64,000 nucleotides of DNA from Candidatus Woesearchaeota archaeon. GTDB taxonomy: Archaea > Nanobdellota > Nanobdellia > Pacearchaeales > GW2011-AR1. The stretch spans positions 2,003 through 66,002 of the forward strand of contig CAYOFN010000001.1 in NCBI GenBank assembly GCA_964403535.1. The letters run 5' to 3'. This document shows positions 1 through 64,000 of this stretch, one piece after another (the first letter of the stretch is position 1; each line of letters begins with the position of its first letter). The translations under genes and the position numbers were made by a program. The notes below the pieces were generated by a model that was given only the letters and a program-made list of their open reading frames with translations, was not told where the DNA came from and ran no database searches.

Positions 1-2203
1 TTCCAACACCTCTGTCTACTGAACCTTTATTAAGAATAAGTGCATCTTCCATATTATATCCTTCATGAGTCATCACAGCCACAATTACATTCTGTCCTGC
101 AGGATGAACATTAAGTGTATCATAAACAACACTTCTTACAATTGGTTTTTGAGGATAATGAAGAATGCTTACATCTGTATCTAACCTACATAGAAAATTA
201 GCAGCATATAGCCCCAGAGCCTGTTTCTGTGTCTTGCTTCCTCTTATAAGTCTACTTCCCTGGTCGTGATTTACATACGGAATAAGAGAGGTAACTAATC
301 CAAATATATCAAGTGAATCAATCTCAAGATGAGTATGTTCAGGAGTTAAATCTTTTTTATCTAGAGCAACTAATGAATTTTCTTCTTCAGCAGCATCTAG
401 ATACTCAATCACTCCCTGATCTACTAAACCATTCCATGAAATTGAATTTTCTTTAAGTGCCTGAATATGCTCTTGTTTTAGTCTGTCTTCTCCATTATCT
501 ACAATTATCAGTGGTCTAAGAACTCTTCCAACTTCAGTTGAAAGCCAGATAATATCAAGTGAGGGGTCATATCTTACACTTAATTGTACAGGAAGACGAG
601 ATTTTCTTCTATGCTCTCTTATTACTCTTATGAACTCAAAGGCATTCTCTATCTGCCCTATAAGCCTTCCATTGTAGAATATGTCTTTTCCCTTTACTTC
701 TTTCTCTGTTTTCATTCCAGATTCTTTAAGTATCCTTTGTAATTCCTCTTCATCAAAAAAAACAGCAGTTGATATCTTTGAGAGTATTGCAAGGTTTTTT
801 CTTAATCCAATCTCAGTTCCTTCAGGAGTTTCAATCGGACAGAATCTTCCATAGTGTGTAGGATGAAGTGTTCTTGCCAGAAAATTCTCCTGTTCTCCAG
901 GCAACATGCTTGAAACTCTCTGTAATTGTGAGAGTATTGCAAGATAATTAGTCTTATCCATATTCTGAGTTACTCCTGTTCTCTCACCAATCCAGTTACC
1001 AGTAGCAATTGCTGACTCAACTCTGTGAGTAAACAAAGTTGATTTTGCTATAGTCTTGATAGAATAAAATTTTTTTCTTTTCTGAATTTTTTGAAGAGAG
1101 TGTTGTATGTCCCTTAATAAAATATTTAGATTCACCCTAAACAAATCTGAGAGTAAATCTCCACTTAATCTGACTCTTTTATTTGCATAGTGGTCTTTAT
1201 CTGTTAAACTTAGAGGGTTCTCCTTTGCAACAATAAACTGTTTTATAAACTTACATAAAGTAACTGCCTTTTCAAGCCTGGAATTTTTGTCAAGTCCAAT
1301 ATGAGGAAGAAGGTAAGAATCAATTCTTTGTTTTATTCTGTCTAAAATCTCCTTTTTTGTTCCCTGAAGAGCAGTTTTCTCAGCAATCCAGAGCATTGCT
1401 TCTTCAGGAGTTTTTATAGAAGCAAATTCATATAAATTTACAATTAATAAATCAGTCTCTTTTCCAACATACTGGGCAATATCAGACTCTTTACTCATTC
1501 CCATGGCTTTTAGCATAACTACTGCAGGAATATTCTTGAATCTTGAAAAAGAAACATCAATTAATCCCTCATTTGTATCATTTATTGAAATAGGTATTCT
1601 ATAACTCCCTCTTTGTGAGAAGAGCCTCAGCATAAGTTTTCCTTTTGATCTTTCTATAAACGGCTGATTTGCAGCTAAGTCCTCAGTCATCACCATAACT
1701 CTCTCATTACCATTAATAATAAAGTACCCTCCCTGGTCAAGAGGATCCACATAATGCTTAATCAACTCCTCTTTTGTCATTCCGCAAATATTACATGCCT
1801 GGCTTTTTACCATTACCGGTATCCTTCCTATTTCCACTTCCTGGCTTTCAACCTGATTATTTTGCTTTATGCTTATTTCAAGAAAAATAGGAGAAGAATA
1901 TGTAAGATTCCTGATTCTTGCTTCAGCAGGAGTTATCTTATTCTGGCTTCCATCTGCTTCTATAATCACTGGTTTCTCTACTCTTATTTTTCCAAGAGAA
2001 ATTTCAATCTCCTCTTTTGGCAGGTTTTTATTTAAATCATTTACAATTTCCTGCATTCTTTTTTCAATGAAATTGTTAAATGAAGTGAGATTGCTTTCAA
2101 CAAGGCTATGCTGTTCCAAATACTTCTTTAAAAGAATATGTTTCTCTTTCTCTGGACTATTCTTTTCTTCCTTTTTCTCTTGCAGTTTATTCTCTTGTTC
2201 CAT
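1..2203 (-). CDS. rpoB: DNA-directed RNA polymerase subunit B, N-terminal part (gene continues past the window start; start codon ~2201-2203)
   Basis: The reverse-strand translation of 1-2203 is one long open frame starting MEQENKLQEKKEE. It contains Rpb2/RpoB-like motifs (GRFCPIETPEGTEIGLRKNLA). It is not in the ORF track because it runs off the window edge. rpoH lies immediately upstream, the archaeal rpoH-rpoB order. Confidence 0.8.
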   Translation of the reverse strand, partial: MEQENKLQEKKEEKNSPEKEKHILLKKYLEQHSLVESNLTSFNNFIEKRMQEIVNDLNKNLPKEEIEISLGKIRVEKPVIIEADGSQNKITPAEARIRNLTYSSPIFLEISIKQNNQVESQEVEIGRIPVMVKSQACNICGMTKEELIKHYVDPLDQGGYFIINGNERVMVMTEDLAANQPFIERSKGKLMLRLFSQRGSYRIPISINDTNEGLIDVSFSRFKNIPAVVMLKAMGMSKESDIAQYVGKETDLLIVNLYEFASIKTPEEAMLWIAEKTALQGTKKEILDRIKQRIDSYLLPHIGLDKNSRLEKAVTLCKFIKQFIVAKENPLSLTDKDHYANKRVRLSGDLLSDLFRVNLNILLRDIQHSLQKIQKRKKFYSIKTIAKSTLFTHRVESAIATGNWIGERTGVTQNMDKTNYLAILSQLQRVSSMLPGEQENFLARTLHPTHYGRFCPIETPEGTEIGLRKNLAILSKISTAVFFDEEELQRILKESGMKTEKEVKGKDIFYNGRLIGQIENAFEFIRVIREHRRKSRLPVQLSVRYDPSLDIIWLSTEVGRVLRPLIIVDNGEDRLKQEHIQALKENSISWNGLVDQGVIEYLDAAEEENSLVALDKKDLTPEHTHLEIDSLDIFGLVTSLIPYVNHDQGSRLIRGSKTQKQALGLYAANFLCRLDTDVSILHYPQKPIVRSVVYDTLNVHPAGQNVIVAVMTHEGYNMEDALILNKGSVDRGVG

Positions 2204-2218
2204 ACTTCTCTCTTAACT

Positions 2219-2425
2219 TTAAATAACAACTCTATAAAATTCAACAACCTCTTTGTCATTTCTTCTCTCAATCTTAATCACATCACCTTCGTTGCATCCT
2301 TCAGGAAGCGCAGGGTCTGTAAACTTTATTTTAGGCAGTTGAAGTAACGAAATATTAAATTTATTAAGAAGGCTCTCAACCTCTTGAGATTTCATTTTTG
2401 TGTGTTTTGGTTGAAGGGCGTGCAT
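2219..2425 (-). CDS. rpoH: RNA polymerase subunit H (Rpb5 homolog)
   Basis: 68 aa with LPKIKFTDPALPEGCNEGDVIKIERR...FYRVV, resembling archaeal RpoH (LPKI..DP....KEGDVV....YR.V). It sits immediately upstream of rpoB on the same strand. Confidence 0.7.
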   Translation of the reverse strand: MHALQPKHTKMKSQEVESLLNKFNISLLQLPKIKFTDPALPEGCNEGDVIKIERRNDKEVVEFYRVVI

Positions 2426-2532
2426 TTTTTAGTATATTGAAATTTTATATGGATTTGTCTAAAAATCACAAAATTACCATTACTACTTTATAATAAAAAA
2501 ATAACTAAAAGTAGGTTTTTAAATCTATCTAT

Positions 2533-3396
2533 CTATTTCTTCCTAAATCTCCCTCTGCCCTTAAAGACAATCTCTGTATGAGGATAAGCAATCTCAACAT
2601 CTTTTTCTTTTTTTATCCGGTCATAAACCTCTTTTGTGATATTACTAGTAACCTCCTGCATACTCCTCACAGGTGCAAAAAATCTTACTTTAACTCTCAT
2701 TGAACTTGCTTCCATGTTCACTCTTACACTTGGCTCTTTATTAGTTTCTTTTAAGTGTTCTTTTATAAATTTAAGAGAAGATTCTTTAATTATCTTTATA
2801 GCTTTATCAAGATTACTTTCATAGGTTATATCTACAACAACTTCTCCAAGAATATAATCATTAGTAAGTGTGTAATTTATTATATTATGCTCAAAAAGAA
2901 GATGATTTGGAATCATTATATTTTTTCCAGACATCTGATCACTATTAACCTGTCCACCAACTTCATCAATGTAAATATGAGTAAGAGTTATATCATAAAC
3001 CTCTCCACCAACATTCCCAATCATAATTCTGTCACCAATTCTAAAAGGCCTTTTTAATACAACCATAATCCAAGCTGCAATGCCGGTTATTGGTTTTTGT
3101 AAAGCAAATCCTAATCCTGCAGTGAATAATCCTGCAAATATTCCAAGTCCTGCCCACGAACCAATATATGAAAAAAAAGCAATCATTACAACGAGAATCA
3201 CAAAAATAATATAAATGATTCTTGTAAAAACTTTAATATTTGATATTTGGCTTTTTGTCCTCGCTTTTTTGAGAAGATACCTTTTTATAAATCCAAGTAT
3301 AAAATTAAATATCCCTATCACCAGGAGAACAAATACAATTGATAAAACCAGAGGGAGATTGCTTTTTATTAACTCAACACCATTTGAAAAAACCAT
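2533..3396 (-). CDS. MscS-family small-conductance mechanosensitive channel
   Basis: 287 aa with N-terminal TM helices followed by an MscS-like beta domain (GDRIMIGNVGGEVYDITLTHIYIDE...). Confidence 0.65.
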   Translation of the reverse strand: MVFSNGVELIKSNLPLVLSIVFVLLVIGIFNFILGFIKRYLLKKARTKSQISNIKVFTRIIYIIFVILVVMIAFFSYIGSWAGLGIFAGLFTAGLGFALQKPITGIAAWIMVVLKRPFRIGDRIMIGNVGGEVYDITLTHIYIDEVGGQVNSDQMSGKNIMIPNHLLFEHNIINYTLTNDYILGEVVVDITYESNLDKAIKIIKESSLKFIKEHLKETNKEPSVRVNMEASSMRVKVRFFAPVRSMQEVTSNITKEVYDRIKKEKDVEIAYPHTEIVFKGRGRFRKK

Positions 3397-3443
3397 AAAG
3401 AGAAAAAGTAATTTTTATTTAAAAACCTTTGTTTCTATAAAAA

Positions 3444-3579
3444 TGGCTCCGGAGGGATTTGAACCCTCGACACCTGGCTTACTTCTAAAAGCAGTTTGTT
3501 TTTTTGTCTTTTTGAAGGACTGAAAAACTTGCTTTTTCAGTAAAAGGCCAGTGCTCTAACCGGGCTGAGCTACGGAACC
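3444..3579 (-). tRNA. tRNA-Lys(UUU) candidate with ~61-nt intron in the anticodon loop
   Basis: Reverse strand reads GGTTCCG-TA-GCTCAGCCCGGTTAGAGC-A-CTGGC-CTTTTA[intron]A-GCCAG-GTGTC-GAGGGTTCAAATCCCTC-CGGAGCC-A. Acceptor, D, anticodon and T arms all pair, and the T-loop is TTCAAAT. The anticodon assignment depends on the intron position, canonical 37/38 being assumed. No CCA is encoded. Confidence 0.55.
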
Positions 3580-3720
3580 TTAGCCCAAAAAAGAACTTTA
3601 CATTTTTAAATATATCGAGAACTACATTAAGAGAGGTATAGACAAATTTCCTTTAATTAATCAGGAAAATTATTTATGAGTCTACTTTAAGCATCGCTCT
3701 CTCAATTCCAAATCAAAGGA

Positions 3721-4029
3721 CTACTTAAACTTAGAAATCTTTTCATAAAGAACTTCTTCAGCAACTTGTCCTACAATCCTCTCTACTTCTTTTCCATCTT
3801 TGAAAATAACTATACACGGAATGGACATTATGCTGTACTTTTCAGCTAATTCAGGGTCATCATCAATATTAATCTTACCAAAGTTTATTTCAGAAAATTT
3901 CTCAGCCATCTCATCAAAAACAGGAGCCATCATCAAACAAGGCATGCACCACTCTGCAAAAAAGTCAATTACAGCAGTTCCACTCTTAATAAACTCTTCA
4001 AACTCTCCATTAGTGAGTTCTTTTACCAT
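3721..4029 (-). CDS. trxA: thioredoxin
   Basis: 102 aa with the WCMPC active-site motif in thioredoxin-fold context (FFAEWCMPC...VPT-like). Confidence 0.85.
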   Translation of the reverse strand: MVKELTNGEFEEFIKSGTAVIDFFAEWCMPCLMMAPVFDEMAEKFSEINFGKINIDDDPELAEKYSIMSIPCIVIFKDGKEVERIVGQVAEEVLYEKISKFK

Positions 4030-4193
4030 TGTAAAATGGAAAATTTTTTGCTTAATAAACCTTTTGATTAAGGGGGTTTTGGTTAACTGGACTTGCCCAT
4101 CTCCCTCAAATAGTAAAAATATTCAAAACTAAAAGTGCTCAAGATTTATCCCTAATAACCAATTCACTAGAGGGTTTTCAATTAATTCTCGTT

Positions 4194-4625
4194 CTACTTA
4201 ACGCCACTAGAAGTAAATCTCCCCTCTCCTCTCTCTGTATCACTCAACTCTTCAGATTCCTCAATTACTGCTTCTGAAACAGGCTGAATAACCAATTGTG
4301 CAATCCGATCTCCTTTCTCAATCTTAAAATTATCTTCAGATAAATTCTTTAAAACAATCATCAATTCTCCTCTATAATTTGAGTCTAATACTCCTGCCAT
4401 TGTATGTATCCCGTGTTTTGCAGCCATTCCTCCTCTGTCCCAAACCAATCCAACCTGTCCCTCAGGCAATTCAATAGCAATCCCACTTTTTACAACTCTT
4501 TTCTCCCCTGCTTTTAAGACAAGAGTCTCAGCAGAACGTATATCAAGTGCAGCATCTCCCTCTCTTGAGTACTTAGGAAGTTCAATCTCCTTATCAATTC
4601 TTTTTATTTTTATGTTTATTTTCAT
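4194..4625 (-). CDS. dut: dUTP diphosphatase (dUTPase / dCTP deaminase superfamily)
   Basis: 143 aa with dUTPase motifs (DIRSAE, VKSGIAIELPEG, GVLDSNYRGEL, C-terminal Gly-rich RFTSSG). Its stop overlaps the nrdG start. Confidence 0.65.
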   Translation of the reverse strand: MKINIKIKRIDKEIELPKYSREGDAALDIRSAETLVLKAGEKRVVKSGIAIELPEGQVGLVWDRGGMAAKHGIHTMAGVLDSNYRGELMIVLKNLSEDNFKIEKGDRIAQLVIQPVSEAVIEESEELSDTERGEGRFTSSGVK

Positions 4626-5392
4626 TATCTTATTTCACATCTGGGAAAATAGGTTTTTATTACTTTCTGAAATCTCTCTAAAACTTCTTTAGGGGTCTGG
4701 TGCATTTCAAAAGGCAGATTTTCTTTATTAAACTTACTCGAGAGTATCTCTCCTCCCTCTCTTGAAACAAATCCCTGTATTATCCATAAACTTTTCTTAT
4801 TTTCACAAATATCAAAAACCCACTTTGCCATTTCTTCAATCTCTTCATTAAACATCCATCTTGCTTTTTTTCCATCAATAACAGGAACAACTGTTGTCCT
4901 AAACTCATACTTTTCAGAGTCTAGTTTGCTTAGAAGTTCGATACTCTCTTCAAGTTTTTTCAAATCAATACTTACTCCTGTGACTTCTTCATACAAAGAA
5001 GGAGAAGTTTTAATGTCCATAGCAACATAATCCACAAGGTTTTCCTCAACAATTTTCTTAAGCATTTGAGGATTAGAACCATTTGTATCAACTTTTACAC
5101 TTAATCCCATTTGTTTTAATTTTTTAAGAAGAATTGGAAGATCCTTCTGAAGTGTAGGCTCTCCCCCAGTAACACAAACCCCATTATACCATCCAGAATT
5201 AACTTTTCTTTTTATCTCCTTAAATTTTTCTTCTATGTCCTCATTTTTCCCAGGTTCATTTGTTTTTACTAATTCAGGATTATGACAAAAACCGCATCTA
5301 AAATTACATCCAGAAACAAAAATCACCGGCCCAAACTTTTTTCTATAATCAATACTGCTTTCAGAAATTATTTGTTTAATAATCATAATCAT
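4625..5392 (-). CDS. nrdG: anaerobic ribonucleotide reductase activating protein (radical SAM)
   Basis: Radical-SAM cysteine motif VSGCNFRCGFCHNPE. It lies immediately downstream of, and overlaps, nrdD. Confidence 0.8.
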   Translation of the reverse strand: MIMIIKQIISESSIDYRKKFGPVIFVSGCNFRCGFCHNPELVKTNEPGKNEDIEEKFKEIKRKVNSGWYNGVCVTGGEPTLQKDLPILLKKLKQMGLSVKVDTNGSNPQMLKKIVEENLVDYVAMDIKTSPSLYEEVTGVSIDLKKLEESIELLSKLDSEKYEFRTTVVPVIDGKKARWMFNEEIEEMAKWVFDICENKKSLWIIQGFVSREGGEILSSKFNKENLPFEMHQTPKEVLERFQKVIKTYFPRCEIR

Positions 5393-8300
5393 CCAGTCTG
5401 TTTTTAATTTCTATTTCTATTTCCTGAGGAGTAATCATCTCATCTTTTCCTGAAAGACTCTTAACTCCACAAACCCCTGCACTGCAATTAGAACTATAAA
5501 TCGTAGTTTTTCTCCAGTAACCCCTCTTGCCTGCAATTACTAAACTTGGAACACTATCAAGGGGCACACCATAAAAAGCAGCTTCAGCAAGGGCTTTTTC
5601 ATCTTTTGAATCAAGGTAATCTATTTTAAAATCAATCTTCATACTCAGATTTAAATCCTTTATCTTTCTCTCTATTTGTTCTTTTAAAATCTTGCAATTA
5701 GGACAGTCCTTTTTTCCAAATTCAATTAATATTAAACTCCCATTACCATTAGGATTATGCAACCAAGAAAGGTCTTTTCCAGCATAAAAATCCTCAGTCT
5801 TTTTTCTGTCTTCATAAATTCTTTTTTGAGAATTATTCCAGTGGGAGATTCTACTGTAATACCCTACAACTCTTGTAACATAAAACAAGGTATTTTTATC
5901 AAGAGTCTTTGGAGAACTATTTAAGCAATTTGGAGTAGTGCATAACTCCTTCTCTCCAGCCATAACCCCCCCACAAGCTTCACATTCAGTATAAGTAGGA
6001 GAAAAAACAAGCTGAGAACAAAGAGTATTCTCAAAAGTTTGTTTAATAAGATGTTTTATAGACTCTTTATCAGGTCTTTTCTCTCCAAGATATGCGTGGA
6101 TTATTGCTCCAGATTCAATCATCTCATGGAATTTGCTCTGTCCAATAATCCTATCAACAATTCCAACATTAGCATCAGGAGCAAAATGTATAGAGTTAGT
6201 GTAGTATGGGTCTTTTTCACTTCCTTTGATGACTTCTCTTGCTTTTTCAAAATATTTCCAGTCAACTTTAGCTAATCTTCTTGTTGCAGATTCTGCAGGA
6301 GTTTCTTCAATTGTAAATTTTAATCCAGTTCTCTCTTTAAATTCTTTAATTTTAATATACATATGAGCAATAATTTCAAGTCCAAGTTTGTATGCATCTT
6401 CACCTTCATGCAATTGCCTTCCACATAATGCCTGAACAGCTTCATTTAATCCAATACATCCGATAATATATGTTGCCTTTTTCAAGTCAATATAAGGTGT
6501 CCCATCATCACTTGGTTTTCCTAAATTTCTCATAGGCGAGCCATCTGTCTCTAATAGCTGAGTCATAAATTCAGCTTTTTGTTTATGTGCTTTTAATGCA
6601 AGCTCCATTGATTCATCAATCTCTCTAAATATACCCTCTTTTGTCTTTCCTTTATAACTTGCCTGAGCAAGATTAATAGTGACATTTTGAAACCCGCAGA
6701 ATCTTAACTTCTCAGGATATTTTAACATGGTTATATCTGTGATCTTTTCTTTTAATCTGCAACACTGAGCAAGAACAGCGTCATCTCCCCTGTCAAACAT
6801 GAAATACACTGATCCATTTTCAGATGCAACTTTAGAAGCAAAATCAAAAAGCTCAAATTGAACAGGATCCTTAAAAGTATTCTTGTCTATATGTAAATCG
6901 CATTTTGGAAAATGAAATGGTCTTCCATGTTTGTCTCCTCTTCTCCATATCTCAAGAAGGCTCTTTGCAAATTTCTGTGCAGTTCTTTCCAAGTCTCCAT
7001 AGGTTATTATTTTTCCCTTATCTAATTTAGAACTGTCTGCATCTCCATTTCTAGAGTCTTCTTTATCTTTTTCATTAAAAAATCTTGGAACCTCATGAAC
7101 TAATTCAACACTCTCATCAGGCATTTTAATCATATACATTCCTTTAGGCCCTATTGCAGGAACATTTTTCATATAATCTGGAACTCCAACATGAACATTA
7201 AAATCAATAAAAAGAGTCTGTCCTCCTCTTGAAAATGCATTTTGAGAAGCAGCAAATATTAAATTTTGGGCAACTTGTTCCATTTCTTTTTCTGAAACCT
7301 CTTTTAATTTCTTTTTTTTGTAAAGAACCTTAACTTCTTCAGGATTTATTGTTCCTTGTTCTACTAACTTCATAAAATCATTTTTTTCAAATTCATAATT
7401 TTTTCCATTCATACTTACTCCTATAGTATCCACAGGACGGTTTAATAGGGAGGAATAAAAGATGTTCAAAAAACCAAACCCCAGTGCACCTGCATAATGC
7501 GCTTGTAAAGAAGCTAAAAAAGTTTGTACATGCTGGCTTAGAACATGCGCTGAGTTTGGAGGATTGGATTTTGATTCAAGATTAGTTAGAACCTGATTTA
7601 ATCCGTATTTTTTAATATACTCAAGAGAGTGAGAAGAACAATAAACTCTTGCAGGATAACCTAAATCATGTATATGTATGGCTCCTTTAAGATGTGCCTC
7701 TGCAACATCAGAACTAAAAATATTTTCAAGAGCAAACTGTTTTTGGAGTCTTTCTGCAATCTCAAGATTTAATGCTTCAGGATTATTACTCGAAACATTA
7801 CTATTCTCAAGACTTTTGCTAAATAAGATCTTAGTAAAATCAGAAGTAGGAATTGCAAGTAAAGCTTGCTTTTTTCTCTGCATTTCCAATCCTTCTTGTT
7901 TTAGTATTAAGTCTACAATCCCACGAATGTCAGTAGTAGAGAATTTTCTTATCCCTCTCTGATACATATCTACAACAATATTCTCCACCATTTTAGATAC
8001 ATCTTTTGCAAGTTCAGGAGAGAGGTCTGCTTCTTCCTGAAGCTGTTCAACAATCTTTTCTCTTTTCCATGTGCCAATTATTTCTTTTGAGTCAGACTCG
8101 ATTAAAAGTGCAGTATCAGTAGAGTCTCCTCCTTCTTGTTTTGTTGCAATTGCTAGAACTTTCCTTGCTTCACCCCTCTTATTTTTATAATGAGTGTATG
8201 CTCTGGAGACATTCTTATATCCAAGCTCATTAGATGAATGAAGAATTGCTCTTTCAACCTCATTAATCTTTAGAACTCGTTTTCCAAACTCTCCATTAAT

Positions 8301-8450
8301 CTGATTCATAACTTTTTCAAAAATTTCTTCAGTAATTTTTTCATAACCTTCTGGGTTTGAAGAACTTGAAGCTTTCAAAATAGCTTTTTTAATTCTTCCA
8401 GAATCAAACCTATCAATCTTCCCACCTCTTTTTTCAATAAATCTTTGCAT
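5376..8450 (-). CDS. nrdD: class III (anaerobic) ribonucleoside-triphosphate reductase with N-terminal ATP-cone and C-terminal glutaredoxin-like domain
   Basis: 1024 aa with an N-terminal ATP-cone (MQRFIEKRGGKIDRFDSGRIKKAILKA), a Zn-ribbon (CEACG...CTTPNC) and a glycine-radical motif (TRVVGYYSRI). An additional ~125-aa C-terminal thioredoxin-fold segment follows (LILIEFGKKDCPNCK...VPSLVIAGK). Confidence 0.9.
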   Translation of the reverse strand: MQRFIEKRGGKIDRFDSGRIKKAILKASSSSNPEGYEKITEEIFEKVMNQINGEFGKRVLKINEVERAILHSSNELGYKNVSRAYTHYKNKRGEARKVLAIATKQEGGDSTDTALLIESDSKEIIGTWKREKIVEQLQEEADLSPELAKDVSKMVENIVVDMYQRGIRKFSTTDIRGIVDLILKQEGLEMQRKKQALLAIPTSDFTKILFSKSLENSNVSSNNPEALNLEIAERLQKQFALENIFSSDVAEAHLKGAIHIHDLGYPARVYCSSHSLEYIKKYGLNQVLTNLESKSNPPNSAHVLSQHVQTFLASLQAHYAGALGFGFLNIFYSSLLNRPVDTIGVSMNGKNYEFEKNDFMKLVEQGTINPEEVKVLYKKKKLKEVSEKEMEQVAQNLIFAASQNAFSRGGQTLFIDFNVHVGVPDYMKNVPAIGPKGMYMIKMPDESVELVHEVPRFFNEKDKEDSRNGDADSSKLDKGKIITYGDLERTAQKFAKSLLEIWRRGDKHGRPFHFPKCDLHIDKNTFKDPVQFELFDFASKVASENGSVYFMFDRGDDAVLAQCCRLKEKITDITMLKYPEKLRFCGFQNVTINLAQASYKGKTKEGIFREIDESMELALKAHKQKAEFMTQLLETDGSPMRNLGKPSDDGTPYIDLKKATYIIGCIGLNEAVQALCGRQLHEGEDAYKLGLEIIAHMYIKIKEFKERTGLKFTIEETPAESATRRLAKVDWKYFEKAREVIKGSEKDPYYTNSIHFAPDANVGIVDRIIGQSKFHEMIESGAIIHAYLGEKRPDKESIKHLIKQTFENTLCSQLVFSPTYTECEACGGVMAGEKELCTTPNCLNSSPKTLDKNTLFYVTRVVGYYSRISHWNNSQKRIYEDRKKTEDFYAGKDLSWLHNPNGNGSLILIEFGKKDCPNCKILKEQIERKIKDLNLSMKIDFKIDYLDSKDEKALAEAAFYGVPLDSVPSLVIAGKRGYWRKTTIYSSNCSAGVCGVKSLSGKDEMITPQEIEIEIKNRLDDYDY

Positions 8451-8451
8451 T

Positions 8452-8889
8452 TTATAGTATCTCCTTTATTTCTTTTTTAAAGTCTGTTAAATCTTTAAAA
8501 TCCCGGTATACTGAAGCAAACCTTATGTATGCTACCTGGTCAAGTTTTTTAAGCTTTTTTATTACCAACTCCCCAATTAAGCTACTTCTTACTTCATGTC
8601 CGTATTGTCTTAATCTTTCTTCTATATTATTTACTATCCACTCAATCTTCTCCTTTGAAACTGGCCTCTTTTCACAGGATTTATCTATACCTTGTTTTAA
8701 TTTTTCTCTTGAAAAAGGTTCTCTTCTCCCATCTTTTTTTATTACAAAAATTTCCAGAGGCTCTAATCTTTCATAAGTTGTAAATCTTTTCCCACATTTC
8801 AAACACTCTCTTCTTCTTCTTGTCTCATTCTTTGTATCTCTTTTGTCAGTAACCTTTGTATCTTCATTCGAACAGTATGGGCAGAGCAT
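8452..8889 (-). CDS. nrdR: NrdR-like transcriptional repressor (zinc ribbon plus ATP-cone)
   Basis: 145 aa starting MLCPYCSNEDTKVTDKRDTKNETRRRRECLKCGKRFTTYE, the NrdR Zn-ribbon signature, followed by an ATP-cone. It lies directly upstream of nrdD. Confidence 0.8.
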   Translation of the reverse strand: MLCPYCSNEDTKVTDKRDTKNETRRRRECLKCGKRFTTYERLEPLEIFVIKKDGRREPFSREKLKQGIDKSCEKRPVSKEKIEWIVNNIEERLRQYGHEVRSSLIGELVIKKLKKLDQVAYIRFASVYRDFKDLTDFKKEIKEIL

Positions 8890-9041
8890 TTTTGTTTTAG
8901 TCTTTTCCTCTTTTATTTCTTTGCTTGTTTATTTGCTATGATTTGAAACGAAAGTGCGAACCAGAGCATTTTTGTTTTAGTCTTTTCCTCTTTTATTTCT
9001 TTGCTTGTTTATTTGCTATGATTTGAAACGAAAGTGCGAAC
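8882..9041. repeat. 80-bp perfect tandem direct duplication (2 copies) covering the nrdR start codon and 5' region
   Basis: The unit cagagcatttttgttttagtcttttcctcttttatttctttgcttgtttatttgctatgatttgaaacgaaagtgcgaac occurs at 8882-8961 and again at 8962-9041 with no mismatches. Confidence 0.9.
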
Positions 9042-9220
9042 AAGCCTCTCTTTTGTTATTTTTAAGTTACTACAAGATATGGTAGGTAATCACTCTTAAA
9101 CCACAACATCTTGTAGGTTGTAAGAGAATCAAATCAAATCTCTTTTTAAACTTTTCTATGCTCTAGAATACATCTTTAAAAAACAATAAGGTTTTAAAAC
9201 AATCTTTCCTTTTTTTTAGT

Positions 9221-9829
9221 ATGTTTATTGTTTTTGAGGGAATTGATGGTTGTGGCAAGAGCACGCAAGTATGGGAACTTTCAAGATATCTGTCCTCTCT
9301 TAATAAATACACCCACTGTCTTGTTACAAGAGAACCTTATAAAGAAAGAGAGATTAGAAAAATCTTGAGACAAGAAGAAAACCCAGAATCGCAAAAAGAA
9401 AAATTAACAGAATTGTTCGTTAAAGACAGGCAAGAACATATTGACGAATTAATCCTTCCTTTTTTGAATAAAGGGATTACAATTATTTCTGATAGATATA
9501 AGTATGCAACAATCGCTTACCAGGGGGCACAGGGACAGGACATTCAGGGACTAATCAATCTTCATGAATCTATGCCTATCCCGGATTTTATTTTTATTAT
9601 AGACACTCCTACAGAAACAGCAGTTGAAAGAATGAAAAAAGATTCTATTAGAGAAACAGAACATAAATTTGAAAAAGATAAATCTTTTCTAGAAAAAGTA
9701 AGAAACAATTATCATAAACTTAAGGAGTTGCTTCCTAAAGAAAATATAATTATGATAGACGGAACTAAAAGCATTGAAGAAATCTCTGAAAAAATAAAAA
9801 CTCATTTTATAGACTTCAAAAACATTTAA
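9221..9829 (+). CDS. tmk: thymidylate kinase
   Basis: P-loop MFIVFEGIDGCGKSTQ and a DRY-like motif (ISDRY), 202 aa. Confidence 0.85.
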   Translation: MFIVFEGIDGCGKSTQVWELSRYLSSLNKYTHCLVTREPYKEREIRKILRQEENPESQKEKLTELFVKDRQEHIDELILPFLNKGITIISDRYKYATIAYQGAQGQDIQGLINLHESMPIPDFIFIIDTPTETAVERMKKDSIRETEHKFEKDKSFLEKVRNNYHKLKELLPKENIIMIDGTKSIEEISEKIKTHFIDFKNI

Positions 9830-9870
9830 AAACTTACTCTTTCTATACTAATTAAATAAAAGGAGGTAAA

Positions 9871-10164
9871 ATGGCGTTACTTAGTTTAGGAAATCTTTTT
9901 GGATACGGTGCTAGCGGTCTTGGCGGAGCAGCTTTCGGAGCATTGAGCACAGGAGTTTTAACTCTAATTGTTCTTGCACTAGTGTGGAAGTTAATCTGGT
10001 ACGGGATGGCTTTATACCGCGCTGTTGAAAGAAAACAGTTCAATTGGTTCGTAGTATTATTTGTAGCAACATTTATACTTGGAGATTTAGGTATACTTGC
10101 TATAATTTACCTGTTGATATACCGAGACAAAAAGACATCTCCAAAAGCAAAAAAGAGGAGATAA
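9871..10164 (+). CDS. small membrane protein (2 TM), Gly-rich N-terminus
   Basis: Preceded by a strong SD (AAAGGAGGTAAAATG); hydrophobic. Confidence 0.4.
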   Translation: MALLSLGNLFGYGASGLGGAAFGALSTGVLTLIVLALVWKLIWYGMALYRAVERKQFNWFVVLFVATFILGDLGILAIIYLLIYRDKKTSPKAKKRR

Positions 10165-10194
10165 TCTTTTTTAAAAGATAAAAGGAGGTGTAAA

Positions 10195-10398
10195 ATGGCT
10201 AAAAAAGAAGGTGGTTTGCTAGGTATCTTGATGTGGGTAGTTGGTGTTCTAGTAAGCTTATCAGTTGGATTTGGAATGATTGACCAAACTCTATCTGTAC
10301 CTTATATACCTGTAATCATAACTGTAGTTGCTGGATGGATTGTTGTTATTGGATCATTAATCGGAGTGGTTATGGCAATTATAAGGGCTGCAAAATAA
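10195..10398 (+). CDS. small membrane protein (2 TM)
   Basis: Strong SD (AAAGGAGGTGTAAAATG), hydrophobic 67 aa, followed by a T-tract terminator. Confidence 0.4.
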   Translation: MAKKEGGLLGILMWVVGVLVSLSVGFGMIDQTLSVPYIPVIITVVAGWIVVIGSLIGVVMAIIRAAK

Positions 10399-10437
10399 AT
10401 CTTTATTTTTTTTATTTTTTTTATTTTTTTCCTATTT
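10399..10437 (+). terminator. oligo-T tract (archaeal-type terminator) downstream of the small membrane protein gene
   Basis: tctttattttttttattttttttatttttttcc: consecutive T7-T8 runs. Confidence 0.4.
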
Positions 10438-10446
10438 CTAAAGAAC

Positions 10447-10959
10447 TTATCTTCTCGGGATAAACATTCCACTCTCTCTTTTATACTTCAAATATTTTTC
10501 TCCAAATCTTTTAATCATATACCTCTCCTCTACACTTGCCTGCCAGACTATCATAGAACTTGCAATCAGACAGTAAATAAACACAAAAAGAGTTGGCACA
10601 ATCAAAATAACTCCAATTAAACTCAAAATTATTCCTGCATACATTGGGTGCCTCACTCTTTTGTAGATTCCCAATCTTCTCACCCCTTTTGCTCTAAGAA
10701 AATTATTTTTTATTTCATCAAAACTAAGCTTGATGATGAGTAATCCAGCTAAAAAGACGATAGTTCCAGGAAGTACTAAAAAACTAAAAACAAATTCTCT
10801 AACAATAAGAATTCCAGAAAGAATTAACACATCTCCAATCCCAATACCATTAAACAGAACATTTATTTTTTTATTAAATCTCTGATGAGATATACCATCT
10901 ACTAAAAAGAATATAATCATTATCACACTTGCAATTATAAAATATATTAAATTTTCCAT
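10447..10959 (-). CDS. isoprenylcysteine carboxyl methyltransferase (ICMT)-family membrane methyltransferase
   Basis: 170 aa multi-TM protein with an ICMT/PEMT-like C-terminal motif (GVRRLGIYKRVRHPMYAGIIL). Confidence 0.5.
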   Translation of the reverse strand: MENLIYFIIASVIMIIFFLVDGISHQRFNKKINVLFNGIGIGDVLILSGILIVREFVFSFLVLPGTIVFLAGLLIIKLSFDEIKNNFLRAKGVRRLGIYKRVRHPMYAGIILSLIGVILIVPTLFVFIYCLIASSMIVWQASVEERYMIKRFGEKYLKYKRESGMFIPRR

Positions 10960-10981
10960 TAGAGTATATTAATAAACTGCT

Positions 10982-12097
10982 TTATTTTAATCTTTCCTTT
11001 GCAATTCTCATTGCAGCTTCTCTTGGAATAACCCCCTCCTGCTCAGATTTTTCCAAGACTAACTTTGTATTTTTAGTTATTTTCTCACTTATCATCTGAA
11101 ACATTTGTTCTTCTGTTCCCCCAATATGCTCAATATAAGAGCTAATTACTCCTCCGGCATTGCACAAAAAATCAGGTATTACTAAAATTCCTTTATCATG
11201 TAAAACCTTTTCTAATTCAGGAATCATTGGGATATTTGCTGCTTCAGCTACAATTCTTGCTTTAATATGTTCTACATTCTCTTTTGTAATCACATTAGGC
11301 CTTGCTCCAGGTATCAAAATATCCACTTTTAGTTCAAATAATCTCTTGTTTTCAAGCACATCTCCAGGAAGATAATTAACAACACTTCCGCTCTTTTTTT
11401 TAACTTCAATCAATTTTTCAATATCAATCCCCCCCTCATTAAAAATTACTCCCTTTGAATCAGATACTGCAATAATCTTAGCACCTAATTTAGACAAGAA
11501 TTTTGCTGTAGCAACTCCAACCTCTCCAAATCCTTCTAAAGCCACACAAGCATATTTTAAATCTAGTTTAATATGCTCAGCAGCAATTTTTATACTCTCA
11601 ACAACTCCAAAACCTGTGCTTCCAAGTTCATGAGGAATTCCTCCAGCTTCTTTTGATTTTCCAGTGCACGCTTTTTTATTTTTTAATTCATCTGCAAAAA
11701 TATCCATATCATGGCTTTCAGTGTACATATCTGGAGCAGAAATATAACTTTCAGGAATAAATTGTTTCAAAGATTTTGCAAAAGCTCTTATTAATTTTTC
11801 CTTACTTTCAGAACTTAGTTTTTTAGTATCTGCAAGTAACCCTCCTTTTGCACCACCAAAAGGCAAGTCAGCCAGAGCTGTTTTATAGGTCATTGCTCTT
11901 GCAAGCCCTGCAACCTCCTCAACAGAAACATCTGGAACCATTCTAAACCCTCCTTTTCCAGGTCCTCTTTTAGTATTATCAATTACAAGAATTCCTCTCA
12001 TCCCTGTCTCTCTATCATAAACCTCTATTATCTTCTCAGGCCCAATAGCATCATATTTTATCATTTTATTTTTATTTCTCTCAGTATTTACTTCCAA
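10982..12097 (-). CDS. Glu/Leu/Phe/Val dehydrogenase family protein (short, 371 aa; glutamate dehydrogenase-like)
   Basis: Contains the Glu/Leu/Phe/Val dehydrogenase motif (LPFGGAKGG) and a GxGxxG Rossmann motif (GFGEVG). Confidence 0.75.
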   Translation of the reverse strand: MEVNTERNKNKMIKYDAIGPEKIIEVYDRETGMRGILVIDNTKRGPGKGGFRMVPDVSVEEVAGLARAMTYKTALADLPFGGAKGGLLADTKKLSSESKEKLIRAFAKSLKQFIPESYISAPDMYTESHDMDIFADELKNKKACTGKSKEAGGIPHELGSTGFGVVESIKIAAEHIKLDLKYACVALEGFGEVGVATAKFLSKLGAKIIAVSDSKGVIFNEGGIDIEKLIEVKKKSGSVVNYLPGDVLENKRLFELKVDILIPGARPNVITKENVEHIKARIVAEAANIPMIPELEKVLHDKGILVIPDFLCNAGGVISSYIEHIGGTEEQMFQMISEKITKNTKLVLEKSEQEGVIPREAAMRIAKERLK

Positions 12098-12102
12098 AAT
12101 CT

Positions 12103-12363
12103 CTATTTTCTAGTTCTATTTAAATCCTTATAAATCTCATCAAATCTCCCAGCAACCTCAAAATCTCTTGCACTAAGAGCACTTATTTTATCAGTCCACA
12201 TTTTAACCTCAACTTCTCCATATGAAATAAACAATTCCGGATGGTGTTCCTTTAATTCAATAACTCTTGCAATCTCATTAACAAATTTCAGTGCAAGCTT
12301 AAAATCAGGAAATTCATATCTTTTATTTAAATACTTTCCATCAATTAATATCCACCCCTCCAT
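12103..12363 (-). CDS. pterin-4a-carbinolamine dehydratase (PCD/DCoH)
   Basis: 86 aa with the KEHHPEL...W catalytic His motif typical of PCD. Confidence 0.65.
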   Translation of the reverse strand: MEGWILIDGKYLNKRYEFPDFKLALKFVNEIARVIELKEHHPELFISYGEVEVKMWTDKISALSARDFEVAGRFDEIYKDLNRTRK

Positions 12364-12371
12364 TTTCCCTC

Positions 12372-12764
12372 TTAAATCTTTTTCTTTTCAAAATCTTCAA
12401 TTGCCTTATGGAGAGCATCAGCAGCAAGATTTGAACAGTGCATTTTTATAGGAGGCAAGTTTCCAAGTGATTTTGCAACATCTTTATTTGTAATTTTTTT
12501 TGCTTCATCCAAAGTTTTTCCTTTAGCCAGTTGAGTAGTCATGCTTGAAGTAGCAATAGCAGCAATACACCCCATTGTCTGAAACTTTATGTCTTTGATA
12601 TACTCTATCTCTCTACCCTTAATTCCTTTCTTCTTGACTTTAATGTACACGTACATTACGTCCCCACATACAGGATTTCCAACTTTTCCAACTCCATCTG
12701 CATCCTCTATTTTCCCCATATTTTTGGGTTTTTTGAAATGTTGCATTACTTCTTTACTATACAT
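12372..12764 (-). CDS. iscU: Fe-S cluster assembly scaffold IscU/NifU-like
   Basis: 130 aa with conserved scaffold cysteines (GNPVCGDVMYV..., QTMGCIAA, HCSNLA). Confidence 0.8.
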   Translation of the reverse strand: MYSKEVMQHFKKPKNMGKIEDADGVGKVGNPVCGDVMYVYIKVKKKGIKGREIEYIKDIKFQTMGCIAAIATSSMTTQLAKGKTLDEAKKITNKDVAKSLGNLPPIKMHCSNLAADALHKAIEDFEKKKI

Positions 12765-12788
12765 TTTTTCTGCACTCCTTATATTCCC

Positions 12789-13376
12789 TCATTCTTTTTT
12801 GAAATGTTCAATAATTTTTTTGATTGCAAAATAACTTCCCCCAAAAATCAAAACTCCTGGAAGGAGTGTTATTCCTAGTACTGGGGCGAGGGTTACAACA
12901 CCAATACCCCCAAGAAATCCAACCCCTAAGCTTTCAAGTAAGCTAGAGATTTGTGAAACTTGATTTTCAACATTTTTTTGTAGAGCATCGATTTGCATAA
13001 CATACTTTCCATCCTTAAAAACTTTGATTTTTCTTTCTTCCTCTGAACATAAAATAGAGAGATTATGATTTTTTGAAGCAGACAAACCTGCTGCATGCCT
13101 TGTTCCAAATCCAACAAACGCTTTAACATCTTTTATCATCACCCCATACTCTTTTATTCTTCCATCTCTATCAATTATCACTGCTCCATCAATCACTGCG
13201 AGTCCCTTCAAAACCTTTTCTGCACCATTTTCAAATATGCTAAAATTGGAAAATTTTTGTTCAAATAATTTTTCATATGAAACATTTTCCCCAATAACAA
13301 ATAATGCTCCGTTACCTTCTTTAACAATTTCTATAGCTACTTTTAATACTTTTTCTTCTATTTCCTTTATTTTCAT
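12789..13376 (-). CDS. diadenylate cyclase (DAC/DisA_N) domain protein with C-terminal TM anchor
   Basis: GALFVIG, DGAVIIDRDGRI and GTRHAAGLSAS motifs match the CdaA/DisA DAC domain. The C-terminal ~40 aa are hydrophobic. Confidence 0.6.
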   Translation of the reverse strand: MKIKEIEEKVLKVAIEIVKEGNGALFVIGENVSYEKLFEQKFSNFSIFENGAEKVLKGLAVIDGAVIIDRDGRIKEYGVMIKDVKAFVGFGTRHAAGLSASKNHNLSILCSEEERKIKVFKDGKYVMQIDALQKNVENQVSQISSLLESLGVGFLGGIGVVTLAPVLGITLLPGVLIFGGSYFAIKKIIEHFKKE

Positions 13377-13588
13377 CTTTTCTTTCCCTCTATAACCTTA
13401 TTTAATTTTTTCACAAGTTTTTCAACTTCAATTCCATGAGCTAGGGCTCCTTGTTCAATTGTTTCCTGTTGTGACATCGGACAACCAATGCAATGCATTC
13501 CACTTTCTAACAAAACCTCAATAGTATCTGGACACATTCTTATCAACTCTGAAAACTTCGTGTTTTTGCTTATTTTTCTGTTTTTCAT
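13373..13588 (-). CDS. DUF1858-like redox-disulfide domain protein (hybrid-cluster-protein-associated type)
   Basis: 71 aa with the CIGCPMSQQETIEQGALAHG pattern. Confidence 0.4.
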   Translation of the reverse strand: MKNRKISKNTKFSELIRMCPDTIEVLLESGMHCIGCPMSQQETIEQGALAHGIEVEKLVKKLNKVIEGKKR

Positions 13589-13605
13589 TTTTTCAAGATA
13601 ATTCT

Positions 13606-13698
13606 TTACTTAGAACATTCACAGCATGTACACTTAGGCACACACTTACACGGACTACATCCACAGCAAGGACATTTTTTCTGTTTTTTATTTTTCAT
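13606..13698 (-). CDS. 30-aa cysteine-rich micro-protein (MKNKKQKKCPCCGCSPCKCVPKCTCCECSK)
   Basis: Found by manual translation; it is below the ORF-track size cutoff. An SD (GGAGGG) lies 5 nt upstream of the ATG. It has 12 Cys in 30 aa and sits between iscS and the DUF1858 gene on the same strand. Confidence 0.4.
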   Translation of the reverse strand: MKNKKQKKCPCCGCSPCKCVPKCTCCECSK

Positions 13699-13727
13699 TT
13701 TTCCCTCCAAAGTTTATTTAAATTAAT

Positions 13728-14870
13728 TTATATTGAAATAGGGCTTATTCTCCTTAATTTATCAATGATTTTAGGCAAAACCTTCAACACTTTTTCTATT
13801 TCTTCTGAAGAAGTATCCCTACTTAAACTTAATCTTATTGAACTATTTGCTTCAAGAGGAGTAAGCCCAATTGCCTTTAAAACATGACTTGGTTCTAGAC
13901 TTTGGCTGGAACAAGCAGAGCCAGTAGATATACAAATGCCATATGCATCTAAATACCCTCCGATAGACTCTCCCTCAATATTATTAAAGCAAATATTAAC
14001 ATTATTGCACAAACGGTTTATTCTCGAACCATTTAGTTTTGTATTCTCAATCTTTAAAATACCTTCAATAAGCTTATCTCTTAATTCTTTTATTTTTCTA
14101 ACATCTTTGTCTCTTGTTAGTCTAACTGCAGCAGCAAACCCAACAATTCCAGCAATATTCTCTGTTCCACTTCTTAGTTTTTTTTCCTGTCCCCCTCCAT
14201 GCACTAAGGGGGTTATATCAATTCCCTCTCTGATGTATAATGCACCAACTCCCTTTGGACCATGAATCTTATGAGCATTTAAAGTAACTAAATCAAGATT
14301 TTGTTTTTTTACATTTATAGGAACTTTAGTGTAAGACTGACATGCATCAGTATGAAACAAAACTCCCCTTTCTTTGCAAATCTTTCCTATTTCCTCAAGA
14401 TTTTGTATTGTTCCAATCTCATTATTCCCATGGATCACAGAGACAATTGCAGTATCCTTAGTTATTGCTTTCTCAATCTCTTTTGGATTTACAAATCCCT
14501 CATAGTTTACATCAAGATAAGTTACTTTTACCCCTTGTTTTTCAAGCCACTTGCATGAATTTAAAATACAGTCATGTTCAATCCTTGTAGTAATAATATG
14601 ATTCTTTCCACTACTCCAGATAATCCCCTTCAAAGCAAAGTTATTTGCTTCTGTTCCTCCTGATGTAAAAACAATCTCCTCTGATTTTGCTCCAATGCTT
14701 TTTGCAATCACATCTCTACTCTGTTCAAGTGCTCTTTTTGCCTCTAAACCAAGAATATGCTGTGAACTAGCATTCCCATACTTTTCAGAAAAATAAGGGA
14801 GCATTGCATCTATAACTCTCTTATCAACAAGAGTAGTTGCAGCATTATCAAGGTAAATTGTTTTAACCAT
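13728..14870 (-). CDS. iscS: cysteine desulfurase (IscS/NifS family, PLP-dependent)
   Basis: 380 aa starting MVKTIYLDNAATT, with the SGGTEANN PLP-lysine region (HKIHGPKG). Confidence 0.9.
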   Translation of the reverse strand: MVKTIYLDNAATTLVDKRVIDAMLPYFSEKYGNASSQHILGLEAKRALEQSRDVIAKSIGAKSEEIVFTSGGTEANNFALKGIIWSSGKNHIITTRIEHDCILNSCKWLEKQGVKVTYLDVNYEGFVNPKEIEKAITKDTAIVSVIHGNNEIGTIQNLEEIGKICKERGVLFHTDACQSYTKVPINVKKQNLDLVTLNAHKIHGPKGVGALYIREGIDITPLVHGGGQEKKLRSGTENIAGIVGFAAAVRLTRDKDVRKIKELRDKLIEGILKIENTKLNGSRINRLCNNVNICFNNIEGESIGGYLDAYGICISTGSACSSQSLEPSHVLKAIGLTPLEANSSIRLSLSRDTSSEEIEKVLKVLPKIIDKLRRISPISI

Positions 14871-14872
14871 TT

Positions 14873-15172
14873 TTATTTTTTATTAGCAAAACAGCATCTT
14901 TTACAAAATTTCTTTTCATGTTTGTCAATAATCTTTAATATTGGAAGAATTGTTTGTTTGTTTAAGCTGTAAATCCTTTTCTTGCCCCCTTGTCTAACCT
15001 GAACAATGCTACAGCATCTTAAAGAAGCAAGTGCGTGGCTTAGTTTAGACTGCTCTATTTTAAGTTCTTTAGCAATTTCTGAGACAGACATCTCCCTCTC
15101 CTTTAACAGAGAGATTATATCAATTTTTAAAGGATTAGCCAAATTTGTAAAGAATAGGTGATAAGTGTTCAT
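14873..15172 (-). CDS. ArsR/SmtB-family HTH transcriptional regulator
   Basis: 99 aa with a winged HTH (ISLLKEREMSVSEIAKELKIEQSKLSHAL). It is the first gene of the arsR-iscS cluster; its stop overlaps the iscS start. Confidence 0.7.
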   Translation of the reverse strand: MNTYHLFFTNLANPLKIDIISLLKEREMSVSEIAKELKIEQSKLSHALASLRCCSIVQVRQGGKKRIYSLNKQTILPILKIIDKHEKKFCKRCCFANKK

Positions 15173-15188
15173 ATGAATTTTAATTCAT
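15173..15188. promoter_or_regulatory. 16-bp palindrome ATGAATTTTAATTCAT abutting the arsR start codon (candidate operator), with TATA-like TATATAAA ~20 bp upstream
   Basis: 7-bp inverted arms with a 2-bp spacer, read directly from the sequence. Confidence 0.35.
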
Positions 15189-15232
15189 ATTACTATATAA
15201 ATGTTTGCATTAAACTTCCTTAACTTAGAGTA

Positions 15233-15883
15233 GTGAAGATTAGCAAGATTTTTATATACTCCCTCCATAATCCTACAATGCTTTATAAAACAAAAAGGAG
15301 GTTGATAATTGGGATTTCTTTAGTCCTCTTAATAATCCTTTACATTTTTAAAAATACCTCAGTTTTAATCAGAGTGCTATCAGTTATTTTTGGATTATGG
15401 ATTTTTTATTTCTTAGACCATGCATTTAATATCAACTTTCTTCCCAGACACTATATTTACATCACAGCAGTATTAGTTTTTGGAATTCTACTCTCACCTT
15501 TTTATTGGGTTTCTGAATCCTATGATAAAATCCTGCACTTTGCAATGCCAATTCTTGGGAGCATAATGGTTTTTTACATGATTAATAAGTTAAAGATAGA
15601 ACTTAAATGGAAGATTTTGCTTACTCTTACAACTATTCTATCACTTCTTGTCATACTTGAAATTGGAGAGTATCTCTTTGATGTATTTTTTGATTTAAAA
15701 CTTCAGGGGGTTTACCTTAGAGACATATCAGGATTTGAAAAACTAAATTTAGTAATGGATAAGAATGATGATACCATGATGGATCTTATCTTAGGATTAA
15801 TCGGAAGCACCCTCTTTTCATTTTCAAAATACATTATTCATACTATCCAAAAAAGAAAACTTACAGTCCTCAGGAGATTTTAA
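15233..15883 (+). CDS. polytopic membrane protein, unknown function
   Basis: 216 aa with multiple hydrophobic helices. Confidence 0.35.
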   Translation: MKISKIFIYSLHNPTMLYKTKRRLIIGISLVLLIILYIFKNTSVLIRVLSVIFGLWIFYFLDHAFNINFLPRHYIYITAVLVFGILLSPFYWVSESYDKILHFAMPILGSIMVFYMINKLKIELKWKILLTLTTILSLLVILEIGEYLFDVFFDLKLQGVYLRDISGFEKLNLVMDKNDDTMMDLILGLIGSTLFSFSKYIIHTIQKRKLTVLRRF

Positions 15884-16046
15884 TAGCTTGGACAGGACAA
15901 CTCTCTTCAGCTTCTTTTTCACAACTGATTTTATCTGGTTGTTTCTTAACTTTTGCTTTACTGCCCTTTAATTCAAAAGTCGATGGGCAAATAGAAACAC
16001 AAGAACCACAACCAATACACTCTTCAGATATTGTAACTTTTACCAT
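15870..16046 (-). CDS. small 4Fe-4S ferredoxin (58 aa)
   Basis: Manual translation gives MVKVTISEECIGCGSCVSICPSTFELKG...SCPVQAIKIS. This is a CxxCxxC...CP ferredoxin motif. Confidence 0.55.
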   Translation of the reverse strand: MVKVTISEECIGCGSCVSICPSTFELKGSKAKVKKQPDKISCEKEAEESCPVQAIKIS

Positions 16047-16057
16047 TTTTCCCTCCT

Positions 16058-16450
16058 TTATATTTTACACCCACTCATCTTCGATAGTTTACTTAAGTCA
16101 AATGGACCATAATAAATCACTCCTCTTATCTCCCAGGCTGGACGATCTACAAATTTCAAATCCTTTTCTGCGCAGATATCTAGATTTACAAGGCAATTGA
16201 TTACATTTAGCTTGCCGATAAATTCTCCGAACATTTCTTTTTGCCTCTCACAAAGCCCAGAATTACCATACACATACAGTTTCACTCCTTTTTCAGTTAA
16301 GCAAGTAGCAAACTTTTCAATATCCTCTTTTTGATACTCTCCTACAGAATATCCTGTAAGATTAGTTATTTTGCTAGTAATAAGATAAAACCCCCCAACA
16401 ACTCCGACAAGTACTGCAAAAGTAATCAAAACTCTTAATCCTGCTTTCAT
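16058..16450 (-). CDS. membrane-anchored hypothetical protein (possible thioredoxin-like fold)
   Basis: N-terminal TM anchor; no clear catalytic motif. Confidence 0.3.
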   Translation of the reverse strand: MKAGLRVLITFAVLVGVVGGFYLITSKITNLTGYSVGEYQKEDIEKFATCLTEKGVKLYVYGNSGLCERQKEMFGEFIGKLNVINCLVNLDICAEKDLKFVDRPAWEIRGVIYYGPFDLSKLSKMSGCKI

Positions 16451-16481
16451 ATATAAAATAATTTTCAGAAGTATAAAAACT

Positions 16482-16859
16482 TTATGTTTTTTTTCTCAAC
16501 CACATACTCTCCCAAATGATAATCACAATCTCAAGAGTGACGATAAACCCCACCCCGAATAATACTGCCAGGATAAACATAATGTTCCACTGAAGGGGGT
16601 GATAACCCAATCCTCCCATTAATACAATTACAACAGCCAAAATTCCTCCTATAAATGTTAATACTCCTGCCAAAATTTGAAAAATCAGAGAAATCTTTCT
16701 CAATTCTTTAGATTTTGTTTTTCCTCTGACTACACTAAAAACAGCGAATCCTATTCCAAATGGAGAAAAAATACAAAGAAAACTGCTTATTATCATAACT
16801 ACAATCGCTTGAAGAATAAGTTCAATTAAACTTCCGCCATAATAAGGTAGTATACTCAT
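16482..16859 (-). CDS. polytopic membrane protein
   Basis: 125 aa, 4 predicted TM helices. Confidence 0.35.
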   Translation of the reverse strand: MSILPYYGGSLIELILQAIVVMIISSFLCIFSPFGIGFAVFSVVRGKTKSKELRKISLIFQILAGVLTFIGGILAVVIVLMGGLGYHPLQWNIMFILAVLFGVGFIVTLEIVIIIWESMWLRKKT

Positions 16860-16863
16860 TTTA

Positions 16864-18363
16864 TTATTTCCTGTATTTTCTTTCCAATACCATAAACAAA
16901 ACCATAATCAATACAATAACTAAATCAGTAATAAGTGTACTCAACACAATTACCTCTCCTAATCCTCCTCCAAAAAGTCCCAAACTTAAGATACCTAATC
17001 CAATTAAAAGAGTAATTGCAAGTGAGATTCCTTCTAAAACCCAGGCAATTCCCCTGGCTGTCCTATTAGAGCTTAAAAATAAAAGCAATATTCCGATAAT
17101 AAACATTATTCCGAGTGGAGTAAAAACCCAGACTAAAAAAATAACAAAACCAATTACTACTCCTTTCAGCACACTCTCCCAAGCTTCTGGCCCAGCATTT
17201 ACTTTTTTATTATCCTCTGCAGCTCTAAAGAAAACATCATCATCCATCTGACTTTTCTGAAGATTAGCATAAAGAGAAGTTATAAAGTACTTGTTTTGTG
17301 ATGGCTGAATTAAACTTTCTCCATTTTCATCATCACCTAACTTTTCTATCTGATTTTTCTCAAACCAATTTCCATACTGAATATTAAAGTTAGCATTATT
17401 TGCTTCATACTTCCCCTCTGCAATAATGTACAATTGTATTGGAGTATACTCATTCCAGTAAGGTGCCACATAATTAATTCCTCCTATCTGCATGTCCATA
17501 ATCTCATCATTTATACAACGCTCTCCACCTCCAGAATATTCTATGCACCAATTTGCCTCTGTTGGATTACTCGTTTTTTTAGTGAGTACTTCACTGTTTT
17601 CAACTTTTCTTGTAGCTCCAATTGGCTCATCTTTAGCTGCAATATACTTTACTTCTGGTTTAAAATCTATAGAAGATATTTTTAGAGGAAAGACAATCTT
17701 ATCACTTAAAAATTCAAACTTAATTGGAGTAGGATGCCCCTCTCTCAAGTCACTCTCAACTTCTTTAGAATCAATAGAAGAAGACGAAACTTTTATTGCA
17801 TTAAAAAACCATCCCTTATTAATATAATAATTTAAGACATAAGCATACTCTTTAGGATACACATACCCATTCTCATTAAACCATCTGACAAGTTCTTCTG
17901 AATTTGTTGCTGCAATAACACTTACATTATAGTAATCAACTTCTTGAGACTCAATAATCGCAACTCCATCATATCCCCCTGCTTTCATTGCACCTGCAGC
18001 TGCTTCTAAAACATTCCAACTTCCCCGGTCATATTGAGGAGCAGTTAATCTCTGAATATTAATAAAAATTTCTTCATTTGCTTTTGAGAGTTTTGGAATA
18101 GTTGGAGTTGGAACAATCCACACCAACTCTTTTGCATTTCCTTTAAAGTCAGACGTGAGAATCATTGTCTCTTTATTCTCTTCATGAAAAATTATTGCTT
18201 TCTGCTGTCCAGGTCTAACCCAATAATCTGGATAAGGAATATATGCTCCATCAGCTAATACTCCAGACACCTGTAATAAAACAACAAGTATAGCCAAAAC
18301 CAATATCACCGTCTTTTTCATATTTTCTCTTACTCTTTTATCTTTATAAATTTTACTTCTCAT
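16864..18363 (-). CDS. secreted/surface protein with N-terminal signal peptide and C-terminal TM helices
   Basis: 499 aa with a signal peptide, a large extracellular domain and a hydrophobic C-terminus. Confidence 0.4.
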   Translation of the reverse strand: MRSKIYKDKRVRENMKKTVILVLAILVVLLQVSGVLADGAYIPYPDYWVRPGQQKAIIFHEENKETMILTSDFKGNAKELVWIVPTPTIPKLSKANEEIFINIQRLTAPQYDRGSWNVLEAAAGAMKAGGYDGVAIIESQEVDYYNVSVIAATNSEELVRWFNENGYVYPKEYAYVLNYYINKGWFFNAIKVSSSSIDSKEVESDLREGHPTPIKFEFLSDKIVFPLKISSIDFKPEVKYIAAKDEPIGATRKVENSEVLTKKTSNPTEANWCIEYSGGGERCINDEIMDMQIGGINYVAPYWNEYTPIQLYIIAEGKYEANNANFNIQYGNWFEKNQIEKLGDDENGESLIQPSQNKYFITSLYANLQKSQMDDDVFFRAAEDNKKVNAGPEAWESVLKGVVIGFVIFLVWVFTPLGIMFIIGILLLFLSSNRTARGIAWVLEGISLAITLLIGLGILSLGLFGGGLGEVIVLSTLITDLVIVLIMVLFMVLERKYRK

Positions 18364-18364
18364 T

Positions 18365-18952
18365 TTACATCTTCCTCCAATTCCAAATCACAAATACCAT
18401 TAATGCAACTAAACTTCCAGCTAAAAACCACGCCCAGACAGGAATTCCAATCAATCCAAAACTCTCTGCCCCCATACCCCCAACTGCTCCTGAATTAGTA
18501 GGAACAACCTCTGCTGCACTATCCATAAATTTTTCAGCTAAAAAATCCCCTCCTCCTCTTGCTGTTGTAAAAATCTTAATTAAAACTGCCCCAATTCCTG
18601 AGACAATCACTCCAGGAATTATTTTTTTTAATTTTCCACTAACACCTGAATAAGATTTTGGAGAGATAATTATATGTTTGTTTGCAAGTTTGTATAAATC
18701 TATTTTCCTGCCTTTTCTGCTCCAGAAAAAGTTCTTAGCTTTTTCAATCAATCCTGCTGCAAGTAACTTCTTAAGATTATACTCAACAGTGTTAATCGGC
18801 ATCTTTAATGCATCAGACATATCTTTCTCACTTACTTCTTTATTCTCACTTAAAAAATCAATAATCTTTTTACAGGTTTTATTTCCTAATACCTCTGAGA
18901 TTTGTTTAATTCTTTCATCTTCAAATGAAACCATGAGGTACTTAGTTCCCAT
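18365..18952 (-). CDS. HTH (ArsR-like winged helix) regulator fused to C-terminal membrane segment
   Basis: N-terminal wHTH (KKIIDFLSENKEVSEKDMSDALKMPINTVEYNLKKLLAAGLIEK) and a hydrophobic C-terminal half. Confidence 0.5.
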   Translation of the reverse strand: MGTKYLMVSFEDERIKQISEVLGNKTCKKIIDFLSENKEVSEKDMSDALKMPINTVEYNLKKLLAAGLIEKAKNFFWSRKGRKIDLYKLANKHIIISPKSYSGVSGKLKKIIPGVIVSGIGAVLIKIFTTARGGGDFLAEKFMDSAAEVVPTNSGAVGGMGAESFGLIGIPVWAWFLAGSLVALMVFVIWNWRKM

Positions 18953-19023
18953 GTTCTACCTAGAAAAAATATCTTTTTAAACCCCTCGATAACTTCAATG
19001 ACGATTGAAGTCATATAAACTTA

Positions 19024-19392
19024 TTAGGAATAAAATTCTTTCTCACTCACCCTGACTGTCTGATTTGGGAAATTCCTGGCTAGATAATCTTCTTCAGATA
19101 CTACTGCTCCAAATAAAGGATCCCAAACTGTTCCCCCACCTATACAAATCCAGTGATGCCAGAATTCTGCTTCAGGAATCATCGGATATAGCTTGGCTCC
19201 ATCTCCAGAAATAAGTTTTTTTAATTCTACTATCCAACTAGGATGTGTTCTTTTAATAATTGAAGCCATTCTTCTTGCCCGATAATAGCAACCATTTTCA
19301 ACTACTTCTGCTTCTAGATTAAGAGTTTTAAATCTTTTAATTATTGCCCGTTCTATCATTTTCTTTCTAAGAATCAGCTCTTTTTCACCCAT
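19024..19392 (-). CDS. hypothetical protein
   Basis: 122 aa; overlaps the trxB 3' end by 19 nt on the same strand. Confidence 0.3.
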   Translation of the reverse strand: MGEKELILRKKMIERAIIKRFKTLNLEAEVVENGCYYRARRMASIIKRTHPSWIVELKKLISGDGAKLYPMIPEAEFWHHWICIGGGTVWDPLFGAVVSEEDYLARNFPNQTVRVSEKEFYS

Positions 19393-20297
19393 GCAGAAGC
19401 AGACTTTGCAGCAACTGCTCCCTGGCTTGCAGCAACAACTACTTGTTTTAAAGAAGAATGAGTAACATCCCCTGCAGCAAAAACTCCGTCTACACTTGTT
19501 TTCATTTCACTATCAACAATTATCTGCCCGTCTTTGTCTAATTCTAGATCTAAGTCTTTAATAAACTCAATCAATGCAATAGCCCCAATCTCAATAAAAA
19601 CTCCGTCTATATTAAATTCTTTTTCCTTTTCATTTTGTCTGACTACTAATCCTTCAACCTTACTCTCTCCTTTTATTCTAAGAGGAACTGCTTCATATAC
19701 AATCTCAACATTTTCTTTTTTTTCAAGCCTTTTGCTTGTAATCTCCTCGCATCTAAGTTTTTTACCCCTGTAAAATACATAGACTTTTTTAGCTAAATCT
19801 GAAAGAGCTAGAGCAGAGATAGCTGCACAGTCACTCCCTCCAACAACGCCAACTGTTTTATTTTTAAAAAAGAAAGCATCACAAGTAACACAGTAACTTA
19901 CTCCCTTACCAGTCAGTTCTTTTTCACCAGGAACATTTAATTTTCTTCTTTTTGTTCCACTTGCGATTATTACACTTTTCGAATAAATTTTTTGTTTTTT
20001 TGTTTCAATACAAAACCCTTCCTTTTCTTTCTTTATTTTTTCAACATCCTGCATAATAAAATCAATTTTATACTCCTTTAATTGCTCATAGAACTTTTTC
20101 ATTAATTCTGCTCCTGTTCCAGAAAATCCTGGCCAATTTTCAAGTAAGAGAATGCTATTAGTAGTTCCGCCAATATCTTTGCTGATTATTACTGTTTTTA
20201 ATCCATCTCTTGCTGCATATAATCCTGCACTCATCCCAGCAGGTCCTGCCCCAATAATCACAACATCATAATTCTTTGTCATTTTTATAAACAGCAT
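19374..20297 (-). CDS. trxB: thioredoxin-disulfide reductase
   Basis: FAD motif VVIIGAGPAGMSAG, redox-active CVTC, and NAD(P)H GxGxxA motif (VGVVGGSDCAA). Confidence 0.85.
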   Translation of the reverse strand: MLFIKMTKNYDVVIIGAGPAGMSAGLYAARDGLKTVIISKDIGGTTNSILLLENWPGFSGTGAELMKKFYEQLKEYKIDFIMQDVEKIKKEKEGFCIETKKQKIYSKSVIIASGTKRRKLNVPGEKELTGKGVSYCVTCDAFFFKNKTVGVVGGSDCAAISALALSDLAKKVYVFYRGKKLRCEEITSKRLEKKENVEIVYEAVPLRIKGESKVEGLVVRQNEKEKEFNIDGVFIEIGAIALIEFIKDLDLELDKDGQIIVDSEMKTSVDGVFAAGDVTHSSLKQVVVAASQGAVAAKSASAWVKKS

Positions 20298-20351
20298 CTC
20301 TTCTTTAAAAATCTTCCTTCTTTTTAGCTTAATCTTCTGATTTAATACAGC

Positions 20352-20993
20352 CTATTTCAATACGTCTTTAATCTCAGCAATATCTGAGACAATAATCTCA
20401 GGATTTTCATCTAAAATTTCTTTTCTGGAATTCCACGCACACTTACTCATAATAATAATCCCTTTACATCCAACTTTCCTTGCAACTCTTATATCTGCAG
20501 CTCTGTCTCCAATATAATAACATCTATCTTTTTTTATCCTGTTTTTTTTAAGATACTCTTTAATAAACTCTGCTTTATCATTAAAATCTTCAGCTCCATA
20601 GATTCCTTCAAAGTACTTATTTAATTTAAAATGAGTTATAATTGGAACTACAAATTCTTTTAAAGAATTTGAAACAATAATTTTTCTCTCCTTGATTTTT
20701 TTAATTTCCTCAACATCTCTGCATTTCTTAACATCTCTGATATTTTTCTTGACATTTTTCATAATCTTCATTTTTAAGATCCACAAAACAATAAAAGAAA
20801 ATCCAAATTTTTTTAAAGTCTCTTCTAAACTCAATCCAAGATTAATTATTTTATTAACCTGATTATGATTAAAACCATATTTTTTTAATTCATTATAAAT
20901 CCCAAGATAGTACAACTGCTTAGTATCTGCAATAGTTCCATCAAAATCAAAAATAAGAAAGAAACCCTTATTTATCTTTGCTCTTTTTTTCAT
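20352..20993 (-). CDS. HAD-superfamily hydrolase
   Basis: DxDGT motif I (LIFDFDGTIADT) and C-terminal GD motif (YIGDRAADI). Confidence 0.7.
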   Translation of the reverse strand: MKKRAKINKGFFLIFDFDGTIADTKQLYYLGIYNELKKYGFNHNQVNKIINLGLSLEETLKKFGFSFIVLWILKMKIMKNVKKNIRDVKKCRDVEEIKKIKERKIIVSNSLKEFVVPIITHFKLNKYFEGIYGAEDFNDKAEFIKEYLKKNRIKKDRCYYIGDRAADIRVARKVGCKGIIIMSKCAWNSRKEILDENPEIIVSDIAEIKDVLK

Positions 20994-22998
20994 CTTCTTC
21001 TAGTTTCTTAAGAAAATCACCTATGAACTTTTTATTTACATCCACATTTACAATACTCTTAATTTTAAAAACATCTTCTTTAGCATGTTTCTCTGTCTTT
21101 ATGCTGCTGATTGTTTTTTCATGAAGCTCTTTTCCAATTAAAACTTCTCCATTTGAAATCTCTGCAATTTTTCTTATACTTGTAATTGTCTTTCCAAGTC
21201 CAGTAAACTTTAATTTTCCATCTTCTATCTGGTTTATAATTTCTCCAGAATTAACTCCTATTCCAAACTCAATTCTTTCATTGAATTTTTTATTATGCTC
21301 TTCTAGTGCTTTTTGTATAGAAACTGCTGACTTTACTGCCTGCATCTCATTTTTAAAACTCTTTGTAAGCAGTGGACTGAAGATTATGAAGAAGTATTCA
21401 CCTGCTCTATACACTGCTCCTTTTAAATCATAAACCTCTCCAAAAGCTTTTTCTAAGCTTTCTTTTGAAATTTTTGCAAGTGTATTCTTAATCTTGATTC
21501 CAATCATTGAAACACTCTGTCTTTCACCTTTTAGCACCAATACATGTTCTGCTTCTTTTACTGCAGTTCCAGTCTTTATTGGTAAAAGTTTTAAAACTCT
21601 TGCTTCTTTTTTCACTTTTCCAGAATTATGTCTCTCATAATCTCTGTCTGAAATAGGATACGAAACTGCTCTTTTCTTTGAAATTCTTTGAAACATCATT
21701 AAGATAAAGACTCCCATAACAGCAATCAAAAAAAGCCAGACAATCGGATATCTTGTCCAGAGACCTAACTTTCCCTTAACATCCTCTACACTTATTACAC
21801 TCCCAGTTAATGGAACCCTCTCCTGAACTAAGGTATTTGTTCCATCACTTATTTTGATGTTATACTCTCCAGGAGGAGCTAAAAGACTAAACTTTTTTTC
21901 CTCACCAACTTTTAGTTTTAAATCCAGTATTTTAACAGAATCCCCTATTGAGATTTGCACAGCTCTTTGATAAATAATATTCCCTATATTTTTTATAACC
22001 AGAGTTTGATTATCAATCTCAAATCTTGCAAGTTCTACTTCTTCTACACTAAACAATCTTTTACTGCTTAACTCATCTTTTGTTGCAATCACCTCCCAGT
22101 ATCCAGAAAGAGGATTATCTCCCAGACTAACATTCACACTCTCCCCAACCTGCACAAGCCTTTTCCACCTCTCTGTCCCTGCACTATCTTTAATCTCCAC
22201 CATCACCTCCCCAGGAATAACTTGATTTGATTGGTCATAAAGAAAAACCTTAAATTCTAAAATATCTTTTGGAGAAATTGTCTGTTTATTTATTGCGACC
22301 TCTATTTTCTTGCCCTGTTGCATTATTTTTAAGTCTACTCTTACTTCTCCAGTATTTGTAATCTCTCCTTGCTCATCTTTCTCATATACTGTTGCAATGA
22401 GTGGATAAGTCCCTGCATTCATATTTTCAGGAATAGTAAAATTAACAGAGAATTTGCCATCTTTAACAACTCCAAGGTATTTTAAATTAGAAGTTCCAGC
22501 AGTAATTTCAACATAACCAAGCATACTCTGTCCAACTAAAAGATTATTTTTTTTAATTGCACTTCCTTTAGCAATTACACTCTCTCCGGGCTGGTATGTT
22601 CGGTCTTTTATATCAAAATTAACCTCTATCTCCCTTGATATTTCAAACCTCTGACTTTCTTTCAAATTTTTCCCATATTCTGCAGAAAAATAACACTCTC
22701 CACTTAAATTACCTATATACAAGGGTACTAGTGGCAAAGCAATATTTGTTTGTTTTTTTGTTAACAAAGAGTTATACACATTTTTATGAGTGTTCTCACA
22801 GACTAAATCTACAGAAAAATATCCTTCTGAAATGCTGCTAACCTCAGCAGTTAACTTTATTTCTTCACCAAGATTATACAAACTTTTAGGTTGGCTTAAA
22901 ATTATTTCTGCACTTACAACTGAACTCATCACAATAAGCATAACTAGTAAACCACTCCAAAAATATAAATTCCTCATTTTAATCTTTATTTTACCCAC
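20968..22998 (-). CDS. signal-peptide surface protein with single TM and cytoplasmic C-terminal domain (degenerate nucleotide-cyclase-like?)
   Basis: 676 aa with an N-terminal signal, a large extracellular region, and a TM helix (LWTRYPIVWLFLIAVMGVFILMMF). The C-terminal ~230 aa loosely resemble a class III cyclase fold (FGIGVNSGEII). Confidence 0.4.
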   Translation of the reverse strand: MGKIKIKMRNLYFWSGLLVMLIVMSSVVSAEIILSQPKSLYNLGEEIKLTAEVSSISEGYFSVDLVCENTHKNVYNSLLTKKQTNIALPLVPLYIGNLSGECYFSAEYGKNLKESQRFEISREIEVNFDIKDRTYQPGESVIAKGSAIKKNNLLVGQSMLGYVEITAGTSNLKYLGVVKDGKFSVNFTIPENMNAGTYPLIATVYEKDEQGEITNTGEVRVDLKIMQQGKKIEVAINKQTISPKDILEFKVFLYDQSNQVIPGEVMVEIKDSAGTERWKRLVQVGESVNVSLGDNPLSGYWEVIATKDELSSKRLFSVEEVELARFEIDNQTLVIKNIGNIIYQRAVQISIGDSVKILDLKLKVGEEKKFSLLAPPGEYNIKISDGTNTLVQERVPLTGSVISVEDVKGKLGLWTRYPIVWLFLIAVMGVFILMMFQRISKKRAVSYPISDRDYERHNSGKVKKEARVLKLLPIKTGTAVKEAEHVLVLKGERQSVSMIGIKIKNTLAKISKESLEKAFGEVYDLKGAVYRAGEYFFIIFSPLLTKSFKNEMQAVKSAVSIQKALEEHNKKFNERIEFGIGVNSGEIINQIEDGKLKFTGLGKTITSIRKIAEISNGEVLIGKELHEKTISSIKTEKHAKEDVFKIKSIVNVDVNKKFIGDFLKKLEEDEKKSKDK

Positions 22999-23077
22999 TT
23001 TTTAAGAAGAGGGTATATTTAAACTTTATTAAGAAGGAACGAAGCTTTTATAAATCTGTTAAGCATTTTTTAGGGAT

Positions 23078-24220
23078 ATGAAAAAAGCTGGTGTAAAAAC
23101 TAAAAAAATGGTAGTTACTCCCTGGGAAGTTGAAGGCAAGGTAGACTATGATAAATTAATAAAAGAATTTGGAGTTTCAAAAATTGACTTTGCTCTTCTT
23201 GAGAGAATTAAAAAACATACAGGAGAGTTACATCCTTTTTTAAGAAGAAAAGTTTTTTTTGCTCACAGAGATTTAAACTGGCTTTTAGATGAGTATGAAA
23301 AAGGAAATTCCTTTTTCCTTTATACAGGAAGAGCTCCATCAGGACCAGTTCATATAGGGCATCTTCTTCCGTGGATATTCTGCAAGTGGCTGCAGGATAA
23401 ATTCAATGCAGAAATGTGGTTCCAGTTTCCAGATGAAGAAAAATTCCTTTTTAAAAAAGAATTGGAGTTTAAAGATACTGAGAAGTATCTCTATGAAAAT
23501 ATGCTTGATGTTATTGCTCTTGGTTTTGACCCAAAGAAAACTCATTTTTTAATTGATACACAGCACGCAGGTTTAATGTACAAGCAAGCCTGTAGAGTAG
23601 CAAAGAAGATAACTTTCTCCACAATAAAAGCAAGTTTTGGTTTTACAAATGAAACTAATATTGGAAGTATTTTTTATACAAGCATGCAGGCTGTCCCTAC
23701 TTTCTTGCCCTCAATACTAAAAGGGAAAAATATTCCGTGTTTAATACCTCTAGGAATAGATCAGGATACTCATTTTAGAGTTTCCAGGGATGTTGTTCCA
23801 AAGTTAGGGTATTATAAGCCGGCAATAATTCATACAGTATTCCTCCCTCCGCTCTCTGGCACTAGCGGGAAAATGTCTGCATCAGATGACTCCTCAGCAA
23901 TCTACACAACAGACACTCCAAAACAGGTTGAGAAAAAAATAAAAAAATATGCTTTTTCAGGAGGACAATCAACTCTCGAGTTGCACAGAGAACATGGAGG
24001 AAATCCTGAAGTTGATGTAAGCTTCCAGTATCTTAAAATGTTTTTCGAGCCAGACGACAAGAAGCTCGAAAAAATAGAGCAAGATTATAGAAGCGGAAAA
24101 CTTCTCACAGGAGAATTAAAAGAAATCTTAATTGAAAAAATCAACAAGTTTTTGAAAGAGCATCAAAAGAAGCGCGAGTTAGCAAAATCTCAAGTTGATA
24201 AATTTATTTTTAAGGGCTAG
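23078..24220 (+). CDS. trpS: tryptophanyl-tRNA synthetase (archaeal/eukaryotic type)
   Basis: HIGH motif (PVHIGHLLPW) and KMSAS motif (GKMSASD). Confidence 0.85.
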   Translation: MKKAGVKTKKMVVTPWEVEGKVDYDKLIKEFGVSKIDFALLERIKKHTGELHPFLRRKVFFAHRDLNWLLDEYEKGNSFFLYTGRAPSGPVHIGHLLPWIFCKWLQDKFNAEMWFQFPDEEKFLFKKELEFKDTEKYLYENMLDVIALGFDPKKTHFLIDTQHAGLMYKQACRVAKKITFSTIKASFGFTNETNIGSIFYTSMQAVPTFLPSILKGKNIPCLIPLGIDQDTHFRVSRDVVPKLGYYKPAIIHTVFLPPLSGTSGKMSASDDSSAIYTTDTPKQVEKKIKKYAFSGGQSTLELHREHGGNPEVDVSFQYLKMFFEPDDKKLEKIEQDYRSGKLLTGELKEILIEKINKFLKEHQKKRELAKSQVDKFIFKG

Positions 24221-24251
24221 CCTTTTTCTAATCTCTCAATTTCTCAGAAAA

Positions 24252-24764
24252 TTATTCTAATGCAGAACTTTTTTCTTCAGTTAATTGTATTCTCGAAATT
24301 TCTATTCTTGGTGGTGGACTTGAAGATTCAGAAAGGTAATATTCTCCCTTCTCGCATACATATATTCCAATTGTAGTATAAGTTGGGGCATGTCCTCCCG
24401 AAACAGCTGAAGATTTAAAGTTGATATTTGTTACTTCATCACAGTCTGAAATTATGTTGTCACATTCCGCATTTTCAGAATTATCACATTCTTTAATTCC
24501 CTTTAAATCTTCAATGACACTCAATTTATCAAAAACTTCTTGTTCAGGAATTGGAGGACATACTCGTAATCTTTCTGAAAGATTTATCCGATCTATTCCC
24601 TCGACAGATTTACATTCTTTTAAATAACCTAAATAATTACTTAACCCCAAATCTTTTTCTTTTGATTTATCATAAGTTGTTGTTTGCTGGTTGAATATAA
24701 GAATGCTCCCAACCCCAATTAAGATTATTAAAATTACAAGTCCTCCCAATAATTTTGTTTTCAT
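24252..24764 (-). CDS. membrane-anchored/secreted hypothetical protein
   Basis: 170 aa with an N-terminal hydrophobic anchor and a Cys-rich ectodomain. Confidence 0.3.
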   Translation of the reverse strand: MKTKLLGGLVILIILIGVGSILIFNQQTTTYDKSKEKDLGLSNYLGYLKECKSVEGIDRINLSERLRVCPPIPEQEVFDKLSVIEDLKGIKECDNSENAECDNIISDCDEVTNINFKSSAVSGGHAPTYTTIGIYVCEKGEYYLSESSSPPPRIEISRIQLTEEKSSALE

Positions 24765-24826
24765 ATGTCGGATAGTCTTCTCGCACTTATAAATTTTTTT
24801 ATGTTACCCCTCTTCCTCTCAACATT

Positions 24827-25593
24827 CTAATCCCTCAACTTCTCAGAAGAAGCCTGGTTTGAAATAGCAATTCCACTCTTTTCAATACTAAAAGGATAAA
24901 CTTCAAGTGAATGTTTTACCCCCCTCATCTTTAAGATTTCTATAAACCTCTCTCTTTTCTTTTTGATTCTCGGAAAATACAAAAGAATAATTGAATCAGA
25001 CTCAAATTCAAGAGCACGTGAGGCTGATTTTTTCTCTCTAAAAGGCTCTCCTTCATAAGTAAGCAGAGAAGTGCAATCCCATTTTCTTAGCATATTAAAA
25101 AGAGCAAGTGACGCCTCTCTTCTCTTAATTGCATCATCAAATAACAATTCAAAAGAAGTAATGCTGTCAATCACAATCCTTGTTACTTTTCTTCTTAGAA
25201 CAATTGACTCAACTGTTCCCCCACCTTCCTCTAACATTGTTCTGACTTTTTCAGGAGTATACTCAAGAAACATAAATTTTCCTTCTTTTTCATATTTTTC
25301 CAAATCCCACCCAAACTCCTTCATATTTTCATAAAACTCCTTTTTCTTTTCCTCAAATGTAATATACAGACATTTTTCTCCTTTTTTTATTCCTTCGATT
25401 AAGAACTGAACAGCAAAGATACTCTTCCCACTTCCACTTCCTCAACAATCAAATTAGTAGAATCTCTCTCAAACCCTCCTTCAGAAATCTTGTCAAAATT
25501 AGAAATTCCAGAAGCAACTTTTTGCTGCTCTTTTTTATTCATTTTTCTCTCTCCAACACTTTTGGACTTGTCCTTCTCCCTTTTTTTTACCAT
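24827..25593 (-). pseudogene. KaiC/RecA-superfamily ATPase (FlaH-like) disrupted by a -1 frameshift just upstream of the Walker A motif
   Basis: ORFs 25399-25593 (..GGFERDSTNLIVEEVEVGRV*) and 24827-25324 are two halves. The alternative frame across 25380-25440 reads GSGSGKSIFAVQFLIEGIKKGEKCLYITFEE and joins in frame to MKEFGWDLE. One missing G at ~25440-25446 (gttgagg versus gttggagg) would restore LIVGGSGSGKS. Confidence 0.6.
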
Positions 25594-25794
25594 ACTTATT
25601 AAAGAAAAAATAAGTATAAAAATCTATCTTTAAATTATTACTCTCATTAAAACATTAAATCTAGATAAGCATAACTTAATTTAAATTCACTAATTGTCTA
25701 TCTCCATTAACAACCAAAATTCTCCAGTTATTAATAATAGTCTATTAACATTAATACTCCTCTCTTCATAATCTTTTCAACACTAACCTTTTTC

Positions 25795-26718
25795 TTAAGC
25801 AATTAACTCAGAGATAAAACCAGACAAGAAAAATCTTACTGCAAAAAAAGTTCCTAGTCCTAAAATCAGCAAAGGTAGAAGATATTTCATTCCTTCTTTT
25901 TCCTCTCCCTTGCTTACTAACCCAAGAACAAGCGATGCTAGAATATCCGTAGTGATAATAAAAACTATTGAAAAATATTTTATAAACCCCACAGAAACAT
26001 TTACACTTGAAAGAGTGAATGGAAGATTTACAGGAGCAGAAGTTATATTCACACTTGGAATTGAACCAATAAGCTTTGTCAAAGTTTCAACTAGGATATT
26101 TGAGAGTGAAAATAATGCAGGCGAAAAAATTGCAACAGCAAGAAAAATAAATATCACATACATAAGAACATTTGAAGCAGCTTTTTTCTCAACAAAATCC
26201 CGTTCTCTCATGCTTATAGATGTTTCCTCCAACAAAATAGCAATATCCCCCCCAGCACTCATTCCAGATTTAAGCAAAAGAATTGTTTTATAAATTTTAT
26301 CAGAACCTATTTTTTTTGACATTTCAAGCAAAGCTGACTCAGTGGTTTGTCCAGTAGCTATAGCCTTTCCAGCATTCATTATCTCTTCATCAAGCGGGGA
26401 AAACTCTTTTCTTGAACTTAATAACATTGCTTTATCAATAGTCATTCCTGCTCTTAGATTACTTGACATTAATTGCAGAAAATCAGGAAAAACATCTTCC
26501 ATCTTTTTTATTCTTGCACTCTCCTTTAGATCTTTGCTGACTTTTAGATAAACAAACCATAAAATTAAGAATACAAAAAAAGCTCCTGCAAGAACAATCC
26601 AACTCTTGTAAACAATAAAAAAGATACTGGAGACTATCAGAGAAAAAACAATCCCGATTACTGCTTGCTTGTTTTTCCTAGCTCTTTCTTCAGGTGTAAT
26701 CCTCTTTCTAGTTTTCAT
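25795..26718 (-). CDS. FlaJ/TadC-like type IV pilus assembly membrane protein (T2SS-F domain)
   Basis: 307 aa polytopic protein. It forms a pair with the upstream paralogous membrane protein, as in Epd/Tad pilus systems, and sits beside the FlaI-like ATPase. Confidence 0.55.
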   Translation of the reverse strand: MKTRKRITPEERARKNKQAVIGIVFSLIVSSIFFIVYKSWIVLAGAFFVFLILWFVYLKVSKDLKESARIKKMEDVFPDFLQLMSSNLRAGMTIDKAMLLSSRKEFSPLDEEIMNAGKAIATGQTTESALLEMSKKIGSDKIYKTILLLKSGMSAGGDIAILLEETSISMRERDFVEKKAASNVLMYVIFIFLAVAIFSPALFSLSNILVETLTKLIGSIPSVNITSAPVNLPFTLSSVNVSVGFIKYFSIVFIITTDILASLVLGLVSKGEEKEGMKYLLPLLILGLGTFFAVRFFLSGFISELIA

Positions 26719-27596
26719 AATAAACTCGGCCTCCTTGATTTTATCATTCCAAGAAACATTATCTGAACTAAAACAACAAAAACAAACAACCCAATAAAAA
26801 TTAGCTGAGTCATTGTTTTTGGAAGGTTGATCATAGAGGAGATTATTGTGAGAAAGGTTACAGAGAGAGATGGGATAATCACTGAAATCAGCATGTAAAA
26901 CATAATTAAAGGATTCAGCCTATTTCCGTAATTCTGTATTTGTATTAATTGTTCTTCATTTAGAGCCTTTATGCTGTCTTTAATCACAATAGACATATCA
27001 CTTCCTGCCCTCATTCCATTGCTAATTTGCCAGAGAGTTCTTCTGAAAAAAACAGAACTATTTCTTTCTCCAAGATTCTCCAGAACATCTTCCTGAGGTT
27101 CCCCTGCATTTATTCTCTTAACTGCTTTTTTAAACTCCCCGCTTAACTCTCCATAATCTGCTTCTGAAAGATTAGTTAAAATGCTGAACAATGGAATTCC
27201 TGAATTAAGTTGAATTAAAATATCCTCAAGTGCAGGAATAAGATCTTTTTCTATTCTTCTCTGTCTTCTTGAAGTGTATATTTTTGGATAAACCATCTGG
27301 CTAAAAAATACAAAAAAAGAAAATAAAAGAGAAACAACAAATCCATATAAATAAAATAATTTAATGCTTAACAGAGCAAGAATACTGGTTGAGATAACAA
27401 ACAGAATTAAAAAGGAAAAAATAAATGTTCTTTTGACTATCGCAATGTACTCTTCCCTTGAAATTCCAGCATCAATATTTTTAAGTGACTCAGAGAGTGC
27501 AGATTTTTTTTTGTGTTTTATTTTTCCAGCAGAGACCTTAACTTTTCTTTTTAATCTCTCAATATCTGAGAATGTGAAGGGTATGCGGAATTTCAT
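26715..27596 (-). CDS. FlaJ/TadB-like type IV pilus assembly membrane protein (T2SS-F domain)
   Basis: 293 aa polytopic protein located between the ATPase and the second membrane protein, with overlapping stop/start. Confidence 0.5.
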   Translation of the reverse strand: MKFRIPFTFSDIERLKRKVKVSAGKIKHKKKSALSESLKNIDAGISREEYIAIVKRTFIFSFLILFVISTSILALLSIKLFYLYGFVVSLLFSFFVFFSQMVYPKIYTSRRQRRIEKDLIPALEDILIQLNSGIPLFSILTNLSEADYGELSGEFKKAVKRINAGEPQEDVLENLGERNSSVFFRRTLWQISNGMRAGSDMSIVIKDSIKALNEEQLIQIQNYGNRLNPLIMFYMLISVIIPSLSVTFLTIISSMINLPKTMTQLIFIGLFVFVVLVQIMFLGMIKSRRPSLL

Positions 27597-27598
27597 AT

Positions 27599-29221
27599 TT
27601 ACCTTCCAAGAACTCTTTTTAAGTCATTTTTCCTGATAGCACTCATTAGAGACTCTTTATCATTATAATACAAATTCATAACTCTTCCAAAATCATTTAA
27701 ATCTCTAATCTTATTTTTAATCAGCCAGTCCAGTATTGCTCTTTTTTGTTCCAGGTTTCTGTTTAGCTCTGCTTGTGACATTCCTGTGTTTCTGTTTATG
27801 CTTTCAAAAAATTTAGAACTCTCAGAGTGCCTGATAATCTTGTCTTCTTCAGGAACCCAACGATAAAGAATATTTGCACTTGCACTGTCCTGCTCTGCCT
27901 CGAATTCTGCTACCTGGAATACCCTTCTTATTCCTTTTCTTCTATCTCTAAACATTACAACATTTAAATGAACTGCTTTTAGCAGATTAGGAGGAACATT
28001 TAGAGGAGGATTAGTCAGTCTTGAGATTGTCTCAGCAGCACTATCTGCATGAACTGTTGCATAAACAGAGTGTCCTGTGTGCATTGCTTCAAACAATACT
28101 TCAGCTTCTCTTTGTCTTCTCATTTCTCCAAGAACAATTCTATCAGGTCTCATTCTCAGCGAATTAACAAGCAAGTCCAGCATTGAAACCTCTCCTTTTC
28201 CTTCAGGATTTGCAGATCTTGTGACAAGCGGCGCCCAGTATAAAAATTCAGGCAACATAAGTTCTCTTGTATCTTCTACACTTATAATTCTGTGATTTGG
28301 AGGAATAAAAGGCATCAGAGCATTTAAGAGAGAGGTTTTTCCACTTGCTGTTCCCCCACTTATTAATACATTCATCTCATACTCAACTGCAAGCCAGAGA
28401 AGTGCAGCAACTTCTAAATTGCAGGTACGACTGGTTATTAAGTCAATAATTGTATACGGGTCTCTCGCAAACTTTCTAATAGTTATTGTATTTCCCTTTG
28501 TAGCAATAGGATAAAGAATAGAATTAACTCTATCACCTGTAACAAGATGCGCATCTAATAATGGAGTAAGAACAGTAATCTGTCTTCCAACTCTTCTTGC
28601 AACAATATTTGAGTAGTTTGAAATTTCCTCTTCTTTTGCAATTCTTAAGTTTGTAGAAAGCCATCCATATTTTTTATGGTAAACTCTTATTGGCTCTTTT
28701 GCAGAAGGAATTACTACTTCCTCGAGATTTACATCATTAACTAAAAATTCTATTTGCCCTAATCCAAGCATATCCTGCATTAATTTTCCAACTAAAAACT
28801 CCTGCATGCTCTTCTGAAGGCTAGGAAGCTTTTCTTTAAGCAACGTCGCTGCTTTCTGCATAAATCTTTTTTTAATCTCCTGAAAAGCCGAAGGGTCAGT
28901 CATCTCCTTCATGCTGATTGTTGTTACAGAAACAAGTTCATTTCTAACCTCACTTAAAAGAGCACCTGTAGCTGCACCAATCTCAGGGACATTTACACTG
29001 TATATCACCCCCAACTCCTCTCTTTTAATCTCAACATCTACTACTGCTCCATCAACTCCAATTTTGTATTTTTCAAGAAGTCCTTTTTTAATTGGAGCCT
29101 CTACTCTTTTCTCAGTCTTCTTTGAGATTTTTTCTTTTGTATTTTCAGTTCTCACAGATTTTACTTTTAAAACCCTTTTAACACTATACTCTTTTTTCTT
29201 AACCTTCTTTTTCTTTTTCAT
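27599..29221 (-). CDS. type IV pilus/archaellum assembly ATPase (FlaI/PilB/TadA-VirB11 family)
   Basis: Walker A (ISGGTASGKTSLLNAL), Asp box (ISVEDTRELMLP) and His box (MHTGHSVYATVHA). Confidence 0.85.
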   Translation of the reverse strand: MKKKKKVKKKEYSVKRVLKVKSVRTENTKEKISKKTEKRVEAPIKKGLLEKYKIGVDGAVVDVEIKREELGVIYSVNVPEIGAATGALLSEVRNELVSVTTISMKEMTDPSAFQEIKKRFMQKAATLLKEKLPSLQKSMQEFLVGKLMQDMLGLGQIEFLVNDVNLEEVVIPSAKEPIRVYHKKYGWLSTNLRIAKEEEISNYSNIVARRVGRQITVLTPLLDAHLVTGDRVNSILYPIATKGNTITIRKFARDPYTIIDLITSRTCNLEVAALLWLAVEYEMNVLISGGTASGKTSLLNALMPFIPPNHRIISVEDTRELMLPEFLYWAPLVTRSANPEGKGEVSMLDLLVNSLRMRPDRIVLGEMRRQREAEVLFEAMHTGHSVYATVHADSAAETISRLTNPPLNVPPNLLKAVHLNVVMFRDRRKGIRRVFQVAEFEAEQDSASANILYRWVPEEDKIIRHSESSKFFESINRNTGMSQAELNRNLEQKRAILDWLIKNKIRDLNDFGRVMNLYYNDKESLMSAIRKNDLKRVLGR

Positions 29222-29233
29222 TTATCCTCTTTT

Positions 29234-29779
29234 TTATTTTGCAGATATTTTGAGAACAGGCTCCCCTCCAAATCCAGGATACTCTATTGTTGCAAGATTG
29301 CTCGATTCAAGCATCTTTGCCCAGTTTAGTGCAGTGTCTTTCTTAACCTTGAATGTTTTTGCAATTGTTGAGACTCTTACTTGTTTTTTACTCTCCAAAA
29401 TTTTATACAATACATCTAAATCAGTCCCTTTTTGAGATACTTTGTTAATATCAATTCCTTCTAATTCTTTTTTTCTGCTTTTAACTCCCTTATCTCTGAC
29501 AGATATAACCAAAAGCAAAACTAATACTACCCCCCACTGAACTATAAGGAAAACTCTTGCAGTAAAAGATATCTCTTGATATGCTTTAATAAACGTATCT
29601 CCTACTGAAAATCCAGTTATCCCTCCAGATAACCCTCCAAACTTAAAAGCATATCCCCCAAGATTTATAATAAACAAAAATGCTGATACAAACAAGACTC
29701 TTAAAAAAAGTGTTTTTTCTCCTCTTCTTTTAACAGGTTTCTCTTTAAGTTCTATCTTCCCTCTTTTTTTATCAATCAT
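29234..29779 (-). CDS. membrane protein, first gene of the pilus-assembly operon (possible C-terminal winged-helix)
   Basis: 181 aa with 2 TM helices and a soluble C-terminal domain. Confidence 0.35.
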   Translation of the reverse strand: MIDKKRGKIELKEKPVKRRGEKTLFLRVLFVSAFLFIINLGGYAFKFGGLSGGITGFSVGDTFIKAYQEISFTARVFLIVQWGVVLVLLLVISVRDKGVKSRKKELEGIDINKVSQKGTDLDVLYKILESKKQVRVSTIAKTFKVKKDTALNWAKMLESSNLATIEYPGFGGEPVLKISAK

Positions 29780-29780
29780 C

Positions 29781-29870
29781 TTTTATAAAAATGTTTAAAT
29801 ATCTTATTTATTATGTATATACACCGTGGATTTATTTTATAAATCTTGCTAAAAAAGAGAAAAACATAAT
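29781..29870. promoter_or_regulatory. divergent promoter region between pilus-assembly operon (minus) and prepilin operon (plus)
   Basis: Two TATA-like boxes ~25-35 bp upstream of each start codon (TTTTATAAAAATG on the minus side; TTTTATAAAT at 29835-29844). Confidence 0.35.
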
Positions 29871-30287
29871 ATGGCTCATTTTAAAAAATCTCAGATAAGT
29901 TCAGAGTATTTGGTTATAATCGGATTTGTCACTTTTGTCATAATTGGAATCCTTGGAATAGCATTTTTTTATACAGGAGCTATAAAAGACAGAATGAGAA
30001 TCAATCAAATAACCAATTTTGCCAGTAAAATCATCTCCACATCTGAATCATTGTTCTATTCAGGCAAGCCTTCAAAAGCAACTGTCTCTGCATATCTTCC
30101 TGATGGAATAACTGGAATTCAAATTGCAGAACAAAGCTTAATTTTCACTGTCTATACAAGTTCAGGAGAGAATAAAATTAGTTTTCCAAGTAAGGTTCCT
30201 ATAACTGGAAATATTATAGGCACCCAGGGAGTAAAGAAGATTACTATAGAAGCTCAGGAGAGCGCAGTTTCAATAAGTCCTGCTTAA
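29871..30287 (+). CDS. prepilin-like protein with class III (archaeal type IV pilin) signal peptide
   Basis: N-terminus MAHFKKSQISSEYLVIIGFVTFVIIGIL matches a QxSxE-type prepilin signal followed by a hydrophobic helix. Confidence 0.5.
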   Translation: MAHFKKSQISSEYLVIIGFVTFVIIGILGIAFFYTGAIKDRMRINQITNFASKIISTSESLFYSGKPSKATVSAYLPDGITGIQIAEQSLIFTVYTSSGENKISFPSKVPITGNIIGTQGVKKITIEAQESAVSISPA

Positions 30288-30288
30288 A

Positions 30289-30702
30289 ATGGGAAAATCA
30301 AAAAAGAGGGGGAAAAATAAAAATGCACAATCTTCAATCGAATTTCTCATTATTATTGGGTTTGTCTTATTTTTCTTTATAATATTTTTTGTAGCAATTC
30401 AGGAAAAAATAGTTGAGGAAACAAAGCAAAATCAAGAATTATCAGTAAAAGAAATTGCAATTACAGTCCAAAATGAAATCAATCTTGCGCTTATCTCAAG
30501 TGACGGATACACCCGCGAATTTAAGATTCCAATGAATCTTGGAAATAAAAATTACAGCATTAATATAACTGAAGACATGGTTTATGTAAAAACAATAGAT
30601 AACAAGAGTGCAATTGCTTTGCCTGTCGCAAAACTCACAGGAAACATTCAGAAAGGAACAAACACAATTAAAAAACAAAACAATGAAATTCTTCTAAACT
30701 AA
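30289..30702 (+). CDS. prepilin-like protein (class III signal peptide)
   Basis: N-terminus MGKSKKRGKNKNAQSSIEFLIIIGFVLFFFIIFF. Its start codon is 2 nt after the previous stop. Confidence 0.55.
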   Translation: MGKSKKRGKNKNAQSSIEFLIIIGFVLFFFIIFFVAIQEKIVEETKQNQELSVKEIAITVQNEINLALISSDGYTREFKIPMNLGNKNYSINITEDMVYVKTIDNKSAIALPVAKLTGNIQKGTNTIKKQNNEILLN

Positions 30703-30704
30703 AA

Positions 30705-31205
30705 ATGAAAAATAAAAATGCACAAGCCTGGGGAATTGATTTGATAATTGCAGGATTTATCTTTACTATAGGGATCACCTCATTTTACCTTTATACTATT
30801 AATTATACTGCAGACTCAGAAGAAGTAATAGAAACTCTAAGGTACGAAGGAAATATTATTGCAGACATAATTCTCTCAGAAGGATATCCAAAAAACTGGA
30901 CTTTAATTAATGTAGTCTCTCCAGGAATTCTGTCAGAGAATAAAATAAACGAGACAAAACTACAGAACTTCTATACTCTCACTATTTCAGATTATCCTAA
31001 AACAAAAACCTTGTTTAATACAAGATATGACTACCTCCTGCTCTTTAATGAAAATCTTACTATCGGCGCAAATGAAATAAATAAGATAGGAAAACCAGGA
31101 GTTAGTCCAGGAACTATTTCTTCTGAAAATCTCATAAAAATAACCCGTTTTACAATATACAAAAACACTCCAATAACAGTCAATCTTTATATCTGGGAAA
31201 AATGA
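30705..31205 (+). CDS. prepilin-like protein (class III signal peptide)
   Basis: N-terminus MKNKNAQAWGIDLIIAGFIFTIGI; translationally coupled to the previous gene. Confidence 0.45.
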   Translation: MKNKNAQAWGIDLIIAGFIFTIGITSFYLYTINYTADSEEVIETLRYEGNIIADIILSEGYPKNWTLINVVSPGILSENKINETKLQNFYTLTISDYPKTKTLFNTRYDYLLLFNENLTIGANEINKIGKPGVSPGTISSENLIKITRFTIYKNTPITVNLYIWEK

Positions 31206-33082
31206 AAACAAAAAAAGCAATTTTTTTTAGCACAGACGCACTAATAGCCCTGCTCATAATCTTCTTAAGCATACTGATAATTTATCCGATCATAAAGTAC
31301 TCAGATTACAAGACAAACTTAAATGAAGATGTACTCACTGTTCTTTCGAGTTTAAAAGTAGGAGAAGTAAATAATTCTTATATTCAAAATTTAATTTCTT
31401 TAAAAGAAATAACTGATTTGAACAAATCTATCCTCGAGCAAATAGGAGATTTTTATGTAACTAATTTAACAAGAGCTAAGGAAATGACAAAATCAATTCT
31501 TCTTACTCTTAATACAACAGAGAATATCGGAGTATGGTATGGTGAGGATTTGCTCGCTTCTGTAAACTCATCACCTTATGAGACAGCTACAGATATAGAA
31601 GTAGAGAGGCAAATTATCAGTGGTATAGAAAAAGGAAAATCTTCAAAAGGTTTTGTGTCTAAAGCATGGCTTAGAAAAGTTTCAAAAAAAAAGAATATTT
31701 TGTTCATAAAAGGAGATTTAATGTGTGGAGGATGGAAATCTTATTCTTGGGGGGATTATTGCGGAACTAGCGAGGCTACAGCAGTTTATAATGTAAACTT
31801 TCCAACAAATGCAACTATCAAAAATGCTTTTTGGTTAATTGAAGGTGCCTGGACTCCTCAATTCTCAAGAGCATATGTAAATGGAGTAGAAGTGTATAGT
31901 GGAAGTGTAGACCATTATACTAATGTAGACATAACTTCTTTTCTTCATCCTGGAAATAACACAGCAACACTCTACGGTGCAATTGGAGTAGAAGATGGAG
32001 CTTCTCACATTATTGTAGAGTATGAAACTCCAGATATGCAGACTTATCACTCTCAAACTAAGTTTTACCTAAACAAACTCACAGCAACCTCTGTCCTTCA
32101 TCAAGAAAAATCAATAATACTCCCTTCAGACATCTCATTAATTAATGCAACAATAAATACAACTTCAGATGTAACTCTATCATTTAGAAAAGGAATTAAG
32201 AGTTTTGAAATAGGAAAAAAATCACCTGTAAATAATATTGTTACTTTCTCAGATGCAGAAATAAAAAATGCTTTAAACTCAAATGGAATCTCTTATTCAG
32301 ATTTAAACAGCGAATACTTTTTTTTAACTCTTGATATTGGGAAAGACACTCCTGGGCAGGTTATTACACTTGAAGGAGAGTCTTTTTTTTACATAAACTC
32401 TTCTAAAATAATTATGCCCTATGGAACAATTGATATAACTCAGGAAATTCCTCTAACAAACTCCTCTAATCATGTGGTCCACACTTTTTACAGAAATTTG
32501 GAGTGGCAATTTCATCTTCCTATCAGTTCAACACCTATCCTTGCAGACTGGCAGTTTGGATGGTTTATTGAATTAGGAGTTTCAGAGCAAAAGGTAACAG
32601 CTAATGGTATTGTTCTTTATGATTCTCCGCCTGATGCTTTTATTCCTGCTTTTAGTAGATTTGGCTATTCTCCCTCAAGAGCCCAAGGAGTATTTCAGGA
32701 AGGACAGAATAATTTTACCCTTGACTTTGGAAATACTTACAGTGTCTCAAATGAATCTTCTTACGGACATCTGATTTATTTTATCAAGAGCTATGTAAAT
32801 TATGGAGATGCAAAAGAAAAAGCGCAAGGAGGAACAAGAGTTCTGGAATTTGAAGATGGTTCAGTCCAAACTTTTAGAGTTGGAAATTTTTCAGATGTAT
32901 GGGACCCTGATGTTGATGCAGTAGATGATGCTGTAGAGCGTCTCTTTTCTCAGTTAGATGCAGATAAAGATAATAAACTTGACTTAGTATTTAATGCAGA
33001 CTCATTTAGCATTGAAAGCATGGACATTTCTGGAGTTCCATACATTTGGAACACTGAAGTTCAAGCAAGAAGATGGATATAA
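31202..33082 (+). CDS. large pilin-like surface protein (626 aa) with N-terminal pilin-type hydrophobic helix and many N-glycosylation sequons
   Basis: N-terminus MKTKKAIFFSTDALIALLIIFLSILIIY. Its start overlaps the previous stop by 4 nt. Numerous NxS/T sequons. Confidence 0.45.
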   Translation: MKTKKAIFFSTDALIALLIIFLSILIIYPIIKYSDYKTNLNEDVLTVLSSLKVGEVNNSYIQNLISLKEITDLNKSILEQIGDFYVTNLTRAKEMTKSILLTLNTTENIGVWYGEDLLASVNSSPYETATDIEVERQIISGIEKGKSSKGFVSKAWLRKVSKKKNILFIKGDLMCGGWKSYSWGDYCGTSEATAVYNVNFPTNATIKNAFWLIEGAWTPQFSRAYVNGVEVYSGSVDHYTNVDITSFLHPGNNTATLYGAIGVEDGASHIIVEYETPDMQTYHSQTKFYLNKLTATSVLHQEKSIILPSDISLINATINTTSDVTLSFRKGIKSFEIGKKSPVNNIVTFSDAEIKNALNSNGISYSDLNSEYFFLTLDIGKDTPGQVITLEGESFFYINSSKIIMPYGTIDITQEIPLTNSSNHVVHTFYRNLEWQFHLPISSTPILADWQFGWFIELGVSEQKVTANGIVLYDSPPDAFIPAFSRFGYSPSRAQGVFQEGQNNFTLDFGNTYSVSNESSYGHLIYFIKSYVNYGDAKEKAQGGTRVLEFEDGSVQTFRVGNFSDVWDPDVDAVDDAVERLFSQLDADKDNKLDLVFNADSFSIESMDISGVPYIWNTEVQARRWI

Positions 33083-33110
33083 AAAACAAATAAAAAACAA
33101 GATTATATTC

Positions 33111-33440
33111 CTACTTCCCTATATCTGATTTAGCTGCTTCAGTTATAAGGTTTTTTCTTTCATCTTTAGTTATTAGTCCTTGCAAAAGAAAATATTTAGA
33201 GGTATGAGATACGCAACTAACATACTCCCCATGATTTCTTAAGTTTTCAGAGCATATCTGAACAACAGAGCACCCATCTGAGTTTACAACATCTCCACTC
33301 TCTGTGTTCATGCACAAATCATCAACATCTAAAATTCCATCATTATCACTATCTGTTGGAGCAGGTGGTGCAGCTGAAATACCCACACTTAAAATCAATA
33401 AAGACAGAACAACTGAAAGCACTATAAATATACTTTTCAT
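33111..33440 (-). CDS. secreted protein with thrombospondin-type-3-like Ca-binding Asp repeats
   Basis: Signal peptide, then DSDNDGILDVDDLC...NSDGCS. Confidence 0.4.
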   Translation of the reverse strand: MKSIFIVLSVVLSLLILSVGISAAPPAPTDSDNDGILDVDDLCMNTESGDVVNSDGCSVVQICSENLRNHGEYVSCVSHTSKYFLLQGLITKDERKNLITEAAKSDIGK

Positions 33441-33512
33441 TTTACCCTCCTTTTAAAAATAACAGATAAGAAGATATTTAAGGTTTTATATATTCAGATA
33501 TATACAACTAAC

Positions 33513-34433
33513 ATGAAAAATAAAAGAGGGATGTTCTTTACTCTACTAGTAATAGCCTTGCTCGCCTTATTTCTTGTTACTTATTCTTCTTTTCATCTTA
33601 TTGAGGAAAGAAAAGCAACTAACAAGAGAGTAGAGAGCATGAACAGTTTTATCTTCTCTCTTGAACAAGACATTTCAAGACAGATTTATATCTCCAGCTA
33701 TCGGGCTCTTCTCTCTCTTCAATACTCCTTAACAACAAAAGAAGAATTTTTAGATGATTCAAGAGCATCAATCAAAGAAGCTCTGCTAAACGGAACAATT
33801 GAAGGGGAAAACATAAGTTTAATGGAGGGTTATAGAATTCAGGACTGGAGCTCAAGAATTTCAGAGTTTGGAAATAAAACAAATCTTCAGATTGATTACT
33901 CGATTCTAAATATAAGTGTAACTCAGGAAGACCCCTGGAATATTAAAATTGACCTGTCTCTAAGAATGTTAATTAAGGACAATTCTAATCTAGCTTCTTG
34001 GAACAGGACTCAGAATATCTCTTCAAAAATTGAGATAATTGGATTTGAAGACCCCCTTTATATTATTTACACTAGAGGAATCTTTTCAAATAAAATAAAC
34101 AAAACAATTTACTCTCCATTTGTAGACGGAACAAATGTACAAAATCTTACTTTTCATTCAACACACTCTTATTACATTGCTTCTCCTGATGCCCCAAGTT
34201 ACCTTGATAGGCTTGAAGGAAAAACTTCAGCAAATCCAAATGGGGTAGAGTCTCTTGTTTATTTTCCAGTACTCTCCTCAAAAGGAATAAATGTGGAAGA
34301 TAAATCCTGTGTAGACCATATTTATTTTTCTTCAAATAACCCTTCTGCCCATAGAATAACTGGAATGCCTGTTTGGTTTAAGATTGATGATGCTCATCTT
34401 GCTTTGTATAATGTTACTGCTCTTTCAATCTAA
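33513..34433 (+). CDS. pilin-like/surface protein with class III-like signal (MKNKRGMFFTLLVIALLALF)
   Basis: KRG followed by a hydrophobic helix, and a glycosylation-rich ectodomain. Confidence 0.4.
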   Translation: MKNKRGMFFTLLVIALLALFLVTYSSFHLIEERKATNKRVESMNSFIFSLEQDISRQIYISSYRALLSLQYSLTTKEEFLDDSRASIKEALLNGTIEGENISLMEGYRIQDWSSRISEFGNKTNLQIDYSILNISVTQEDPWNIKIDLSLRMLIKDNSNLASWNRTQNISSKIEIIGFEDPLYIIYTRGIFSNKINKTIYSPFVDGTNVQNLTFHSTHSYYIASPDAPSYLDRLEGKTSANPNGVESLVYFPVLSSKGINVEDKSCVDHIYFSSNNPSAHRITGMPVWFKIDDAHLALYNVTALSI

Positions 34434-35017
34434 TTAGAAACTATTCCTCCAACAATTCCACCAATCTCTACTTTGATCTCTCCCTCAAGAATGTAAGTAA
34501 CGAAAACATCTTCATAAAACTCTTCTTTTCCAGAATTATCACACTCAAAAACAAAATTCTCCTCTTCATCATTCTCTATTATCTCCTGCACTTCTGGAGT
34601 ACACCCTCCAAGTTTCATCTTCACACTCATACTCTCCCCTAACTGATTTCTAATCTTTAGAGAAACACTCTCATTTTTAATATAATTTACAAAACAGGTA
34701 ATATGCGGAAGATTTCCTGGGCGGATTAATACACAATAATCTTCTTCATTCACTTTCTCACTCTCTGCACCAGGTTCACTGATTACTCCACTTCCTCCGC
34801 CTCCACTGCTCCCTCCAGAACTTCCTCCAGTTCCTTCAGAGATGACTCCACCAGAGATTAAATTATCCCCACCCTCAAGGTTTTCTGTAGTCTCGGTTTT
34901 CAAAACGTTCTCATTTGTCCCTCTCTCACTATTTTTTGGAGAGTAAATAAATGCAACTCCAAAAAGAAATATCAAAATAACAGTAAAAATTCCAACCAAC
35001 CAAAAAGCTCTCCCCAT
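34430..35017 (-). CDS. membrane-anchored Gly/Ser-rich protein
   Basis: N-terminal TM helix and a GGSSGGSSGGGGSG linker. Confidence 0.3.
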   Translation of the reverse strand: MGRAFWLVGIFTVILIFLFGVAFIYSPKNSERGTNENVLKTETTENLEGGDNLISGGVISEGTGGSSGGSSGGGGSGVISEPGAESEKVNEEDYCVLIRPGNLPHITCFVNYIKNESVSLKIRNQLGESMSVKMKLGGCTPEVQEIIENDEEENFVFECDNSGKEEFYEDVFVTYILEGEIKVEIGGIVGGIVSN

Positions 35018-35309
35018 TTTTTTATTCTTATTAATTTACTCTGGATTAATTAAGATCTCAAGCATATAAAAACTTATTCTTACTCTTAATCTAACCCTTA
35101 AAATTAATACTTTTAATTCTCCCCCTCCTAAGACAGTTTCTTGATTAATAATTAATAAATCTTGTTTAAATTAAGCATTCTAGAAACTCTTATGGTTTAA
35201 CAAGCAATTAATCCCATTGACTATAAAAATAAAATCGAGTATAGAAATCTTTATAAAGAACTTAATCCTCGAGTATATTATTATAAAACAAAATTCAAAA
35301 GGAGGTAAA

Positions 35310-35750
35310 ATGCAAAGAAAAGGACAAGCAGCTATGGAATTCTTGATGACTTATGGTTGGGCTATTTTAGCAGCAGTAATTGCAATAGGTGTTCTTGCAT
35401 ATTTCGGTGTTTTCTCACCTGGAAAATATGTAACAGGTAATGCTGTTGTAAATCCACCATTTTATATTAATGCTTGGAATGCAAAAGCATCTACAGGTGT
35501 TACACTTGAGCTCAAGAATAATGGCGGAGAAGACTACGAGATTCAGAGTGTTGATATAAGCAATTGCGGATCAGACAGCACAGCAACTTCAATTCCAGCA
35601 GACACGAGCGCAGCTATAACAGTTGCATGCACTACACCACTGCTAGAAGGAGAATCTTTTAAAGGCGATATAACTGTGAGTTATAGAAAAGAAGGTAGCA
35701 CAGTAGACTTGACATCAACAGGAACAGCTGCAGGAAAAGTAGTAGCTTAA
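35310..35750 (+). CDS. major type IV pilin candidate (class III signal peptide RKGQAAMEFLMTYGWAIL)
   Basis: Start chosen at MQRKGQ (35310), preceded by SD GGAGGT (the track ORF starts upstream at 35217). Canonical archaeal prepilin motif KGQ..E.L. Followed by a T-rich terminator. Confidence 0.6.
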   Translation: MQRKGQAAMEFLMTYGWAILAAVIAIGVLAYFGVFSPGKYVTGNAVVNPPFYINAWNAKASTGVTLELKNNGGEDYEIQSVDISNCGSDSTATSIPADTSAAITVACTTPLLEGESFKGDITVSYRKEGSTVDLTSTGTAAGKVVA

Positions 35751-35790
35751 TTTTATTTTTTTATTTTTATTTTTTTTATAGTTTTCTTAA
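35751..35790 (+). terminator. oligo-T terminator after pilin gene
   Basis: taattttatttttttatttttattttttttatag. Confidence 0.4.
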
Positions 35791-35801
35791 GATAGTTTAT
35801 C

Positions 35802-36779
35802 TTAATTTCTAATCATCTTTCTAAATTTTTCTACATATCCAGGAGTATACTGATTCTTTGGAATTGCTCCTTTTGGATTATCTTCATTAGGAAAACTCTC
35901 TGCCCACACTTCTCTCATAACTTCAAAAGTTCTATCTCCAATTATTCCATCTTCAACAAGTCCTGCTCTTTTCTGAAATTCTGATACAATCCTTTTTGTA
36001 GCCTTTCCATTATCTCCATCTGGACTAATCCACTGAGGATAAAATAAATCACTTAACATCTGTTGAGCTCTTGCAGTTCTTGGTGCTAACTGTCCAGAAT
36101 TATATGCAGCAGCAGCAAGTTCAGGAGTTCCATATCTTTCTAAACCTAATTGAAACAATCTGGTTGCATAAGCTTGATTTATTTCAGGAACAAACAATCT
36201 TTCCTGCAAATGTCTCTCTTTTCTTATAGCCTCAATAGTTTTTTCATCTAACTCCCCTATTCTTTTTAATCTATGTTTTCTCTGAATCCTATCAATATAA
36301 ATTGCAGTAGCTCCGTCAATTTTTTCATCTAATCTTACATCCAATTCCTCTCTCTTAATTCTTTTCTTTCCATCTACTACTACTTCCCTCTTAACCTCTA
36401 TTCTTTCACCATATAATTTGATTAAATCCTGCTTTGCTTTAATTAATCCATATTCCTTCTTTGAGAATTCAGCATAATCAGAAATTCTTGGCAAATCTGG
36501 AAATCTTCTTTCTAGAGCAAGTGCAGTCTCAGTAGTCAACTGCCCTAATCCATAACTTGTATCATTAATATGGCTTTCATATCTCTGTTCACTAGGTTTT
36601 CTTCCACTCTCTATTGTGTATATAACTCTCATATAATCATCAAGAGTAAGTTTTTTCTCTTCTGGCTTTCTCTCACATCCAATTACAGATAACAAACTCC
36701 CACAAATTCCTAGACTTATCGCCCCCATCGCTCCTCTACCACATTTTTCTAAAAAATCTCTTCTTGATATTTTTTCCAT
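35802..36779 (-). CDS. TAT-signal lytic murein transglycosylase (SLT domain) with C-terminal peptidoglycan-binding (PG_binding_1-like) domain
   Basis: Likely start MEKISRRDFLEK at 36777-36779 (twin-arginine motif SRRDFLEK, then a hydrophobic region ending IGC). SLT catalytic motifs (YTIESG...SYGLGQLT, AAAAYNSGQ). C-terminal DGIIGDRTFEVM PG-binding-like repeat. Confidence 0.65.
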   Translation of the reverse strand: MEKISRRDFLEKCGRGAMGAISLGICGSLLSVIGCERKPEEKKLTLDDYMRVIYTIESGRKPSEQRYESHINDTSYGLGQLTTETALALERRFPDLPRISDYAEFSKKEYGLIKAKQDLIKLYGERIEVKREVVVDGKKRIKREELDVRLDEKIDGATAIYIDRIQRKHRLKRIGELDEKTIEAIRKERHLQERLFVPEINQAYATRLFQLGLERYGTPELAAAAYNSGQLAPRTARAQQMLSDLFYPQWISPDGDNGKATKRIVSEFQKRAGLVEDGIIGDRTFEVMREVWAESFPNEDNPKGAIPKNQYTPGYVEKFRKMIRN

Positions 36780-36780
36780 T

Positions 36781-37011
36781 TTATCTCCCCCTATTTTCTG
36801 GCATTTTATACTCTGGGTCTTTAACAAAATAAGTCAACCCATTTGGAGTTTTTTCAGCTTTTAATCCAGGTGCTGCTAAGGCAATTTCAGGATTTTTAAA
36901 TGTTCCAGATAAAACTAAATAAACTAAAGGAGTCAAAATAGCAAGTTTTAACCACTGAGTTCCACCTCTTGCTCTCCTTCTCTCAGCTCTTGTCTCTAAA
37001 TTTTCTGTCAT
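36781..37011 (-). CDS. small hypothetical protein (1 TM) immediately upstream of the lytic transglycosylase
   Basis: 76-aa ORF whose stop abuts the proposed SLT start. Confidence 0.3.
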   Translation of the reverse strand: MTENLETRAERRRARGGTQWLKLAILTPLVYLVLSGTFKNPEIALAAPGLKAEKTPNGLTYFVKDPEYKMPENRGR

Positions 37012-37193
37012 TTTTCTTTTGACCTTAAACCTAATTTGTAACTATTACGCAGTAACTACTATATTTAAAGCTTTCGATAGGAGTTTTTCTCTATTATTAA
37101 CTTCAAGTTAGAAAAGTAGTTTTTCAAGTTAACTTTATAAATATCTTGTTTCTTATTCTTTAATAAAAGAGCAAATTTAATTTAAAACAAAAA

Positions 37194-38912
37194 ATGAAAA
37201 TCTTAAGTTTACACTGCGACTACATCACATTTAAACCCCTTAAAAAAGCACTTAAATCAATAGGAAAACTTGTAAACGGGGCAGAAAAAGAAAAAAGAGT
37301 AGATGAAGCTTTGACAATATTTACCGCAGTAGAAAAAAAAGACGAGTCAAATAAAAATCTGCTAAAACATTTTATCAGTAATATAGAAGATATAGCAAAT
37401 AAGGTTAATGCAAAAAACATTGTTCTCTACCCCTATGCACATCTCTCTCCCTCTCTTGCCTCGCCTGAGTTTGCACAGGATATTCTTGAAAAAGCAGAAA
37501 AAGCACTAAGCAAGAAATTTAAGACCACACGAGCTCCATTCGGCTACTATAAAGAATTCGAGCTCAAGTGCAAAGGGCATCCTTTAGCTGAATTATCCAG
37601 GGAGATTCATCATGAAGGAACAGAAGAAAAAGATGAAAAAGTAATTGAGCCAAACGAAACATACGACTGCTCAAAATTACTTAATCAGGTTTGTAAAGTC
37701 CATCTTGATAAGAGAAAATTAAAAGAAAACGACCATAGGATTTTAGGAGAAAAACTGGATTTGTTTAGCTTTTTTGATTGCGCTCCTGGCATGGTTTTTT
37801 GGCATAATAAAGGATGGATAATTTACAATCAGCTTATAGAGTTTTGGAGAGAGGAGCATAAAAAATCAGGATATGAAGAGATTTCAACTCCTCAGATTAT
37901 GGATAAAAAGTTATGGCAGATTTCAGGGCACTGGGATAAATACAAGGAAAATGTTTTTCTTACAAAATACGAAGACAGAGAATTTGTAATAAAACCTATG
38001 AATTGCCCTGGAGGAATTTTAATTTTTAAAGAAAAGCCAAAATCTTACAAAGAACTTCCACTAAGAGTAGGAGAACTTGGAACTGTCTATAGGCAGGAAT
38101 TATCCGGAGTTTTAGGAGGTTTGTTCAGAGTTCTAAAATTTACTCAGGACGATGCTCATATATACTGCGAGGAAAAACAACTAGAAGAGGAAATTATAAA
38201 GATTATTGATTTAATTGACAGGTTTTATAAAAAATTTAATTTCGCATACCATATTGAACTTTCAACTCGCCCTGAAAAAAGAATAGGATCAGATAAACTC
38301 TGGGATAAAGCAGAAAAAGTTCTTGAGTCTGTCTTAAATAAGAAAAAAACAAAATTTAAATTAAACAAAGGAGATGGAGCTTTTTACGGGCCAAAAATAG
38401 ACTTTCATATTCAGGACTCTTTGGGAAGAACATGGCAGACAGCAACAATTCAGCTTGACTTTGCAATGCCTGAGAGATTTGATTTAACTTATACTGATAA
38501 AGATAATAAGAAAAATCGTCCAGTAATGCTTCACAGGACAGTATACGGAAGTTTAGAAAGATTCATTGGAATTCTGCTTGAGCATACTTCTGGAAATCTC
38601 CCAACCTGGCTTTCTCCAATTCAGTGCAGAGTACTAAGTTTTACAGATAGGAATATTAGTGCATCTGAAAAAATCCTTGAGCAATTAAAAGAACAAGGAA
38701 TAAGAGCAGACTCTGACTTTGACTCATCAAGAATAAATGAAAAAGTCAGAAATGCAGAACTGCAAAAAATCCCCTATATTATTGTAATTGGAGATAAAGA
38801 AGAGCAAAATCAAACTTTAGCTATCAGGCATAGAGGAGAAAAACTAAAGTTTGGAGTAAAATATGATGAATTTATTTCTGAGCTGAAAAAGGAGATTAAG
38901 GAGAGGAAATAA
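37194..38912 (+). CDS. thrS: threonyl-tRNA synthetase, archaeal type with N-terminal archaeal editing domain
   Basis: 572 aa with an N-terminal archaeal-ThrRS editing-domain pattern (MKILSLHCDYITFKP) and class II core motifs (FRQELSGVLGGLFRV, HRTVYGSLERF). Confidence 0.85.
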   Translation: MKILSLHCDYITFKPLKKALKSIGKLVNGAEKEKRVDEALTIFTAVEKKDESNKNLLKHFISNIEDIANKVNAKNIVLYPYAHLSPSLASPEFAQDILEKAEKALSKKFKTTRAPFGYYKEFELKCKGHPLAELSREIHHEGTEEKDEKVIEPNETYDCSKLLNQVCKVHLDKRKLKENDHRILGEKLDLFSFFDCAPGMVFWHNKGWIIYNQLIEFWREEHKKSGYEEISTPQIMDKKLWQISGHWDKYKENVFLTKYEDREFVIKPMNCPGGILIFKEKPKSYKELPLRVGELGTVYRQELSGVLGGLFRVLKFTQDDAHIYCEEKQLEEEIIKIIDLIDRFYKKFNFAYHIELSTRPEKRIGSDKLWDKAEKVLESVLNKKKTKFKLNKGDGAFYGPKIDFHIQDSLGRTWQTATIQLDFAMPERFDLTYTDKDNKKNRPVMLHRTVYGSLERFIGILLEHTSGNLPTWLSPIQCRVLSFTDRNISASEKILEQLKEQGIRADSDFDSSRINEKVRNAELQKIPYIIVIGDKEEQNQTLAIRHRGEKLKFGVKYDEFISELKKEIKERK

Positions 38913-38998
38913 CTGGTCTCAATAAAAAAGAAGTTTAAACACAAAACATTTATATACTCCATGTATATATCATATATACTAAATATACATGAGAAAAA

Positions 38999-39244
38999 AT
39001 GGTACAAGCAATGATTGAAATTCCTGATGAAGCAAATCAGATTTTGAATATTATCAAAGCAAGATATAATTTAAGAACCAAAAGTGAGGCAATTGCAAAG
39101 ATAGTCATTGAATATGGCGCGAACATAATTGAGCCAGAGCTAAGACCTGAATATCTTGTAAAACTAGAGAGAATAAGAAAAGAAGGGCATGGAGAGATTT
39201 TTCATTCTATTGAGGAATTAAGAAAAAAGATAGAAAAGAAGTAA
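38999..39244 (+). CDS. putative antitoxin
   Basis: 81-aa ORF ending 2 nt before the RelE-like toxin start. Confidence 0.4.
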   Translation: MVQAMIEIPDEANQILNIIKARYNLRTKSEAIAKIVIEYGANIIEPELRPEYLVKLERIRKEGHGEIFHSIEELRKKIEKK

Positions 39245-39245
39245 G

Positions 39246-39518
39246 ATGCCCTATAACTATAAAACCAGCAAGAGCTTAGACAAAACTCTCTGTAAACTTC
39301 TTAATAAAAACAAACCTTTATATGAACAAGTTTTGAAGAAAATTAATGAGGTAATCCATTCAGATGATATCGAGCACTATAAAAACCTACGATATAACTT
39401 AAGCGATAAAAAAAGAGTTCATATTGGACATTTTGTATTGGTTTTTCAATATAACAAAATTTTGAATCTGATTGAGTTTGATGATTTTGACCATCACGAT
39501 AATATTTACAAGAAATAA
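39246..39518 (+). CDS. RelE/ParE-family toxin
   Basis: 90 aa with the C-terminal RelE/ParE pattern (RVHIGHFVLVFQYNKILNLIEFDDFDHHDNIYKK). Confidence 0.55.
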   Translation: MPYNYKTSKSLDKTLCKLLNKNKPLYEQVLKKINEVIHSDDIEHYKNLRYNLSDKKRVHIGHFVLVFQYNKILNLIEFDDFDHHDNIYKK

Positions 39519-39590
39519 ATTATTTCTGAGAGTAACCCCCAATAGTTTCATCAATCTTCTCCCTCCCTCACCCGAAAAATATATAACCCT

Positions 39591-40121
39591 TTGATTTATC
39601 TACTATCAATGAACCTCTCACACTGCCTTGAGAAAATTGAAACTAGCCAGCAATTTAAGAACTTTCTAGAAAAAAATCCAGAAGCAAAATTATGCGCAGG
39701 TTTCTTTGTTCTGGATTTTAAAGAATTTAAAGACCAGTCTCAGATTGACTACTGCACTCCAGATGGAGATATCTTTACATTCACCTTAAATAATGAAATT
39801 ACACTTACAAAACCAGAAATGATTGAAGAAGAGAAAAAACTTTCTCCTCTGGACAGAGAGAAAATTAAGATAGAACTTCAGAGTTTAAAGAGAATTGTAG
39901 AATCAGAGATGGAAAAAAACAAAGTTAGTTCTAATTTAGAAAAAATAATAGCAATAATCCAGAATTTTGAATTAAAAGATAAACCTACCTCATTAATATG
40001 GAATCTTACCTGCATGCTACCTGGATTAAAAATCATCCAAGTATGGATAGATGCATTTTCAGGAGAAATTCTAAAATTCGAAGATAAGAGCTTGTTTGAT
40101 GTTATCAAGAAAGTAAAATAA
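39591..40121 (+). CDS. hypothetical protein
   Basis: 176-aa ORF. Confidence 0.3.
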   Translation: MIYLLSMNLSHCLEKIETSQQFKNFLEKNPEAKLCAGFFVLDFKEFKDQSQIDYCTPDGDIFTFTLNNEITLTKPEMIEEEKKLSPLDREKIKIELQSLKRIVESEMEKNKVSSNLEKIIAIIQNFELKDKPTSLIWNLTCMLPGLKIIQVWIDAFSGEILKFEDKSLFDVIKKVK

Positions 40122-40228
40122 ATAAATCTGGATAAATTTTTTAACCCACCTTTAATTAACTTAAAACCTAATCTAAATGAGTATATCTTTATTTTTAATT
40201 ATTAATTTTTTTAAGTCTATGCTCATTT

Positions 40229-41518
40229 TCACTCACCCTTAAACTCAACTATAGAAAAAACTTTCCAGATGGAAAGTTTTTCTCTTCCTTTTAAGTCTGC
40301 AAGTTCAATAACAAAAGCAATTTCCTCAATTTTTCCACCTAATTTTTCAATTAAACTGCATGCAGCAGATGCACTTCCTCCAGTAGCAATTAAATCATCA
40401 ACAACCAAAACTCTTTGCCCTGGTTTGATTGCATCTTTATGAATTTCAATTGCATCTTTTCCATATTCCAGTTCATACTCTTGTTTTATAGTCTCAGCAG
40501 GCAGTTTTCCTGGTTTTCTTATAGGAACAAATTCAGCACCAAGCCTGTCAGCTAAAATTCCCCCAATAATAAATCCCCTGCTCTCAATTCCTGCTACAAT
40601 TTCTATACCTGTATTCTTATATCTCCTCTCTAGTATCTCCATAACTTTCTTCATTCCTTCTTTATCTTTAAGAAGAGTAGTAATATCTCTGAACATTATT
40701 CCTGGCTTTGGAAAATTTGGAATTGTTCTTATTTTTCCTTTAATATACTCTTTTTCTTGTTCACTTACCTGCTGGTTAGCAAGTCTTGGAATAACTTCAA
40801 GAATTAAGTTTTTTACTTTATCAGAATTTTCTTTCATTCTCTTTTTTATCATCTCCCAAGTAACTGGTTCTTCATCTTTTTTCCAACAGTCATAATCAGT
40901 AGCCATTGCAATACTAGCATACTCTATCTCTGCTTCTTTTGCAAGTGCAACTTCAGGAAAAGCAGTCATTCCAATTATATCTGCAAAATTCTTAAAAAAA
41001 TAACTCTCAGAGCGAGAAGAAAATCTTGGTCCTTCAATAACTGCAATTGTAGCTCTCTCATGTATTTTAAATCCTAAATTTTTTGCTGTATTTATTAAAC
41101 TTTCTCTAATCAGATTTGAAAAAGGTTCAGCCATGCTAATATGCTGGACTTTTCCTTCTCCTATTTCATCATAAAAAGTATTTTTTCTTGATTTTGTAAA
41201 GTCAATGAACTGGTCAGGAAAAATCAAATCTCCAGGTTTAATTCCTTCTCTTAAACTTCCAACAGCACTTGAAGCAATAATATGAGTTACTCCAAGCATT
41301 TTCAAAGCAGCAATATTTGCTCTGTAATTAATTTGTGAAGGAGGAATCTCGTGCTTTTTCCCGTGCCTTGCAAGAATGCATATATCAACTCCCTCAATCT
41401 TCCCACAAACTATTTTAGAACTTGGTTTTCCATACTTTGTCTCTACTTCTTTTTCTTCATACTTTTCAATTAAATTAGGGTCATCTAACCCGCTTCCACC
41501 AATAATCCCTATTTTCAT
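40229..41518 (-). CDS. fusion protein: 5'-methylthioadenosine phosphorylase (PNP family 2) N-terminal domain plus adenine phosphoribosyltransferase C-terminal domain
   Basis: N-terminal MTAP motifs (MKIGIIGGSGLDDP, GMTAFPEVALAKEAEIEYASIAMATDYD). C-terminal APRT motifs (IRTIPNFPKPGIMFRDITTLL, VLVVDDLIATGGSASAA). Confidence 0.7.
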   Translation of the reverse strand: MKIGIIGGSGLDDPNLIEKYEEKEVETKYGKPSSKIVCGKIEGVDICILARHGKKHEIPPSQINYRANIAALKMLGVTHIIASSAVGSLREGIKPGDLIFPDQFIDFTKSRKNTFYDEIGEGKVQHISMAEPFSNLIRESLINTAKNLGFKIHERATIAVIEGPRFSSRSESYFFKNFADIIGMTAFPEVALAKEAEIEYASIAMATDYDCWKKDEEPVTWEMIKKRMKENSDKVKNLILEVIPRLANQQVSEQEKEYIKGKIRTIPNFPKPGIMFRDITTLLKDKEGMKKVMEILERRYKNTGIEIVAGIESRGFIIGGILADRLGAEFVPIRKPGKLPAETIKQEYELEYGKDAIEIHKDAIKPGQRVLVVDDLIATGGSASAACSLIEKLGGKIEEIAFVIELADLKGREKLSIWKVFSIVEFKGE

Positions 41519-41520
41519 GA

Positions 41521-41802
41521 TTATGCTGCTCCAGAAAGAATCCTTTCTTTTATTGTTTCTCCCATAACCATTCCTCCGTAAACTCCTCTAAATGCAATTC
41601 GATCATATGGAATGAGCTCTGATACATCAACCTCCCCCCACGCCCTTATACCTTTATACTTTACCATAATTGCGCTCCTTTCAGTAGAACTAACTTCTCC
41701 ACAAACTATCTGGTTTTCAAAAGTCAGAATAAAGATTCTATCTCCAGATTTAATACTCTCTCTATCTGGAGTCTCTTTATCAGGCATATCAGTTCTAGGC
41801 AT
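41521..41802 (-). CDS. hypothetical protein
   Basis: 93-aa ORF. Confidence 0.3.
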   Translation of the reverse strand: MPRTDMPDKETPDRESIKSGDRIFILTFENQIVCGEVSSTERSAIMVKYKGIRAWGEVDVSELIPYDRIAFRGVYGGMVMGETIKERILSGAA

Positions 41803-41852
41803 TATTTTCTAATTTGAATTATATTTAAAAACATAATTACAATGAAGTATAT

Positions 41853-43238
41853 ATGAAAATTCCTTTAAAAAATGAAATTAGAAAACCTAGCAAAACTCTG
41901 GCAGGAGTAACTCCAATTGCAGTAATGTGCAAGCCACGCAAATGCCCGCATGGAACCTGCCTCTACTGCCCGTCTCTCTCTGTACCTCAGTCCTATACTC
42001 CTCTATCCCCCCCTGTAATAAGAGCTAAACTTCTGAGTTACTCTGCTTTTGAACAAGTAAAATCAAGGTTAAAAGCATTTAAGATTATGAATCATCCTAC
42101 AAATAAAATAGAATTAATTATTATGGGAGGAACATTTCCCTCTTTTCCTATAAAATATCAAACTGCTTTTATTAAATCCTGTTATGATGCTCTAAATAAT
42201 AAAAAATCCAAAACACTAGAACAAGCTAAAAACCTAAATCAAAAATCAAAGCATAGATGCGTTGCCCTGTGCATTGAAACTCGTCCAGACTATTGTGGAA
42301 AAAAGCAAATAAAACAGATGCTTGAATTTGGATGCACAAGAGTTGAATTAGGAGTTCAGGCAATTTCAGATAAAATCTACAAAAAAGTAAATCGAGGGCA
42401 TAAAGTTAAAGATGTTGTTCTTGCTACAAAACTACTTAGAGAAAATGGATTTAAAATAGGTTATCATCTGATGCCTGGACTTCCAGGAAGCAATATCATC
42501 AAAGATGAAGCTATGTTTAAAAAAATATTTTTAGATAAGAGATTTAAACCAGACCAATTAAAGATTTATCCGTGCCAGGTTTTAAAAGGAGCAGCACTGG
42601 AAAACTTATACAAAAAAGGAAAATACAAGCCATATACTAAAGAACAAATAGAAAAATTGCTAGTTAAATTCTATAAGCTTGTTCCAGAATACTGTAGGAT
42701 TATGAGAATAATGAGAGAAATTTCCCCAGCATACCTTACCGCAGGAACAATTCATATTGATTTAAGAAGAGATTTGGAAAAAGAAATAAAAAAATCAAAA
42801 CTTAAATCCAAAATTAAAGAAATAAGATTCAGAGAAATTGGATTTCAACTTAGAGACTTAAAAAAACACGAAAAACTAAGCAAAAAACTAATTCTTAAAA
42901 CAAGCAAATATCAAGCAGGGGATGGTGAAGAATACTTTCTTCAGTTTGTAAATAAAGATAATCTCTTATTTGGATTATGCAGACTGAGAATAACCTCAGA
43001 TAAGCGAGCGTTAATACGCGAGCTTCATGTTTATGGAAAATCAACAGCAATTGGGAAAAAAGGAAATATTCAGCACACAGGTTTAGGAAAAAAACTAATT
43101 AAAAAAGCAGAATCTCTCACCCAGAAGCATAAAATCAAAAATCTTAAAATAATTTCAGGAGTCGGTGCAAGAGAATACTATAAAAAACTTGGATATTCCT
43201 TGGATAAAAAAGGAGTTTATATGGAGAAAGATTTATAA
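41853..43238 (+). CDS. elp3: Elp3-family radical SAM / GNAT tRNA acetyltransferase (elongator protein 3 homolog)
   Basis: VTPIAVMCKPRKCPHGTCLYCP radical-SAM cluster motif and a C-terminal GNAT region (LRITSDKRALIRELHVYG). Confidence 0.8.
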   Translation: MKIPLKNEIRKPSKTLAGVTPIAVMCKPRKCPHGTCLYCPSLSVPQSYTPLSPPVIRAKLLSYSAFEQVKSRLKAFKIMNHPTNKIELIIMGGTFPSFPIKYQTAFIKSCYDALNNKKSKTLEQAKNLNQKSKHRCVALCIETRPDYCGKKQIKQMLEFGCTRVELGVQAISDKIYKKVNRGHKVKDVVLATKLLRENGFKIGYHLMPGLPGSNIIKDEAMFKKIFLDKRFKPDQLKIYPCQVLKGAALENLYKKGKYKPYTKEQIEKLLVKFYKLVPEYCRIMRIMREISPAYLTAGTIHIDLRRDLEKEIKKSKLKSKIKEIRFREIGFQLRDLKKHEKLSKKLILKTSKYQAGDGEEYFLQFVNKDNLLFGLCRLRITSDKRALIRELHVYGKSTAIGKKGNIQHTGLGKKLIKKAESLTQKHKIKNLKIISGVGAREYYKKLGYSLDKKGVYMEKDL

Positions 43239-43242
43239 ATAG

Positions 43243-43653
43243 TTGATTATGTGCGGTTGTATGGATTATAGAGATTTAGCTGACAGGTATGATGAAGTAG
43301 AATTTAACAATTCTGGAAGATTCTTTGCAGAGGTTAGACCCCGAGTACGTAGGACTGTGCGAGCTGCAAGAGAAGGTGCAATAAGATGTAGAGATATTCT
43401 CAAACCAAAAGAAGGAGATTATGTTGAAGATTTTTTAAAGGCTGTTTTCTTAGGTAACTTTCTTGGTTCACTATATGAACTCTCACTATTTGATGGAGTC
43501 TCAATAAAAAGGAGTTGTGAATCTTTAGCTGAAAAGTTTGAGAAGAGAACACTGAACAAAGAAGAATATAACTCTCTTTCTTCAATAGCAAGAAACTTCC
43601 TCAACAATGGAGATGCAGAAGTACTGAGAGGACTGAGGGTTTACTCAAACTAA
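43243..43653 (+). CDS. hypothetical protein
   Basis: 136-aa ORF. Confidence 0.3.
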   Translation: MIMCGCMDYRDLADRYDEVEFNNSGRFFAEVRPRVRRTVRAAREGAIRCRDILKPKEGDYVEDFLKAVFLGNFLGSLYELSLFDGVSIKRSCESLAEKFEKRTLNKEEYNSLSSIARNFLNNGDAEVLRGLRVYSN

Positions 43654-43754
43654 ATTGAATAATTCTCTATTAACTAATAATCTTTTCCCAGTCTTAACTC
43701 TCTAATCTTTAAGCAATAACTCCTCTTCCCAATTACAAATATAAAAATCAAGAA

Positions 43755-43788
43755 ATAAGATAAAAAATAAAAAAATAAAAAAATAAAA
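43755..43788 (-). terminator. oligo-T terminator downstream of pilin-like gene (minus strand)
   Basis: Reverse complement reads aattttatttttttatttttttattttttatc, nearly identical to the terminator at 35751-35790. Confidence 0.4.
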
Positions 43789-44274
43789 TTAAGCTGTGAA
43801 TGTGTCTGTATCTGTAACCGGACACTGCTTTATACTTCCGTCTTCAGCTGTTATTTGAGGAGCAATTCTAACCTGATAACTAGTATCCCTAGTTAATTCA
43901 TCAACCGCTGCAGGATCATCTTCTATTGTTATTGTTGAAGTTCCAAGAGCACTAGGTATCTTTGTAGGTTCATCTAAACTCCACATAGTAGCACCACTAA
44001 CAGCATCAACAACTAAAACTTTTACTCCAGCTAATGTTGTTTCATCAGTTCCTCTCTCAACTTGAACAGCAACAGAATCTACAGGATTATTTGTATTTGG
44101 AGTAACCCCACTTATAGTTAAATCAATTCCAATACATGCTGCAGTCCCTGTTATTGAGCCAGCTCCTTCGTCAACAGTTCCTCTTACAACCTGCCAGACA
44201 ATAACTATTGCAGCTAAGACTAGCAAGATAATAAGAATTGTTGTTATAATTTGTGACTGACCTTTTCTTTCCAT
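43789..44274 (-). CDS. pilin-like protein with class III signal peptide (MERKGQSQIITTILIILLVLAAIV)
   Basis: RKGQ followed by a hydrophobic helix, and a Thr/Asp-rich ectodomain. Confidence 0.5.
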   Translation of the reverse strand: MERKGQSQIITTILIILLVLAAIVIVWQVVRGTVDEGAGSITGTAACIGIDLTISGVTPNTNNPVDSVAVQVERGTDETTLAGVKVLVVDAVSGATMWSLDEPTKIPSALGTSTITIEDDPAAVDELTRDTSYQVRIAPQITAEDGSIKQCPVTDTDTFTA

Positions 44275-44558
44275 TTTTCTTAACCTCCTTTCACTCTTTT
44301 TTGTAAATATTTATTAACTAACCGACGAAAAAGGACTTTATAAATATTTTGATTTTTATGGCTTTTTTTATCAAACTCTTTTCCTTTTTCTCCACTGATA
44401 AGCTGAAAGGACCATCAAAAATAATCCAATCACCATTAGGACTGCTCTCCAAATCTCAATCTCCACCTCTCCAAATTTCATCCCAAAATACCATCCAACT
44501 CCAAAAACAAAAAATAAAAATCCAGCATATAGCAAAATTCTTGAGGTTATATTTCCTT

Positions 44559-45770
44559 TCATTTTTTATTAAAACTCCTTAGCAAATTAAAATACTCTTC
44601 TTTGCTCACTGTTTTATCAACCTCACTTAACCCAACTTGCTCTGAAAATTTCCAAAATGCCTCTGGTTTATACCCCTGTTTTCTCAGTGAAATTAAAGTA
44701 GGTAATCTCTCATCTTCCCATGACTTGTATTTTCCAGATTCAATATCTTTTCTCATCTGAGTTGTTGACAGATGCAAATCCTTAAAATGCCATCTTCCTA
44801 AAAAACCAGTCCACGGAGATTTTTTCCCAAGAGCTTTGAAAATCATTGCCTGTCTCTTTGCATTGTCTCTATGTTCCTTAGCTCTTATAATATGAGTCAT
44901 TCCTTGTTCAATGTCATCAACAGAAACAGCAAGATTCATTAGAGGCCAGACTCTGTATTTCTTTCCTTGCAGTGGATGAGGAGTATCATTTATTCTTGCA
45001 AGAGGAAAATCCCTAAAAGCAGGATTTTTATCCTGCATATCTGATTTAAATCTTAATACAGCCTCTCCTTCTTTGTACCCTCTCTTGCTTTTTGATAGCA
45101 TTTTCTCCCATCTTTCTAAATTCTCTTTCACAGACAAAGCCCTGCATGGGCAATTTTCTTTTTTCTCAATAGACTCTTTAAATTTTTCAGAAGCACAAGT
45201 ACAGACATAAGCTTTTTCTAATTTCAATAATTTTTCAGCATACTTATAATACAAACTCATCCTCTTAGACTGAATAATAATCTTTGCTTTATTATTAAAA
45301 AGCCATTTTGAATCTTCCTCTATCATTTTATAAGCTGATTTGTAAATATTTTCAGGATTTGTGTCCTCAATTCTAACATAAAATTTCCCCCCATACTTCT
45401 GCACATATAAAAACGAAATACAAGCAGTAGCAGCATGCCCAATATGCAAAGGCCCTGAAGGAGAAGGAGCAAACCTCATAATAACTTTATTTTTCTTTGC
45501 TCCAGGCAAATCTTCTAATCCCTCCCTGACTTTCCTGTGGCTTATCTCTTTTTCAAATATGGAAAATTCTTTTTTCTGCTCATCTAAACTCATTTTATTT
45601 ACTTTCTTAATCTCTTCTTTAATCTTAGGAATCATCTTCTTTACATCTTTTTTTTCAAGCCCTTCATGAAATAAAGAATTTAACACACTTCCTTCTTTAG
45701 CTTTCCCATCATACTCAAGAGCATTTTTAAGTGCATATGCAAGAATCTTTTTTTCTAAATCTTTTATCAT
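44559..45770 (-). CDS. gltX: glutamyl-tRNA synthetase catalytic core (archaeal type), apparently lacking the C-terminal anticodon-binding domain
   Basis: HIGH (RFAPSPSGPLHIGHA), RIEDTNPE and VDDIEQGMTHIIRAKEH motifs, and a degenerate KMSKS (LSTTQMRK). The protein ends ~55 aa later (403 aa total, versus ~550 aa typical). Confidence 0.7.
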   Translation of the reverse strand: MIKDLEKKILAYALKNALEYDGKAKEGSVLNSLFHEGLEKKDVKKMIPKIKEEIKKVNKMSLDEQKKEFSIFEKEISHRKVREGLEDLPGAKKNKVIMRFAPSPSGPLHIGHAATACISFLYVQKYGGKFYVRIEDTNPENIYKSAYKMIEEDSKWLFNNKAKIIIQSKRMSLYYKYAEKLLKLEKAYVCTCASEKFKESIEKKENCPCRALSVKENLERWEKMLSKSKRGYKEGEAVLRFKSDMQDKNPAFRDFPLARINDTPHPLQGKKYRVWPLMNLAVSVDDIEQGMTHIIRAKEHRDNAKRQAMIFKALGKKSPWTGFLGRWHFKDLHLSTTQMRKDIESGKYKSWEDERLPTLISLRKQGYKPEAFWKFSEQVGLSEVDKTVSKEEYFNLLRSFNKK

Positions 45771-46142
45771 TTAACCTCTTCCCCTCTCTAACCTCTCTAT
45801 CTTTCTTTCTAAAAGTTCAACTCTATCCATTACTTTTGATAATTTCTCAGAGATTCTTCTAATTCTTTCACTAATCTTTTTTTTATCCTCACTACTACTC
45901 TCTCCATACCCTGAAACTTCTGCTGAAGGAGCAGAAGCAATATTAGAAAAAAAATCAAATCCACCAGTACTCCCTGTATTTGCACTAGGAGTTTTTTCAG
46001 AACTGCTGCTTAAGTTTGCATAACTTCCCTCTTCAGCATTTCTTGTCTGAAGAATCCCTCTTTTCTGAAGTCTTCCTAAATCAACAACCTCATTTCTTTT
46101 TCTAAACTTTCTGAAAACATCACCTATGCCCATGCTATTCAT
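45771..46142 (-). CDS. hypothetical protein with C-terminal coiled coil
   Basis: 123 aa. Confidence 0.3.
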   Translation of the reverse strand: MNSMGIGDVFRKFRKRNEVVDLGRLQKRGILQTRNAEEGSYANLSSSSEKTPSANTGSTGGFDFFSNIASAPSAEVSGYGESSSEDKKKISERIRRISEKLSKVMDRVELLERKIERLERGRG

Positions 46143-46357
46143 ATACTTTTAGAGGTTTTAAATTTATTGAAATCCTTATTTTTTAACTACCTCTTTCTCA
46201 GAAATTAATTTTACTCTTGCAGATAGTTTAACTTTAACTTATTGAGACTATCCTCTTTGTTAATAAGTGTCTAACTCATACTTAGAACTCTCATTTTCTA
46301 AATTTTCTCATATAAGAAAATTTAAATATAACACTTGTCTTTTACTAAAAGAAAGAT

Positions 46358-47812
46358 ATGATTAAAATGGCAGAAATACAAAAAATATCAGAGATTATTG
46401 AAGAAATAAGCCCTTTTTATAAAAAGAGGAAAAGTGCAAAAGTAGACAAGGTTCCAGCTCAGAAGTTTGAAATTCAGTATGATTCAAGTTCAGAAACTCT
46501 TGAACCAATCTACTTCTGGATTCTAGATAAATCAAATGAATTTTTCAAAAAAGTAGATAAACTCGTTGATAATTTTGCTTCTTCTCCAGGAGGCGGGCAT
46601 TTTGCAGAAATGGGCGCAAGAGCAACAAGAATGCAGGAAGAAGGAATGAAAGTAATGCAGACCATTGGAGTTTTAATAAAAAGTCTGGTAAATCTTATTT
46701 ATGACTTAAAAGATTTTGAAACAAGACTAAGCCTCTATAGACTACTAAACTCAAAAAACAAACAAGAGTCTGAATCAGCTTTTCTCTCACTTAAACAAGT
46801 TTGGTTGGATAATGTTGATATAAAAAGAGGAAATACAAGCATTAAAGCAATGACTTTCTCACAAGCAGCTTTTGTAACTCTTATAGATGCATTTATGGCT
46901 GCAAAATCAGAAAAATCAGTTGATAGTCTTGAATTAAATGAAAGAGTTAAAAGGCTGTTAAAACCAAGACTACTTGAATTCTCCAGCTGGCTTAAACTAA
47001 GTGAAAGAGAATTAACCAAAAGATATGAAATAGAAAAATCCTGGCTAAAGAGCCAGGTTAATTCTCTTCAGCTCTACACTCAGTGGGCAAAACCATATTT
47101 AAGAGCAGCACAGGACTTGTCAATGCAAAATTCAAAAAGTGCATCTCTTGTAAAAGCATTTAACACAATTGTAATCGAACTCACTCTCTTTGGTTCATCA
47201 GAAGTAGACCTTAAACAGGCAGTTTATGATAAAGACCTGCCACAGAGTCTGATAAACTACAATAAAAGAAAATACTACTCCTGCGTTGTAATTGATTTTA
47301 ATTTTAGAGGAATTCCTCAAAAAGCAGGACAGCACTATGTTTTTGGAGGAAAAGTAAATGTAATCTTTAAAGCCTACTGCCTAAATGAAGATGAAATTAT
47401 TCTTCTCAAAGAAAAATTAAAAGAATCAGACTTAGAAACTTCCCTCTCTTTTATAGAAGGAGCAACCACAGAATCTCTAAACCAGTTAAAAGAAGATATA
47501 GAATATTTTCTAAAACCTCTTGAAGAAAGACAAGAAGAAGCAAAAGAAAAAAGCAAAGGTGAAGATGTAAACCCCTTCATGGAATTATTTGGATTCTTAA
47601 AACCCTCAAAAAAGAAAAAAGAAAGCAAAAAATCAACAAAAGAAGATAAGAAACTTGCATTATTAAAAGAAAAAGGAGTAAAAAAAGATGATTATCTTGA
47701 AGGAGTTATAAGAACCCTTGGAGAGAAAGGAGCAGGAAATAGCTGTTTTAAACTATTTGATATTTATAAAAAATCTCATGGAATGGCATCAGTTCCTTTT
47801 CTTGATGATTAA
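46358..47812 (+). CDS. hypothetical protein
   Basis: 484-aa ORF with no recognisable motif. Confidence 0.35.
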   Translation: MIKMAEIQKISEIIEEISPFYKKRKSAKVDKVPAQKFEIQYDSSSETLEPIYFWILDKSNEFFKKVDKLVDNFASSPGGGHFAEMGARATRMQEEGMKVMQTIGVLIKSLVNLIYDLKDFETRLSLYRLLNSKNKQESESAFLSLKQVWLDNVDIKRGNTSIKAMTFSQAAFVTLIDAFMAAKSEKSVDSLELNERVKRLLKPRLLEFSSWLKLSERELTKRYEIEKSWLKSQVNSLQLYTQWAKPYLRAAQDLSMQNSKSASLVKAFNTIVIELTLFGSSEVDLKQAVYDKDLPQSLINYNKRKYYSCVVIDFNFRGIPQKAGQHYVFGGKVNVIFKAYCLNEDEIILLKEKLKESDLETSLSFIEGATTESLNQLKEDIEYFLKPLEERQEEAKEKSKGEDVNPFMELFGFLKPSKKKKESKKSTKEDKKLALLKEKGVKKDDYLEGVIRTLGEKGAGNSCFKLFDIYKKSHGMASVPFLDD

Positions 47813-47834
47813 TTCTAAATTAAAACCTTAAAAA

Positions 47835-48416
47835 ATGGTTGAGAAAAAAAATAAAATTAAGGAGATTCGAGAAATAAAACCAGATATGAATATAATTAAT
47901 CGAGAACCAGAACAAGATTTTGATGACTCAGAAGATCTTGATAATTTTCAGGATTTTGATGATTTTCAGGATTTTTCTTCTTCAGGAAATTTTGTAGCAC
48001 CAGTTCTTTCAGAATCTGAATCTCCTGTCACCCTTGAACATACAGCAGAATCTTTACCCTCTCCAACTCCTTCATCTTTATCTCAACAAAATAAAGACAT
48101 CCCCTACTCTGAATTCTCAGTATACGAGCAAGACAGAGCAAAATACGAGCAAGACACAGGAACAAGAAGAGACTTTTCCCTTGATGATACTCGAGATACA
48201 GGCAGATTTGAAGGATTTGATGCAGGGCTTCTTCCACCCTCTTCTTCACCAATTTCAAGAGGTTCATACCCAGGAGATAATTCTTCCTTCTCTCATCAGC
48301 TTAGTTCTCAGCAAGAGAGTGATGGGCTTAGAGAAAAACAATCATTTGAACAAGAACAAAGGAGATATGAACAAGATTCACGGGAAAGAGAGAGAAGAAA
48401 ATCAAGAGCAGCATAA
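47835..48416 (+). CDS. acidic low-complexity protein (DFDDFQDF repeats)
   Basis: 193 aa, predicted disordered, rich in D/E/Q/S. Confidence 0.3.
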   Translation: MVEKKNKIKEIREIKPDMNIINREPEQDFDDSEDLDNFQDFDDFQDFSSSGNFVAPVLSESESPVTLEHTAESLPSPTPSSLSQQNKDIPYSEFSVYEQDRAKYEQDTGTRRDFSLDDTRDTGRFEGFDAGLLPPSSSPISRGSYPGDNSSFSHQLSSQQESDGLREKQSFEQEQRRYEQDSRERERRKSRAA

Positions 48417-48635
48417 TTCTTTTCAGAGAAATAAAAACAAAACCCTTAATCTAACCTCTTACTTTAATAAGTATACCCTCTTAAACTTATTAATAATTCT
48501 AGTTTTACTCCACTCCCTTTATCTTTTTAATAACCCTCTCAATTATTAGACAGACTAGTATTTAGCTTATTAAAAGAACATAAGTTAAATATTTAAACTA
48601 ATTTTACTATTTTTAATAAGTAAAAAAGAGATAAA

Positions 48636-50429
48636 ATGGCATCTTATGAATTTATTTACAGCGGAACAAATTACCCTTTAGAACCTTCTTCACATTCAGT
48701 ATACTCCGGAGCGACTGGATATTCCATGCGCCTCTCTGAACTTTCTCAAGCTACAGACCCAAGAACTGCAAATCAGTTAAAAGAAGCTTCAGAACATTTT
48801 AACACAGGTGTAAAAAATATTGAACTCTCTCCAATTGACCCGAGTGTTTTTGAGTCTATTCCTAAAGACCATCTTAAAGAAATTCACAGGCTCGCAAAAT
48901 TAACAGGTGCAGAAATTAGCCTTCATGCTCCAATGATAGACCCCTCAGGCATAACTGAGCACGGATGGAATGAAATCAATCAGGGCATGGCAGAAAGGCA
49001 GTTATGGTCAGCTGTAGAAAGAAGTCATGATCTAAACCCAAAAGGAAATGTCCCAGTTACAATGCATGCATCAACTGTCCCTCTTCCCCCAGCTGTCTTT
49101 AAAATTAAAGGAGAAGATGGAGAAGAAGTAGAATCAGTTCTTCTCATAGACCCAAATGGTACTTTAAAGCAAATAAGAAAAAAAGAAAAATTCTTTCCAA
49201 CAGAAGAAGGCACTCCTTCTAAAAAATTCGAACCTGAAAAGGAAATAAAAAGAGCAAACAAAGAAAATTGGATTGAATCACTCGGACAAGTAAATCTTTA
49301 TGCTCAGAGAGGAAATGAGATTATCAGAGAAATGCAGGAGAAATTTGGCGCCCTCTCTCAAATAAAAGAAATAGAAAAAGACAATAAAAGCATCGGAAAA
49401 TTGCAAGAGGGGATTAAAAGAAATCTCTCTCACGGAGCACTTTATCTAAGAGATTCATACCGGACTCTAAAAGAGTTATATGACTTAGCTTATAAAAATG
49501 CAAATTCTGGAGACAAACAAAAAATGAATGCATTTGCACAAAGAATCTCTCCTCATGTAAAAAAATTTGAAGGGATTGTAGAAGACCCAAAAGAACTGAA
49601 ATTATTTTCAGATTTAATTGAAGATGGATTAGACACTTTAAAAAATGTTCAGGATCCACAGATTCTTAAACCCCTAAGAGAGTTTGCAATAGACAAAGCA
49701 TCAGATACAGTCTCTGAACTTGCTCTCAAATCACATAAAAAGTTTGGTTCTACAGCTCCAATAATCAGTCTTGAAAATCATCCAGCTCAGACTTCAACTC
49801 TGACAAGAGCAGAGGATTTAAGAGATGTTATTAAATCTGCCAGAAAAAAATTCATTGAAAAAGCAAAGAAAGATGGAATTGGTTCAGGAGAAGCTGAAAA
49901 AGCAGCTGAAAAATTGATCGGGGCAACATGGGATGTAGGGCATATAAACATGCTGAGAAGATATGGATATGAAAAAAAAGATATTATTAAAGAATCAGAA
50001 AAAATTGCTCCCTTTGTTAAGCATATACACCTCTCTGATAATTTTGGACATGAGCATACAGAACTTCCAATGGGTATGGGAAATGTTCCTATTAAAGAAA
50101 TACTTCAAAAGCTAGGAAAAGAAGGATTTAATGCAAGAAAAGTTATAGAAGCAGGAAACTGGTGGCAGCATTTTTCACCTGGAGGAAAATCAAACCCCCC
50201 CTTAATGCCCACCTTAAAAGCTTTTGGCTCTCCCCTTTATAGTATGTATATGCAACCAGCATGGAGGCAGACAGAGGATATCTCAGGAGGATACTTTATT
50301 GGGCAAGGAGCTATAAATCCAGAGTATCATCACTCAATCTACGGAGCAGGGTTTACAAATCTCCCAAAAGAACTTGGCGGACAGATGCCTGGAGGAGCTT
50401 CACGAGCAACAGGAACTCCAATGGCATAA
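48636..50429 (+). CDS. xylose-isomerase-like TIM-barrel (sugar phosphate isomerase/epimerase / AP endonuclease 2 fold) protein with long insertion
   Basis: N-terminal IELSPIDP...HRLAKLTGAEISLHAPM and C-terminal HIHLSDNFGHEHTELPMGMGNVPIKEILQKL motifs, separated by a ~250-aa insert. Confidence 0.4.
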   Translation: MASYEFIYSGTNYPLEPSSHSVYSGATGYSMRLSELSQATDPRTANQLKEASEHFNTGVKNIELSPIDPSVFESIPKDHLKEIHRLAKLTGAEISLHAPMIDPSGITEHGWNEINQGMAERQLWSAVERSHDLNPKGNVPVTMHASTVPLPPAVFKIKGEDGEEVESVLLIDPNGTLKQIRKKEKFFPTEEGTPSKKFEPEKEIKRANKENWIESLGQVNLYAQRGNEIIREMQEKFGALSQIKEIEKDNKSIGKLQEGIKRNLSHGALYLRDSYRTLKELYDLAYKNANSGDKQKMNAFAQRISPHVKKFEGIVEDPKELKLFSDLIEDGLDTLKNVQDPQILKPLREFAIDKASDTVSELALKSHKKFGSTAPIISLENHPAQTSTLTRAEDLRDVIKSARKKFIEKAKKDGIGSGEAEKAAEKLIGATWDVGHINMLRRYGYEKKDIIKESEKIAPFVKHIHLSDNFGHEHTELPMGMGNVPIKEILQKLGKEGFNARKVIEAGNWWQHFSPGGKSNPPLMPTLKAFGSPLYSMYMQPAWRQTEDISGGYFIGQGAINPEYHHSIYGAGFTNLPKELGGQMPGGASRATGTPMA

Positions 50430-50478
50430 CTACCAAAAACATTTAAATATATCAAAATTAATAACTAAGTATAAAAAG

Positions 50479-51369
50479 ATGGTGAAAAAAATAGATAAAT
50501 TAGATTCTGAAAAAGTTATTTCTAAAAAACCACTTGAAAAACCAAAAAAAATCCAGAAACCAGACGCAAAACAATATCCTACTGTTACTCTTATTGATGA
50601 ACATGAAATAGCTATGGATTTTGCAAATAAAGTTTATAAAAAATTTGACAAAATGGTTAAATCAGTTATTTTATTTGGTTCTTCAATAAAACATACTTCA
50701 AATTCAACAAGTGATATAGACATAATTATTCTTTTGGATGACTCTTCAATTAAATTCGACCAGGAGTTAATGGCATGGTACAGAGAAGAACTTGGAAAAA
50801 TAGTTCAATCAAATCCTTACAATAAAGAGCTTCATATTAATACAGTAAGGCTTATTACCTGGTGGCAGGATTTGCTAAGAGGAGACCCAATTGTAATAAA
50901 CATCATAAGATACGGAGAGTCTCTTATTGATTTTGGAGGATTTTTTTCTCCTCTTAAATTTCTTCTTCAAGAAGGAAAAATTCGTTCTACTCCTGAAGCA
51001 GTTTATGCTGCACTTCAAAGAGCACCTCAGCATTTAATGAGAAGCAAGCAAGCAGAAATAGGAGCAATCGAAGGAGTATACTGGGCAATGGTAGACTCAG
51101 CTCACGCATTATTAATGTCAGCAAAAATTCTTCCACCTTCACCAGAGCATATACCGATTCTTCTGAAAGAACATTTTGTTGACAGAGGAATTTTAAAAAT
51201 GAAATATGTAATTTGGTATAGGGATTTATATGTTCTTCATAGAAAAATAATTCACGGAGAAATAAATGATTTAAAGGGACAGGATATTGATGACTGGCAG
51301 GAAAAAACAAATGAATTTATGAGAAAAATGGCTGAGATTATAGATAAAATAATAAAAGCAGAAGATTAA
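50479..51369 (+). CDS. nucleotidyltransferase-domain protein (Pol-beta NTase fold) with helical C-terminal domain
   Basis: GS...SDxD motif (ILFGSSIKHTSNSTSDIDIIILLDD). The start is proposed at MVKKIDK (the track ORF starts at 50374, overlapping the upstream gene). Paralogous to 56456-58255. Confidence 0.5.
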   Translation: MVKKIDKLDSEKVISKKPLEKPKKIQKPDAKQYPTVTLIDEHEIAMDFANKVYKKFDKMVKSVILFGSSIKHTSNSTSDIDIIILLDDSSIKFDQELMAWYREELGKIVQSNPYNKELHINTVRLITWWQDLLRGDPIVINIIRYGESLIDFGGFFSPLKFLLQEGKIRSTPEAVYAALQRAPQHLMRSKQAEIGAIEGVYWAMVDSAHALLMSAKILPPSPEHIPILLKEHFVDRGILKMKYVIWYRDLYVLHRKIIHGEINDLKGQDIDDWQEKTNEFMRKMAEIIDKIIKAED

Positions 51370-52037
51370 TCTTCTCCTTTAACTCTTTTTCCTATCTCTA
51401 CATATACGCTTTTTCTGTCTTCTTCATTATAAGCTCTGACATTTTCAGTAAGATATTCTCTCATTTTTCCTAGATCATACTCTCCTTTCTTGCCTTTCTT
51501 TTTAAATGAATCTAAAAATTCGTTTCTTAATATAATCATTGTATCTTTCATAAGAACTTTTATACTTTCTGAACCAGTATCCATCTCTTCCTTTACTGCA
51601 TCTCTAACTACTGAATTTGAGATACTTTCTAAGAATACTTCAGTATCTCCTGCTCTTAATCTAATATAATTTTTATGTTTCTTTATTGTTTTAGCATCTC
51701 CTGCTTTAGGAACAATTCCCTCTGCAACAAGTTCAACTAAATCTTTTTGAGGAACATGATTTAATGCTGTTTCATAATCTCTTTCAACAGCCTGAGCAAG
51801 TGCTAATCCATCACTTAAATGATATCCATTCACTTGGTTTGCAGTTTGTGCAGGACTTCTTTTTAGCATCAATTGCATCTGAGCATTTGTAACCTCTCCT
51901 CCACCATATCTAACCAAATCATTAATTGGTTCATCTGGAGTTTGATAAGCTCTATTGCTCTGAGGATTTAATCCATCTCTGATTCTTTCAATCTTTCTAA
52001 ACTTTTTCCCTGCTTTGACAATTTGTTCTAAAGGCAT
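51366..52037 (-). CDS. hypothetical protein
   Basis: 223 aa. Confidence 0.3.
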   Translation of the reverse strand: MPLEQIVKAGKKFRKIERIRDGLNPQSNRAYQTPDEPINDLVRYGGGEVTNAQMQLMLKRSPAQTANQVNGYHLSDGLALAQAVERDYETALNHVPQKDLVELVAEGIVPKAGDAKTIKKHKNYIRLRAGDTEVFLESISNSVVRDAVKEEMDTGSESIKVLMKDTMIILRNEFLDSFKKKGKKGEYDLGKMREYLTENVRAYNEEDRKSVYVEIGKRVKGED

Positions 52038-52411
52038 TTTATTCCTTGATTTTTATTAATATGAAGACTAAAAAAGAGTATATAAATCTTTCTATCTTGT
52101 TACTCCTATTAAGATACAACATATAGAAAGATTTAAAAACTTCTCCCTTTAATAATATAATATGATAAAAAACAAACAAGAGATACGTCATTATGTAGGA
52201 GCAGGAATAACAGCAGTAACATGCTTAGGAAGCGCATGTTTAGTAGAATATACATTTAATAATGGAGATTATGGACTCGGAATGTTAAATCTTCTCCCAG
52301 TAGCAATTAATCTTGCATCTTTTGCAATAAATTTTTCACGAGCATTAGACTTAACAAGAGCAAGAGGCGGATTAGAAAACCAAGTTACTAACTAATAAAT
52401 TAAAAAAATAT

Positions 52412-55171
52412 CTAAAATATATTCAAAACCTCATCATCTTCATCTTTCTTTTCATTAATATCATCAACAACCTCATTAATTCCTTCATCATTTTCCTCTT
52501 CTTTATCTCTTAAATCTTCTCTTTCTATAGATATTCCTTCTTCAATCTTTTCTCTTTCTTCTTCTCTCCCCTCCTTTGCTTCTTCAGATTCTTCAACTTT
52601 ATCCTGAATCTTCTCTTCTATGCTCTCTAAATCATCAACTTTTTCAATCTGCTCTTTTTCCTCTTCTTTATTCTCACCTTGCGGAGTAAAAACATCAAAC
52701 CCTAATTCAATATTAGGAAATTCAACTGCTCCTTCCCCCTCTTCTGTTTCTTTAACATGAGATAAACCCATTTCAGGAAGATTGCTCTCTTCCTCTTTTA
52801 CAAATCTTTCTGACTCTTCTCCTTTTTCCATTTCTCTTGAATACTCCTTAACTCCTGTATCTTTTCCCTCTACTCTCTCTTCTTCTTTTAAGTTTCCTTT
52901 TCCTACATTCTCCTCTAGACTCTTAACTAATTTTGAGATTTCATAAGCCATATCTGCATTAACAGAAATACTATTAATCCCTTTCTCAATTAAGTACTTT
53001 ACCATTTCAGGATTGCTTCCAGCCTGTCCACAGATGCTTGTTTCTACATCAAACTCTTTACAAGTCCTTATTACTCTTGAAATTTCTTTTAAAACAGCAG
53101 GATTCATTTCATTGTAAATATACTGGACATTTTCATTGCCCCTGTCAATTGCAAGAGTATACTGAGTCAAATCATTAGTTCCAAATGAAATAAAATCTAT
53201 GCCAACCTCACACAATTCCTTAATTATCATGCATGCAGCAGGAGTTTCAACCATTATCCCAAAATACATATTTTTTGTTTTAAATTTTTCAAATATCTTC
53301 TTTGTTTCTTTTACTTCTTCAACAGAAATAACCTGCGGAAACATTAACCCAAACTTTTTATTCTCGTTTTTTAAAGCAAGGTTTCTGACAGCCTGCAATT
53401 CTGCTTCAAAAAGCCCTTTGTTTTTAAGACTAAATCTTATCCCGTGAAATCCAAGCATTGGATTTGCTTCAACTTCTTTAGGAGAACCCTGAAGATTTCT
53501 ATATTCATCACTTCTTATATCACTTGTTCTTATCCATACTCCTTCAAAATGATTAGATATTTTTTCAATTCCTCTTTCAATTAATTTTTCATACTCTTCT
53601 AATTTGTCCTCAGCCAAGAACATCATTGGATGTTTTCCAGAACTTGCAATTATCCCTTCTAATCTTATTAATCCAACTTCCTTTACTTCTGATTTAGCAG
53701 CTCTCTCTGCAAAATCAGGCAAGTCTATCATAACCTTTATTTTTGTTTTTGTTTCTACAACAGGAAGGATTTCTTTTTTTATAATCTCCTTGCTTCCTCC
53801 TTCATAAACCCTTCCCTTGCTTCCATCAACAGTGATGATCATTCCATCTTTAAGAATCTCTGTAGCTGTTTCTGTGCCCACAACTGCAGGAATTCCCATC
53901 TCCCTTGAAACAATTGCAGCATGAGCAGTTATTCCTCCTTCATTTGTAACAATAGCAGAAGCTTTTTGCATGCTTAATACCATATCAGGATTTGTCATTT
54001 CAGTGACTAGAACATCTCCTTCTTTTATCTTAGACAAATCATTTAAAGAGTGAACAATCCTAACTTTCCCGCTTCCTCTTCCTGGTGAAGCAGGCAGTCC
54101 TGTAAGCAAAACTTTTCCCTCAAACTCTTCTTCTGAACTCTCAACAAACTTAGTGGTGATTGGTCTTGACTGAACAATAAAAATCTCCCCAGAATCAATA
54201 GCAAATTCAATATCCTGAGTTTTTTTATAATGCTGTTCTATCTTGATTGCCTGATTTGCCAAGTCCAGAATTTGGGAATTAGTTAAAACAGGTGATTTAC
54301 TTTTAACTTCAGTAAGCTTTACTTCTTCTTGTTTACCAGAAGAGTGTCTGACTAAAGCTATCTTCTTACTGGATATTTTTTTCTCAAGTATTTTTAATTC
54401 TCTAGATACTTCATAATGGTCTGGCTTAATTCTTCCTGAAACAATTCCCTCACCTAAACCAAACACTGCTTCAATAACAATATTATCCTCTTTATTTACA
54501 GGGTCTGAAGTAAACATTACTCCTGACTTGTCTGAATTAACCATTTTCTGAATTACTACTGCTAACAAAGATTTTTTATGCTCAAATCCTCGTTTCATTC
54601 TGTAGAAAATCGCTCTTGCAGTATAAAGAGAAGCAAAACATTTTTTTACACTCACAATTAATTCTTTTTCTCCTTTAACATTTGTAAAGCTTTCTTGTTG
54701 TCCTGCAAAACTAGCATCAGCCAAATCTTCAGTAGTAGCAGAGCTTCTTACAGCAACAAATATTGGCTCATGCGAATTTCTTAAAATCTCCAGTGCATCA
54801 CCCTTAACTCTTGTTTTATCGTAATCTGTCCCAAGGATTTCATATGCCTCTAACATCTCTTTTTCCAACTCTTTTGGAATCTCTACTTTAACAACCATCT
54901 CCCTTATTTTCTTTGCTTTTTCTTCAAGTTCAGCAGTCTTATCAACATCCACACTCTCAAGAATTTCATGAATTTTAGTTTTTAAATCAGTTTTTGAAAT
55001 AAAATAATCAAATGCCTGAGCTGTAACAACAAATCCATTAGGAACCTCTATCTGGGCATTGTACATCTCTCCAAGATTTGCACCCTTTCCTCCAGCAAGT
55101 GGAATATCTTTTTTAGATAGTTCTGAAAACCAGAGAATATACCTTCCCTCCTCTTTTTGTTTCTGCATCAC
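52412..55171 (-). CDS. ppsA: phosphoenolpyruvate synthase (pyruvate, water dikinase) with ~170-aa highly acidic C-terminal extension
   Basis: N-terminal PEP-utilizing ATP-grasp region (LAGGKGANLGEM), phospho-His domain (TNEGGITAHAAIVSREMGIPAVVG) and C-terminal PEP-binding TIM barrel. Then an E/D/K-rich tail. Confidence 0.85.
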   Translation of the reverse strand: MMQKQKEEGRYILWFSELSKKDIPLAGGKGANLGEMYNAQIEVPNGFVVTAQAFDYFISKTDLKTKIHEILESVDVDKTAELEEKAKKIREMVVKVEIPKELEKEMLEAYEILGTDYDKTRVKGDALEILRNSHEPIFVAVRSSATTEDLADASFAGQQESFTNVKGEKELIVSVKKCFASLYTARAIFYRMKRGFEHKKSLLAVVIQKMVNSDKSGVMFTSDPVNKEDNIVIEAVFGLGEGIVSGRIKPDHYEVSRELKILEKKISSKKIALVRHSSGKQEEVKLTEVKSKSPVLTNSQILDLANQAIKIEQHYKKTQDIEFAIDSGEIFIVQSRPITTKFVESSEEEFEGKVLLTGLPASPGRGSGKVRIVHSLNDLSKIKEGDVLVTEMTNPDMVLSMQKASAIVTNEGGITAHAAIVSREMGIPAVVGTETATEILKDGMIITVDGSKGRVYEGGSKEIIKKEILPVVETKTKIKVMIDLPDFAERAAKSEVKEVGLIRLEGIIASSGKHPMMFLAEDKLEEYEKLIERGIEKISNHFEGVWIRTSDIRSDEYRNLQGSPKEVEANPMLGFHGIRFSLKNKGLFEAELQAVRNLALKNENKKFGLMFPQVISVEEVKETKKIFEKFKTKNMYFGIMVETPAACMIIKELCEVGIDFISFGTNDLTQYTLAIDRGNENVQYIYNEMNPAVLKEISRVIRTCKEFDVETSICGQAGSNPEMVKYLIEKGINSISVNADMAYEISKLVKSLEENVGKGNLKEEERVEGKDTGVKEYSREMEKGEESERFVKEEESNLPEMGLSHVKETEEGEGAVEFPNIELGFDVFTPQGENKEEEKEQIEKVDDLESIEEKIQDKVEESEEAKEGREEEREKIEEGISIEREDLRDKEEENDEGINEVVDDINEKKDEDDEVLNIF

Positions 55172-55270
55172 TAAGAAAACTTAATGGATTATTTAAACTT
55201 TATTAATCTATATACTCTTAAGAAAAAAAGGTTGAGATTATATAAAAAACTAAGAAGAGTAAGATTCACC

Positions 55271-55825
55271 CTACTTCTTTATCAAAGCAGTATCTTCAAA
55301 AACAACTTTCGTCTTGCACGGAAATTTAGGTAAAGTCTTTCTTATAACATCTTTTATAAAATTAAGATTTTCTTTATTATTAAATGCCATAATAAATATT
55401 TCTTTTCCTTTTTTTACCTGCGCAGCTCTTCCCTCACTCTTTCCAAAGGAGTGCTTCATTCCAGACTGAACTCTCTCTCCTTTACTGCTTCCAGAAAAAA
55501 CTTTATTATTTCTGAGTATATGATGAGGATAAGTCTTGCAGGCTAAAAAATAGTCTGATTGTAACTTTTTTTCAAGTTCTTTATGAATCAACTGTCTTGA
55601 AGCTTCCAGAGCTAAATCTCTTATTAAAATATCTCTTCCAGCAAGAATTCTCAGTCTATACTGAAATCCTCCACTCTCAAATTTCTGTATATTACCCATA
55701 AAAAACTTAACTATCTTTTGAGGAGGAACAGTCTTAATATAATTCTTGCTTTTTTTCTTAGACCTTCGGGTATAAGGAGTAACTTTTCTTTTTGAATAAG
55801 CAAGTGCTTTTCTTTTTCCAACCAT
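55271..55825 (-). CDS. ribosomal protein L10e (uL16)
   Basis: 184-aa basic protein with N-terminal KRKALAYSKRKVTPYTRR and uL16-like core (RLRILAGRD). Confidence 0.6.
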   Translation of the reverse strand: MVGKRKALAYSKRKVTPYTRRSKKKSKNYIKTVPPQKIVKFFMGNIQKFESGGFQYRLRILAGRDILIRDLALEASRQLIHKELEKKLQSDYFLACKTYPHHILRNNKVFSGSSKGERVQSGMKHSFGKSEGRAAQVKKGKEIFIMAFNNKENLNFIKDVIRKTLPKFPCKTKVVFEDTALIKK

Positions 55826-55826
55826 T

Positions 55827-56069
55827 TTATTTTTTCTCTCCTAATCTAGTTCTTTCAGGACAGTCCGTACCTCTAAGAATCTCACAATTTTGGTATTTCT
55901 TCATTGCCACTGATGCTTCTTCTCCAGTAAGTTCTGGGTCATTCATTGCTCTCCTCAATAAGTTGTACCTTTTGCATCTATCTCTGTGATCACAGGGTCC
56001 TATCTGAGGAGATTGTAGTAATATTCTTAATCCCTCTCCATCAATATATACCTGTCCTACGCAGCTCAT
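55827..56069 (-). CDS. small Cys-containing hypothetical protein
   Basis: 80 aa, lying between r-protein genes. Confidence 0.3.
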   Translation of the reverse strand: MSCVGQVYIDGEGLRILLQSPQIGPCDHRDRCKRYNLLRRAMNDPELTGEEASVAMKKYQNCEILRGTDCPERTRLGEKK

Positions 56070-56070
56070 C

Positions 56071-56325
56071 TTACTTAATCTTAGCCTCCTGATTTACTGC
56101 TTGTCCTGGCAACCCTTTTTCAAATATAGCCCTGACAAGTCCTTTACTTCCATGAGCTGAAGAAATTTTCCCAGTTATAATCTTTCCAGCAGAGCTCTTC
56201 CATTCTACTTCTTTTCCTATAAACTTTGCAGTTTCCTCTCTATTCTTAGCTCCTACATCTATAATAAAATGTCTCGGCTTGTAAGTTTTTCTTCCTCTTC
56301 TAAATTGCATTATTACAGCTTTCAT
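56071..56325 (-). CDS. ribosomal protein L35Ae (eL33)
   Basis: 84 aa with eL33-like glycine-rich beta-barrel motifs (GKISSAHGSKGLVRAIFEKGLPGQAV). Confidence 0.6.
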   Translation of the reverse strand: MKAVIMQFRRGRKTYKPRHFIIDVGAKNREETAKFIGKEVEWKSSAGKIITGKISSAHGSKGLVRAIFEKGLPGQAVNQEAKIK

Positions 56326-56455
56326 AGTAACCTTTAGAAAAAATAGGTTTTTAAATCTTGAGTTTTAACTCAATAGAATTAGTCTGATCTCTACGATTAC
56401 ACTCTGTAGAATTAAGTAACTTCAAAAGTAAACCTTCTTCTTTTAAACTTTAAAT

Positions 56456-58255
56456 TTATAAACTTATCGCAAATTCCCCTATTTCTCTTTTCAGTAATTC
56501 TAAGATTTTCTTGCTAATCTTACAGGACCTTTCTTTTTGCTGTTTTAATGCTTCTTCAAGCTCCTCCATATTTGCTTCCTCAATCTTATCTTTTATCTTG
56601 AAAATTTTCCCATCTTTAATCAAAAAAGCAGGATTAGTTAAAAAAAGCTCAGCTTTTTTCTCTCCATACTCAATTAAAACCTTATTTTTCTGCAATTCAG
56701 CTAATTCACATCTCTGCCCATAATCAATAAGGCTGTTAATTAAATGAGTTGCATCTTTTCTTATTGTCTCTGTCTCATTTTTATCTGGATTTTTCTTATT
56801 TTTATACCTTTTTTCAGCATCAACTAAATTATTCAGAACATGAATCAGCTTAGGTTCAGCTTTTCCTTTATTAACAAGCTCACCCTCAAAATCTTTTACA
56901 AGTTCTTTCTCAGACTTTTTTCCAAACAATCCCCTTAAAATCTTAAAAACCTCAGAATAAATCTGTTCAATTGTTGTTTTCTGAGCTCTTTTTTCAATAT
57001 CCACTCTTAGCTCTTTTAACCTCTTCATATAATCATTAGCATCACTCATCAACTCATCAACTTCTTTTCCAGAAACTTCATTAATTTTTTTATGTTCATA
57101 TCCCTTATAATACTTGATAACTATCTTCTCAAAAATATCAGTATACTTTTTCTCCAACATTTTTTCTTTTTCTACAAATATTCTTTTCATTTCTTTGACT
57201 GTTTCATAAGCATTAGGAGGAGGAATTCCATACAGCATGAGTAAAGCCTGGCTCGGAGTCATAACACTCCAGTAAATATCTCCCATTACAATATCAAGAA
57301 GTTTTCTTTTCACAATCTCCTGAGTTTTGTCTCCCATAGACATAAACATATCTATTGCTTCTGGAGAAGGTTTAATCTTTCCCATTTTAAGAAGCAATTT
57401 CCATGGAATAAATCCACCTCTATCATAAAGAGGAATTCCATCTCTAATAAAAGTAAAAATAACAGGATGAGCATCTTTTACAGACTCCCAGAACTCAGTA
57501 AGAAGATAAACCTGCACATTTAAAACATTTTTTACACCAGCCATATCTTCAGCCTGCATAATATACTGATAAATAATTCCTCTTAATTTTTCCTTTAATT
57601 CTATTCTTGGCATTCTCTTGACATCAGTATCATCAATAATAATAAAAATATCAACATCACTTGTTTTCTGAGCATCTCCTCTGACTAAACTTCCAGCAAT
57701 AACATAAGAGTAAATATACTTCTCAAATTTTCTGAGAACAAGGCTTTTATGAATCTCTGCTGCTCTTAACCCGCTTAACATTCCTTTATCATGCAAAGGA
57801 AAGCTCATTCCAATTGCTTCTACAATCTCAAATTTGCTGTCAAGGCAGTAATTCCATAAATCAATAGGAGTAATAATAGTCAGCCATACCTTTGGTTTCA
57901 TATCTTTTAAGTCTTTAATCAAATCAGCTCTTATCTTTCCAATTTCTTTAAAATTATCTTCAGGAATAAGCATAACCAGGTGAATTGGCTTTTCTTTTTT
58001 CTCTTCTTCAGTTAATTCCATCTCTTCATCAAACTTTTCAGCAGCTTGCGGAGGGATAATTCCCAAAGCCATAGTAAATCTGTATTTTGAAAGAATACTT
58101 TTCTTAACTTTTTCTAATTCAATCCTTGTTTTGTCCATCTCTTTTTTAACATCATCAGGAATATCACTTACTCCAGGAAGTTTTGGCTTTCCATCATAAC
58201 CAGTTCCAATATCAGGCAAACCAGTAGGATTTATCCCCATCATATTCTTATACAA
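56456..58255 (-). CDS. nucleotidyltransferase-domain protein (larger paralog of 50479-51369)
   Basis: SLVRGDAQKTSDVDIFIIIDD NTase motif. Its downstream helical region aligns with the paralog (IPWKLLLKMGKIKPSPEA vs SPLKFLLQEGKIRSTPEA). Confidence 0.45.
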   Translation of the reverse strand: MYKNMMGINPTGLPDIGTGYDGKPKLPGVSDIPDDVKKEMDKTRIELEKVKKSILSKYRFTMALGIIPPQAAEKFDEEMELTEEEKKEKPIHLVMLIPEDNFKEIGKIRADLIKDLKDMKPKVWLTIITPIDLWNYCLDSKFEIVEAIGMSFPLHDKGMLSGLRAAEIHKSLVLRKFEKYIYSYVIAGSLVRGDAQKTSDVDIFIIIDDTDVKRMPRIELKEKLRGIIYQYIMQAEDMAGVKNVLNVQVYLLTEFWESVKDAHPVIFTFIRDGIPLYDRGGFIPWKLLLKMGKIKPSPEAIDMFMSMGDKTQEIVKRKLLDIVMGDIYWSVMTPSQALLMLYGIPPPNAYETVKEMKRIFVEKEKMLEKKYTDIFEKIVIKYYKGYEHKKINEVSGKEVDELMSDANDYMKRLKELRVDIEKRAQKTTIEQIYSEVFKILRGLFGKKSEKELVKDFEGELVNKGKAEPKLIHVLNNLVDAEKRYKNKKNPDKNETETIRKDATHLINSLIDYGQRCELAELQKNKVLIEYGEKKAELFLTNPAFLIKDGKIFKIKDKIEEANMEELEEALKQQKERSCKISKKILELLKREIGEFAISL

Positions 58256-58285
58256 AAAAGTTACTATTTAAATCTTGTGAAAAAA

Positions 58286-58849
58286 TCAAGTTAAATTTGA
58301 ATTTTTAACAAAAACAGCAGAAGCAATCACTGTAGTCCAGAGTCCATCTTTATTTCCTTCAGCAGACTGGGTGATATTTGTCGTCCTGAAAATATGCCCG
58401 CTTGCTTTGTAAACTTGTTCTCTGTCTTCCCATGCCTGATTTGAATCAAACTCTACTCCAAGAGTTGTTGCTAACATTGTAGCTGCCAAATCTTCAGCAT
58501 ACTCCCCTGCTTTTTCTCCTTTTTCTCCATAAGCATGATGTTCTGAGAGATATCCATAATTGTTTGAGTCTTTGGGAATTGCAAGTCCTATTGAAGCAGA
58601 GATAAGTCTATTTGGTTCACTTGTATCATTTCTAGCCATAACACAAAAAGTTAGTTCTCCAGGAGAGAGTAATTTTAAACCTTCATCTTTCGAAATTGTT
58701 TTGCAATTTGGAGGAAAGATACTTGAAACCATAACAAGATTGCATTTTTCAATTCCAGCATTTCTCAAAGCTAATTCAAAAGAAGCAAGCTTATCTTTGT
58801 GAACTCCTACTCCTTTAGTAAAAAATACTTTTTCTGGCACCATTTTCAC
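58286..58849 (-). CDS. pdaD: pyruvoyl-dependent arginine decarboxylase
   Basis: 187 aa with a Ser-Ser self-cleavage site ([11 protein letters not shown]) and the PdaD family pattern. Confidence 0.8.
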
Positions 58850-58855
58850 TTTTGA

Positions 58856-58928
58856 TGGACCGGGGAGGAATCGAACCTCCGATCTTCTCGGTGTAAACGA
58901 GATGTCGTAACCACTAGACTACCGGTCC
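58856..58928 (-). tRNA. tRNA-Val(UAC)
   Basis: Reverse strand reads GGACCGG-TA-GTCTAGTGGTTACGAC-A-TCTCG-TTTACAC-CGAGA-AGATC-GGAGG-TTCGATT-CCTCC-CCGGTCC-A, a canonical cloverleaf. Confidence 0.8.
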
Positions 58929-59030
58929 ATATTTCAAATAAAATACAGGTATTTTTAAATTCTACTATCTTTTTCATATTAGGGTTATAGTAAATTTTTT
59001 ATACTCATTTAATCAAATATCTTCAGAAAC

Positions 59031-59984
59031 ATGACAAGGGATTTAGTTCTTGAACAAGGAATAGTAAAGGAAGTTTTAGATGGAACTCCTAGGATTCCCT
59101 CTCCTTTGCCAGGAGATACAAGACTACCAACAAGTGTAGAAATTACAAGTATTACTTCTGAGCAATCCTCTTATGAATTCCTTGATGAATCTCAAGACAG
59201 AACTTTGCTTGATGAAGGAACTGCCCTGGCTCTGGCAGGGGTATGGGATTCTCAAAAGTATCTTAGAGAAAGAGGAGTGAAATTAAAAAACCCAGATGTC
59301 CAATTTAGAATTCCAAAAACTCTTGAAGATTTAGAAGAACCAAAATTAGACAGTATTGAATCTGATGAGAGGATAATTGCTCTTCCTGTAAAAGATTATA
59401 AGATAAAGAACTGGATAAAAGGAATTGCTTGTTTTGGTTCAACTATCAGAGGAGTAAATTTTAGGTTTGATAGAACAACTTCTCATGCTTCAAGAACAAG
59501 AAGGATAATTGGCCGATATGCGAATCAGCCTCTTTTGAGTCATAGAACTCCAATTGTGCTTAATTTAACCTTTCCTTTTAGAGTCCCTCAATATGCTACT
59601 CTTGCTTTTGAAGTTTTTTGTATTCAACTTGAACCCACAACCTCTAAAAGAGTATTATCTAAACTATCAGAAGGAGTACCTCCAAATTCAATTCCTTTAG
59701 AGCACTGGCATCATTTAAACAATCTTGAAGCATATGATGAAAGAGTAATTGCACAGTCAATTGCAAAATCCTGGTTATTTGATACTGCAAGAGATAGATT
59801 CACAGAACAGCAAATAAATGAATGGGTTCCCTATTCAGCTTTTCCTGAAATTTTAAAAAGAGCAACTGAAGTAGCAAGAGAACTTGGTCCTAGACAAACT
59901 ATTCAAGCTTATAAACTTAAAGCATGGCAGATGAATTTATTTTTAGACAGAACTCTTACTAAAAGATTAAGAGGTGAAGAATAA
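59031..59984 (+). CDS. hypothetical protein
   Basis: 317 aa. Confidence 0.3.
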   Translation: MTRDLVLEQGIVKEVLDGTPRIPSPLPGDTRLPTSVEITSITSEQSSYEFLDESQDRTLLDEGTALALAGVWDSQKYLRERGVKLKNPDVQFRIPKTLEDLEEPKLDSIESDERIIALPVKDYKIKNWIKGIACFGSTIRGVNFRFDRTTSHASRTRRIIGRYANQPLLSHRTPIVLNLTFPFRVPQYATLAFEVFCIQLEPTTSKRVLSKLSEGVPPNSIPLEHWHHLNNLEAYDERVIAQSIAKSWLFDTARDRFTEQQINEWVPYSAFPEILKRATEVARELGPRQTIQAYKLKAWQMNLFLDRTLTKRLRGEE

Positions 59985-60072
59985 ATCTTTTTAACTTCTT
60001 AATTAGCCTAAAAGAACAAGAATAAATCAAGAGTAATAAACTTTTTATATCCCTTCATACTTCATAAAACAT

Positions 60073-60213
60073 GCGCGGGTAGTATAGTGGTTAGTATATT
60101 TCGTTGCCAATAACAAACCTTTTTTCTAAAAAGGTTTCTTAGAGTTTCAAAAACTAAATTTGCTCTAAGTTAACAAAAACGAAGTGACCCGGGTTCAACT
60201 CCCGGCTCGCGCA
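60073..60213 (+). tRNA. tRNA-Gly(GCC) candidate with ~68-nt intron
   Basis: GCGCGGG-TA-GTATAGTGGTTAGTAT-A-TTTCG-TTGCCA[intron]A-CGAAG-TGAC-CCGGG-TTCAACT-CCCGG-CTCGCGC-A. The intron contains the perfect hairpin AACCTTTTT-TCT-AAAAAGGTT. Confidence 0.55.
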
Positions 60214-60270
60214 TTCCATTTCCCATCTTATTTAAAGTACTTAAATGAAATCCTCTCAGGCTCGCGCATC

Positions 60271-61887
60271 TCATTCATATCCTTCCATTCCAGGAGGCAT
60301 TCCCCTAGTCATTCCTGAACCTGAAGATTTTCCAGAACTTAAAACATCATCAATTCTGAGAATCATCATCGCTACTTCTGAAGCAGAATCAATTATTTGA
60401 GTTTTTATTTTCAGTGGCTCAATAATCCCCTGTTTAAGAGAGTCTTCAACTTTTCCTGAAAAAATATTTATTCCAGCGTATTTTTCTCCAGCATCATGTC
60501 TTGCTTTTAACTCAGTTAAAACATCAATCGGGTCAAGTCCTGCATTTTCAGCTAAAGTAGCAGGAATAAACTCAAGTGCAGCTGCAAACTCTCCAACTGC
60601 AAGCTGTTCTCTTCCTGAAAGAGTATTTGAAAACTCTTTTAATCTTCTTGCTAATTCCATCTCAACTCCCCCAGCTCCTGCAACAACTCTGTTTTGCTTT
60701 AGAACAGCAGCAACATCTCCTAATCCATCTTTAATTGCCCTTTCCATCTCATCAACTACATGTTCTGTCCCTCCATGAATAAGTATAGAAACTGCTTTTG
60801 GATTACTGCATCCCCTGATATAAGTCATAGCATCCTCTCCCTCTCTAATCTCCTCTACAATCTGGGCACCTCCCAAATCATTTGTCTGAATCTCATTAAG
60901 ATTACTGATAATTTTTCCACTTGTAGCTCTTGCTAATTTTTCCATATCACTCTTTGCAACTCTTCTGCAAGAATAAATCCCAGATTTAGCAAGATAATAC
61001 TGAGCAATCTCATCTATTCCCTTTTGGCAGAACAAAACATTTGCCCCACTCTCTCTTATTTTCTCAACCATCTTTCTTAACATGCTCTCTTCTTGTTCAA
61101 TAAACCCTTGCAGTTGTTCTGGAGAAGTAATAGAAATTCTTGCTTCAGATTCTGGTTTTTTAATTTCTAAAGCTTCATCAATTAGTGCTATCTTTGCATT
61201 ACTTATTTTTTGAGGCATCTCCATTGAAACTTTTTCTTTATCAATAATAAGTCCCTGAATAATCTCTGTATCCTCTATTCCTCTTCCTGTTCTTTTTTCT
61301 ATTTTTATATCCTGTAGATTAATATTTCCCTGATGCTGAATTTGTTTAACTGCTCTTACAATAATCTCAGCAAACTTGTCCTTCACGGTCTCTGCACCCT
61401 TTCCAGTCATTGCAGTCTTAGCAATGCTTCTTAAGACATCTTCCTGTTCTGGAGCAATCACAATTGAAATTTCTTTTAATATTTCTTTGGCTTTTTCAGA
61501 AGCAAGTCTATACCCTTTTATAATCACAGTTGGATGAACTTTCTAGTCAAGTAGCTTTTCGGCATTTTCCAGCAATTTTCCTGCGAACATAACTGCAGTA
61601 GTAGTTCCATCTCCAACTTCTTTTTCCTGTGTCTTTGCAATCTCAACCATCATCTTAGCAGCAGGATGTTCAATCTCCATTTCCTCAAGAATAGTGACTC
61701 CATCATTAGTCACAACAATATCTCCTGTAGAACTAACAAGCATCTTATCCATTCCTTTAGGTCCGAGAGTAGTTTTGACTGTTTCTCCAACTAATCTTGC
61801 AGCCAGGATATTATTTCTCTGGGCGTCTCTTCCAATTGTTCTCTGAATATTTTCAGGCATTATAAAAATTGGTTGTCTATCTGTCAT
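60271..61887 (-). pseudogene. ths: thermosome (group II chaperonin) subunit interrupted by an in-frame TAG at 61543-61545
   Basis: ORF 61543-61887 ([33 protein letters not shown]...GPKGMDKML...AEKLLD) and ORF 60271-61527 (IIKGYRLASEKAKEIL...) are in the same frame. The junction reads AEKLLD-TAG-KVHPTVIIKG, where thermosomes have a conserved Q/K. Confidence 0.75.
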
Positions 61888-61896
61888 TTTTTAGTT

Positions 61897-62154
61897 TTAT
61901 GAATTTATACGTTTATATACTTCTTCTGCAATTTGATAATACACCATCAACCTTGCAAGTTCTAAGACTGAGGAAGAAAAATAACCACTTACTTTAGTTT
62001 TCCAGCCTAATTTATCTCCCTCTTCTTCAAGAAAATGATTAGTTCTTGCAACAAATCGTACAAATGAAGTTGGAACAAAGATAGCATCTAAAATTCTTTT
62101 TGTAAGTCCTTCTTTACTTTTCTCTCTTTGTTGGTTTGGTTGAACCTCAGTCAT
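61897..62154 (-). CDS. hypothetical protein
   Basis: 85 aa. Confidence 0.3.
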   Translation of the reverse strand: MTEVQPNQQREKSKEGLTKRILDAIFVPTSFVRFVARTNHFLEEEGDKLGWKTKVSGYFSSSVLELARLMVYYQIAEEVYKRINS

Positions 62155-62261
62155 ACTTTTGTATCTTTTTTCTGATTTTTAAGTATTGTTATGTTTGAGT
62201 GTATAGATAATGAAAAGGCTTATTTCATAAACCTTATATATTTACATGTCTTATCTTTATT

Positions 62262-62816
62262 ATGAAAACTGGCATTAAGGTGGGGGACATAATGACAAGA
62301 GATTTTGTCTCAGTAAACCCCTCAACTTCTGTTCTAAATTGTGCAAAAAAAATGATTAAAAAAAGAGTAGGCTCTTTAATTCTCGAGGAAAAAGGAATTC
62401 TTAAAGGAATAATCACAGAAGGAGATATTATCTGGGCTCTGACAAAAAAATCAAAAAAAGATTTAGATAGTATTGAAGCAAGTGAGATCGCTCCAAGAAA
62501 ACTTGCCACTATAAAACCCTCTGCAGATTTATATGATGCACTCCAAAAAATGAAAAAAACAAAGTATCGCTGGCTTCCTGTTACTTCTCAAAAAAAAGTA
62601 ATAGGATTTCTAACTATGAAGGATATTATCAAAATAGAACCAAGCTTATTTGAAATAGCAAGCGAATCTTTTCAGATAAAAGAAGAATCTGAAAAAAGAA
62701 AGAAAACCAAGCTTACAAGAATTAAAGAAGGAGTCTGTGAAGAGTGTGGTACTTTTGGAATTCTTTACAGAGAAAATGGGGAGCTTATCTGCGATTCCTG
62801 CAGAGATGCTATGTAA
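62262..62816 (+). CDS. CBS-domain pair protein with C-terminal Zn-ribbon
   Basis: Two CBS motifs (GDIMTRDFVSV..., KKVIGFLTMKDII) plus CEECG...CDSC. Confidence 0.7.
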   Translation: MKTGIKVGDIMTRDFVSVNPSTSVLNCAKKMIKKRVGSLILEEKGILKGIITEGDIIWALTKKSKKDLDSIEASEIAPRKLATIKPSADLYDALQKMKKTKYRWLPVTSQKKVIGFLTMKDIIKIEPSLFEIASESFQIKEESEKRKKTKLTRIKEGVCEECGTFGILYRENGELICDSCRDAM

Positions 62817-63057
62817 TCCCCTTACTGATATTGTTAATTTAAAAGATAATAATCTATTCTAAATCTGCTAATTCTTCAATTTTGCTCAACCATAAACTGA
62901 GGCTATTAACTAATACTTTAATTAAGTCTGATAAAGATAACAATCTTTTAAGTTAGATTCAACACTTAAGATGGTGCTCCTCTCCAAGCAAAGTCAATAA
63001 TTCACACAAACTAAAAATATTTAAATACACCTTCTTTCTTATTCTAAAAGAGGAAAA

Positions 63058-63558
63058 ATGGTAGAAAAAGATAATGTATTTGCAACAAAGATTAAACAAT
63101 CAGGGATATTTGATTTTAAAGATTTCTATAGATTTGCATATGAATGGCTAGATGGAGAGGGATATGATGTTGCTGAGGGAAAATACTCTGAAAAAATAAG
63201 TCCTGGAGGAAAAGAAATAGAGATTGAGTGGGAAGCTAAAAGAAAAATTTCAGATTATTTCAGATTTGTAGCAAAAGTAAGGTGGCGTATAACTGGAATG
63301 AAAGATGTTGAAGTGCAAAAAAACGGAGAAAAAATCAACATGAACAAAGGAACAGTTGAGATTCGTTCTAAAGGAGTTCTTGAGAAAGATTATGAGCATA
63401 GATGGGAAGATAACCCTTTTCTTAAGTTTTTAAGAGGGGTTTACGATAGGTATATCATACGAGCAAGAATAGACCAGTATGAAACAAAATTAATTGAAGA
63501 AGTAGATGAATTTATTGGGCAGTGTAAGGCATTTTTAGCTATGGAAGCACAAAGATAA
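63058..63558 (+). CDS. hypothetical protein
   Basis: 166 aa. Confidence 0.3.
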   Translation: MVEKDNVFATKIKQSGIFDFKDFYRFAYEWLDGEGYDVAEGKYSEKISPGGKEIEIEWEAKRKISDYFRFVAKVRWRITGMKDVEVQKNGEKINMNKGTVEIRSKGVLEKDYEHRWEDNPFLKFLRGVYDRYIIRARIDQYETKLIEEVDEFIGQCKAFLAMEAQR

Positions 63559-63623
63559 TCATTTAATTTGATAGTGTAATATACCACAGAAATCTTTATA
63601 TATCTCTTAAAAATAAGCTTCAT

Positions 63624-64000
63624 ATGAAAGGAAAAAAGGGAATTATTTTTGTTTTAGCATCTTTTTTACTGCTCTTAAACCTTGTTTCAGCTATAAATCT
63701 AGATATAACTAAGAATACTCTCTCTAATTCAGTTATAACTAATCTAAATCAACCTGCAAAATTTGAACTTGTTATAACTAATCGTGCAGAGGGAAGTAAT
63801 TTTCAGATTTACTCATTAGTTGGAGTAGATATTTCTCCAACAGGTTCAGTGTATATAAGCCAAGATGAGACCAAAAAAGTCACTATTGAGGTTCTTCCAC
63901 AGGACTCAATAAAAAAGAACCTTGGTTTTTACACTTTTGAGTATAAAATAAGAGATGCTAAAGGAGAAGTGCAGTCTGACATGCTGACAATAAACATACT
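63624..64000 (+). CDS. secreted protein (signal peptide), partial; continues beyond the window end
   Basis: MKGKKGIIFVLASFLLLLNLVSA signal peptide; open frame to the window edge. Confidence 0.35.
   Translation, partial: MKGKKGIIFVLASFLLLLNLVSAINLDITKNTLSNSVITNLNQPAKFELVITNRAEGSNFQIYSLVGVDISPTGSVYISQDETKKVTIEVLPQDSIKKNLGFYTFEYKIRDAKGEVQSDMLTINI

Follow-up and report, generated by a model that had tools for sequence, protein, structure and literature searches.

The window analysed here, a 64,000-nucleotide stretch of DNA from a Candidatus Woesearchaeota archaeon, carries a nrdD gene (5376–8450) whose reading frame is continuous over 1024 aa, with no stop and no frameshift, and combines an ATP-cone, a class III ribonucleotide reductase (RNR) core, a glycyl-radical domain and a C-terminal thioredoxin-like domain. 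All genes and protein features described below lie on the (−) strand. Immediately upstream of nrdD is nrdR (8452–8889), in which model matches identify a Zn ribbon and an ATP-cone. On the other side follow nrdG (4625–5392), encoding an activase of the NrdG2 type (TIGR02495, 169.6 bits against a cutoff of 131.15) whose start overlaps the 3′ end of nrdD by 17 nt, and a dUTPase gene (4194–4625), the third gene of a nrdD-nrdG-dut order that was conserved in the compared loci and is common to Elusimicrobia and archaea. The window also encodes a canonical thioredoxin with a WCMPC site (3721–4029), a candidate electron donor to the fused domain, and a low-molecular-weight thioredoxin reductase (TrxR)-like flavoprotein with a CVTC motif (19374–20297; TIGR01292, 328.7 bits, below the cutoff of 343.45), which is a candidate ultimate reductase. 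A thioredoxin gene adjoined the nrdD locus only in the window and its closest relative, L005, and was absent in L003, L004 and the Elusimicrobia loci L001 and L002. Two NrdR-box-like 16-mers (9070–9085 and 9101–9116, together 9070–9116, with no strand assigned) stand 31 bp apart upstream of nrdR; they are degenerate and were found by eye, and the strict NrdR-box consensus, with up to 3 mismatches allowed, had no match in the nrdR upstream region. Comparable pairs were present in L005 and L003.

The nrdD product belongs to class III by its matches to NrdD models, its Zn ribbon and RxxGY motif, and the adjacent NrdG. Pfam NRDD (PF13597) matched aa 215–884 with 382 bits (GA 26.2), and NCBIfam TIGR02487 (NrdD) scored 347.2 bits, above its cutoff of 326.35. 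In overall sequence the protein was nearer to the NrdDs of Prevotella copri (E 1e-34) and S. thermophilus (3e-27) than to that of Thermotoga maritima (1e-9), and the full-length model gave target-normalised TM values of 0.65–0.78 against NrdD structures. The N-terminal ATP-cone spans aa 4–93 (8172–8441; Pfam PF03477, 46 bits); this cone and the adjacent NrdR, both named in a preliminary description made from the sequence alone, were recovered by Pfam and NCBIfam models. Direct reading placed the Zn ribbon at C823-x2-C826-x10-C837-x4-C842 (5925–5984); the first three cysteines were invariant in the family alignment and C842 was a cysteine in 54 of 72 sequences. The glycyl-radical motif RVVGYY (aa 860–865, 5856–5873) contains G863, also invariant, and is followed by the canonical NrdD C-terminal tail helix (aa 866–892, 5775–5855), in which W871, N872, R882 and Y889 are invariant and at which unfused NrdDs end.

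Beyond RVVGYY the protein continues for 159 residues. Because NrdD ends 29 aa after the radical Gly in split-gene relatives and 32 aa after it in P. copri (G711 of 743), we place the extra segment at approximately aa 893–1024 (∼130 aa), in agreement with the 5379–5790 (aa 888–1024) of the preliminary description. That description was also right that the ORF runs past the normal NrdD end, although its figure of ∼20 aa for that end was slightly short and ∼30 is closer. The segment consists of a linker (aa 893–905, 5736–5774), absent in split-gene forms, and a thioredoxin-fold domain (aa 906–1019, 5394–5735) identified from AlphaFold2 (AF2), Foldseek, profile comparison with the PDB and Pfam matches to relatives. 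The redox motif C916-P-N-C919 (5694–5705), with both cysteines invariant, sits at the N-terminus of helix α1, and the cis-proline position, P968 (5547–5549), lies directly before β3. AF2 predicted a four-stranded domain of topology β1 α1 β2 α2 β3 β4 [loop] α3 (strands 906–912, 939–945, 969–973 and 978–982; helices 917–932, 951–959 and 1008–1019), with a model pLDDT of 86.7 and values >90 in the domain core. All of the top 50 Foldseek matches in the PDB were thioredoxins or thioredoxin-fold proteins, at a probability of 1.00 for thioredoxins, and a family profile matched essentially only thioredoxin-fold chains there (best E 1.4e-5). The window protein alone scored below the Pfam gathering threshold for every thioredoxin-family model (Thioredoxin_2, 22.5 bits against GA 27, E 1.5e-4), and 27 of 50 family members matched Thioredoxin_2 at E<0.01 (best 2.2e-8) and 21 of 50 matched Glrx-like. 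The proposed fusion of NrdD to a C-terminal thioredoxin-like CPNC domain was thus borne out by profile, by Pfam on relatives, by AF2 and by Foldseek, and the motifs quoted for it were all found (LILIEFGKK at aa 906–914, CPNC at 916–919, VPSLVIAG at 967–974); of the Pfam matches expected, NRDD and ATP-cone were obtained outright, and the redoxin match was sub-threshold in the window protein and present in the relatives.

Which kind of redoxin this is can be narrowed. Canonical thioredoxins have a five-stranded sheet with an extra N-terminal β-α unit and a WCGPC-type site; here four strands were predicted, PF00085 gave only E 0.078 (13.4 bits), and TIGR01068 did not match. Nor is the domain a duplicate of the neighbouring thioredoxin, as BLASTP found no similarity between the two. 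Assignment to glutaredoxin or NrdH also failed: PF00462 did not match the window protein even at E≤10 (15 of 50 relatives had weak matches), the NCBIfam NrdH, YruB and Grx models did not match the fused domain at E≤0.01, and direct reading of the domain showed none of the NrdH signature motifs. No curated NCBIfam redoxin family was matched by it. NrdH, which is encoded in operons with class Ib RNR and reduced by thioredoxin reductase (PMC6187632), nevertheless resembles the domain in being a small thioredoxin fold that is like glutaredoxins in size and topology and serves a single RNR; the differences are the missing NCBIfam or Pfam NrdH-type match, the absent sequence hallmarks and the other RNR class. 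As judged from the curated models and the predicted structure, the extension is a thioredoxin-fold CxxC domain that is neither canonical thioredoxin, glutaredoxin nor NrdH.

The preliminary description had raised the worry that nrdD and a downstream redoxin gene were joined artificially, by a frameshift or assembly error, and two other contigs, L007 and L010, do carry split versions. This worry is refuted by the family data, because the fused architecture was found in every one of the 114 relatives whose C-terminus is complete (45–70% identical), drawn from independent NCBI, JGI, ENA and Logan assemblies and belonging to Pacearchaeota/Nanoarchaeia and Elusimicrobia. Besides the continuous frame in the window, a linker of ∼13 aa is kept across the fused relatives, whereas the split versions lack it and have the redoxin in a different frame from nrdD; an artefact has a negligible chance of being the explanation. 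C916, C919 and P968 were invariant in 72 aligned sequences down to 45% identity, and the two residues between the cysteines were highly variable, with 46 different pairs in the family. We conclude that the C-terminal redoxin on NrdD is real and conserved. A C-terminal redoxin::NrdD fusion appears to be without description in the literature searched.

The family was recovered with the full-length query. When only the 159-aa extension was used as query, a word-index search gave no match at E≤1e-3, which reflects a limit of sensitivity; one with profile A2 returned seven short fragments only, and a single-protein scan of GTDB genomes found only two Pacearchaeota loci and two unfused bacterial NrdDs. 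Several long matches to the extension profile were set aside as not being NrdD: proteins with repeated CxxC redoxin-type modules (P0143–P0145, P0181, P0206, P0210 and P0222), a multi-glutaredoxin reductase fusion (P0149) and an unrelated Cys-rich repeat protein (P0227).

The redoxin domain of the window protein has a second pair of cysteines, C989-S-A-G-V-C994 (CX4C; 5469–5486), in a β4-α3 loop that is predicted to be disordered (AF2 pLDDT <50 for aa 989–1000). The family loop sequences (CESGVCSIG, CENGACSI, CEDGVCHVG) recall the CESGACKI of the E. coli NrdA C-terminal dithiol (DDGCESGACKI), likewise a CX4C on a flexible segment near the C-terminal end of a catalytic subunit. In class I and II RNRs such a C-terminal Cys pair relays electrons from a redoxin to the active site (PMC5704485). 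The pair described here differs in lying in a loop inside the redoxin domain and not at the extreme C-terminus, and in being confined to about half of the family: a C-x(2-6)-C was present in this loop in 56 of 114 tails and missing from 58, including nearly all of the Elusimicrobia group, with CxxC and cis-Pro invariant regardless. Extending over 6–8 residues, the likeness to NrdA may reflect convergence or coincidence. In thioredoxin folds the β4-α3 loop lies next to the CxxC site. C916, C919, C989 and C994 are close together in the folded window protein, and one could suppose that they form a four-Cys Zn or Fe-S site, or that the domain only stabilises or oligomerises the enzyme. The predicted disorder of the loop, and the loss of CX4C from those 58 tails while CxxC and cis-Pro stay invariant, make such a metal or structural module very unlikely.

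What reductant the enzyme needs is suggested by its active site. The βA-strand cysteine, C271 in RVYCSSHS (7638–7640), was invariant in 72 of 72 sequences and corresponds to the Tyr124-Cys125 pair of T. maritima (PMC4493059), with Y270-C271 invariant and aligned with Y124-C125. The finger loop reads Q562-C563-C564-R565 (6756–6767), a double Cys without Met, also invariant in 72 of 72. E715, equally invariant, is part of E715-E716 in IEETPAES (6303–6308) and would be the counterpart of T. maritima Glu495, because the profile-to-4coi alignment pairs FNIEQVPAE with IEETPAES; formate-type structures have Leu or Tyr at this position in the profile alignment. Glu495 is the proposed proton donor of formate-independent NrdDs, and the pattern as a whole marks NrdDs “likely to solely utilize thioredoxin” (PMC9669993, from which the finger-loop motif classes were taken). 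The βA Cys, the Met-less xCCR and the Glu were found in every fused lineage, that is, in the 72 aligned sequences and in P0128, P0133, P0135 and P0173.

With these residues the protein has three sequence features of NrdD2 (as defined in PMC9669993, PMC4493059 and PMC4390871), namely the Met-less double-Cys loop, the Glu495 equivalent and the βA Cys, here preceded by Tyr as in the enzymes of Neisseria bacilliformis and T. maritima; as for those, a protein dithiol rather than formate would be expected as reductant. The characterised NrdD2 enzymes differ in ending ∼30 aa after the Gly and using free thioredoxin, where the window protein has a redoxin in the polypeptide, in having SCCR where it has QCCR, and in lacking its ATP-cone and large insertions. 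QCCR has been reported for NrdD3, whose reductant system differs; assignment to this Methanosarcina barkeri type was rejected since NrdD3, with its QCCR/A finger loop, lacks both Met and the active-site Glu (PMC9669993), and here Met is absent and the Glu (E715) is present and invariant. Compared by description, NrdD3 is otherwise similar in its QCCR and in having a small Grx/NrdH-like redoxin that is devoted to a class III RNR and encoded with it. Its system also includes a ferredoxin:disulfide reductase; no ORF in any frame of the 64-kb window, a part of the genome, had the FTR/FDR-like CPC...C[PH]C motif. The enzyme probably runs on protein thiols instead of formate, as the preliminary description had proposed; it had cited the neighbouring thioredoxin and the TrxR-like gene, which are both present and consistent with thiol-dependence, and the invariant C271, the Met-less QCCR and E715 now lend the proposal support.

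Homologs of the fused domain also occur as separate genes. In two metagenome contigs, L007 and L010, nrdD stops at its canonical end and is directly followed by a redoxin homolog of 115 and 98 aa, respectively (family profile E 1.8e-16 and 4.4e-9); in L007 the gene order is nrdD, redoxin, then nrdG. These split forms, which resemble the M. barkeri-type operon (again by description), would provide Rosetta-stone support for a redoxin that serves NrdD. In L011–L013 a free-standing redoxin lies immediately upstream of nrdG and overlaps it, with no nrdD adjacent, an arrangement that would fit an activation-related role equally well. The redoxin might then keep the cysteines of the Zn ribbon and glycyl-radical domain reduced for NrdG, as thioredoxin has been reported to do for E. 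coli NrdD, and supply no electrons for turnover. This proposal agrees with the position of the domain, which comes right behind the Zn ribbon and the glycyl-radical domain, and with the overlap of the nrdG start with the end of the fused gene. However, such a need should hold for every NrdD type, whereas all fused lineages seen have the Met-less double Cys and the Glu, and in L007 and L010 the redoxin gene directly follows nrdD; we consider a purely activating role unlikely.

We think it reasonably likely that the last ∼130 residues serve as a dedicated dithiol reductant, tethered to the enzyme, for the disulfide in its active site. This role is favoured by the fold with its invariant CxxC and cis-Pro, by the thiol-type active site, by the separate-gene versions and by the thioredoxin and TrxR-like genes in the window; electron donation for turnover, the electron route and the upstream reductase are the parts that we infer. 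There is precedent in NrdD2, which uses thioredoxin (PMC9176816), and in the Grx::ATP-cone::NrdB of Facklamia ignava, in which an RNR component carries a covalently attached redoxin together with an ATP-cone; its fused Grx was shown to be a functional, physiological dithiol reductant, GSH-dependent and in class I (PMC6187632). A grx::nrdD has been reported once, in the single genome of Lachnospiraceae bacterium TWA4 (PMC6187632). Those fusions carry an N-terminal canonical Grx that passes Pfam PF00462, whereas the domain described here is C-terminal, behind the glycyl-radical domain, and non-canonical, and its fusion marks out entire clades among DPANN archaea and Elusimicrobia.

A different view is that the CxxC, with or without CX4C, acts as a redox sensor or protective switch that gates activity or shields the O2-sensitive glycyl radical and is not a stoichiometric reductant. 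A redoxin tuned to one redox potential would not usually show such a spread of CxxC dipeptides, the loop cysteines can be absent, and the enzyme is already heavily regulated (ATP-cone, a second cone-like unit and NrdR). Yet RNRs offer no precedent for such a switch, the residues of the active site require an external dithiol in any case, and the separate-gene versions behave like ordinary operon-encoded redoxins, so that we regard it as quite improbable.

If the tethered domain is the reductant, the glycyl radical on G863, installed by NrdG, would generate a thiyl radical on the QCCR finger loop, and ribonucleotide reduction would oxidise C271 and one finger-loop Cys to a disulfide, with E715 as proton donor. 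This disulfide step would be chemistry of the NrdD2 type, with no need for formate. The C916/C919 dithiol would then re-reduce the active-site disulfide of its own subunit or of the dimer partner; for about half of the family, the window protein among them, the relay may pass through the flexible C989/C994 loop. Recharging of the oxidised CxxC would fall to the cellular thioredoxin reductase, acting directly or via free thioredoxin. In a bolder version, which we hold to be rather doubtful, the extension would be a self-contained two-stage relay of CxxC and a CX4C swinging arm, convergent with the class I/II shuttle and charged directly by thioredoxin reductase, so that the enzyme could do without both formate and free thioredoxin; fused and split forms together would make up an unnamed family of NrdD/NrdG-dedicated redoxins, with cassette transfer between DPANN archaea and Elusimicrobia.

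These observations bear on the re-reduction of the buried disulfide in the active site of thiol-dependent class III RNRs. These enzymes have no C-terminal shuttle tail because they end in the glycyl-radical domain, which plugs into the barrel, and in the T. maritima structures the double-Cys motif does not lie near the active site (PMC4493059, PMC9669993). A reductant tethered ∼40 residues behind the radical Gly would constrain the redoxin docking site, and with it single-turnover, mutational and cryo-EM studies could be done on a single polypeptide. Should the CX4C loop prove to be a shuttle, this would be a striking convergence between anaerobic and aerobic RNRs. For genome-reduced DPANN archaea, which are assumed to have little formate metabolism, the fusion suggests a route to deoxynucleotide supply.

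The nrdD gene was found to be a single uninterrupted ORF (5376-8450, minus strand) encoding 1024 aa. Its product passes the NCBIfam NrdD equivalog and contains, by Pfam, an ATP-cone (aa 4-93) and an NRDD domain (aa 215-884, 382 bits), and an AlphaFold model of the entire chain (pLDDT 84.9, pTM 0.82) can be superposed on experimental structures of class III ribonucleotide reductases (RNRs). Both the Zn ribbon, formed by C823, C826, C837 and C842, and the glycyl-radical motif (RVVGYY, aa 860-865) lie where the preliminary description had placed them. From G863, 161 residues remain to the C-terminus, versus ∼30 in unfused NrdDs (in Prevotella copri NrdD the radical glycine is G711 of 743) and 29 in two relatives with split genes. 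The protein thus has ∼130 extra residues (aa ∼893-1024, nt ∼5379-5774), a segment whose coordinates had been given accurately. At the other end of the protein, the full-length model contains a second strand-plus-helices unit after the ATP-cone (aa 124-195; 7866-8081), which looks like a degenerate second ATP-cone; Pfam detected only the first cone.

The preliminary description had named a frameshift or mis-assembly joining nrdD to a separate redoxin gene as one finding that would overturn the fusion. We examined the best 120 matches of a full-length search of NCBI, JGI, ENA and Logan assemblies (45-100% identical). They form two groups, one of Elusimicrobia and one of DPANN archaea, whose named members are Pacearchaeota or Nanoarchaeia. 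Six of these were truncated fragments; all 114 with complete C-termini carried the extension, with its FGK..CxxC motif and cis-Pro strand. When 1.84 billion cluster representatives were searched exhaustively with HMMER, four further and more divergent NrdD lineages (P0128, P0133, P0135 and P0173) proved to have this architecture too. An artificial join is ruled out by these independent assemblies, leaving an artefact with next to no credibility, and we conclude that the fusion is genuine.

The extension had been read as a thioredoxin-fold domain. Alone, the window sequence scored 22.5 bits against Pfam Thioredoxin_2 (gathering score 27) and matched none of the curated NCBIfam redoxin families, so the profile check proposed earlier required more than a single Pfam scan. 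When 50 relatives were scanned, Thioredoxin_2 was matched by 27 (best 2e-8), Glrx-like by 21 and Glutaredoxin by 15, and a profile built from 50 extensions matched, among PDB chains, almost nothing but Trx folds (best 1.4e-5), including DsbA, Pyrococcus furiosus PDO, Mj0307, MtH895 and glutaredoxins. The AlphaFold model of the extension (core pLDDT >90) consists of β1 906-912, α1 917-932, β2 939-945, α2 951-959, β3 969-973, β4 978-982 and α3 1008-1019, and the top 50 Foldseek matches to this model in the PDB were all thioredoxins or Trx-fold proteins, each with probability 1.00. In the model, the CPNC motif (C916-C919) is found at the N-terminal end of α1 and P968 immediately ahead of β3, as is canonical for the redox CxxC and the cis-proline, respectively. 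Profiles and models thus agree with the earlier reading, and we conclude that the extra segment is a predicted thioredoxin-fold redox domain. In size and in its four-strand, three-helix layout it resembles glutaredoxin and NrdH, whereas thioredoxin proper has five strands; no sequence similarity was found between the extension and the true thioredoxin encoded 1.3 kb away.

In a 72-member alignment of the fused family, the invariant residues included C916, C919 and P968 in the extension and C271, Q562-C563-C564-R565, E715, E716, E720, three of the Zn-ribbon cysteines and G863 in the core. Because the CxxC cysteines are invariant while 46 different combinations of the middle pair occur across the family tails, selection acts on the dithiol itself. 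A metal-binding or structural role for the extension appears very improbable.

Three features have been used in the literature to classify class III RNRs (PMC9669993). In formate-using NrdDs the finger loop, MGCR, has one cysteine, and the active site lacks a Glu; the enzymes of Neisseria bacilliformis and Thermotoga maritima, ‘likely to solely utilize thioredoxin’, carry two cysteines but no Met in the loop and have a Glu at T. maritima position 495; and NrdD3 has a QCCR/A loop with neither Met nor Glu (PMC9669993). The fused family has an invariant, Met-less QCCR loop and an invariant Tyr-Cys on βA, the counterpart of which in T. maritima NrdD is Y124-C125 (PMC4493059). Since profile-to-structure alignment paired T. 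maritima FNIEQVPAE with family IEETPAES, E715 corresponds to Glu495; in the structures of formate-type enzymes (P. copri, T4, S. thermophilus) this position is occupied by Leu or Tyr. The Glu is likewise present, together with xCCRL, in all four divergent fused lineages. Judged from these residues, the active-site pattern of the fused family is NrdD2-like, although QCCR, as an exact tetrapeptide, has been described for NrdD3. In overall sequence the P. copri enzyme is nearer than that of T. maritima. The Met-less QCCR, the βA Cys and the Glu thus point, independently of the extension, to the thiol-dependent type that had been proposed. On the strand after the finger loop, the position of C585 (6696-6698) varies: of the 72 members, 35 have Cys there, 29 Thr and 8 Val.

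About half of the family tails (56 of 114) contain a second cysteine pair, C-x(2-6)-C and mostly CX4C, in the β4-α3 loop, which in thioredoxin folds flanks the CxxC site. Fifty-five of these are DPANN members; the lone Elusimicrobia-group match (P0086, CADNRNAC) sits in a non-homologous C-terminal tail. The window pair is C989-SAGV-C994, within a loop predicted by AlphaFold to be disordered (pLDDT <50 for aa 989-1000). Typical family loops (CESGVCSIG, CENGACSI, CEDGVCHVG) resemble, over a short stretch, the C-terminus of E. coli class Ia NrdA (...DDGCESGACKI), whose C754/C759 shuttle dithiol carries redoxin electrons to the active site (PMC5704485). The likeness may be convergent or due to chance. 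The loop is dispensable for the family; in members that have it, the NrdA analogy suggests a possible electron relay from CxxC through CX4C to the active site.

The extension profile also matched stand-alone proteins, 86-115 aa long, that share the signatures of the fused domain. In metagenome contig L007, NrdD ends in ...TRIVGYFSYLNNWHGSKIEELKDRGKAREHYMLV and, one base beyond its stop, in another frame and without the linker, lies a 115-aa homolog (P0129, E 1.8e-16) that overlaps the start of the gene for an activase of NrdG2 type, with dut further along. L010 has the same junction between the nrdD stop and redoxin P0141, and at L009 homolog P0147 adjoins a canonical thioredoxin. At L011-L013, homolog P0148 overlaps the NrdG2 gene start with no nrdD adjacent; upstream of the pair (L011 371-1409) is a membrane-protein gene, and downstream come another radical-SAM gene and an ABC transporter. 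That the redoxin is part of NrdD in most genomes and a separate protein in others, always within an nrdD/nrdG neighbourhood, is classic Rosetta-stone evidence, drawn from gene arrangement, that it would work with this RNR system. One alternative is that the tethered redoxin serves activation or maintenance of the enzyme, a role favoured by the tight redoxin-nrdG coupling in L011 and by the reported activation of E. coli NrdD by thioredoxin (PMC4390871); however, the fusion is associated exclusively with the thiol-type active site, and we regard this role as unlikely.

We consider it reasonably probable that the tethered redoxin re-reduces the NrdD active-site disulfide. The parts and their conservation are observed; the electron path is what we infer. 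After installation of the G863 radical by NrdG, catalysis would begin with a thiyl radical on the finger loop. A disulfide would then form between C271 and a finger-loop Cys, with E715 as proton source. The C916/C919 dithiol would re-reduce it, in cis or across the dimer and possibly via C989/C994, and the TrxR-like flavoprotein (19374-20297; TIGR01292 328.7 bits, slightly below cutoff) would recharge the tethered domain, directly or via free Trx. That the domain is instead a redox sensor seems improbable. The neighbouring thioredoxin gene, earlier cited in favour of thiol dependence, is present, but the argument is weak because among the compared loci only the window and L005, the relative closest to it, have a thioredoxin gene nearby. 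On the strand of the TrxR-like gene, a 122-aa ORF (19024-19392) shares 19 nt with the 3′ end of that gene; the ORF matched nothing in Pfam or NCBIfam and is a possible co-transcribed partner.

The order nrdD-nrdG-dut is common to the Elusimicrobia and DPANN loci, and the fused NrdDs of L001 and L002 (Elusimicrobia) are 45-48% identical to those of the window, L003 and L005 (DPANN); together these suggest that the cassette may have moved between domains by transfer. In the window, nrdG starts (ATG at 5392) 17 nt inside the nrdD 3′ end (5376-5392), an overlap that suggests translational coupling; in L003 and L005 the two genes are 1 nt apart. Among the loci compared, nrdR lies upstream of nrdD only in the archaeal (DPANN) ones. 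NrdR and its operator are usually described as bacterial. Pairs of NrdR-box-like 16-mers, 31-32 bp apart, precede nrdR-nrdD in the window (9070-9085, 9101-9116), L005 (5424-5439, 5456-5471) and L003 (∼5516, ∼5546), and the relatives' boxes, such as ACACAATATATAGTGG in L003, fit the bacterial consensus acaCwAtATaTwGtgt better than the window's. A tandem repeat of two 80-bp copies (8882-8961, 8962-9041) that are 100% identical takes in the nrdR 5′ leader together with the first 8 nt of the nrdR coding region (ATGCTCTG); either the segment was duplicated recently or the assembly is at fault.

Thioredoxin-dependent NrdD2, and NrdD3 with an operon-encoded NrdH-like redoxin, were already known (PMC9176816), and a Grx::NrdB fusion is functional in F. 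ignava (PMC6187632). A RefSeq survey of redoxin-RNR fusions, which demanded above-threshold Pfam Grx matches, listed one grx::nrdD, from Lachnospiraceae bacterium TWA4 (PMC6187632); the fused clade described here probably escaped it because its extension gives no such match. A recent analysis of RNR extensions treats the class III C-terminus as simply the glycyl-radical domain, and our full-text literature search turned up no account of an NrdD with a Trx-like domain at its C-terminus. The principle of a built-in redoxin is thus known, and its position, its RNR class context and the unnamed redoxin family appear to be new. The fused NrdD would overturn nothing; it offers a natural tethered system for how NrdD2-type active sites get re-reduced.

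What the first reader, a model, noticed from the sequence alone, without database searches (positions are those of the whole stretch)
24827..36827. Archaeal type IV pilus locus flanked by a murein-degrading enzyme: candidate host-attachment or cell-wall-breaching apparatus
A contiguous 12-kb block encodes: a FlaI/PilB-like assembly ATPase; two FlaJ/TadC-like polytopic membrane proteins, paired as in Epd/Tad systems; a KaiC/FlaH-like ATPase; a divergently transcribed, translationally coupled operon of four prepilin-like genes including a 626-aa glycosylation-rich one; further class-III-signal pilins including a strong major-pilin candidate (MQRKGQAAMEFL...); and Ca-binding thrombospondin-repeat and Gly-rich surface proteins. 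The block ends in a TAT-exported soluble lytic transglycosylase with a peptidoglycan-binding domain. Archaea lack murein, so a PG-binding lytic transglycosylase beside pilus genes resembles the bacterial T4SS/T4P plus VirB1-like arrangement. In a small-genome (DPANN-like) archaeon this suggests a bacterially acquired enzyme used to act on a bacterial partner or prey cell wall. That combination is not a described archaeal system.
Basis: partly seen in the sequence, partly recalled or inferred. Interest (0 to 1): 0.78.

Follow-up and report, generated by a model that had tools for sequence, protein, structure and literature searches.

The report
Archaeal pilus genes beside murein-cutting enzyme
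A tiny-genome (DPANN, Pacearchaeota-like) archaeon encodes an ordinary archaeal adhesion-pilus gene cluster and, next to it, a real, exported bacterial-cell-wall-cutting enzyme, but comparison with relatives shows the two are neighbours by local gene order and not one conserved machine, and such enzymes in these archaea are already published.

Summary

The "single apparatus" interpretation is not supported. The SLT family is a small DPANN-only family whose constant neighbours are TrpRS or ThrRS and an MG2-like protein. It lies next to the pilus block in only 4 of 11 genomes. The closest relative has the same gene order but an unrelated gene in the SLT slot. In one genome the SLT and the pilus block sit on different contigs. 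In others the SLT is co-operonic with an Amidase_2.

The pilus block follows a known archaeal plan. Lytic transglycosylases in Pacearchaeota and Woesearchaeota, read as a sign of bacterial partners, are already published.

Verdict: a new member of a known kind, of moderate interest as an experimental handle.

The parts
24827..25593 (-). KaiC/FlaH-like accessory ATPase. It is broken in this assembly by a 1-nt deletion at ~25444 and is intact (255 aa) in the population.
   Evidence: Pfam KaiC PF06745 9.7e-32 on the C-terminal ORF. Walker A GGSGSGKS reads in the shifted frame. L014, L015 and L017 carry the extra G, and L015 encodes 255 aa.
25795..26718 (-). TadC/FlaJ-like platform protein, second of a pair (307 aa)
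   Evidence: Pfam T2SSF 2.4e-12. Overlaps the upstream T2SSF gene by 4 nt. Orthologs at 51-67% identity in L005, L006, L008, L023, L024 and L025.
26715..27596 (-). TadB/TadC-like platform protein, first of a pair (293 aa)
   Evidence: Pfam T2SSF 8.1e-16. Lies 2 nt downstream of the ATPase gene.
27599..29221 (-). PilB/FlaI/GspE2-type type IV filament assembly ATPase (540 aa)
   Evidence: Pfam T2SSE 1e-34 plus PilB3_C 3e-7. Best PDB sequence matches: A. fulgidus GspE2 2oap 4.5e-71, FlaI 8.8e-56, CpaF 7.5e-49.
29234..29779 (-). Conserved small two-TM membrane protein at the head of the ATPase operon, with a weak C-terminal HTH-like region (181 aa). Role unknown.
   Evidence: Two hydrophobic segments. 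Only sub-threshold HTH hits. An ortholog sits at the same position in all pilus loci.
29871..30287 (+). Minor pilin-like protein A (138 aa)
   Evidence: N-terminus KKS|QISSEYLVIIGF. The motif [KR]x[GAS]|QSxIEYL is conserved in orthologs. Single N-terminal hydrophobic helix. No curated HMM hit.
30289..30702 (+). Minor pilin-like protein B (137 aa)
   Evidence: N-terminus KNA|QSSIEFLIIIGF. The motif |QSGIEFL is conserved in orthologs. Lies 1 nt after gene A.
30705..31205 (+). Minor pilin-like protein C (166 aa)
   Evidence: N-terminus KNA|QAWGIDLIIAGF. The motif |QxWGFDL is conserved. Lies 2 nt after gene B.
31202..33082 (+). Large pilin-like, sequon-rich, beta-rich surface protein (626 aa). It occupies the TadG/PilY1-like 'tip adhesin' position.
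33111..33440 (-). Small secreted protein with one Asp-rich TSP3-like motif (109 aa)
   Evidence: Signal-like N-terminus. The DSDNDGILDVDD motif is visible in the sequence. No Pfam hit. Ortholog in L023.
33513..34433 (+). Additional pilin-like, sequon-rich protein (306 aa)
   Evidence: N-terminus KRG|MFFTLLVIALL. The motif [KR]G|[MI]xFT is conserved in L023, L024 and L025. 9 sequons. Orthologs in L005, L023, L024 and L025.
34430..35017 (-). N-terminally anchored protein with a Gly/Ser-rich linker (195 aa)
   Evidence: Hydrophobic N-terminus. GGSSGGSSGGGGSG stretch. Orthologs in L023, L024 and L025. No Pfam family.
35310..35750 (+). Major pilin candidate (146 aa; start at MQRKGQ, not the upstream TTG)
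   Evidence: The first ~38 residues, KG|QAAMEFLMTYGWAILAAVIAIGVLAYFGVFSPGK, are nearly identical in L023, L024 and L025, while the C-terminal domain varies. No sequons. No curated HMM hit.
35802..36779 (-). Exported family-1 lytic transglycosylase (325 aa). It has an inserted degenerate PG-binding module and a C-terminal PG_binding_1 domain.
36781..37011 (-). Small protein (76 aa) with an Arg-rich N-terminus and a hydrophobic segment, 1 nt upstream of the SLT gene and probably co-transcribed with it
   Evidence: Coordinates. Called in four independent assemblies. No family hit.
43789..44274 (-). Second, stand-alone PilA-type pilin outside the block (161 aa)
   Evidence: NCBIfam TIGR02537 archaellin/type IV pilin N-terminal domain, 20.9 bits against a cutoff of 20. 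Tandem paralogs in L013.

Best explanation
Two separate cell-surface systems of a Pacearchaeota-like DPANN archaeon lie side by side.

(1) Window 24.8-35.75 kb is a complete archaeal adhesive type IV pilus cluster of the known 'ATPase + two TadC + KaiC-like ATPase' plan. The PilB-like ATPase and the split platform would assemble a filament of the major pilin (35310-35750, possibly also 43789-44274). The filament would be primed by a minor-pilin set (three small proteins, the 626-aa beta-rich glycoprotein and orf306) that presents the binding surface. The pilins would be processed at conserved [KR]x[GAS]|Q sites by a prepilin peptidase encoded elsewhere.

(2) Window 35.8-37.0 kb is an independent two-gene unit, orf76 plus a family-1 lytic transglycosylase. 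The enzyme is exported (twin-arginine-type signal, probably retained at the membrane by a lipobox Cys or an uncleaved anchor) and held on peptidoglycan by its PG_binding_1 module(s). There it would cleave MurNAc-GlcNAc bonds of bacterial murein.

What is shown: gene content, domain identity, fold, intact catalytic motifs, export signals, and gene-order comparisons. What is inferred: pilus function in cell or surface attachment, murein as the substrate, and the biological purpose (thinning the wall of a bacterial partner or prey at the contact site, or releasing muropeptides from bacterial debris). Both systems plausibly serve the same lifestyle, but they are not a conserved genetic or physical module.
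For: Pilus cluster:
- Pfam and PDB matches.
- Conserved class-III-like N-termini in orthologs.
- Translational coupling.
- The same block is conserved at 50-80% identity in L005, L006, L008, L023, L024 and L025.
- The plan matches Makarova et al. 2016: two tadC genes and KaiC association in euryarchaeal clades 1 and 2 (PMC4858521).

SLT:
- Every family member has an N-terminal export or anchor signal, and 10-11 of 21 have a twin-arginine consensus.

Independence of the two systems:
- The SLT is its own convergent unit.
- The short-form SLT sits by TrpRS or ThrRS and the MG2-like gene with no pilus genes within 10 kb in L011, L012, L013, L020 and L022.
- The pilus block occurs without an SLT in L023 and L024.
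- L011 and L025 are the same genome on different contigs.

Murein toolkit: Amidase_2 (1.4e-20) is co-operonic with the SLT in L020 and L022.

Not chimeric: and four assemblies.
Against: - Adjacency occurs in two different configurations: the SLT is downstream of KaiC in L005, L006 and L008, and beyond the major pilin gene here. All four long-form SLTs, the ones with the inserted second PG-binding module, are pilus-adjacent. That is somewhat more than frozen gene order would predict.
- No enzymatic activity, substrate, localisation or host is known.
- No prepilin peptidase or Tat genes are visible in the ~76 kb available.
- Curated pilin HMMs do not recognise the pilins inside the locus.
- All cultivated DPANN so far have archaeal, not bacterial, hosts (PMC11291902 abstract).
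Confidence: 0.62

Rival explanations
1. Integrated apparatus. The pilus and the SLT form one host-attachment and wall-breaching machine. The pilus docks onto a bacterium, and the locus-encoded transglycosylase, like VirB1, EtgA or PleA but directed at the partner's wall, opens the murein at the contact site.
Against: Adjacency holds in only 4 of 11 genomes. The closest relative, L023 (ATPase 80% identical, same gene order), has an unrelated gene in the slot. In GCA_030648155.1 the two are unlinked. L024 has the block without an SLT. In L006 an opposite-strand gene separates KaiC from the SLT. In this window the SLT is convergent to the pilin gene and is its own unit. The whole TrpRS/MG2 neighbourhood keeps its gene order, so linkage can be inherited.
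Confidence: 0.15
2. The enzyme acts on a substrate other than bacterial murein. Candidates are chitin-like or other GlcNAc polymers, the archaeon's own or an archaeal host's wall polymer (pseudomurein), or the protein is only a binding protein.
Against: The three family-1 LT motifs, including the catalytic Glu, are invariant. The top structural neighbours are all murein LTs. The C-terminal PG_binding_1 is well preserved (2.9e-13). A MurNAc-L-Ala amidase is co-operonic in relatives. From established chemistry, the LT reaction needs the C6-OH of MurNAc, and pseudomurein's N-acetyltalosaminuronic acid lacks it.
Confidence: 0.12
3. Artefact. The SLT segment is bacterial contamination or a chimeric join, or the gene is a decaying remnant.
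For: This assembly has two gene-breaking single-base defects, in KaiC and in the thermosome gene. SLT and PG_binding_1 are overwhelmingly bacterial or phage domains.
Against: L001 from another sample is 100% identical over window 28419-38344. Both junctions of the SLT recur in four assemblies. GC is 0.340 against 0.333 +/- 0.023. The flanking genes are archaeal-type ThrRS and pilins. All five genomic homologs are in DPANN MAGs. The ORF is intact with conserved catalytic residues.
Confidence: 0.02

Closest known systems
Archaeal type IV pili of the euryarchaeal clade 1/2 plan (Methanococcus Epd pili, Haloferax PilB3-PilC3 adhesion pili) and the derived bacterial Tad/Flp pilus
   Same: PilB/CpaF-like ATPase (with a PilB3_C domain), two TadB/TadC-like platform genes, an associated KaiC/FlaH-family ATPase, a minor-pilin set plus a large TadG/PilY1-position protein, stand-alone PilA-type major pilins, and Gln at +1 of the predicted cleavage site as in EppA-type substrates.
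   Different: Curated pilin HMMs do not recognise the pilins inside the locus. No prepilin peptidase is in the cluster. The large protein here lacks the vWA domain that its ~850-aa relatives have. There is a conserved two-TM small protein at the head of the operon.
Family-1 lytic transglycosylases (E. coli Slt70, MltC, MltE; C. jejuni Cj0843c) and the PG_binding_1 + LT endolysin phiKZ gp144
   Different: It is encoded by an archaeon. The catalytic domain is interrupted by a ~95-aa insert (beta-hairpin plus a degenerate PG-binding copy). The PG_binding_1 is C-terminal, not N-terminal. There is a conserved C-terminal tail (P307, N309, T312-P313, V316, K318-F319). At most 23% identity to any solved LT.
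[quoted passage not shown] 2021, PMC8204110; GH23 of Vigneron et al. 2022, PMC9723730)
   Same: An SLT/GH23 domain in the same DPANN lineages. Same proposed meaning: binding or degrading bacterial walls, hence bacterial hosts or prey.
   Different: Those are described as large proteins, up to ~3,000 aa. This is a distinct family of 230-370-aa proteins with PG_binding_1, often with a twin-arginine signal, at a conserved TrpRS/ThrRS/MG2-like position, and sometimes co-operonic with Amidase_2.
Secretion-system-dedicated lytic transglycosylases (VirB1 of T4SS, EtgA of T3SS, PleA of Caulobacter pili and flagella)
   Different: Those enzymes open the producer's own sacculus and are conserved parts of their loci. 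Here the producer has no murein, and the linkage is not conserved (4 of 11 genomes).

Membership tests
Archaeal type IV pilus system (Epd/Tad-like plan) | VirB11/PilB-family assembly ATPase | tested here: met
   Pfam T2SSE 1e-34 and PilB3_C 3e-7. GspE2 2oap 4.5e-71, FlaI 8.8e-56, CpaF 7.5e-49.
Archaeal type IV pilus system (Epd/Tad-like plan) | FlaJ/TadC-type polytopic platform protein(s), here as two genes | tested here: met
   T2SSF 8.1e-16 and 2.4e-12 in two overlapping genes. The two-tadC arrangement is described for clades 1 and 2 (PMC4858521).
Archaeal type IV pilus system (Epd/Tad-like plan) | Pilins with class III signal peptides: a short basic N-terminus, a [GAS] cleavage site, then a hydrophobic helix | tested here: met
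   The motifs are conserved across orthologs for six genes. Each has a single N-terminal hydrophobic segment. Only 4 window ORFs match the Q+1/acidic+5 pattern, and all are in this locus.
Archaeal type IV pilus system (Epd/Tad-like plan) | Match to curated pilin N-terminal models (TIGR02537 / Pfam Class_IIIsignal) | tested here: not met
   No hit for any pilin-like ORF in the locus. Only the pilin outside the locus, 43789-44274, passes TIGR02537 (20.9 against 20 bits).
Archaeal type IV pilus system (Epd/Tad-like plan) | Cognate prepilin peptidase (FlaK/PibD/EppA) | tested here: inconclusive
   None was found among the ORFs of the window or the contig flanks. The rest of the genome was not available.
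Family-1 lytic transglycosylase (SLT, GH23) | SLT domain profile match above the curated threshold | tested here: met
   PF01464, 27.1 bits against a cutoff of 21.3. Only profile positions 48-108 match, because the domain is interrupted.
Family-1 lytic transglycosylase (SLT, GH23) | Catalytic Glu in the E-S motif plus the GLxQ and AYNxG motifs | tested here: met
   E57, S58, S75-Y76-G77-L78-(G79)-Q80 and A222/A224/Y226-(N227)-G229 are invariant or nearly so in 21 sequences.
Family-1 lytic transglycosylase (SLT, GH23) | Lysozyme-like fold superposable on known LTs | tested here: met
Family-1 lytic transglycosylase (SLT, GH23) | Non-hydrolytic cleavage of murein giving 1,6-anhydroMurNAc | not testable with these tools
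   Needs an enzyme assay.
PG_binding_1 domain proteins | Profile match to the three-helix peptidoglycan-binding domain | tested here: met
   PF01471 2.9e-13. PDB sequence hits to PG-binding domains of L,D-transpeptidase, the Zn DD-peptidase and gp144. The insert is a degenerate second copy, at 13.2 bits here and 24-35 bits in relatives.
Tat-exported (lipo)proteins | Twin-arginine consensus S/T-R-R-x-F-L-K followed by a hydrophobic region | tested here: inconclusive
   SRRDFLEK is present and is shared by 10-11 of 21 family members. TIGR01409 scores 13.5 bits, below its cutoff of 16.7.
Tat-exported (lipo)proteins | TatA/TatC present in the genome | tested here: inconclusive
   Not seen in the window or the contig flanks. 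The rest of the genome is unavailable.
Machine-dedicated lytic transglycosylases (VirB1/EtgA/PleA type) | Conserved presence within the machine's gene cluster | tested here: not met
   Adjacent in the window, L005, L006 and L008. Absent from the block in L023, L024 and L025. The SLT occurs without the block in L011, L012, L013, L020 and L022.
Large extracellular SLT proteins of Pacearchaeota/Woesearchaeota (fam00969) | Very large multidomain extracellular protein carrying an SLT domain | tested here: not met
   325 aa here, and family members are 228-369 aa. The description is in PMC8204110.

The most novel reading that the evidence does not exclude
In one Pacearchaeota subclade, the long-form transglycosylase, which has gained a second PG-binding module inside its catalytic domain, has been recruited to the type IV pilus locus. 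There it works as a pilus-associated, partner-directed wall-opening enzyme. Pilus binding brings the archaeon against a bacterium, and the membrane-tethered enzyme locally cuts the bacterium's murein to allow cytoplasmic or nutrient access. This would be the first molecular mechanism for an archaeon-on-bacterium episymbiosis.
Probability: 0.15. Interest if true: 0.8.

Novelty: new member of a known kind. Interest (0 to 1): 0.38.

Why it matters
Whether Pacearchaeota and Woesearchaeota live on bacteria instead of archaea is an open question. All cultivated DPANN have archaeal hosts (PMC11291902), and the main genomic hint so far is that they encode murein transglycosylases (PMC8204110, PMC9723730).

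This small, well-folded enzyme is far easier to express and assay than the giant proteins described so far. It has intact catalytic residues, a clear PG-binding domain and, in relatives, a partner amidase. It is therefore a practical handle for testing that hypothesis.

The analysis also shows that a complete archaeal-type type IV pilus cluster is widely conserved in Pacearchaeota and Nanoarchaeota. A groundwater study treated pili as absent from DPANN and used them to identify cells as CPR bacteria (10.1101/2020.05.14.094862), so that inference may need care.

The specific claim of a combined pilus and wall-breaching apparatus does not survive comparative analysis.

Tried and rejected
- Chimeric contig or contamination: rejected. 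There is 100% identity to an independent assembly across both SLT junctions, normal GC, and archaeal flanks.
- KaiC as a pseudogene: rejected. The deletion is a 1-nt defect specific to this assembly.
- Small membrane protein 10447-10959 as a prepilin peptidase (GIGIGD motif): rejected. It is PEMT/ICMT-like.
- L023 slot protein as an NlpC/P60-like wall peptidase replacing the SLT: not supported. There is no Pfam, NCBIfam or PDB hit.
- Identifying the nearest bacterial outgroup of the SLT: failed. The word-based search stops at E = 2.4e-5. The exhaustive profile search is swamped by multi-PG_binding_1 repeat proteins and carries no taxonomy.
- Sigma-70 promoter and terminator scan around the SLT: uninformative for an archaeon, and at the level of shuffled controls.
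- Literature search for Woesearchaeota plus type IV pili plus lytic: no papers.

Full report

On the minus strand there is an operon of:
- a small two-TM protein (29234-29779);
- a T2SSE ATPase (27599-29221; Pfam 1e-34, plus PilB3_C);
- two T2SSF platform genes (26715-27596 and 25795-26718);
- after a 201-nt gap, a KaiC-like ATPase.

The gene runs to 25593 and is broken by a single-base deletion just before the Walker A motif. Three independent assemblies of the same population carry the extra G and encode an intact 255-aa protein. The defect therefore belongs to this assembly, not to the organism.

Four genes are transcribed divergently at 29871-33082, separated by 1, 2 and -4 nt. After them come orf109, orf306, orf195, the major-pilin candidate (35310-35750) and, convergent to it, the orf76-SLT pair (35802-37011).

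**Pilins.** No curated model (Pfam, NCBIfam) recognises the pilin-like genes inside the locus. Only a separate pilin at 43789-44274 passes TIGR02537. The class III signal pattern is nevertheless real and conserved. The orthologs in L005, L006, L008, L023, L024 and L025 keep these motifs:
- [KR]x[GAS]|QSxIEYL
- |QSGIEFL
- |QxWGFDL
- KKA|YYYSxDALIA
- [KR]G|[MI]xFT

The major-pilin candidate keeps an almost invariant 38-residue N-terminus. Its C-terminal domain diverges among genomes whose other proteins are only 50-80% identical, which is the classic signature of a major pilin.

The 626-aa protein, orf306 and two of the small pilins have four to six times the window's mean density of N-glycosylation sequons.

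The ATPase is closest to archaeal GspE2, then FlaI, then CpaF. Two tadC genes plus a KaiC-family ATPase is the plan Makarova et al. described for euryarchaeal clade 1 and 2 pili (PMC4858521). The pilus cluster is therefore an ordinary archaeal type. No prepilin peptidase was found in the window or in the contig flanks.

**The transglycosylase.** The evidence that this is a genuine enzyme:
- Pfam gives PG_binding_1 (2.9e-13) and a partial SLT match (3.3e-6), both above threshold.
- In alignments of 8 and 21 family members, the three family-1 motifs are invariant: E57-S58, SYGLGQ and AxAYNxG.
- The Pfam match is partial because the catalytic domain is interrupted by a ~95-aa insert. That insert matches the family's own C-terminal PG-binding profile at 24-35 bits in relatives but only 13 bits here, so it is a duplicated module that has degenerated in this protein.
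- The N-terminus has SRRDFL and a lipobox-like VIGC. About half of the family has a twin-arginine consensus, and the rest have Sec-type or anchor-like hydrophobic N-termini. Export is conserved; the route is not.
- The Tat model score is sub-threshold, and no Tat genes are visible.

**Not a chimera.** An assembly from another sample is 100% identical over window 28419-38344. The SLT gene's GC and GC3 are within the window's range. Four assemblies reproduce the junctions. Intron-containing tRNAs, archaeal ThrRS, RNA polymerase and thermosome genes surround the region.

**Distribution and gene order.**
- The SLT family is small. About 22 members were found by the word-indexed search, followed by a gap to E = 2.4e-5. 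The exhaustive search found roughly 40-50 full-length clusters at 50% identity.
- All five hits in species-representative genomes are Pacearchaeota, Woesearchaeota or Nanoarchaeota MAGs.
- The four long-form genes (window, L005, L006, L008) all lie beside the pilus block. In the three relatives the gene is downstream of KaiC; in this window it is at the opposite end.
- The short-form genes in L011, L012, L013, L020 and L022 have no pilus genes within 10 kb. They sit next to TrpRS or ThrRS and a ~670-aa MG2-like protein. That same backbone flanks the block in this window.
- Searching from the pilus side gives the same answer. L023 is the closest relative (ATPase 80% identical) and has identical gene order from TrpRS to ThrRS, but it has an unrelated, unidentifiable protein with a Tat-like signal in the SLT slot.
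- L024 has the block with no SLT nearby.
- L025 is the same genome as L011, so there the block and the SLT are on different contigs.
- Adjacency therefore holds in 4 of 11 genomes, all from one subclade, inside a neighbourhood that keeps its gene order anyway.
- In L020 and L022 the SLT is instead in an apparent operon with an Amidase_2 (1.4e-20). That supports a genuine murein-degrading toolkit that does not depend on the pilus.

**Mechanism.** The best reading is two independent surface systems.

The pilus cluster assembles an adhesive filament. This rests on homology and is not shown directly.

The SLT is exported, probably stays tethered to the membrane, binds peptidoglycan through PG_binding_1 and cleaves MurNAc-GlcNAc bonds. 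Murein is the likely substrate for four reasons:
- the motifs and structural neighbours are those of murein LTs;
- the binding domain is intact;
- a MurNAc-L-Ala amidase partners the enzyme in relatives;
- the LT reaction requires the C6-OH of MurNAc, which pseudomurein's talosaminuronic acid lacks (established chemistry).

The data cannot say whether the purpose is to thin a bacterial partner's wall, to prey on bacteria, or to scavenge muropeptides.

The integrated-apparatus model keeps some probability, about 0.15. The long-form enzyme is always next to the pilus block, and it is so in two different arrangements.

**Comparison with the literature.**
- SLT/GH23 genes in Pacearchaeota and Woesearchaeota, read as evidence for bacterial hosts or prey, are published. 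See Castelle et al. 2021, PMC8204110, which cites Rinke 2013 and Castelle 2015; Vigneron et al. 2022, PMC9723730; and mentions in PMC10936187, PMC11537232 and PMC12352652.
- Those reports emphasise very large proteins. The small SLT plus PG_binding_1 family seen here has only automated annotation ('peptidoglycan-binding protein').
- None of these papers links the enzyme to pili. A direct search found nothing, and Makarova et al. list no transglycosylase among genes associated with archaeal pili.
- The unreported element is thus the adjacency, and the adjacency is the part the comparative data do not support as a conserved feature.
- One side point: a groundwater preprint states that type IV pilus components are missing from DPANN genomes and used pili to assign cells to CPR (10.1101/2020.05.14.094862). 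The archaeal-type block here is widely conserved in these lineages.

**Verdict.** This is a new member of a known kind. Interest is moderate (0.38), mainly because the enzyme is a tractable reagent for testing whether these archaea target bacteria.

Noticed in passing
window 24827-25593 (-), deletion at ~25444: The KaiC-like ATPase gene is split by a 1-nt deletion just upstream of its Walker A motif. Three independent assemblies (L014, L015, L017) have an extra G there, and L015 encodes an intact 255-aa protein.
   Followed up: yes
window 60271-61887 (-), TAG at 61543-61545: The thermosome (Cpn60_TCP1) gene carries an in-frame TAG at a conserved Gln. Assembly L029 has CAG and an intact 538-aa gene. 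This is the second gene-breaking single-base defect in this assembly.
   Followed up: yes
window 3444-3579 (-) and 60073-60213 (+): Rfam finds two tRNA genes spanning 136-141 nt, so they contain introns. ARAGORN missed both and found only tRNA-Val at 58854-58929. This is consistent with an archaeal genome.
   Followed up: partly
window 43789-44274 (-); L013 4656-5642: A second, different PilA-type pilin (MERKGQSQIITT...) lies 8 kb from the locus. It is the only pilin here that passes TIGR02537. L013 has two tandem paralogs of it beside Elp3 and ThrRS.
   Followed up: partly
window 20968-22977 (-); L005 12323-14326, L012 11804-13816, L013 11358-13370, L020 15941-17944: A ~670-aa secreted protein with a weak MG2 (alpha-2-macroglobulin-like) domain is the one neighbour of TrpRS and the SLT conserved in every locus examined. 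Its function is unknown.
   Followed up: partly
L020 8991-12507; L021 964-4480; L022 8889-14381: In genomes with the short-form enzyme, the genes for Amidase_2 (N-acetylmuramoyl-L-alanine amidase, 1.4e-20), an HTH_3 protein, the SLT and a 580-586-aa unknown protein form an apparent operon. That would be a two-enzyme murein-degrading cluster in DPANN archaea.
   Followed up: partly
L023 15204-15872 (-): In the closest relative, the SLT slot between the major pilin gene and ThrRS holds an unrelated 222-aa protein. It has a Tat-like signal (NRRKFLKAG) and a GNCSGYV...H motif, and has no Pfam, NCBIfam or PDB match.
   Followed up: partly
relatives of window 31202-33082 (P0074-P0125): Relatives of the 626-aa pilin-like protein that are ~830-890 aa long share its N-terminal quarter and carry vWA domains (PF00092, PF13519, PF13768). 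The central domain of this 'tip' protein therefore seems to be swapped between lineages.
   Followed up: partly
L006 11386-11949; L020 8315-9007: A multi-TM protein with weak similarity to the L-alanine exporter AlaE (E ~ 2e-3, below threshold) recurs next to the SLT gene in two distant loci.
   Followed up: no
window 16864-18363 (-): A 499-aa secreted protein matches DUF2330 (1.2e-31), a family described as conserved in bacteria. It is another apparently bacterial-type surface protein in this archaeon.
   Followed up: no
L008 10995-11597: The gene directly downstream of the long-form SLT in L008, overlapping it, encodes a 200-aa protein with an HELGH zinc-protease motif and a weak reprolysin-like hit (3.9e-4, below threshold).
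   Followed up: no
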